This document shows positions 1-18,282 of a stretch of 18,282 nucleotides of DNA, in pieces. This DNA comes from a virus. Taxonomy: Duplodnaviria; Heunggongvirae; Uroviricota; Caudoviricetes. Both the position numbers and the translations under genes were made by a program. The stretch's first letter is position 1; every line of letters starts with the position of its first letter. The stretch lies in the IMG/VR virus record IMGVR_UViG_3300044259_000028, positions 1 through 18,282 of that record; one strand, written 5' to 3'. The notes under the pieces are model-generated. The model was given only the letters and a program-made list of their open reading frames with translations. It did not search any database and was not told the DNA's origin.

Positions 1-126
1 TATCTAGATATCGATGGGGATTGGGTTTATATTCCACCAGCGTGGGCCGGTAACTATGATAATGACCTCTTGAATAACCCAGCAGTTTGGGTTAAGAGGA
101 TGTTAGAAAAATTCCAGCATGACTAA
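1..126 (+). CDS. 3' end of a hypothetical protein (partial, runs off the window)
   Basis: Frame 1 is open, YLDIDGDWVYIPP...LEKFQHD*, ending at TAA 124-126 directly before a terminator. Confidence 0.7.
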   Translation, partial: YLDIDGDWVYIPPAWAGNYDNDLLNNPAVWVKRMLEKFQHD

Positions 127-127
127 C

Positions 128-152
128 AGACGCCCTTCGGGGCGTTTTTTTT
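128..152 (+). terminator. Rho-independent terminator (cUUCGg loop)
   Basis: AGACGCCC-TTCG-GGGCGTTT followed by a T run; 21 nt identical to the terminator at 5624. Confidence 0.9.
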
Positions 153-271
153 GTATTTAAACATATAAATCATACGTGCAGGAGTGGATTAACCAATCGT
201 ATGAGACACTGGAACCTCTAGTATAACATATAAAAATAGAGAATTCCTTAAAAACTTCTAAACAAAACCGC

Positions 272-301
272 TTTACAAACAACAATACAACAAGCTACAA
301 T
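272..301 (+). promoter_or_regulatory. sigma70-type early promoter
   Basis: TTTACA-18 nt-TACAAT. Confidence 0.6.
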
Positions 302-337
302 GTCATTTCCTAACAACTCAACCACTACAGGCTGATT

Positions 338-1022
338 ATGAAAAACCTTTATAGGTGTTTATAAAGGCGTAAACATTCACGTATCGAAAGAACTTCCTTT
401 GGTCTACACCGTAGAAGGAAAAGACACTCCGTACAAAAGCTACGCCACAGCTAAAGCTGCCGTTACTCGTATGCTCAAAGCAGCCCAAGAGGTTGCCCAA
501 AGCGCGGCTATTGCGGCTATGCCACCAAGCGAAACAGTAACGGTTATCCGCATTGAAAATAAATTAGGGAAAGGCATGTATAACAGTGGCAACGATAGCG
601 GCGGCGTTGATCCAGAACAAGACTATAGGCATCCTAGCTTGTTCACTTGCCCCGGCTACCAGAATAACAAGAAACACCACCCATGCCCGGAGGATGACAG
701 CCTGTTGCGTGAACAACTGATTGAGCGCGGCCTGTTCGACCCTTCTAACTATTCGCCTAGTCGTATGGAGCAAATACTTTTCGGCATGTACGGCTTTACT
801 CCAAAGTCTGAAAAGTATTCGTATGGCTTCGCCAACGCGGCTCAGGCGCGACACTGGCTGTACAAGGATGAATGGCTGCAATATCTAGACAGCAATGGCT
901 TCCATGTCGCTGTCATCACCTTGCCAGCTAGTGAAGTGTTGATCGGCAACACTCAAGCAATGTTCATCAAACCTAAGCATTACGAGCAACAAAGCATCAA
1001 AGAATTTTTCAAATTAGCTTGA
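338..1022 (+). CDS. Hypothetical early protein; probable true start 338 with a +1 frameshift in an A5 run (ORF track gives 399-1022)
   Basis: ATG AAAAA CC: removing one A gives MKTFIGVYKGVNIHVSKELP, in frame with the 399-1022 ORF. The C-terminal domain has VIRIE..HPCPEDD..YGF..W..GF..GNTQAMF. Confidence 0.7.
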
Positions 1023-1048
1023 CAGGCTGAGAGTATACAACCTATAAT
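1019..1048 (+). promoter_or_regulatory. sigma70-type early promoter
   Basis: TTGACA-18 nt-TATAAT. Confidence 0.85.
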
Positions 1049-1095
1049 ACTCGTATGTTGTGAACGAATTGTTACGACAGTTTGGAGCAAGCTAG

Positions 1096-1188
1096 ATGAA
1101 TACAGGCAGCAATCAGTCACGGATAAAGACGTTAAAACCGCCTGAAAAGTTTAGATGGCTTACAGCATACGAATACTTTAACTTCTAG
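1096..1188 (+). CDS. Possible 30-aa peptide MNTGSNQSRIKTLKPPEKFRWLTAYEYFNF
   Basis: GGAG about 7 nt upstream of ATG; fills the gap between the promoter and the next gene. Confidence 0.35.
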   Translation: MNTGSNQSRIKTLKPPEKFRWLTAYEYFNF

Positions 1189-1195
1189 GAAGATT

Positions 1196-1456
1196 ATGCA
1201 AGCAATCATCACCCAATATTATGGTAATCGCGGCCCAAGTATCAGAGCTAGATGCTGGGCAAGCAATATTACACTGCCATACCCGTACCATATTGACGGT
1301 ATAGAAGAGAAGCACCGCTTTGTTGCGAATAAACTAATGGAACAGCTACGCAATATTGACGGAATGGAATGGCTGGATGACTGGTATCTGGTCAGTGGTG
1401 CTTTACCTGATGGTACAGGCTACGCTTTCGTCATGGTAGAAAAGGAGAAAAATTAA
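1196..1456 (+). CDS. Hypothetical phage protein, 86 aa
   Basis: AGGAAG RBS, ATG, overlap-coupled to the next ORF. Confidence 0.8.
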   Translation: MQAIITQYYGNRGPSIRARCWASNITLPYPYHIDGIEEKHRFVANKLMEQLRNIDGMEWLDDWYLVSGALPDGTGYAFVMVEKEKN

Positions 1457-1656
1457 TGGCTATGTTCTTAATCAAGAAAGACGGCGCTATGTGGCATGTT
1501 AAGCTTGCTAGCAATCTGCTCACTGTCTATCGCAGCATGAGTAAGAAGCTTTGCCAAGAATGGCGCGATACAAATGAGCCTATTCCTGTTCATGAACAGC
1601 TGAATGCTACTGCTGGTGTTAAAGTGTGGCGTGGACGAGAAAACAACACACTGTAA
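1456..1656 (+). CDS. Hypothetical protein, 66 aa
   Basis: AAGGAG RBS, TAATG coupling. Confidence 0.8.
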   Translation: MAMFLIKKDGAMWHVKLASNLLTVYRSMSKKLCQEWRDTNEPIPVHEQLNATAGVKVWRGRENNTL

Positions 1657-1663
1657 AAATCAC

Positions 1664-1692
1664 TTTACAAACTAAAAACGGATAGGCATAAT
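1664..1692 (+). promoter_or_regulatory. sigma70-type early promoter
   Basis: TTTACA-17 nt-CATAAT. Confidence 0.75.
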
Positions 1693-1729
1693 ATCACTTA
1701 TCCGATAAACACAAACCGAGGAAAACAAA

Positions 1730-1816
1730 ATGCCAGTAGTTCATGACGTGAAACGCTATGAAATGCTTCAACAATTCAAAGCTGCAAAAGCGGCTATCCT
1801 GAAAGGCGCAAAATGA
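1730..1816 (+). CDS. 28-aa peptide MPVVHDVKRYEMLQQFKAAKAAILKGAK (not in ORF track)
   Basis: GAGGA RBS; ATGA overlap with the next gene. Confidence 0.7.
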   Translation: MPVVHDVKRYEMLQQFKAAKAAILKGAK

Positions 1817-2013
1817 AACTGATTAAAAACATCTTCGGTTTCTTCAAGCGTAGTGTTGACGAGTTGGCACCTTACACCGTGTATAACTATGAACTGAAAG
1901 CAGCACATCCTTGCTGGAGCTTGAAAGAAGTTTTTGAGTGGCTGGCGTGCTATGACGAAGAACAGTTTGGGCATACCGCTGTACTGGATTTCAACGGTGA
2001 AGTGATTAACTAA
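1813..2013 (+). CDS. Hypothetical protein, 66 aa
   Basis: ATGA coupling, same strand as the cassette. Confidence 0.75.
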   Translation: MKLIKNIFGFFKRSVDELAPYTVYNYELKAAHPCWSLKEVFEWLACYDEEQFGHTAVLDFNGEVIN

Positions 2014-2034
2014 TTTTTAAAGGAGAACATTGGT

Positions 2035-2181
2035 ATGGTAGGCAATGCAAATTTCGAAAAGAACAAAACCACTCGTAAGAATGCGCGACAGCAAAACCAA
2101 AAGCCAGAAAAGGGTTACACTGGTAAGACGTGGGAGCGTACTGATAAGCGTTCACAGTATCCACAACAAGGGGAAGAGTGA
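2035..2181 (+). CDS. 48-aa basic hydrophilic peptide MVGNANFEKNKTTRKNARQQ... (not in ORF track)
   Basis: AAGGAG RBS at 2020-2025; TGATG coupling to the next gene. Confidence 0.7.
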   Translation: MVGNANFEKNKTTRKNARQQNQKPEKGYTGKTWERTDKRSQYPQQGEE

Positions 2182-2561
2182 TGAATAGCGAAAAGATCAA
2201 GTTGTTGCAGACTAAAATCAAAATGCTGCAAGGTGCGCGGCGGCGTATCAGGACTGGGCATACTCGGTTTGTCTGTTACGCTATTACCAATGAGCGAGAA
2301 AGTATGCTTCTCAAAAACTGGGAATTGGCCGGACAGGCATCACATGATCTTAAAAGATATATCGAGAAAGTGTTAGGGCTTAGTGCATACCTTGATGGCT
2401 GGATTGCGCGTAAGCGGCCTAAGATTAATAAGACGTTCAAGAATCGTCCACAAGACCAAGTGCAGACCAGAATGCGAGCGATTCGTATCCAGTGGATTGA
2501 TTGGATGATTGATTGCTTGAAAGAAGACTTGCAACAATTGCGGGCTAAGAAAAAAGGTTAA
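2181..2561 (+). CDS. Hypothetical protein (FVCYA...RIQWIDWMI motif)
   Basis: TGATG coupling, GGGGAAGAG upstream; an alternative GTG start lies at 2178. Confidence 0.8.
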   Translation: MNSEKIKLLQTKIKMLQGARRRIRTGHTRFVCYAITNERESMLLKNWELAGQASHDLKRYIEKVLGLSAYLDGWIARKRPKINKTFKNRPQDQVQTRMRAIRIQWIDWMIDCLKEDLQQLRAKKKG

Positions 2562-2565
2562 AACT

Positions 2566-2619
2566 TTTTCTGATGCTGTACAAATAACACTTGTACGGCA
2601 TTGTAAAGAGCTTTATAAT
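2566..2619 (+). promoter_or_regulatory. sigma70 promoter with an operator-like inverted repeat over the -35 (copy 1)
   Basis: TTGTAC-17 nt-TATAAT (2591-2619); ATGCTGTACA..TGTACGGCAT inverted repeat; near-duplicate at 3058-3098. Confidence 0.75.
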
Positions 2620-2696
2620 ACGCTCTGTAGTAAGATGTAGCAGCTATGCTGTTGACTCCAAATTTCCATAACCCCTTAAACAAGGATTAAGCCAAA

Positions 2697-3053
2697 ATGA
2701 AGCCATACACCTATCAGAAACGCCAGTACAAAGTTGCAAAGCATTACACCACTGAGCAACAAGAGGTAGAGCAGCATATCACCGTTACTGTCGACCGTGG
2801 TGCTTTGCATCGCGTAGCCGTGAAGATCAACATTGTGCGGCCTGTGTGCTCTCTGATGTTCGGTAAGCATCATTGCACAGCCACCCGCTTGATTGCAGGT
2901 GTCGTAATTGCAGCAACTGGCGTTGTTGTTGCAAAGTATTTCGGTCACAGCCATGACCCTATCATCTCTTATGTTGGCGACGGAATTGGTTACGGCCTGC
3001 ACGGTCTCGGCCTAACGCCATTCATTGAGTATCTGGCTGCTGGCGCAGAATAA
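2697..3053 (+). CDS. Hypothetical membrane protein, about 2 TM segments, His-rich
   Basis: AAGGA RBS; hydrophobic LIAGVVIAATGVVVAKYF and GDGIGYGLHGLGLTPF segments. Confidence 0.8.
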   Translation: MKPYTYQKRQYKVAKHYTTEQQEVEQHITVTVDRGALHRVAVKINIVRPVCSLMFGKHHCTATRLIAGVVIAATGVVVAKYFGHSHDPIISYVGDGIGYGLHGLGLTPFIEYLAAGAE

Positions 3054-3057
3054 AAGA

Positions 3058-3111
3058 TTTTTCTGATGCCGTGCAAATAATCTGTACGGCATTGTAAAAA
3101 CCTGTTATACT
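3058..3111 (+). promoter_or_regulatory. sigma70 promoter with an operator-like inverted repeat (copy 2)
   Basis: CTGTAC-18 nt-TATACT with TGT just upstream of the -10; ATGCCGTGCA..TGTACGGCAT inverted repeat. Confidence 0.65.
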
Positions 3112-3147
3112 GTAGTTTCTTAACCACCTCATTACTAAGGAAATACC

Positions 3148-3636
3148 ATGCGCCAAATGACTGTTGAAAACTTTGAACTGGCACGCCGTAATCTGTCGCT
3201 GTACGTACTTCAAAAAGCGGAAGAGTTGACCCGCGCATTAGGTATTGGCTACATTGATAGTAGTAATGCCCCGAATGACTATGATAGCCTGATTGCAAAG
3301 TGGAAAGAATGCATTTCCAAAGGCAAACCAATGCCTGTATGGGATGGTGCAAGCGATAGCACCGTCTACACTTCGGCAGGTGCTAACTATGCTTTCCGAT
3401 TCTGGCATGACTTCCTGCACTATTATAAAAAGCTGGATTTTACAACTGATGCCGAAGTAGATATTGGTATCATGCAAACAAAGGAAGTCCAGAAGTATTT
3501 CGGTATGGATAGCTTAGAAGCAAAGATTATGCTTGCTGACACCGTGGGGCAAAGTCTGTACGCTTTGGAGAACAACGGTGAGTTTCCAGACAATCAAATC
3601 TCCTACGTTTGGAGCCTGCTTAAAGCACAAAAATAA
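3148..3636 (+). CDS. Hypothetical protein with an HDxxH motif, possibly zincin-like
   Basis: AAGGAAA RBS; NYAFRFWHDFLH...AE...GQ..Y...FP..Q pattern. Confidence 0.8.
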   Translation: MRQMTVENFELARRNLSLYVLQKAEELTRALGIGYIDSSNAPNDYDSLIAKWKECISKGKPMPVWDGASDSTVYTSAGANYAFRFWHDFLHYYKKLDFTTDAEVDIGIMQTKEVQKYFGMDSLEAKIMLADTVGQSLYALENNGEFPDNQISYVWSLLKAQK

Positions 3637-3725
3637 AGTTTGACAAGGGCTGAAATACTGCGAGGTGTTGCTAAATGGTTCAAACTGAGTGACGCTGTAG
3701 TAGTTGGCTAACAACATGCTGTAAC

Positions 3726-3745
3726 CCGCTAGGAATTCCTAGCGG
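3726..3745. repeat. Perfect 20-bp palindrome CCGCTAGGAATTCCTAGCGG
   Basis: Read directly from the sequence. Confidence 0.95.
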
Positions 3746-3767
3746 ATTTATAAGATAAGGAGTCAAA

Positions 3768-3938
3768 ATGTTTGTACTGTTGCTGATTGCCATCTTTGCC
3801 CTAACGTTTTTTACGTTAGATTTTATTATTAACTTGTCCGATGCACTGAAGTATGGTACGAAATATAACGCTATCTGGCACGTGATAATGATTAGTGCGA
3901 GTGTAATGTACATCGTTATTTATTCCTTGCTACGTTAG
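3768..3938 (+). CDS. 56-aa 2-TM membrane protein MFVLLLIAIFALTFFTLDFIINL... (not in ORF track)
   Basis: AAGGAG RBS; ends just before a terminator. Confidence 0.75.
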   Translation: MFVLLLIAIFALTFFTLDFIINLSDALKYGTKYNAIWHVIMISASVMYIVIYSLLR

Positions 3939-3943
3939 CAACT

Positions 3944-3971
3944 AGCCGCCTTCGGGCGGCTTTTTTTTTTT
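3944..3971 (+). terminator. Rho-independent terminator
   Basis: AGCCGCC-TTCG-GGCGGCT followed by a long T run. Confidence 0.9.
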
Positions 3972-3997
3972 GTTTTGTGGTATTTGTGCAAACCTAC

Positions 3998-4026
3998 TTG
4001 ACGACTGAGAAGTTAGCCAGCATAAT
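3998..4026 (+). promoter_or_regulatory. sigma70-type early promoter
   Basis: TTGACG-17 nt-CATAAT. Confidence 0.8.
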
Positions 4027-4063
4027 GAACACACATCGCAACACATTTATAAAAGGAGTGAAA

Positions 4064-4153
4064 ATGCAAGTCATTATCTTGGTAGTACCATTCTTAGCTC
4101 TGTTTGTAGGTGTGGGCGCAATTCTTAACAACATTGCATCGGACTATGAATAA
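4064..4153 (+). CDS. 29-aa single-TM peptide MQVIILVVPFLALFVGVGAILNNIASDYE (not in ORF track)
   Basis: AAGGAG RBS; abuts the next ATG. Confidence 0.75.
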   Translation: MQVIILVVPFLALFVGVGAILNNIASDYE

Positions 4154-4498
4154 ATGCTAATCTATTTCCCTACACGTTCTAAAGCCCGTGCATATGGTGG
4201 CAAAGTAATTGATAATGGCGCGGACAGTTTACCGGGTAAGCGCTGGGCATGCGAGGCACGTATCAAGGTGCATGTCCCCAAGGATTTGCCAATCAAGGGA
4301 TTGCCTAAAATGGTGATACCTGAAGGAATCAAGCAGGTATTAGTTAGGATCAACTACAGTGCACCGGCAAGGGCTATAGAAACACCTGAGAAGCCCTTAG
4401 AGAGCGAAACGCAAGCAATGGCCATGTCTCTAGCCAACTGGCGAAAAAATCGCTCCAAGGCCGTTAAAATCCGTGTACAAGATGTGTTTATCAAATAA
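4154..4498 (+). CDS. Hypothetical basic protein, 114 aa
   Basis: Coupled to the upstream ORF, cassette orientation. Confidence 0.75.
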   Translation: MLIYFPTRSKARAYGGKVIDNGADSLPGKRWACEARIKVHVPKDLPIKGLPKMVIPEGIKQVLVRINYSAPARAIETPEKPLESETQAMAMSLANWRKNRSKAVKIRVQDVFIK

Positions 4499-4508
4499 GA
4501 GGAAATTG

Positions 4509-4631
4509 ATGTTCACTTACCACACTGCAAAGAAACAGCTTGATGAAATGCTAGAAGCCGGTATAATCACTAATACCGAATTTCAAACGGCATCCTGCCT
4601 GCTGGTTTGGGCTGACATTCAGGAGTGCTAA
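4509..4631 (+). CDS. 40-aa protein with a SHOCT-like helix pattern (LDEMLEAGIITNTEF) (not in ORF track)
   Basis: GAGGA RBS; fills the gap between ORFs. Confidence 0.65.
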   Translation: MFTYHTAKKQLDEMLEAGIITNTEFQTASCLLVWADIQEC

Positions 4632-4632
4632 C

Positions 4633-4824
4633 ATGCACCGTAGTGAAGAACTGGAACGTATTCTGACTGATTTCTATCACAACAACTCAGAATACTGTGA
4701 TACAATGTCGCTGCAACAAATGATTAAGCTGTTTTCGCGTGACAGCTTCTGTCATCTCCACGCCGAGGCTTGCGAATATCTGTCCTCTAGTGCCTTTGGT
4801 GTTACATTTTACGCGAAATACTGA
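4633..4824 (+). CDS. Hypothetical protein, 63 aa
   Basis: AGGAG RBS. Confidence 0.75.
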   Translation: MHRSEELERILTDFYHNNSEYCDTMSLQQMIKLFSRDSFCHLHAEACEYLSSSAFGVTFYAKY

Positions 4825-4851
4825 TTTATCATCTTTCTTAGGAGAAATACA

Positions 4852-5283
4852 ATGTCCGATTTGCTGAATACTGCTGTAGCTGTCAAACAAACCTTGTTGA
4901 CCAAAGCTGTTGATATCCTGTTGAAAGGTGAACAGTCGCTTATCAAGCTGAATTACCTGTTTTTGTGTCATATGGACCACGGCCAAAACATGCTCGGCAA
5001 CGATGGCTGGCAAAACCTCGTTGAGCCGCATTTCCGACGTCAATTTTATGTGGCTGGCTCGGGTACTAACAACATTTCTAACTATGTCCTGCAAATGCTG
5101 GGCAAAGAGGAAAAATCCGCAGAACAAAATGATAACATCGCCTCGCGTGTTACGTTTGATGTACGCCTCGCATGGCTGGATGACTTTATCGCCAATCTGA
5201 AAAAGGGCGATCCTACGATGCCTAAGCTGTGGGGTAAGGAAGAAATTCAGCGTCAATACGAAAGCCGTGGCGGGGTGCTGTAA
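4852..5283 (+). CDS. Hypothetical protein, 143 aa (LFLCHM...RLAWLDDFI; distantly similar to 2181-2561)
   Basis: AGGAG RBS. Confidence 0.8.
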   Translation: MSDLLNTAVAVKQTLLTKAVDILLKGEQSLIKLNYLFLCHMDHGQNMLGNDGWQNLVEPHFRRQFYVAGSGTNNISNYVLQMLGKEEKSAEQNDNIASRVTFDVRLAWLDDFIANLKKGDPTMPKLWGKEEIQRQYESRGGVL

Positions 5284-5618
5284 TGAGTGTACACTACATC
5301 GTATCGATTCAGAACGACAAGGGCGAACACTGGTATATCCGCAGTGGTGAATGGAGCAAATGGGATTTAGCTTACAATGCTAGAGATGCCTACCAGTTCC
5401 CCACAATCCAAGCGGCTATGTCTGTAAGCGAGGATAACGACTACACGAAGCGCCATAACCACATGGATGGTAGCAGCTCCCCGCCTAGCCTGATTTGGAC
5501 CGGTTTAGGCATATGTAACAAGAAACCACAGGCAACCGGCTTTTTCGTTGTTCATCGTGTTGAAACATCTGAGCAAGTACGTATTCCAATTGCTGACAAG
5601 CTACTAGGACGCCAGTGA
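5283..5618 (+). CDS. Hypothetical protein, 111 aa
   Basis: TAATG coupling; followed by a terminator. Confidence 0.75.
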   Translation: MSVHYIVSIQNDKGEHWYIRSGEWSKWDLAYNARDAYQFPTIQAAMSVSEDNDYTKRHNHMDGSSSPPSLIWTGLGICNKKPQATGFFVVHRVETSEQVRIPIADKLLGRQ

Positions 5619-5623
5619 TGGTT

Positions 5624-5650
5624 AGACGCCCTTCGGGGCGTTTTCTTTTT
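5624..5650 (+). terminator. Rho-independent terminator
   Basis: AGACGCCC-TTCG-GGGCGTTT followed by a T-rich tail. Confidence 0.9.
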
Positions 5651-5757
5651 GTCTCTCACATCTTAAACGGAGATACTTTTCCACCCATAACATGATAATA
5701 GCACAAATACTAGAGAAAAAGAATAGGGAAAATTCACAACAATTTGTATAAACCCTC

Positions 5758-5786
5758 TTGCGCACTGAAAAACACATCGGTATAAT
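5758..5786 (+). promoter_or_regulatory. sigma70-type early promoter
   Basis: TTGCGC-17 nt-TATAAT; CATCGGT direct repeat flanks the -10. Confidence 0.75.
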
Positions 5787-5792
5787 TCTATT

Positions 5793-5940
5793 CATCGGTT
5801 GGCGATCTAGGGCAAAACGAAAGTTTGTAAGTCCACACAAGATTGCTAAACACGATAACCGCCAACATGCCGGTAAGATAAGAATGTGCGCTGCTAGGTC
5901 TGCTGATTGATAACCTAGCCAAGCTGATGCGAGACAGCAA
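5793..5940 (+). ncRNA. Candidate structured leader or small RNA
   Basis: No ORF. Stems GTTGGCG/CGCCAAC, GGGC/GTCC, AAAC-GAAA-GTTT, GCTAGGT/ACCTAGC and GCTG/CAGC lie directly downstream of a promoter. Confidence 0.45.
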
Positions 5941-5971
5941 CAAACACTAGCCAACTAACCAAGGAAATACT

Positions 5972-6235
5972 ATGAAAGCAGCTACCAACACCGTAAACAT
6001 CTTTGACCTGAAAGTAGGCAATGTTGTTCACTTCCACGGCGCACGCTTTGAAGTGATTAGCACTGAGGTGCAAGAGCACCGCTCCTTCCGCGGGGAGTTC
6101 AACGCTGATCGTGACACCGTAATGGTTGCCAAGGCGAAATGGCTGGATGGTGGGATTGTAAACGGTTATTTCGGCCCTAACAAAGATTGGACTTTCCAAG
6201 GCAACAAGAACGTGACCGAGGCTGTAGAAATCTAA
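5972..6235 (+). CDS. Hypothetical beta-rich protein, 87 aa (SH3-like pattern LKVGNVVHFHG)
   Basis: AAGGAAA RBS. Confidence 0.8.
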   Translation: MKAATNTVNIFDLKVGNVVHFHGARFEVISTEVQEHRSFRGEFNADRDTVMVAKAKWLDGGIVNGYFGPNKDWTFQGNKNVTEAVEI

Positions 6236-6315
6236 CAACAAGTAAGAAAAGGCTTGCTAACTCACCGGCAAGCCTTCATAATCCTAATACACCAACTTTA
6301 AACGGAAATATCACC

Positions 6316-6456
6316 ATGCGAACCAATAAAATTGAAATCACCTGCCCTGTAGCATTCGCTAAGATTTGCGCTCAGTTTGTGCGCGAAGGCGTAACCTTTG
6401 AAGCGCATGAGCGTGCTAACGGTGAGTTCCTAATCACCCTCACCGGAGGCTATTAA
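6316..6456 (+). CDS. 46-aa hypothetical protein ending GVTF..LTGGY
   Basis: ATG at 6316 with GGAAA upstream; the ORF track's 6187 start is an overextension. Confidence 0.7.
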   Translation: MRTNKIEITCPVAFAKICAQFVREGVTFEAHERANGEFLITLTGGY

Positions 6457-6458
6457 CC

Positions 6459-6746
6459 ATGAAAACAAGTGAAATCTTTAAACTTGTGCTGGACATTTAC
6501 GAGGATCGTTACAGGGACGGATACAAGCGTGGTTTGCCGGGCATTTGCGAAAACCTTTTGCGTGTAATCATCGACAGCGGTACTAACAGTAATGAACGTA
6601 GTATGACCCATCGTCTTTGTAAGAACGTGCTAGAGCGCTATAAACCAGAAGATGCTAGCCTTTATTGGTGGCATCCTGATGATGTGGAAACCCGTAAAAA
6701 GGTGTTACGTCAAATTATCAACGATTTGGAAAGTGAGGGTGAATAA
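6459..6746 (+). CDS. Hypothetical protein, paralog A (GIC..L / YWW / R..VL motifs)
   Basis: GGAGG RBS; motifs shared with 6853-7123. Confidence 0.8.
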   Translation: MKTSEIFKLVLDIYEDRYRDGYKRGLPGICENLLRVIIDSGTNSNERSMTHRLCKNVLERYKPEDASLYWWHPDDVETRKKVLRQIINDLESEGE

Positions 6747-6826
6747 TGTTTGACGAAAAGAAGTTCTTAGAAGCCTTGCAGAGCATCCCTGATGCAGAGG
6801 GTATCAAGCTGTTGGCACGTATGTAA
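6746..6826 (+). CDS. 26-aa peptide MFDEKKFLEALQSIPDAEGIKLLARM (not in ORF track)
   Basis: GAGG RBS, TAATG coupling. Confidence 0.6.
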   Translation: MFDEKKFLEALQSIPDAEGIKLLARM

Positions 6827-6852
6827 CGAATTTACAACAGAGGAAAAGATTT

Positions 6853-7123
6853 ATGAAAAGTAGTGAAATTCTCAAAAAAGACTTTGGAGCGCTTCAAAAA
6901 CGACTACAAAGAGCATCAACCGGGTATCTGTGATAATCTCTCAGGTGTGATTTACAACCTCAATTCGGGGCGTGATCCTGAATTGTTCAAGCAATGTATG
7001 CAGTATGTACATAAATACAAGCCAGATAACAGCCATCTCTACTGGTGGCCTACTGGTAACCGTGGAATCCGTATGGCGGTACTAGAGCTTGCTATTGCCG
7101 ATGCTTTGGCTGCTAACGACTAA
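6853..7123 (+). CDS. Hypothetical protein, paralog B; true start probably 6853 with a +1 frameshift in an A6 run
   Basis: AGGA RBS before ATG 6853; removing one A at 6874-6879 gives MKSSEILKKTLERF, matching paralog A MKTSEIFKLVLDIY. Confidence 0.75.
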
Positions 7124-7142
7124 AATAAAAGTACTATAATAC

Positions 7143-7161
7143 AGGCCCTTCGGGGCCTTTT
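7143..7161 (+). terminator. Rho-independent terminator ending the early cassette
   Basis: AGGCCC-TTCG-GGGCCT-TTT. Confidence 0.8.
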
Positions 7162-7238
7162 GTCACTCTAGAGTACTATCATGTGATACCTTACACTTCT
7201 TATATAACTACTAGTTATGATAATGACGTTTGATATGG

Positions 7239-7267
7239 TTGACAAGGGTATATAAGAGGTGTATAAT
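7239..7267 (+). promoter_or_regulatory. Perfect sigma70 promoter pointing into the non-coding region
   Basis: TTGACA-17 nt-TATAAT; no ORF downstream. Confidence 0.75.
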
Positions 7268-8540
7268 CCGCACTAGGCCGCACCCCTCAGTGCATCATAA
7301 GTAATTATTAGGAGCTTGACAATGTTGTTAAAATTGTTAACAGCTAAGATTGTTTCAGTTAGAAAACAAAAGAAAAAGTTAAAAGAGTTGATAAAGTTAT
7401 TAGCTCCTAATAGTAACAAATTAGTAACAACCTCTTATGCTGTACGGAGTCGATTAACAACAGGTTAAATATGCCTAGCTATTCTTAATAGGATATGCTA
7501 GGCATTTTGCTATCTATTGGCATTATTAGCAGAGTCTATTATCCACTGTATCATTATACCTTGTCCGTTAGGCATTGGCTAGTTAGCCATACAAGAAAAG
7601 AAAACATTAACAACTATTAGTTCACTAATAAAGTATAAGCTATAAACAGGCAATCCTATTAGTAAGCTAATAATCAATTAATAAACTAAATTGTTACTCA
7701 GCAATAAATAATCACTAAATAAACAATTCATTACTAGACTACTATGAAAGTGCTGCTATCTACTGGCATCGACAACATAGCACCTAGTAATAACCTCTTC
7801 TACATCGCCTATACGGGAAGCTGTCAAGAGCCTTATAAGAGCTTTACTATGTGCGAGGAAGCTATCAGGAGGCTAGAAGGAAAGACAGACCCGAGCCATG
7901 CGAGGGGATGTTGTTAAGGGCAGATGTATGTGCTTAATAGCAACATGTTGTTAGTATGTTATGTGTGGTGTACAGGGTGTGGCAGGAGGGTAAAAGGAGT
8001 GGAGGTCTATTAAAAGAATAGAAATTGTGCTTAGGTGTTTAATTCTCAAGGCCACATTTCTTAGCGGAAAGTATTCACAAATCTTCACGCTAGCTAAACG
8101 AAAGTGTCGATTAGTGCAGATTGTTAACAGAATGTAACGTCTTAGCATTATAGGCCCTAGGAGCGCTGCAATAGCCTAGCAATACCTCCCTACAGGGTAT
8201 GTCAGTACAGCACCACAGAGGGCTTATACGGGCTTCCTAGAGCATATCAAGGGCTACAGGTAGGCTATCCTAATCCCCATTAATGCCCCTATATGGATGT
8301 GCACAAATCTTATGCTAAAGCAACATGCATTTAAACGCGTTTAGAGGGCCTTAGAGCGCCTTTAACCTATTAGGCTAGGCAACTACCAACCTTCTCAGAA
8401 ATCGCCTCCTAGATATTTTAAAAGCCCTAGGATAGCGATAAATCATGCCCCGGCTCGGGTTTAATCACAAATACACCCTCCCAGTACATTTACAACCACC
8501 TAATTCCTGACAGCAATACGTAAAATAACTCTAAAAGATA

Positions 8541-8569
8541 TTGCACTCAACATAAAAGTAAGATATTAT
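8541..8569 (+). promoter_or_regulatory. Possible sigma70 promoter, convergent with the recombinase operon
   Basis: TTGCAC-17 nt-TATTAT. Confidence 0.45.
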
Positions 8570-8610
8570 GTTATTGTGGGAGAGCTATTATTTTTTTTTT
8601 TAATTTTTTA

Positions 8611-8650
8611 GAAAAACAAAAGGCCCTGACAAATTAATGTCAAGGCCCTT
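8611..8650 (-). terminator. Leftward terminator after the recombinase operon
   Basis: Imperfect AAGGCCCTGAC/GTCAAGGCCCTT stem followed on the minus strand by TTTTGTTTTT. Confidence 0.6.
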
Positions 8651-8659
8651 AATGTAATA

Positions 8660-8758
8660 TTATTCATCTTCTAAGAAGAAGTCTAGCCAGCTATCAGCTA
8701 ATGCTCCAATTGTAAGAAACAAAATAGCTAACGCAATAGTGTTAATAAGTATTTCCAT
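8660..8758 (-). CDS. 32-aa single-TM peptide MEILINTIALAILFLTIGALADSWLDFFLEDE (not in ORF track)
   Basis: AAGGAG RBS immediately after the recombinase stop codon. Confidence 0.7.
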   Translation of the reverse strand: MEILINTIALAILFLTIGALADSWLDFFLEDE

Positions 8759-8767
8759 CTACTCTCC

Positions 8768-9409
8768 TTATTTATTTTTAGTGCTGGAATATTGTGCAGC
8801 ACGAGCGTTAAATTCTTTTTCATAGCCATCAAGGTTATCTTTCCATTTCTGGATATTACGAGTAACGGTATTAGGGTGCACACCAAATTTGTCAGAGATT
8901 TCTTTATAAGTGAAATTGGTTTTGTGCATGGCAACCATTATGCGCAAGTCAGAGGGGTTGATCTTTAGAGGTTGGCCGAGAAGGGTCCCTTCACTAGCTG
9001 TGCGCGCAATACCAGCTTTAGTACGTTCGATAAGAAGATTACGTTCAAGTTCTGCACAAGCTGCCATAACAGTGAGCAGCATTTTACCCATAGGGCTAGT
9101 AACATCAACACCATCGAATTGCAATACGCGAAGCTTGATGCTACGTGCTTTGAATTCCTCTACAGTGATTAGAATATCACTAGCAGAGCGACCAAGACGG
9201 TCAATCATGGTGACGATGACGGTGTCGTTCTCTTGTGCACGAGAAAGCATTTCCTTGAAAGCAGGGCGGTCAAAAGCTTTTACGGAGCCTGAAACACCTT
9301 CATCGTTAGCCCATACATCAATTTTGAAACCAGCATCCTCAATAACCTTTTTCTGGTTGTCTGTGGTCTGTTCCTCAGTCGATACACGGGTGTAAGCGAA
9401 TATAGTCAT
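8768..9409 (-). CDS. Small serine recombinase (resolvase/DNA invertase family) with a C-terminal HTH
   Basis: YTRVST catalytic Ser motif, DRLGRS, ELERNLLIERTKAGI, G-QP arm then HTH (TYKEISDKFGVHPNTVTR); AGGAG RBS. Confidence 0.95.
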   Translation of the reverse strand: MTIFAYTRVSTEEQTTDNQKKVIEDAGFKIDVWANDEGVSGSVKAFDRPAFKEMLSRAQENDTVIVTMIDRLGRSASDILITVEEFKARSIKLRVLQFDGVDVTSPMGKMLLTVMAACAELERNLLIERTKAGIARTASEGTLLGQPLKINPSDLRIMVAMHKTNFTYKEISDKFGVHPNTVTRNIQKWKDNLDGYEKEFNARAAQYSSTKNK

Positions 9410-9439
9410 TTCAAGCTCCTAAACGGTTAATGTGCAGCC

Positions 9440-9468
9440 ATCTTAACGGTTCCTGTACCGGTCGTCAA
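9440..9468 (-). promoter_or_regulatory. sigma70 promoter of the recombinase, overlapped by AACGGTT/ACCGGT repeats
   Basis: Minus strand TTGACG-17 nt-TAAGAT; AACGGTT at 9422-9428 and 9445-9451. Confidence 0.75.
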
Positions 9469-9513
9469 TAGCTCCTACCGCCAGTGCGAATGAGAAGAAG
9501 ATTTTAGGTGTTT

Positions 9514-9696
9514 TCATGAGTTCCTGTCCAGAATATTGAATACGACATACCATGCTAGTGCAAAAATCAGCATACCCAAAAGCGCCACTGCTCCGAATAC
9601 TTCAATGGCCTTGACACATATAGCACCTAGAATTCCTGTCACAAGTAGAATGGTTATAGTTGCTACAAATGAGACAATAATTTTAAAAATTAACAC
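9514..9696 (-). CDS. 60-aa 2-TM membrane protein
   Basis: GGAGG RBS, hydrophobic. Confidence 0.75.
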   Translation of the reverse strand: MLIFKIIVSFVATITILLVTGILGAICVKAIEVFGAVALLGMLIFALAWYVVFNILDRNS

Positions 9697-9705
9697 ACTT
9701 CCTCC

Positions 9706-9927
9706 TTATTCGAATACCATCAAGTATGCCAACAGCCACAAGAATCCGAAGAACATCAACGGAAGCACGATGTGAGGTACCAGTATCACTAGATTTACAA
9801 CTAATGTGCTGATTGACAATAAAACTACCAAAGAGAGCAACGTAAATACTAGCGATTGCACTGCACGGGATGACATTATCCTACCAAATTTAGTATTGTT
9901 GTCAAAAAGACTAGTCCACCAGTTCAT
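9706..9927 (-). CDS. 73-aa 2-TM membrane protein
   Basis: AGGA RBS, hydrophobic. Confidence 0.75.
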   Translation of the reverse strand: MNWWTSLFDNNTKFGRIMSSRAVQSLVFTLLSLVVLLSISTLVVNLVILVPHIVLPLMFFGFLWLLAYLMVFE

Positions 9928-9936
9928 AGGCTATCC

Positions 9937-10152
9937 TTAGACGCGGTGGAACGTGGCGACGTGCAGGTCTTTGTATTTCACGTCATTAGCTTGTGCAATA
10001 TCTTCCAGTAAGTCACGTAAGACGGTGATAGCGTCTGGTGCGAAGAAGGAAGTGTATGTGCGAGTTCGCCATGCGCGAAGGTAAGGCGCTTGTAGTGAGT
10101 CGCCATCAGTGTTATAAGCCTCTGCAACTACGTGATATGTGCGGTTGAACAT
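9937..10152 (-). CDS. Hypothetical protein, 71 aa
   Basis: AAGGAG RBS. Confidence 0.8.
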   Translation of the reverse strand: MFNRTYHVVAEAYNTDGDSLQAPYLRAWRTRTYTSFFAPDAITVLRDLLEDIAQANDVKYKDLHVATFHRV

Positions 10153-10183
10153 TTTTATTCTCCTTAAAGGTTAGTGAGGTTAT

Positions 10184-10250
10184 ATTCTGACGCAGCGGAG
10201 CGCACATGTCAAGCACTTTTATTGACAAAAATGTTTCTGTATGTTATCAT
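10184..10250. promoter_or_regulatory. Back-to-back divergent sigma70 promoters
   Basis: Minus: TTGACA (10207-10212)-17-CAGAAT (10184-10189). Plus: TTGACA (10222-10227)-17-TATCAT (10245-10250). Confidence 0.8.
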
Positions 10251-10283
10251 TATAACATTTAATAATATATCGAAGGATAAGAA

Positions 10284-11054
10284 ATGCCTTTAACAAAGAA
10301 TTTAACACCACCTTCAGTGGCCTCTGAATTTGGTATGGCAGTAGGTTGGGGATTGGCTAAAGGCTATACAAGGGTTGCAGCTTTCGGGTATAACCCTGAT
10401 GTTGATGGTGCTACACTTCCTGAAGATATTTGGGTAGGCGGAGGCTTATACCCTTGGATGACTGCTTCTACGGCACTTGAGATTATTTCTACTAGTGCAA
10501 ATGACGCTAGTGCTGGAACTGGTGCACGAACTGTATTGGTTTCAGGGCTAGATATTAATTATGTTGCTGTTACACAACTCGTGACGCTTAACGGTACAAC
10601 TCCTGTGGCATTAGCCACCCCACTATTCCGTGTGAATAGCTTGCTTATTATGAGTGCAGGTAGTGGTCAGGTCAACGCTGGTCAGATTAACGTCCGAGAC
10701 ATTTCTGGTGGAACGATTAGAAGTATCATTGCAGTTGGTGCAGGTATTTCGCAGCAATCGGCCTACACAGTTCCTGCTGGTTTTACTTTGCAAGTAATTA
10801 GTAATTACACAGCTATTACAGGTAATGGGTCAACACGTACAGCAGACGTCTCTACGATGTTCAGAAGCCCTCTAGGCTTTTATCGTTTACCATTAACACT
10901 CACCGCGTCGGATGGTCATCCCTACAGACATGATGCTTCTCCGGGTATTATTGTGGCAGAGAAGACAGATTTTAGTATGCGCTGTATCAATGTTAGTAAT
11001 GACAATAGCGCAATTGTAGCCGCTTGGCTAGGAATTTTAAGGGCAAACACATGA
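10284..11054 (+). CDS. Conserved-looking beta-rich phage protein, possibly virion-associated
   Basis: AAGGA RBS; G/T/S/A/V-rich composition with AFGYNPDV..EDIW, STSANDASAGTGARTV and VTLNGTT segments. Confidence 0.8.
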   Translation: MPLTKNLTPPSVASEFGMAVGWGLAKGYTRVAAFGYNPDVDGATLPEDIWVGGGLYPWMTASTALEIISTSANDASAGTGARTVLVSGLDINYVAVTQLVTLNGTTPVALATPLFRVNSLLIMSAGSGQVNAGQINVRDISGGTIRSIIAVGAGISQQSAYTVPAGFTLQVISNYTAITGNGSTRTADVSTMFRSPLGFYRLPLTLTASDGHPYRHDASPGIIVAEKTDFSMRCINVSNDNSAIVAAWLGILRANT

Positions 11055-11215
11055 AAATTTATGAACTCACTAAGACTGCTGAGGCTGAAGCCTACAAACC
11101 TCAACTTGAAAGATTCTTTTATGACAAGATTTACATTGTAGAGAATCTTTCTGATTACGATAACTTACCAATTGAAGTAAAGAATTGGAGAATTGCGGTG
11201 GCTGATTGTGGCTGA
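11051..11215 (+). CDS. 54-aa hypothetical protein MKIYELTKTAEAE...
   Basis: ATGA coupling to the upstream gene. Confidence 0.6.
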   Translation: MKIYELTKTAEAEAYKPQLERFFYDKIYIVENLSDYDNLPIEVKNWRIAVADCG

Positions 11216-11483
11216 TACACGTGCAGATGTAGTTATTCCTAAAACTGTATGGACAGACTTATATGCAGCTTCAGGTATTGTCGTAGGAACTGCTGTGACT
11301 ATTTGGAATAAAGGTAGTAACACCTGCAACCTAGCAGTCAAGGCAACAGCGCCTACTGACACGAGAGGCACACCTCTTTTCACTGACTCTGAAGGAAATA
11401 ACATCAGTTTAACTTCTGGAGAATCTGGCTTGTGGGCCTATAGTGATAGAGGCACGATTCTTATGATTCAAGAGTTCAATTAA
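11208..11483 (+). CDS. Small beta-rich protein (MADTRADVVIPKTVWTDLYAASGIVVGT), possibly a virion decoration protein
   Basis: Likely GTG start at 11208; followed by a terminator. Confidence 0.7.
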   Translation: MADTRADVVIPKTVWTDLYAASGIVVGTAVTIWNKGSNTCNLAVKATAPTDTRGTPLFTDSEGNNISLTSGESGLWAYSDRGTILMIQEFN

Positions 11484-11488
11484 TAATA

Positions 11489-11525
11489 GCCCTAACACCG
11501 TTAAAAGTGTTAGGGCTTTGTTTTT
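11489..11525 (+). terminator. Rho-independent terminator between convergent operons
   Basis: GCCCTAACAC/GTGTTAGGGC 10-bp stem followed by TTTGTTTTT. Confidence 0.85.
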
Positions 11526-11730
11526 AGTAATTGAGTTTAGTTAATTCATACCTTTTACTCTCATATTGAGGATGGTCCCGGTGATTACAACCCATCCGTA
11601 TGGACCATTCTGTAAATGGATTGTTCAGACTGAAGAGTCCACAATATGTACAGTATAACTTACCAGCGGCACGCCTCTTGAATTCATGTGCCTCGTACTT
11701 GTAAGCATCCCGTTGTGCCATATTAGCCAC
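11524..11730 (-). CDS. 68-aa Cys/His-containing protein, possible Zn-binding (H..YCTYCG..GC..HP)
   Basis: Coupled to the rtcB stop; CxxC motif. Confidence 0.75.
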   Translation of the reverse strand: MANMAQRDAYKYEAHEFKRRAAGKLYCTYCGLFSLNNPFTEWSIRMGCNHRDHPQYESKRYELTKLNY

Positions 11731-12943
11731 CTTTACAGCACAGTACAGCTTTCAGAGTGTGCACAACTTCTACTAGACTTTTCTGATTTTCCATAACTAC
11801 ATCGATATCTTTGTAGCTACTAGGAATCTCGTCAAGTACTGCGTTGTCTTTACGACATTCTACACCCTCAGTCTGTGCAACTAGGTCTGCTACGGTGAAC
11901 TTCTTCCGTGCAGCCATACGCGACATTACACGTCCAGCACCATGAGAGCAGGAACAGTACGATTCTTTATTCCCTTTTCCTCGTACAATATACGAACGCT
12001 GTCCCATTGAACCCGGAATAATTCCAAGATCACCTTCACGTGCACGAATAGCTCCTTTTCGGGTAACCCACAGGTTTTGACCAAAGTGATTCTCCTTTTC
12101 CACGTAGTTGTGGTGACAGTTGATAGCTTCCTCAGTGAGTGTGAACTCTACCGGGATTTCTTTCCGCAGCACATCGATCACTTGCAGAAGCATTTCCTTA
12201 CGATTTTCTTTTGCATAATCTTGCGCCCATTGTACACCCTCGACGTAATCTTCGAACAGGTCAGTATCTTCTGGAAGGTATGCCAAGTCACCATCTGGCA
12301 AGGTGATGTGGAATTTCTCCATCAGTTCCTTACCTTTCGTGATGTACTTGCTACCGATCATGTTGCCGATACCACGGCTACCAGAGTGTAGCATTACCCA
12401 TACATCTTGATTTTCGTCAATACAAATCTCAATAAAGTGATTACCACTACCCAGCGTACCTACTTGGCTTGCAGCCTTCTTAGCTGCCTTTGCACGATCA
12501 CCGCCAAATACATTGTTAACAACACTATTAGGAATCATACCACACTCAGGCGTCATATGTTTATATACGTGACCGTCTTTATGCTCGCCACCAGTACCCA
12601 TAGGAACCGCTGCTTCGATAGCAGAACGGATTTTAGAAAGACTGTCAGGAAGTTGTGAAGCTTTCAGGGACAGACGAATAGCACACATGCCACAGCCAAT
12701 ATCAACGCCAACAGCGGCTGGCAAGATAGCCTTGTCAGTTGCAATAACTGTACCTACAGTAGAGCCGATACCGGCGTGACAGTCCGCCATAGCTGCAACT
12801 CCTTGACGTGCTACAAATGGTAAACGTGCTAGGTTTTTAAGTTGTTGTAAAGCAGTATCCTCAACTTCATCTGTCCAAATCTTAATTGGAACACTTCCAT
12901 CTTCTTTAATTAATTGCTTGTAAGGTACTTGACGCTCTGACAT
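11723..12943 (-). CDS. rtcB: RtcB family RNA ligase (3'-phosphate/2',3'-cyclic phosphate to 5'-OH), about 406 aa
   Basis: DCHAG, GVDIGCGM, GTLGSGNHFIE, HSGSRG, HHNY, RKGA, IPGSMG and HGAGR motifs; ATG 12943 with AAGGAGA RBS. Confidence 0.97.
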   Translation of the reverse strand: MSERQVPYKQLIKEDGSVPIKIWTDEVEDTALQQLKNLARLPFVARQGVAAMADCHAGIGSTVGTVIATDKAILPAAVGVDIGCGMCAIRLSLKASQLPDSLSKIRSAIEAAVPMGTGGEHKDGHVYKHMTPECGMIPNSVVNNVFGGDRAKAAKKAASQVGTLGSGNHFIEICIDENQDVWVMLHSGSRGIGNMIGSKYITKGKELMEKFHITLPDGDLAYLPEDTDLFEDYVEGVQWAQDYAKENRKEMLLQVIDVLRKEIPVEFTLTEEAINCHHNYVEKENHFGQNLWVTRKGAIRAREGDLGIIPGSMGQRSYIVRGKGNKESYCSCSHGAGRVMSRMAARKKFTVADLVAQTEGVECRKDNAVLDEIPSSYKDIDVVMENQKSLVEVVHTLKAVLCCKGG

Positions 12944-13448
12944 TTTTATCTCCTTTATGCTGATTTGATCTTCGTTCACCAGAAATTATTCTAGAAACCT
13001 GTGATTGCGATATTCCGTATTTTGAACCTAAATAAGATTGTGACATACCTCCTTGTTTGTAGTCAAGGATTAGTTTTGTAGCTTGCTTATTACTAAGTTT
13101 AGCACAGCCGCAACTTTCACCATAATTGTTTACTAATCCTTCTTTCCAAGCATGGTCAATCTGTTCCTGATGTGTAGCCCACTCTAAGTTACTCACGTGG
13201 TTATTTTCAACATCACCATCTTTATGGTTTACGGTAAGCTTATTTTCAGGGTTAGGTATGAATGCTGTAGCAACTAGTTGATGCACATAAAATCGTTTTA
13301 AGGCATTGTTAGCTGATAGTGCCAAGGTCATGTAACCTTTTCCTCTAGTATTCTTTACTAGTGTTCTCCAACTCTTTGTAGTATGCGACCAAACTCTTCC
13401 GTCCTCTGTTACAGAGTACAATCCTTCGTACCCTTTTATACTCTTCAA
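12906..13448 (-). CDS. NUMOD4-HNH homing endonuclease with a C-terminal HTH, free-standing
   Basis: IKGYEGLYSVTEDGRVWS (NUMOD4); VHQLVATAFIPNPENKLTVNHKDGDVENNHVSNLEW (HNH); SQSYLGSKYGISQSQVSRII (HTH); TTG start with AGGAG. Confidence 0.93.
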   Translation of the reverse strand: MKSIKGYEGLYSVTEDGRVWSHTTKSWRTLVKNTRGKGYMTLALSANNALKRFYVHQLVATAFIPNPENKLTVNHKDGDVENNHVSNLEWATHQEQIDHAWKEGLVNNYGESCGCAKLSNKQATKLILDYKQGGMSQSYLGSKYGISQSQVSRIISGERRSNQHKGDKNVRASSTLQAIN

Positions 13449-13843
13449 CTATTTTCTCCTATTAGTTCGTTTATAACATCAGAAAGTGCTCTTGCTTGGT
13501 TTACATCACTTGTTGCAAACCTATCACTGAGCACATAACCATTCCTACTAGCAGCTTTGTAAAGCTCTCGCATAAGTGGAAGGTTGTAGCTCGCCCATTC
13601 CTTCCACAATTTAAGGTATTCTACATACAAATCCTTAGTTGTGTCAAGTGCTGGCTTACCTTTTCCTAGCTTCCAATTAGTTCCACCAACATCATAACCT
13701 TTTACGTCACACTGGTAATGTTGCTCAATGGTTCTACCGTCTAGAAGTTTGGCAGTGAATGCACTGAAACGCTTATCACCTTTACTTGAGCACTCATATC
13801 CGCCAAACCTAGACCATGTGAGAAGATTATAGACCTTTTTCAT
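13445..13843 (-). CDS. Conserved-looking phage protein (YECSSKGDKRFSAF..DGRTIEQHYQ), possibly NADAR-like
   Basis: Clean ORF coupled on both sides; the family call is an inference from motif resemblance. Confidence 0.8.
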   Translation of the reverse strand: MKKVYNLLTWSRFGGYECSSKGDKRFSAFTAKLLDGRTIEQHYQCDVKGYDVGGTNWKLGKGKPALDTTKDLYVEYLKLWKEWASYNLPLMRELYKAASRNGYVLSDRFATSDVNQARALSDVINELIGENS

Positions 13844-14360
13844 AGAAATCTTTGATAAGATTATCAGCCATGAGCCAAAGAGTAGTATCGCCCTCTTTCA
13901 AGGCTTTGTCAAGAAGAATCCGCTTTTCTGGCAAATAAATATTACGTGCGTAAGTAGGGTCTTGAGCGATGTAGTCACGCATGTTGTCAATGCTATCCGC
14001 AATTTTAATAGTTTTAACTTCAGGTGAGTAGCGTTTGATACGTTGCACCTCTGCTTTAAATTTCATTGAGCGTTTAGTGCCGGAAGGATAAACGTCTTTA
14101 GTCAGTCCTTCTACGAGATATGCAACCTTGTCACCAAAAAGTGATCGAATAGTGTGGATAGTTACTTCTGTGTCCTCCACAACGTCATGCAGATAGGCTG
14201 CTATGAACATCTCTTCAGTAGTATCTTTGGCAAGATACAAAAGATTAGCGACCTTCTCAGGATGGGTGTAGTAAGGCAGCAGGGAATGTTTCCTAAACTG
14301 CCCTACAGCACTATGCGCTGCAATGGAGAAAACCTGTGCGTCATGTTTAGTCATTTGCAT
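13827..14360 (-). CDS. HD-domain hydrolase of the Mesh1/SpoT small alarmone hydrolase type
   Basis: H..GQFRK...PYYTHPEKVA, AAYLHDVVEDT, VAYLVEGLTK and IKIADSIDNMRD motifs. Confidence 0.88.
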   Translation of the reverse strand: MQMTKHDAQVFSIAAHSAVGQFRKHSLLPYYTHPEKVANLLYLAKDTTEEMFIAAYLHDVVEDTEVTIHTIRSLFGDKVAYLVEGLTKDVYPSGTKRSMKFKAEVQRIKRYSPEVKTIKIADSIDNMRDYIAQDPTYARNIYLPEKRILLDKALKEGDTTLWLMADNLIKDFYEKGL

Positions 14361-14377
14361 AATTTCCTCCGAACTTA

Positions 14378-14866
14378 TTAGTTCATTTTTGCGTAGCGTT
14401 CACCTTCAGTGTTTCCGTTACCAAATGCCGTTTGTCTCACGCCATTGTTATGATACCAAACACCATCACGGAATTCGAAGTTGCGCGACGGCAGGATAGT
14501 CTTATCGCCATCGTACAGTACAAAATAACGACCGTTTTTCTTAGGCTGGCCATCTTTGTCAATACTGTAGATGCGCTTACCACCAATCTTTTCTACTTTA
14601 CCAGCAGCTTCCTTTTCAGCAGCACGTGCAAGCAGCAGTTCAGCTTTCAAAGCCTTCTGCAATTCTACTACACGTTTCATATCTTTACGAATACCGCTTT
14701 TCATACCCTCGCCTTGCTCGATTTCTTCTACGAAGATTGGAATAGACTTGTTCATGCTTTTCAGCAGTGGCAACACTTCATTCAGTGCTTCAATTGATTT
14801 GTGCATGTTGTTAATACGTGCACGAGTAGTAGCGATCAGGGATTGGATTTGGTTAGATTTCAGCAT
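14378..14866 (-). CDS. Hypothetical protein with an N-terminal coiled coil
   Basis: AAGGAG RBS; helical heptad pattern. Confidence 0.8.
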   Translation of the reverse strand: MLKSNQIQSLIATTRARINNMHKSIEALNEVLPLLKSMNKSIPIFVEEIEQGEGMKSGIRKDMKRVVELQKALKAELLLARAAEKEAAGKVEKIGGKRIYSIDKDGQPKKNGRYFVLYDGDKTILPSRNFEFRDGVWYHNNGVRQTAFGNGNTEGERYAKMN

Positions 14867-14879
14867 ATTTTATTTCTCC

Positions 14880-15218
14880 TTATTGGGTAATTTTAGATAC
14901 ATCAAGCGTTGCTTGTGCATCACTCTTTGCAGCTTTATCTGCCTTAGCTTCACGAGCCTTCTGCAAGATTTCTGCACGTGTCAGTTTAGGTGCTGCCGTA
15001 ATAGACTCTCCTAGAGCTTTCAAAGCAGCTACAGTGTCCTTGTCACGAATCATAGTCACTGTGTAGGTGTTCAGCATAGGAATGCAATCTCCACTACCTG
15101 CTACTGGCACCCAACCATCTTTAACTCGACTGACAACTTCTTCTACAAATACTTCAATCGAGTATTCAACAACATCGTAACGCATTTCAGTGTTTACGTC
15201 AACCACTTTTTCACTCAT
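14880..15218 (-). CDS. Hypothetical protein, 112 aa
   Basis: GGAGG RBS. Confidence 0.8.
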   Translation of the reverse strand: MSEKVVDVNTEMRYDVVEYSIEVFVEEVVSRVKDGWVPVAGSGDCIPMLNTYTVTMIRDKDTVAALKALGESITAAPKLTRAEILQKAREAKADKAAKSDAQATLDVSKITQ

Positions 15219-15379
15219 TTCTTTCCTCCGTTAATTACTGCAAGAATTGCACCTACCCAACCTCCGTCTTTAAGGAGGGCTTCTTGAACCTCTAAAATAG
15301 CATCTTTATGGTCTTCTACACCATCAACCTTGATGCAACCGAGTGTTTTGTCGTTGTTCCTAAAGTACACGTTAAACAT
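15215..15379 (-). CDS. 54-aa protein MFNVYFRNNDKTLGCIKVDG... (not in ORF track)
   Basis: AAGGAG RBS, ATGA coupling, first gene after the promoter. Confidence 0.75.
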   Translation of the reverse strand: MFNVYFRNNDKTLGCIKVDGVEDHKDAILEVQEALLKDGGWVGAILAVINGGKK

Positions 15380-15409
15380 CTTTAACTCCTTTCAAAAATT
15401 GATTCAACC

Positions 15410-15494
15410 ATTATGCACCAACTCTTTCATCTTGTCAAGCACAAAATTGAGTATTTGTGCAAAACTTGACAAAGTGATGTGCTAGGTGTACAAT
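15410..15494. promoter_or_regulatory. Divergent sigma70 promoters with a central inverted repeat
   Basis: Minus: TTGACA (15433-15438)-17-CATAAT (15410-15415). Plus: TTGACA (15466-15471)-17-TACAAT (15489-15494). GCACAAA/TTTGTGC inverted repeat at 15439-15460. Confidence 0.85.
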
Positions 15495-15629
15495 GCAGTT
15501 CATAAGTTCCTAATAGTAGCTATAAAAGCTGTTAAGAACTCTATAGTTTTTCTTTTCAATACATAAAACTAATTACTAACGTATAGGTTATTTATAAGTA
15601 ACCTTAAGAACTTTAAAGGATATTTATAA

Positions 15630-15986
15630 ATGACAGACAAGACAGTAGCTGTACCTCAACCTATCTTCATCAAGAAGGTACACGAGCTTTCAAAGCTGCA
15701 TAAAAAACTTGAAAGTGTCAGCAATGACGTTATCGATGTTATTGTTGAAACAATGAATAGCAAAGATACAGACCCTAAGCTTAAGGTTGCGTGTGCCACA
15801 ACACTGGCAGACATGCACATCAAAGTAAGTGATATCATCTCAAAAGATCAGCTTACTCGTCAAATTGCAGAAATTAAAGCTAATGGACTAAAGACACCTC
15901 TAAAGCTTGAGAATGTTCCTGTAAAACCTTCTGGTCCTCGTAGAGATTTCTTTACAATCCAGTCAGTTGGCAATGTAGACGAATAA
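15630..15986 (+). CDS. Helical 118-aa protein, possible terminase small subunit
   Basis: AAGGA RBS gives a clear ORF; the TerS call is inference from size, helical pattern, a beta-like C-terminus and position before a tRNA cluster. Confidence 0.5.
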   Translation: MTDKTVAVPQPIFIKKVHELSKLHKKLESVSNDVIDVIVETMNSKDTDPKLKVACATTLADMHIKVSDIISKDQLTRQIAEIKANGLKTPLKLENVPVKPSGPRRDFFTIQSVGNVDE

Positions 15987-15990
15987 AAGC

Positions 15991-16019
15991 TTGACAAAGC
16001 TACTAACGTGTGTTAAGAT
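15991..16019 (+). promoter_or_regulatory. sigma70 promoter of the tRNA cluster
   Basis: TTGACA-17 nt-TAAGAT. Confidence 0.85.
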
Positions 16020-16134
16020 GCTTCTACGTTGAAATTTTAAACCTTTTCTCCTTGGTCTTGGTGGTTCTTGACCTACGATGTAGGACTCTGTATGGCGTCC
16101 GTAGCATACCGGAATAAACGTAACCCGGAATAAT

Positions 16135-16220
16135 GCTGTCTTGGCTGAGAGGTCGAAAGCACCGGCTTTGTAACCCGGCGAAGAAATTCCACGTAGGTTC
16201 AAATCCTACAGGCAGCACCA
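16135..16220 (+). tRNA. tRNA with a UGU (Thr) anticodon on a class II (Tyr/Ser-like) body
   Basis: GCTGTCT/AGGCAGC acceptor, A73, CCA; GCT/AGC D stem; loop TT-TGT-AA with a C31:C39 mismatch; 14-nt variable arm; GTAGG-TTCAAAT-CCTAC T arm. Confidence 0.8.
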
Positions 16221-16243
16221 CTAACTATTATAGGAATAATATT

Positions 16244-16282
16244 ATGAAACCTAGTAAGAAAACTAAAGTACGAAAACGCTAG
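16244..16282 (+). CDS. 12-aa Lys-rich micro-ORF MKPSKKTKVRKR
   Basis: AGGA 8 nt upstream of ATG; the last base of the stop codon is G1 of tRNA-Lys. Confidence 0.4.
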   Translation: MKPSKKTKVRKR

Positions 16283-16357
16283 GGCGTGTAACTCAATTGG
16301 CAGAGTAACTGGCTTTTAACCAGTAAGTTGTGGGATCGTTGCCCATCACGCCCACCA
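16282..16357 (+). tRNA. tRNA-Lys(UUU)
   Basis: GGGCGTG/CACGCCC, ACTGG-CTTTTAA-CCAGT, encoded CCA; non-canonical T loop ATCGTTG. Confidence 0.95.
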
Positions 16358-16380
16358 AGTAAATTATTTTCAAATATGTC

Positions 16381-16408
16381 TTGACAACAGGACTTATCTG
16401 TGTATAAT
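16381..16408 (+). promoter_or_regulatory. sigma70 promoter
   Basis: TTGACA-16 nt-TATAAT. Confidence 0.75.
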
Positions 16409-16419
16409 GTACGAACAAT

Positions 16420-16498
16420 CTGTGTGTAATGTCAGCCCGGTCAGACGGCCCTCTTTGGAAGTGGGAGGTCGGTGGTTCAAATCCACCCACGCAGACCA
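16420..16498 (+). tRNA. tRNA-Pro(UGG)
   Basis: C1:G72, A73, TT-TGG-AA loop, GGTGG-TTCAAAT-CCACC T arm, CCA. Confidence 0.92.
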
Positions 16499-16584
16499 TA
16501 AATTTAAGAACATTGTTGATAGGCGATAAGAAGAACGATTGCAAGCGTGCCCGTGAATACTTCTACAATGTTTTTAAATTTATG

Positions 16585-16613
16585 TTGACAAACTCTAAGA
16601 GTTATGTTAATAT
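16585..16613 (+). promoter_or_regulatory. sigma70 promoter with a palindrome in the spacer
   Basis: TTGACA-17 nt-TAATAT; spacer contains AACTCT-A-AGAGTT. Confidence 0.65.
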
Positions 16614-16624
16614 GTTGTTTCAAT

Positions 16625-16699
16625 GCCCATCTAGCTCAGTAGATTAGAGCACCTGAACTGTGTTTCAGGAGGTCGCTGGTGCAAATCCAGCGGTGGGCC
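16625..16699 (+). tRNA. tRNA-like gene or pseudo-tRNA with an abnormal anticodon loop and no CCA
   Basis: GCCCATC/GGTGGGC acceptor, GCTC/GAGC D stem, CCTGA-ACTGTGTT-TCAGG (8-nt loop), GCTGG-TGCAAAT-CCAGC; 3' end is C-GCT. Confidence 0.75.
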
Positions 16700-16700
16700 G

Positions 16701-16816
16701 CTCTGAATGAAGGACTAGTAATAGTCAGAACTAAAACGAGGCGTCATAAGTCCACGCCTACACTTAACACGGACGACTTGACGCGCAAGGTAATCAGGTT
16801 AAGTGGAACTTCAGAG
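16701..16816 (+). ncRNA. Candidate multi-stem ncRNA with a possible pseudoknot
   Basis: CTCTGAA/TTCAGAG closing stem; GACTA-GTAA-TAGTC; AGGCGT/ACGCCT; CACTTAAC/GTTAAGTG; loop GTCC complementary to GGAC. Confidence 0.55.
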
Positions 16817-16953
16817 GGACATTAAAGAATCTTAGCGGAAGCTGCGTAGTTAAATCTAATACTACTGAGGTCACTTGGCACCAAGAAACAGAACGCCACA
16901 AAATGATTAACTAGGTAGCATGCAACCCTCGTAGAAAAGCATGTAAGAACATT

Positions 16954-17029
16954 TGCGGGGTAGAGGAGATAGATCATCACTGGCCTCATAAGCCAAAGTA
17001 GGGCGGAGCGTTACCGCCTCCCGCAACCA
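16954..17029 (+). tRNA. tRNA-Met(CAU), initiator-like acceptor stem
   Basis: TGCGGGG/TCCCGCA-A-CCA; CT-CAT-AA loop; non-canonical T loop AGCGTTA; lacks the three consecutive G:C pairs in the anticodon stem. Confidence 0.88.
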
Positions 17030-17152
17030 GATCAGGGAGCACAACCTGTAGGAGCTATAAGCAACCTTCGACCCTGTGTATTTACAATGGAGTGATCGGC
17101 ATTGTACTATTAAAAAAGGAGATAATGACTCTTACCGAGAACTAAGAACAAT

Positions 17153-17231
17153 TGCCTAGAATCCGAGCAAGGTGCATGGACCTGACTGTTAATCAGAGGT
17201 TAGAGTGGTTCAATTCCACTGTAGGCAGCCA
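17153..17231 (+). tRNA. tRNA-Asn(GUU)
   Basis: CT-GTT-AA loop, G73, CCA, AGTGG-TTCAATT-CCACT T arm. Confidence 0.9.
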
Positions 17232-17322
17232 GAATGGAGCGTACCATCAATCTTATGATGAGCTTGAGAGTCTGTACGACACACTGGAAGCGAGTGACGA
17301 TACGTAAGCGTCAAGAATAAAT

Positions 17323-17397
17323 GGCCTTGTCGTATAATGGTTAGTACGAGGGATTGTCTATCCTTCTGTTGGAGTTCGATTCTCCACTAGGTCGCCA
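17323..17397 (+). tRNA. tRNA-Asp(GUC)
   Basis: AGGGA-TTGTCTA-TCCTT, G73, CCA. Confidence 0.93.
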
Positions 17398-17581
17398 GTA
17401 TATGCCCTTGGGCGTGTGCAGACAGGTAATGATAAAGAAGCCTGTAAGGAAAAAAAAATTCTTTGTCGAGAATAATTTACAGTCGAGTGCAACGCTGGTA
17501 AGTGGAGTTGCAGGTTAGTGTAGCCGTTAAAGATCGAAGCGCAACATAAAGGGTTATGTCCCACCCACTGTAATTAATAGT

Positions 17582-17654
17582 GCAGCCTATCTACTGGGAT
17601 AGGACTCACTCTTCCAAGGTGATGGAAACGGTTCGAATCCGTTAGGCTGCTCCA
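17582..17654 (+). tRNA. tRNA-Gly(UCC)
   Basis: GCAGCCT/AGGCTGC, U73, CCA, CT-TCC-AA loop; short, shifted D arm. Confidence 0.9.
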
Positions 17655-17786
17655 AATTCTGGCATGGTGTCAGTAAGTCCAAGCGACTGAAATACTAAGG
17701 ATGCAGAATAAGTGTCTAACTTCATTTAGACTTGCCTCAATCCGAGAGGGACTACAATAGAGGAATCAAAGGGTGCGAGTCCCATT

Positions 17787-17868
17787 GGGTTGGTGGCTAA
17801 TGGGAATTGGTACACCTAGCAGGTTTAGACCCTGTGCCTTTGAGGGTTCGAATCCCTCCCGACCCACC
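17787..17868 (+). tRNA. tRNA-Leu(UAG), atypical cloverleaf
   Basis: GGGTTGG/CCGACCC-A-CCA; TT-TAG-AC loop; extra nucleotides on the D side and a short variable region. Confidence 0.8.
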
Positions 17869-17890
17869 AGAATTTATTTTAATATTTATC

Positions 17891-17919
17891 TTGACAGAAG
17901 ATATTAATTGTTGTAAGAT
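17891..17919 (+). promoter_or_regulatory. sigma70 promoter
   Basis: TTGACA-17 nt-TAAGAT. Confidence 0.85.
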
Positions 17920-17929
17920 GTTTGTTATT

Positions 17930-18012
17930 GGGAGTATGGGGGAATTGGCAGACCCAGCGGACTTAAAATTCGCCGCGAAAGCGTCTCGGTTCGAATCCGT
18001 GTGCTCCTACCA
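17930..18012 (+). tRNA. tRNA-Leu(UAA)
   Basis: Class II cloverleaf, GCGGA-CTTAAAA-TTCGC, CGC-GAAA-GCG variable arm, A73, CCA. Confidence 0.95.
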
Positions 18013-18026
18013 AAGTATTTTAAGGT

Positions 18027-18101
18027 GTGTCTTTATCACATGTAGTAGTGACGCTCCTTGTGACGGAGTTTAAACGGGTGCAAGTCCCGTAGGACACCCC
18101 T
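18027..18101 (+). tRNA. tRNA-His(GUG), atypical (no G-1 in register, CCT instead of CCA)
   Basis: GTGTCTT/AGGACAC, C73, TCAC/GTGA D stem, GCTCC-TTGTGAC-GGAGT, T loop TGCAAGT. Confidence 0.8.
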
Positions 18102-18103
18102 TA

Positions 18104-18280
18104 AAGTATTTTTAGTTCTTAAGGTTTTAAGTTTCGATTTAGCTATGTGGTTCGATTCCCTAGCTCTGGTGAGCATAGTATGCGAAATGTATAACGACCA
18201 TGCCGTTCCTCATAAGGTCGCTCCTTTGGACAACGTTAGGAAGGAAATATCGGCCCTAGACTTAAGAACTAAAAATATTT
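18104..18280 (+). ncRNA. Candidate ~177-nt ncRNA closed by a 20-bp stem
   Basis: 18104-18123 pairs with 18261-18280 (one G:U); several internal hairpins, one carrying GG-TTCGATT-CC. Confidence 0.55.
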
Positions 18281-18282
18281 GC

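Follow-up and report, generated by a model that had tools for sequence, protein, structure and literature searches.

The stretch of DNA analysed here (the window; 18,282 nucleotides) is the first 18 kb of the 82-kb genome of an uncultured, apparently lytic phage from sediment, whose layout resembles that of Pakpunavirus and Otagovirus. We observed a 3.9-kb stretch of same-strand open reading frames (ORFs), read leftward and enclosed by a sigma70-like promoter and a two-way terminator (Table 1), in line with the leftward unit originally proposed from this promoter; the spacing of the ORFs suggests that they are co-transcribed. A small alarmone hydrolase (SAH), a possibly NADAR-like protein, the RNA ligase RtcB and a small Zn-type protein had been predicted in this operon and all four genes are present, but an HNH endonuclease and three ORFs at the operon's head had been left out. 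These head ORFs (54, 112 and 162 aa) have no family match, in the case of the 54-aa protein in Pfam and PHROG searches. The small protein is indeed Cys/His-rich, but PHROG 7020 has no assigned function and the hint of a Zn ribbon is weak (E 0.035); it gave no informative Atlas match and also occurs in relatives lacking RtcB (L201, L231 and L254).

The operon is divergent from the tRNA genes, as predicted, but its immediate partner is a 118-aa gene, for which a promoter-like site at 15466–15494 serves as candidate promoter, and the tRNA genes have predicted promoters of their own. This gene has no family match in Pfam or PHROG; from its position, it is a probable small terminase.

Table 1. Features of the window discussed in the text.
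Feature	Position	Strand	Evidence
Intrinsic terminator, bidirectional	11488–11517	.	Predicted on both strands
Small Cys/His-rich protein, PHROG 7020	11524–11730	-	PHROG match
RtcB RNA ligase, 406 aa from ATG at 12943	11723–12943	-	Pfam RtcB E 7.7e-122
NUMOD4-HNH homing endonuclease, 180 aa	12906–13448	-	Pfam HNH_3 3e-9, PHROG 59 3e-53
Divergent NADAR-fold protein (predicted), 132 aa, PHROG 9995	13445–13843	-	Predicted structure
Small alarmone hydrolase, Mesh1/PaSpo-like HD_4 protein	13827–14360	-	Pfam HD_4 E 2.7e-14, PHROG 990
162-aa hypothetical	14378–14866	-	Partial homologs in L199, L201, L204, L207
112-aa conserved hypothetical	14880–15218	-	Syntenic in RtcB-bearing and RtcB-lacking relatives
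54-aa conserved hypothetical, operon's first gene	15215–15379	-	48–60% homologs, same place, most relatives
Sigma70-like promoter, putative	15410–15438	-	11/12 consensus match
118-aa conserved gene, heads rightward unit	15630–15986	+	Precedes tRNA array and terL in relatives
tRNA-Thr(UGU), long variable arm	16135–16220	+	ARAGORN
tRNA-Lys(UUU)	16282–16357	+	ARAGORN, Rfam
tRNA-Pro(UGG)	16420–16498	+	ARAGORN, Rfam
tRNA-like gene, abnormal anticodon loop, no CCA	16625–16699	+	Rfam tRNA 50.2 bits
Structured non-coding RNA, conserved	16701–16816	+	Fold z -3.2
tRNA-Met(CAU), initiator-like	16954–17029	+	ARAGORN, relaxed threshold
tRNA-Asn(GUU)	17153–17231	+	ARAGORN, relaxed; 98% to relative's copy
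tRNA-Asp(GUC)	17323–17397	+	ARAGORN, Rfam
tRNA-Gly(UCC)	17582–17654	+	ARAGORN, Rfam
tRNA-Leu(UAG)	17787–17869	+	Anticodon arm at 17819; Leu(TAG) slot of relatives
tRNA-Leu(UAA)	17930–18012	+	ARAGORN, Rfam
tRNA-His(GUG)	18027–18100	+	ARAGORN
177-nt structured RNA, 20-bp terminal stem, T-loop motif	18104–18280	+	Fold z -3.45

Enzymes of the operon and the tRNA array

The SAH is a stand-alone HD_4 domain of 177 aa with no synthetase domain (53.6 bits against a Pfam cut-off of 27.2). Its catalytic set is complete (R23, H33, H58-D59, E62-D63, K119, D122 and N126), with H33, H58, D59, E62, D63, K119, D122 and N126 invariant, and its best PDB matches are Lmo0812, Rel hydrolase domains and Mesh1, confirming the predicted Mesh1/SAH type. 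PaSpo of Salmonella phage SSU5 and PbcSpo of PVP-SE1 are likewise single HD_4 domains with the same catalytic set; identity is 39% over 144 aa to SSU5_099, presumed to be PaSpo since the 100 kb of SSU5 examined show this as the annotated HD protein. Unlike in the window, neither an RNA ligase nor a tRNA array adjoins the SAH of SSU5. Stand-alone phage SAHs neutralise toxSAS toxins (PMC7229694, PMC11559606), stripping the 3′-pyrophosphate that these add to the CCA end of tRNAs, and break down alarmones as well, so that the proposed reversal of CCA pyrophosphorylation has precedent; sequence alone cannot tell which substrate the window's SAH acts on.

RtcB is present as predicted, and its domain is full-length (408 bits over positions 1–426 of the Pfam model), with the motifs for the Mn ligands and the guanylated His all intact (DIGCG, GSGNHF, HSGSRG, NCHHN, PGSM and HGAGR) and a strong ribosome-binding site ahead of the start. 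Identity is 78–82% to the RtcBs of the clade and 69% to that of Bordetella phage PHB04. RtcB2, the PrfH-linked form acting in rRNA repair, was ruled out by scores of 175 against a cut-off of 407 bits (NF007153) and 140 against 271.8 bits (TIGR03073). Between the NADAR-like gene and rtcB lies the HNH gene (NUMOD4, HNH_3 and HTH domains), which has no counterpart there in the relatives L199 and L200. Its 3′ end contains the ribosome-binding site and start of rtcB, and the N-terminus of RtcB is unlike that of six relatives; the HNH gene is presumably a selfish insert. Judged by sequence, each enzyme of the operon looks catalytically intact.

The 11 tRNA or tRNA-like genes predicted in the window were recovered, nine by ARAGORN at its default setting and tRNA-Met(CAT) and tRNA-Asn at a relaxed threshold. 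ARAGORN's Ala(AGC) for 17787–17869 is a miscall, the anticodon arm and the relatives' slot giving Leu(UAG), and no counterpart of the tRNA-like gene was found in the relatives' arrays. The array extends beyond the window to at least 16–17 genes, the last ones lying before the large terminase gene, and holds about one tRNA per amino acid. Its place and gene order are those of the clade, an inherited slot ahead of the large terminase.

Three side observations concern the RNAs of this region. The long-arm tRNA-Thr(UGU) is shared by 7 of 16 clade arrays and invariably occupies their Thr slot. Two conserved structured RNAs accompany the tRNAs, of which the one at 16701–16816 has homologs in L207 and L199, with two-sided changes in 9 of 28 pairs, and no Rfam match; that at 18104–18280 has full-length homologs in L204, L205 and L207, a covarying terminal stem and no Rfam match at E up to 1. 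A bacterial Y RNA (YrlA) was rejected for the latter, given the missing Rfam match and a search of the 82-kb genome that found no TROVE gene; in L205, which bears TROVE, the homolog sits apart from the TROVE gene.

A predicted NADAR fold in PHROG 9995

The 132-aa protein, previously without annotation, had been called possibly NADAR-like. The top three structural matches of its AlphaFold model (pLDDT 93.6) are all NADARs, with Z scores of 8.8, 8.1 and 7.6, the next match scoring 4.3; against 8bat, the comparison (VIA) gave Z 8.8 and an rmsd of 3.6 with 122 residues aligned. Foldseek returned a probability of 0.99 (E 0.024), and Atlas a TM of 0.68 to NADAR-DarT1 clusters. Residues E40, Q44, K48 and D107 each reach at least 95% conservation across 154 domains, and by eye E40, K48 and D107 appear to match the Glu, the Lys and the last-strand Asp/Glu/His of NADARs; E40/K48 would correspond to the E36/K43 pair of T4 gp30.3, and D107 to the last-strand Asp of DarT1-linked NADARs. 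Identity to NADAR structures is 14–17%, and sequence and profile searches, including those against T4 gp30.3, missed the relation. The Pfam NADAR models PF08719 and PF22397 matched none of 116 family members and nothing in the 82-kb genome, a sign of divergence that is compatible with the predicted fold. Together, the model (Z ~8–9) and the motif match by eye suggest that the protein has a NADAR fold, in support of the original prediction. It would thus share the YbiA/NADAR fold of AdfN (T4 gp30.3) and the DarG1 antitoxins (PMC11825919, PMC11125620), but is smaller and belongs to a separate family with no sequence-level match to gp30.3. Phage NADARs such as AdfN erase guanine-linked ADP-ribose (PMC11825919, PMC11125620), and the modelled protein probably does the same.

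PHROG 9995 comprises about 1,100 proteins from phiKZ-like and N4-like phages as well as giant multidomain proteins; fusions to DUF4326, SLOG, DUF488 and RNase H domains occur. The gene is a sporadic insert, and the fusions point to NAD/ADP-ribose chemistry. In the genome to which the window belongs, genes for Macro, NAMPT, PRPP kinase and SLOG proteins lie at 42–49 kb, and a further RNA ligase is encoded at 76 kb. This predicted fold is the more reusable result of our analysis; it turns some 1,100 phage proteins that had lacked annotation, conserved phiKZ-like and N4-like genes among them, into testable candidate ADP-ribose erasers.

Gene linkage within and outside the clade

We compared gene synteny in 15 clade members and tRNA order in 16 clade arrays, and surveyed 80 RtcB-centred and 80 NADAR-like viral loci outside the clade as well as 80 SAH-centred viral loci. 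SAH is followed by RtcB, with 0–2 genes between them, in 10 of the 15 members, the slot being filled by unrelated small ORFs and by HNH genes that belong to two different families; RtcB is missing from G012, G046 and G047, relatives with complete genomes in which both SAH and the tRNA array are retained. This link could be plain vertical inheritance, because the 54- and 112-aa genes are equally conserved in place. The NADAR-like gene occurs in three of the 15, and SAH, NADAR-like gene and RtcB are consecutive in L199 and L200; in Psa21 and D6, distances of more than 40 kb separate the three. Outside the clade, SAH accompanies RtcB at 3 of the 80 RtcB loci and five or more tRNAs at 4, and the NADAR-like gene adjoins RtcB or SAH at none of its 80. 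The predicted linkage is thus partly supported, in that SAH and RtcB recur together in the clade and SAH lies near RNA ligases elsewhere too, but the array is independent of RtcB and of the NADAR-like gene.

In two other phage lineages, the neighbours of SAH are a kinase, a metallophosphoesterase and Rnl1. The leftward operon of Pakpunavirus/Otagovirus (Adele, PMC12846349; phiPsa374) has an SAH-type hydrolase, in phiPsa374 of PHROG 990 as in the window, upstream of an RNA ligase, and is also divergent from a tRNA cluster and terL (~40% identical); there, kinase, phosphoesterase and Rnl1 take the place of RtcB, and no NADAR-like gene was seen in the slot, unlike in the window. The Adele operon has already been interpreted as anti-defence (PMC12846349). 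Caulobacter phage CcrRogue, like the window, has RtcB and an SAH-type hydrolase (31% identity) in one same-strand run, but this unrelated phage has them in reversed order, eight genes apart, with no tRNA within 5 kb. That phages repair and replace tRNAs is in itself an established concept: T4 Pnk/Rnl1, acting on PrrC-cut tRNA-Lys, and jumbo-phage suites that already list RtcB and TROVE (PMC7824862) counter anticodon nucleases with a ligase and tRNAs, T4 by heal-and-seal, whereas the window's RtcB is a one-step enzyme.

Roles proposed for the operon

The operon's genes are mostly of known counter-defence kinds, kept by relatives as a loose, patchy set. On balance, we lean towards an early/middle accessory operon in which a lytic phage family gathers independently acting counter-defence enzymes, beside an inherited array. 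After infection, SAH would keep tRNA ends chargeable and RtcB would reseal the cuts of PrrC-type, metal-independent anticodon nucleases, a task that it would handle by itself and that kinase, phosphoesterase and Rnl1 may share beside SAH in Pakpunavirus/Otagovirus, while phage tRNAs are known to substitute for damaged host tRNAs. The NADAR-fold protein would most likely undo DarT1-type ADP-ribosylation or clear ADP-ribose signals, a different defence. RtcB seals 2′,3′-cyclic-phosphate or 3′-phosphate ends onto 5′-OH, and the nucleases originally listed as reversible by it were too many: RloC excises the wobble base, a loss that ligation by itself does not make good (PMC7824862), and PARIS, proposed for rescue, is likewise unsuitable, AriB leaving 3′-OH/5′-P ends (PMC12409363), which RtcB does not join. 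In the literature searched, we found no phage RtcB shown to overcome a defence system. If our preferred reading is true, the clade adds an RtcB version to the SAH-plus-ligase arrangement of Pakpunavirus-like phages, and SAH and RtcB are a natural gene pair for asking whether phage RtcB beats PrrC-type defence.

The original prediction had instead joined SAH, NADAR-like protein, RtcB and array in a single protect-repair-replace module, its parts selected together to counter abortive-infection systems aimed at translation. All parts do occupy a 6.8-kb region around two predicted promoters standing back to back, and the three protein genes are consecutive in L199 and L200; a TROVE/Ro60 gene is inserted within the array of four relatives, and NADARs take G-linked ADP-ribose off RNA in vitro (PMC12945103). 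However, each part comes and goes on its own, the array keeps its position and order whether RtcB is present or not, and the linkages are rare or absent at the outside loci, making this module very unlikely; we infer a real but optional translation-protecting pair of SAH and RtcB, and not an obligate island with NADAR and tRNAs. It is fairly unlikely, too, that defence plays no part, with SAH damping the stringent response, tRNAs boosting translation in a starved host, RtcB mending incidental breaks and the operon being a mobile-gene hot spot. The clade's near-complete tRNA set, the varied fillers of the SAH–RtcB slot and the part that bacterial tRNA arrays accompanied by rtcB and HNH play in general translational stress (PMC8421152) would suit such roles, but both phage SAHs assayed so far neutralised all five toxSAS toxins (PMC7229694), phage tRNAs are, according to citing papers, demonstrated escape factors against retron-Eco7 and PARIS, and the patchiness of RtcB suits shifting defence pressure better than constant need.

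SAH might also be chiefly an RNA 3′-end cleaner serving RNA ligases (Rnl1 elsewhere, RtcB here) and not an alarmone or toxSAS counter, which we judge unlikely. An RNA ligase is present at 16 and five or more tRNAs at 18 of the 80 SAH-centred loci, against none of the 80 NADAR-like controls, the neighbours include an AAA kinase, a metallophosphoesterase and a DSP phosphatase, and a Pnk-like 3′-phosphatase role has been proposed for such hydrolases (Kurata et al., 10.1101/2021.04.30.441581). Yet most ligase-bearing loci belong to one phage lineage, the link recurring in only about three to four independent lineages with Fisher P values inflated by kinship; moreover, RtcB needs no end healing, and SAH is kept where no ligase adjoins. 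A long shot is co-ordinated tRNA protection, in which SAH would be a dedicated tRNA 3′-end repair enzyme paired with RtcB, PHROG 9995 a new NADAR family stripping ADP-ribose from tRNA or mRNA and not DNA, and the long-arm tRNA-Thr(UGU) and the two structured RNAs toxin escape substrates or decoys; the toxin FaRel2 picks short-arm Thr and Gly tRNAs (PMC11559606).

Layout of the accessory operon

The phage contig is 82,282 bp long with matching ends, the window being its bases 1-18282, and two sediment DNA runs are a possible source of the phage. Its large terminase belongs to PHROG 979 and is about 40% identical to those of Otagovirus- and Pakpunavirus-like Pseudomonas phages; phage phiPsa374 shares the contig's layout, in which the leftward accessory operon is followed by a short gene running rightward, the tRNA array, terL and portal. 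Eight ORFs, all on one strand, lie between promoter and terminator. They include the small alarmone hydrolase (SAH), NADAR-like and RtcB genes named in the original prediction, together with a NUMOD4-HNH endonuclease gene that it had left out. Two additional promoter-like sites inside the operon (13912-13884 and 13647-13618) could split it.

Features of the operon and of the neighbouring tRNA array
Feature	Position	Strand	Remarks
11/12 promoter	15438-15410	-	upstream border of operon
Unknown, 54 aa		-	operon ORF 1
Unknown, 112 aa		-	operon ORF 2
Unknown, 162 aa		-	operon ORF 3
SAH	13827-14360	-	operon ORF 4
132-aa protein	13445-13843	-	operon ORF 5
NUMOD4-HNH endonuclease	12906-13448	-	operon ORF 6
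RtcB	11723-12943	-	operon ORF 7
68-aa PHROG 7020 protein		-	operon ORF 8
Two-way terminator	11488-11517	both	downstream border of operon
tRNA-Thr(UGU)	16135-16220		class II-type long variable arm; G1-C72/C2-G71/A73 acceptor
tRNA-like gene	16625-16699		abnormal anticodon loop, no CCA, own promoter-like site upstream
116-nt multi-stem RNA	16701-16816		invariant core, compensatory pairs across three phages (window, L199, L207)
177-nt RNA	18104-18280		between tRNA-His and tRNA-Phe; also in L204, L205, L207

The HNH gene overlaps the start of rtcB and is missing from relatives whose 132-aa gene directly precedes rtcB, and the N-terminus of the window's RtcB is unlike the version common to six relatives, as a homing-type insertion would give. 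A serine resolvase is encoded at 8768-9409, although the phage is apparently lytic; the resolvases of relatives sit within the equivalent operon, frequently right before SAH.

Predicted activities of the operon proteins

The 177-aa SAH passes the Pfam HD_4 match, resembles Lmo0812, Rel hydrolase domains and Mesh1, and has a complete catalytic set. It is 39% identical to SSU5_099, taken to be PaSpo. PaSpo and PbcSpo neutralise CapRel, PhRel, PhRel2, FaRel2 and FaRel (PMC7229694), and PaSpo removes the tRNA modification made by FaRel2 (PMC11559606), so the proposed anti-toxSAS action counts as established for phage homologs and may extend to the window's SAH. In L205, a related locus, a second, divergent HD_4 gene (11759-12280) lies right behind RtcB, giving the order SAH-RtcB-HD.

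RtcB, found in 704 of 50,697 phage records, is full length here with all motifs kept, and profile scores ruled out the RtcB2 type. It would suit cyclic-P/5'-OH breaks. RloC, one of its suggested targets, drops out because RloC lesions lose the wobble base (PMC7824862), and AriB lesions are unsuited since they carry 3'-OH/5'-P ends (PMC12409363). The genome's second RNA ligase, an ATP-grasp enzyme of PHA02142 type, is encoded 58 kb away at contig positions 76420-77577.

The 132-aa protein belongs to PHROG 9995, with about 1,100 homologs, including copies in phiKZ-like and N4-like phages. A Pfam search over 116 homologs gave no match, and nothing was found by comparing the family profile with PDB sequences, by hhalign to T4 gp30.3 or in ESM Atlas features; a PF22397 search of the window's and 33 other phage genomes also found nothing, and is uninformative because its controls barely responded. 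In structure comparison, the best matches of an AlphaFold model (pLDDT 93.6) were the three solved NADARs (Z 8.8, 8.1 and 7.6; following match 4.3), Foldseek was concordant, and the Atlas gave DarT1-associated NADAR clusters at TM 0.68. The near-invariant E40, Q44, K48 and D107 appear by eye to correspond to NADAR catalytic residues. The suspected NADAR likeness is upheld as a predicted fold. Fusion partners of the domain (DUF4326, SLOG, DUF488, RNase H) are of the kind that accompanies NADARs in NAD/ADP-ribose systems of phages (PMC9503650). These results give no indication of a role on tRNA: characterised phage NADARs act on DNA against DarTG1 (PMC11825919), while NADARs are active on RNA too, in vitro (PMC12945103). 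The domain is also found within giant proteins of 1,000-6,000 aa (among P0168-P0266), and jumbo phages have it as a fusion with RNase H. Remote from the operon, at contig positions 42437-48897, lies a cluster of Macro domain, NAMPT, PRPP kinase and YAcAr SLOG genes.

Gene neighbourhoods and competing readings

Locus scans that used one sequence at a time, the 118-aa gene or SAH, found nothing, and loci were recovered via alignments and look-ups of encoding contigs. The operon is present in 15 non-redundant members of the phage's clade, most of them found by SAH similarity, so the seeming constancy of SAH is partly selection. RtcB follows SAH by 0-2 genes in ten (the window and the related genomes or loci G001, G008, L199, L200, L202, L204, L205, L207 and L208), and the other five (G012, G046, G047, G048, L201) lack it at that place; the complete genomes G012, G046 and G047 have none anywhere. 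The SAH-RtcB interval holds varying small genes, a second HNH family among them. The NADAR-like gene is present in 3/15, and the position and gene order of the tRNA array are constant irrespective of RtcB or the NADAR-like gene.

Beyond the clade, RtcB-centred viral loci contained SAH in 3/80 cases and at least five tRNAs in 4/80, and none of 80 NADAR-like loci contained RtcB, SAH or an array of five or more tRNAs. SAH-centred loci contained an RNA ligase in 16/80 and a tRNA array in 18/80, mostly from one lineage with a tRNA array, then AAA kinase, metallophosphoesterase, SAH and Rnl1; Fisher tests on such counts are inflated by kinship and were not taken as P values. The last four genes are also carried by phiPsa374, and a similar arrangement is described for Pakpunavirus Adele (PMC12846349). 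CcrRogue, like the window, has RtcB and SAH within one gene run, and Psa21 and D6 have SAH, RtcB and NADAR-like genes, all >40 kb apart. A SAH-ligase link in three to four independent lineages is suggestive, short of statistical proof. In a phage lineage other than the window's (L216, L245, L252, L258, L268, L270, L273 and L299), the tRNA array, DSP phosphatase, AAA kinase, metallophosphoesterase, SAH and Rnl1 form one run, by gene content a complete heal-and-seal kit, SAH included.

We lean towards an operon whose products serve early in infection as counter-measures independent of one another. SAH would act against toxSAS or alarmones, RtcB would counter PrrC-type cleavage and the NADAR-like protein DarT1-type ADP-ribosylation, and the inherited tRNA array would top up the tRNA pool. 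That the operon has no defence role at all seems unlikely, given the anti-toxSAS activity of phage SAH homologs, an activity that the window's protein may share. Slightly less likely still, SAH could be an end cleaner serving the RNA ligase, a role that the recurrent SAH-ligase link would fit. The fully integrated island originally proposed we consider the least probable; the SAH-RtcB pairing speaks for it, the rarity of the NADAR-like gene and the independent constancy of the array against it.

Counter-defence by phage ligases together with tRNAs is already published, as are phage NADARs and the action of phage SAHs against toxSAS. What appears new is an RtcB-for-Rnl1 variant across an uncultured phage family, the NADAR fold predicted for PHROG 9995, and evidence that the long-arm tRNA-Thr(UGU) and the two structured RNAs are conserved.

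tRNA array and structured RNAs

The window's array of 11 tRNA or tRNA-like genes was confirmed, and extends beyond the window to about 19.2 kb. The long-arm tRNA-Thr(UGU) is found in 7 of 16 clade arrays; its sequence varies between them, one version showing compensatory changes, and the remaining arrays have an ordinary Thr. The tRNA-like gene may be a decaying tRNA, as no counterpart was found in relatives' arrays. One or more of the four FaRel2 determinants is absent from most Thr and Gly tRNAs of the clade; we do not treat this as evidence, because positions 4 and 5 can drift freely and FaRel2 comes from a Firmicute.

Neither structured RNA matched an Rfam family. The 177-nt RNA is closed by a terminal stem of 20 bp that covaries, and it also contains a T-loop motif and a conserved hairpin with GG; a test for a Y-RNA was negative. 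Hammerhead and HDV-like readings of the 116-nt RNA were dropped by eye, the core being unconserved in L199 and the stem topology wrong. A TROVE/Ro60 gene, not found in the window's genome, is inserted in the tRNA array of four relatives (L202, 3874-5256; L205, 4627-5946; L212; L254). No YrlA match reached Rfam's cut-off; in L202, L205 and L254 the gene sits between the two Leu tRNAs.
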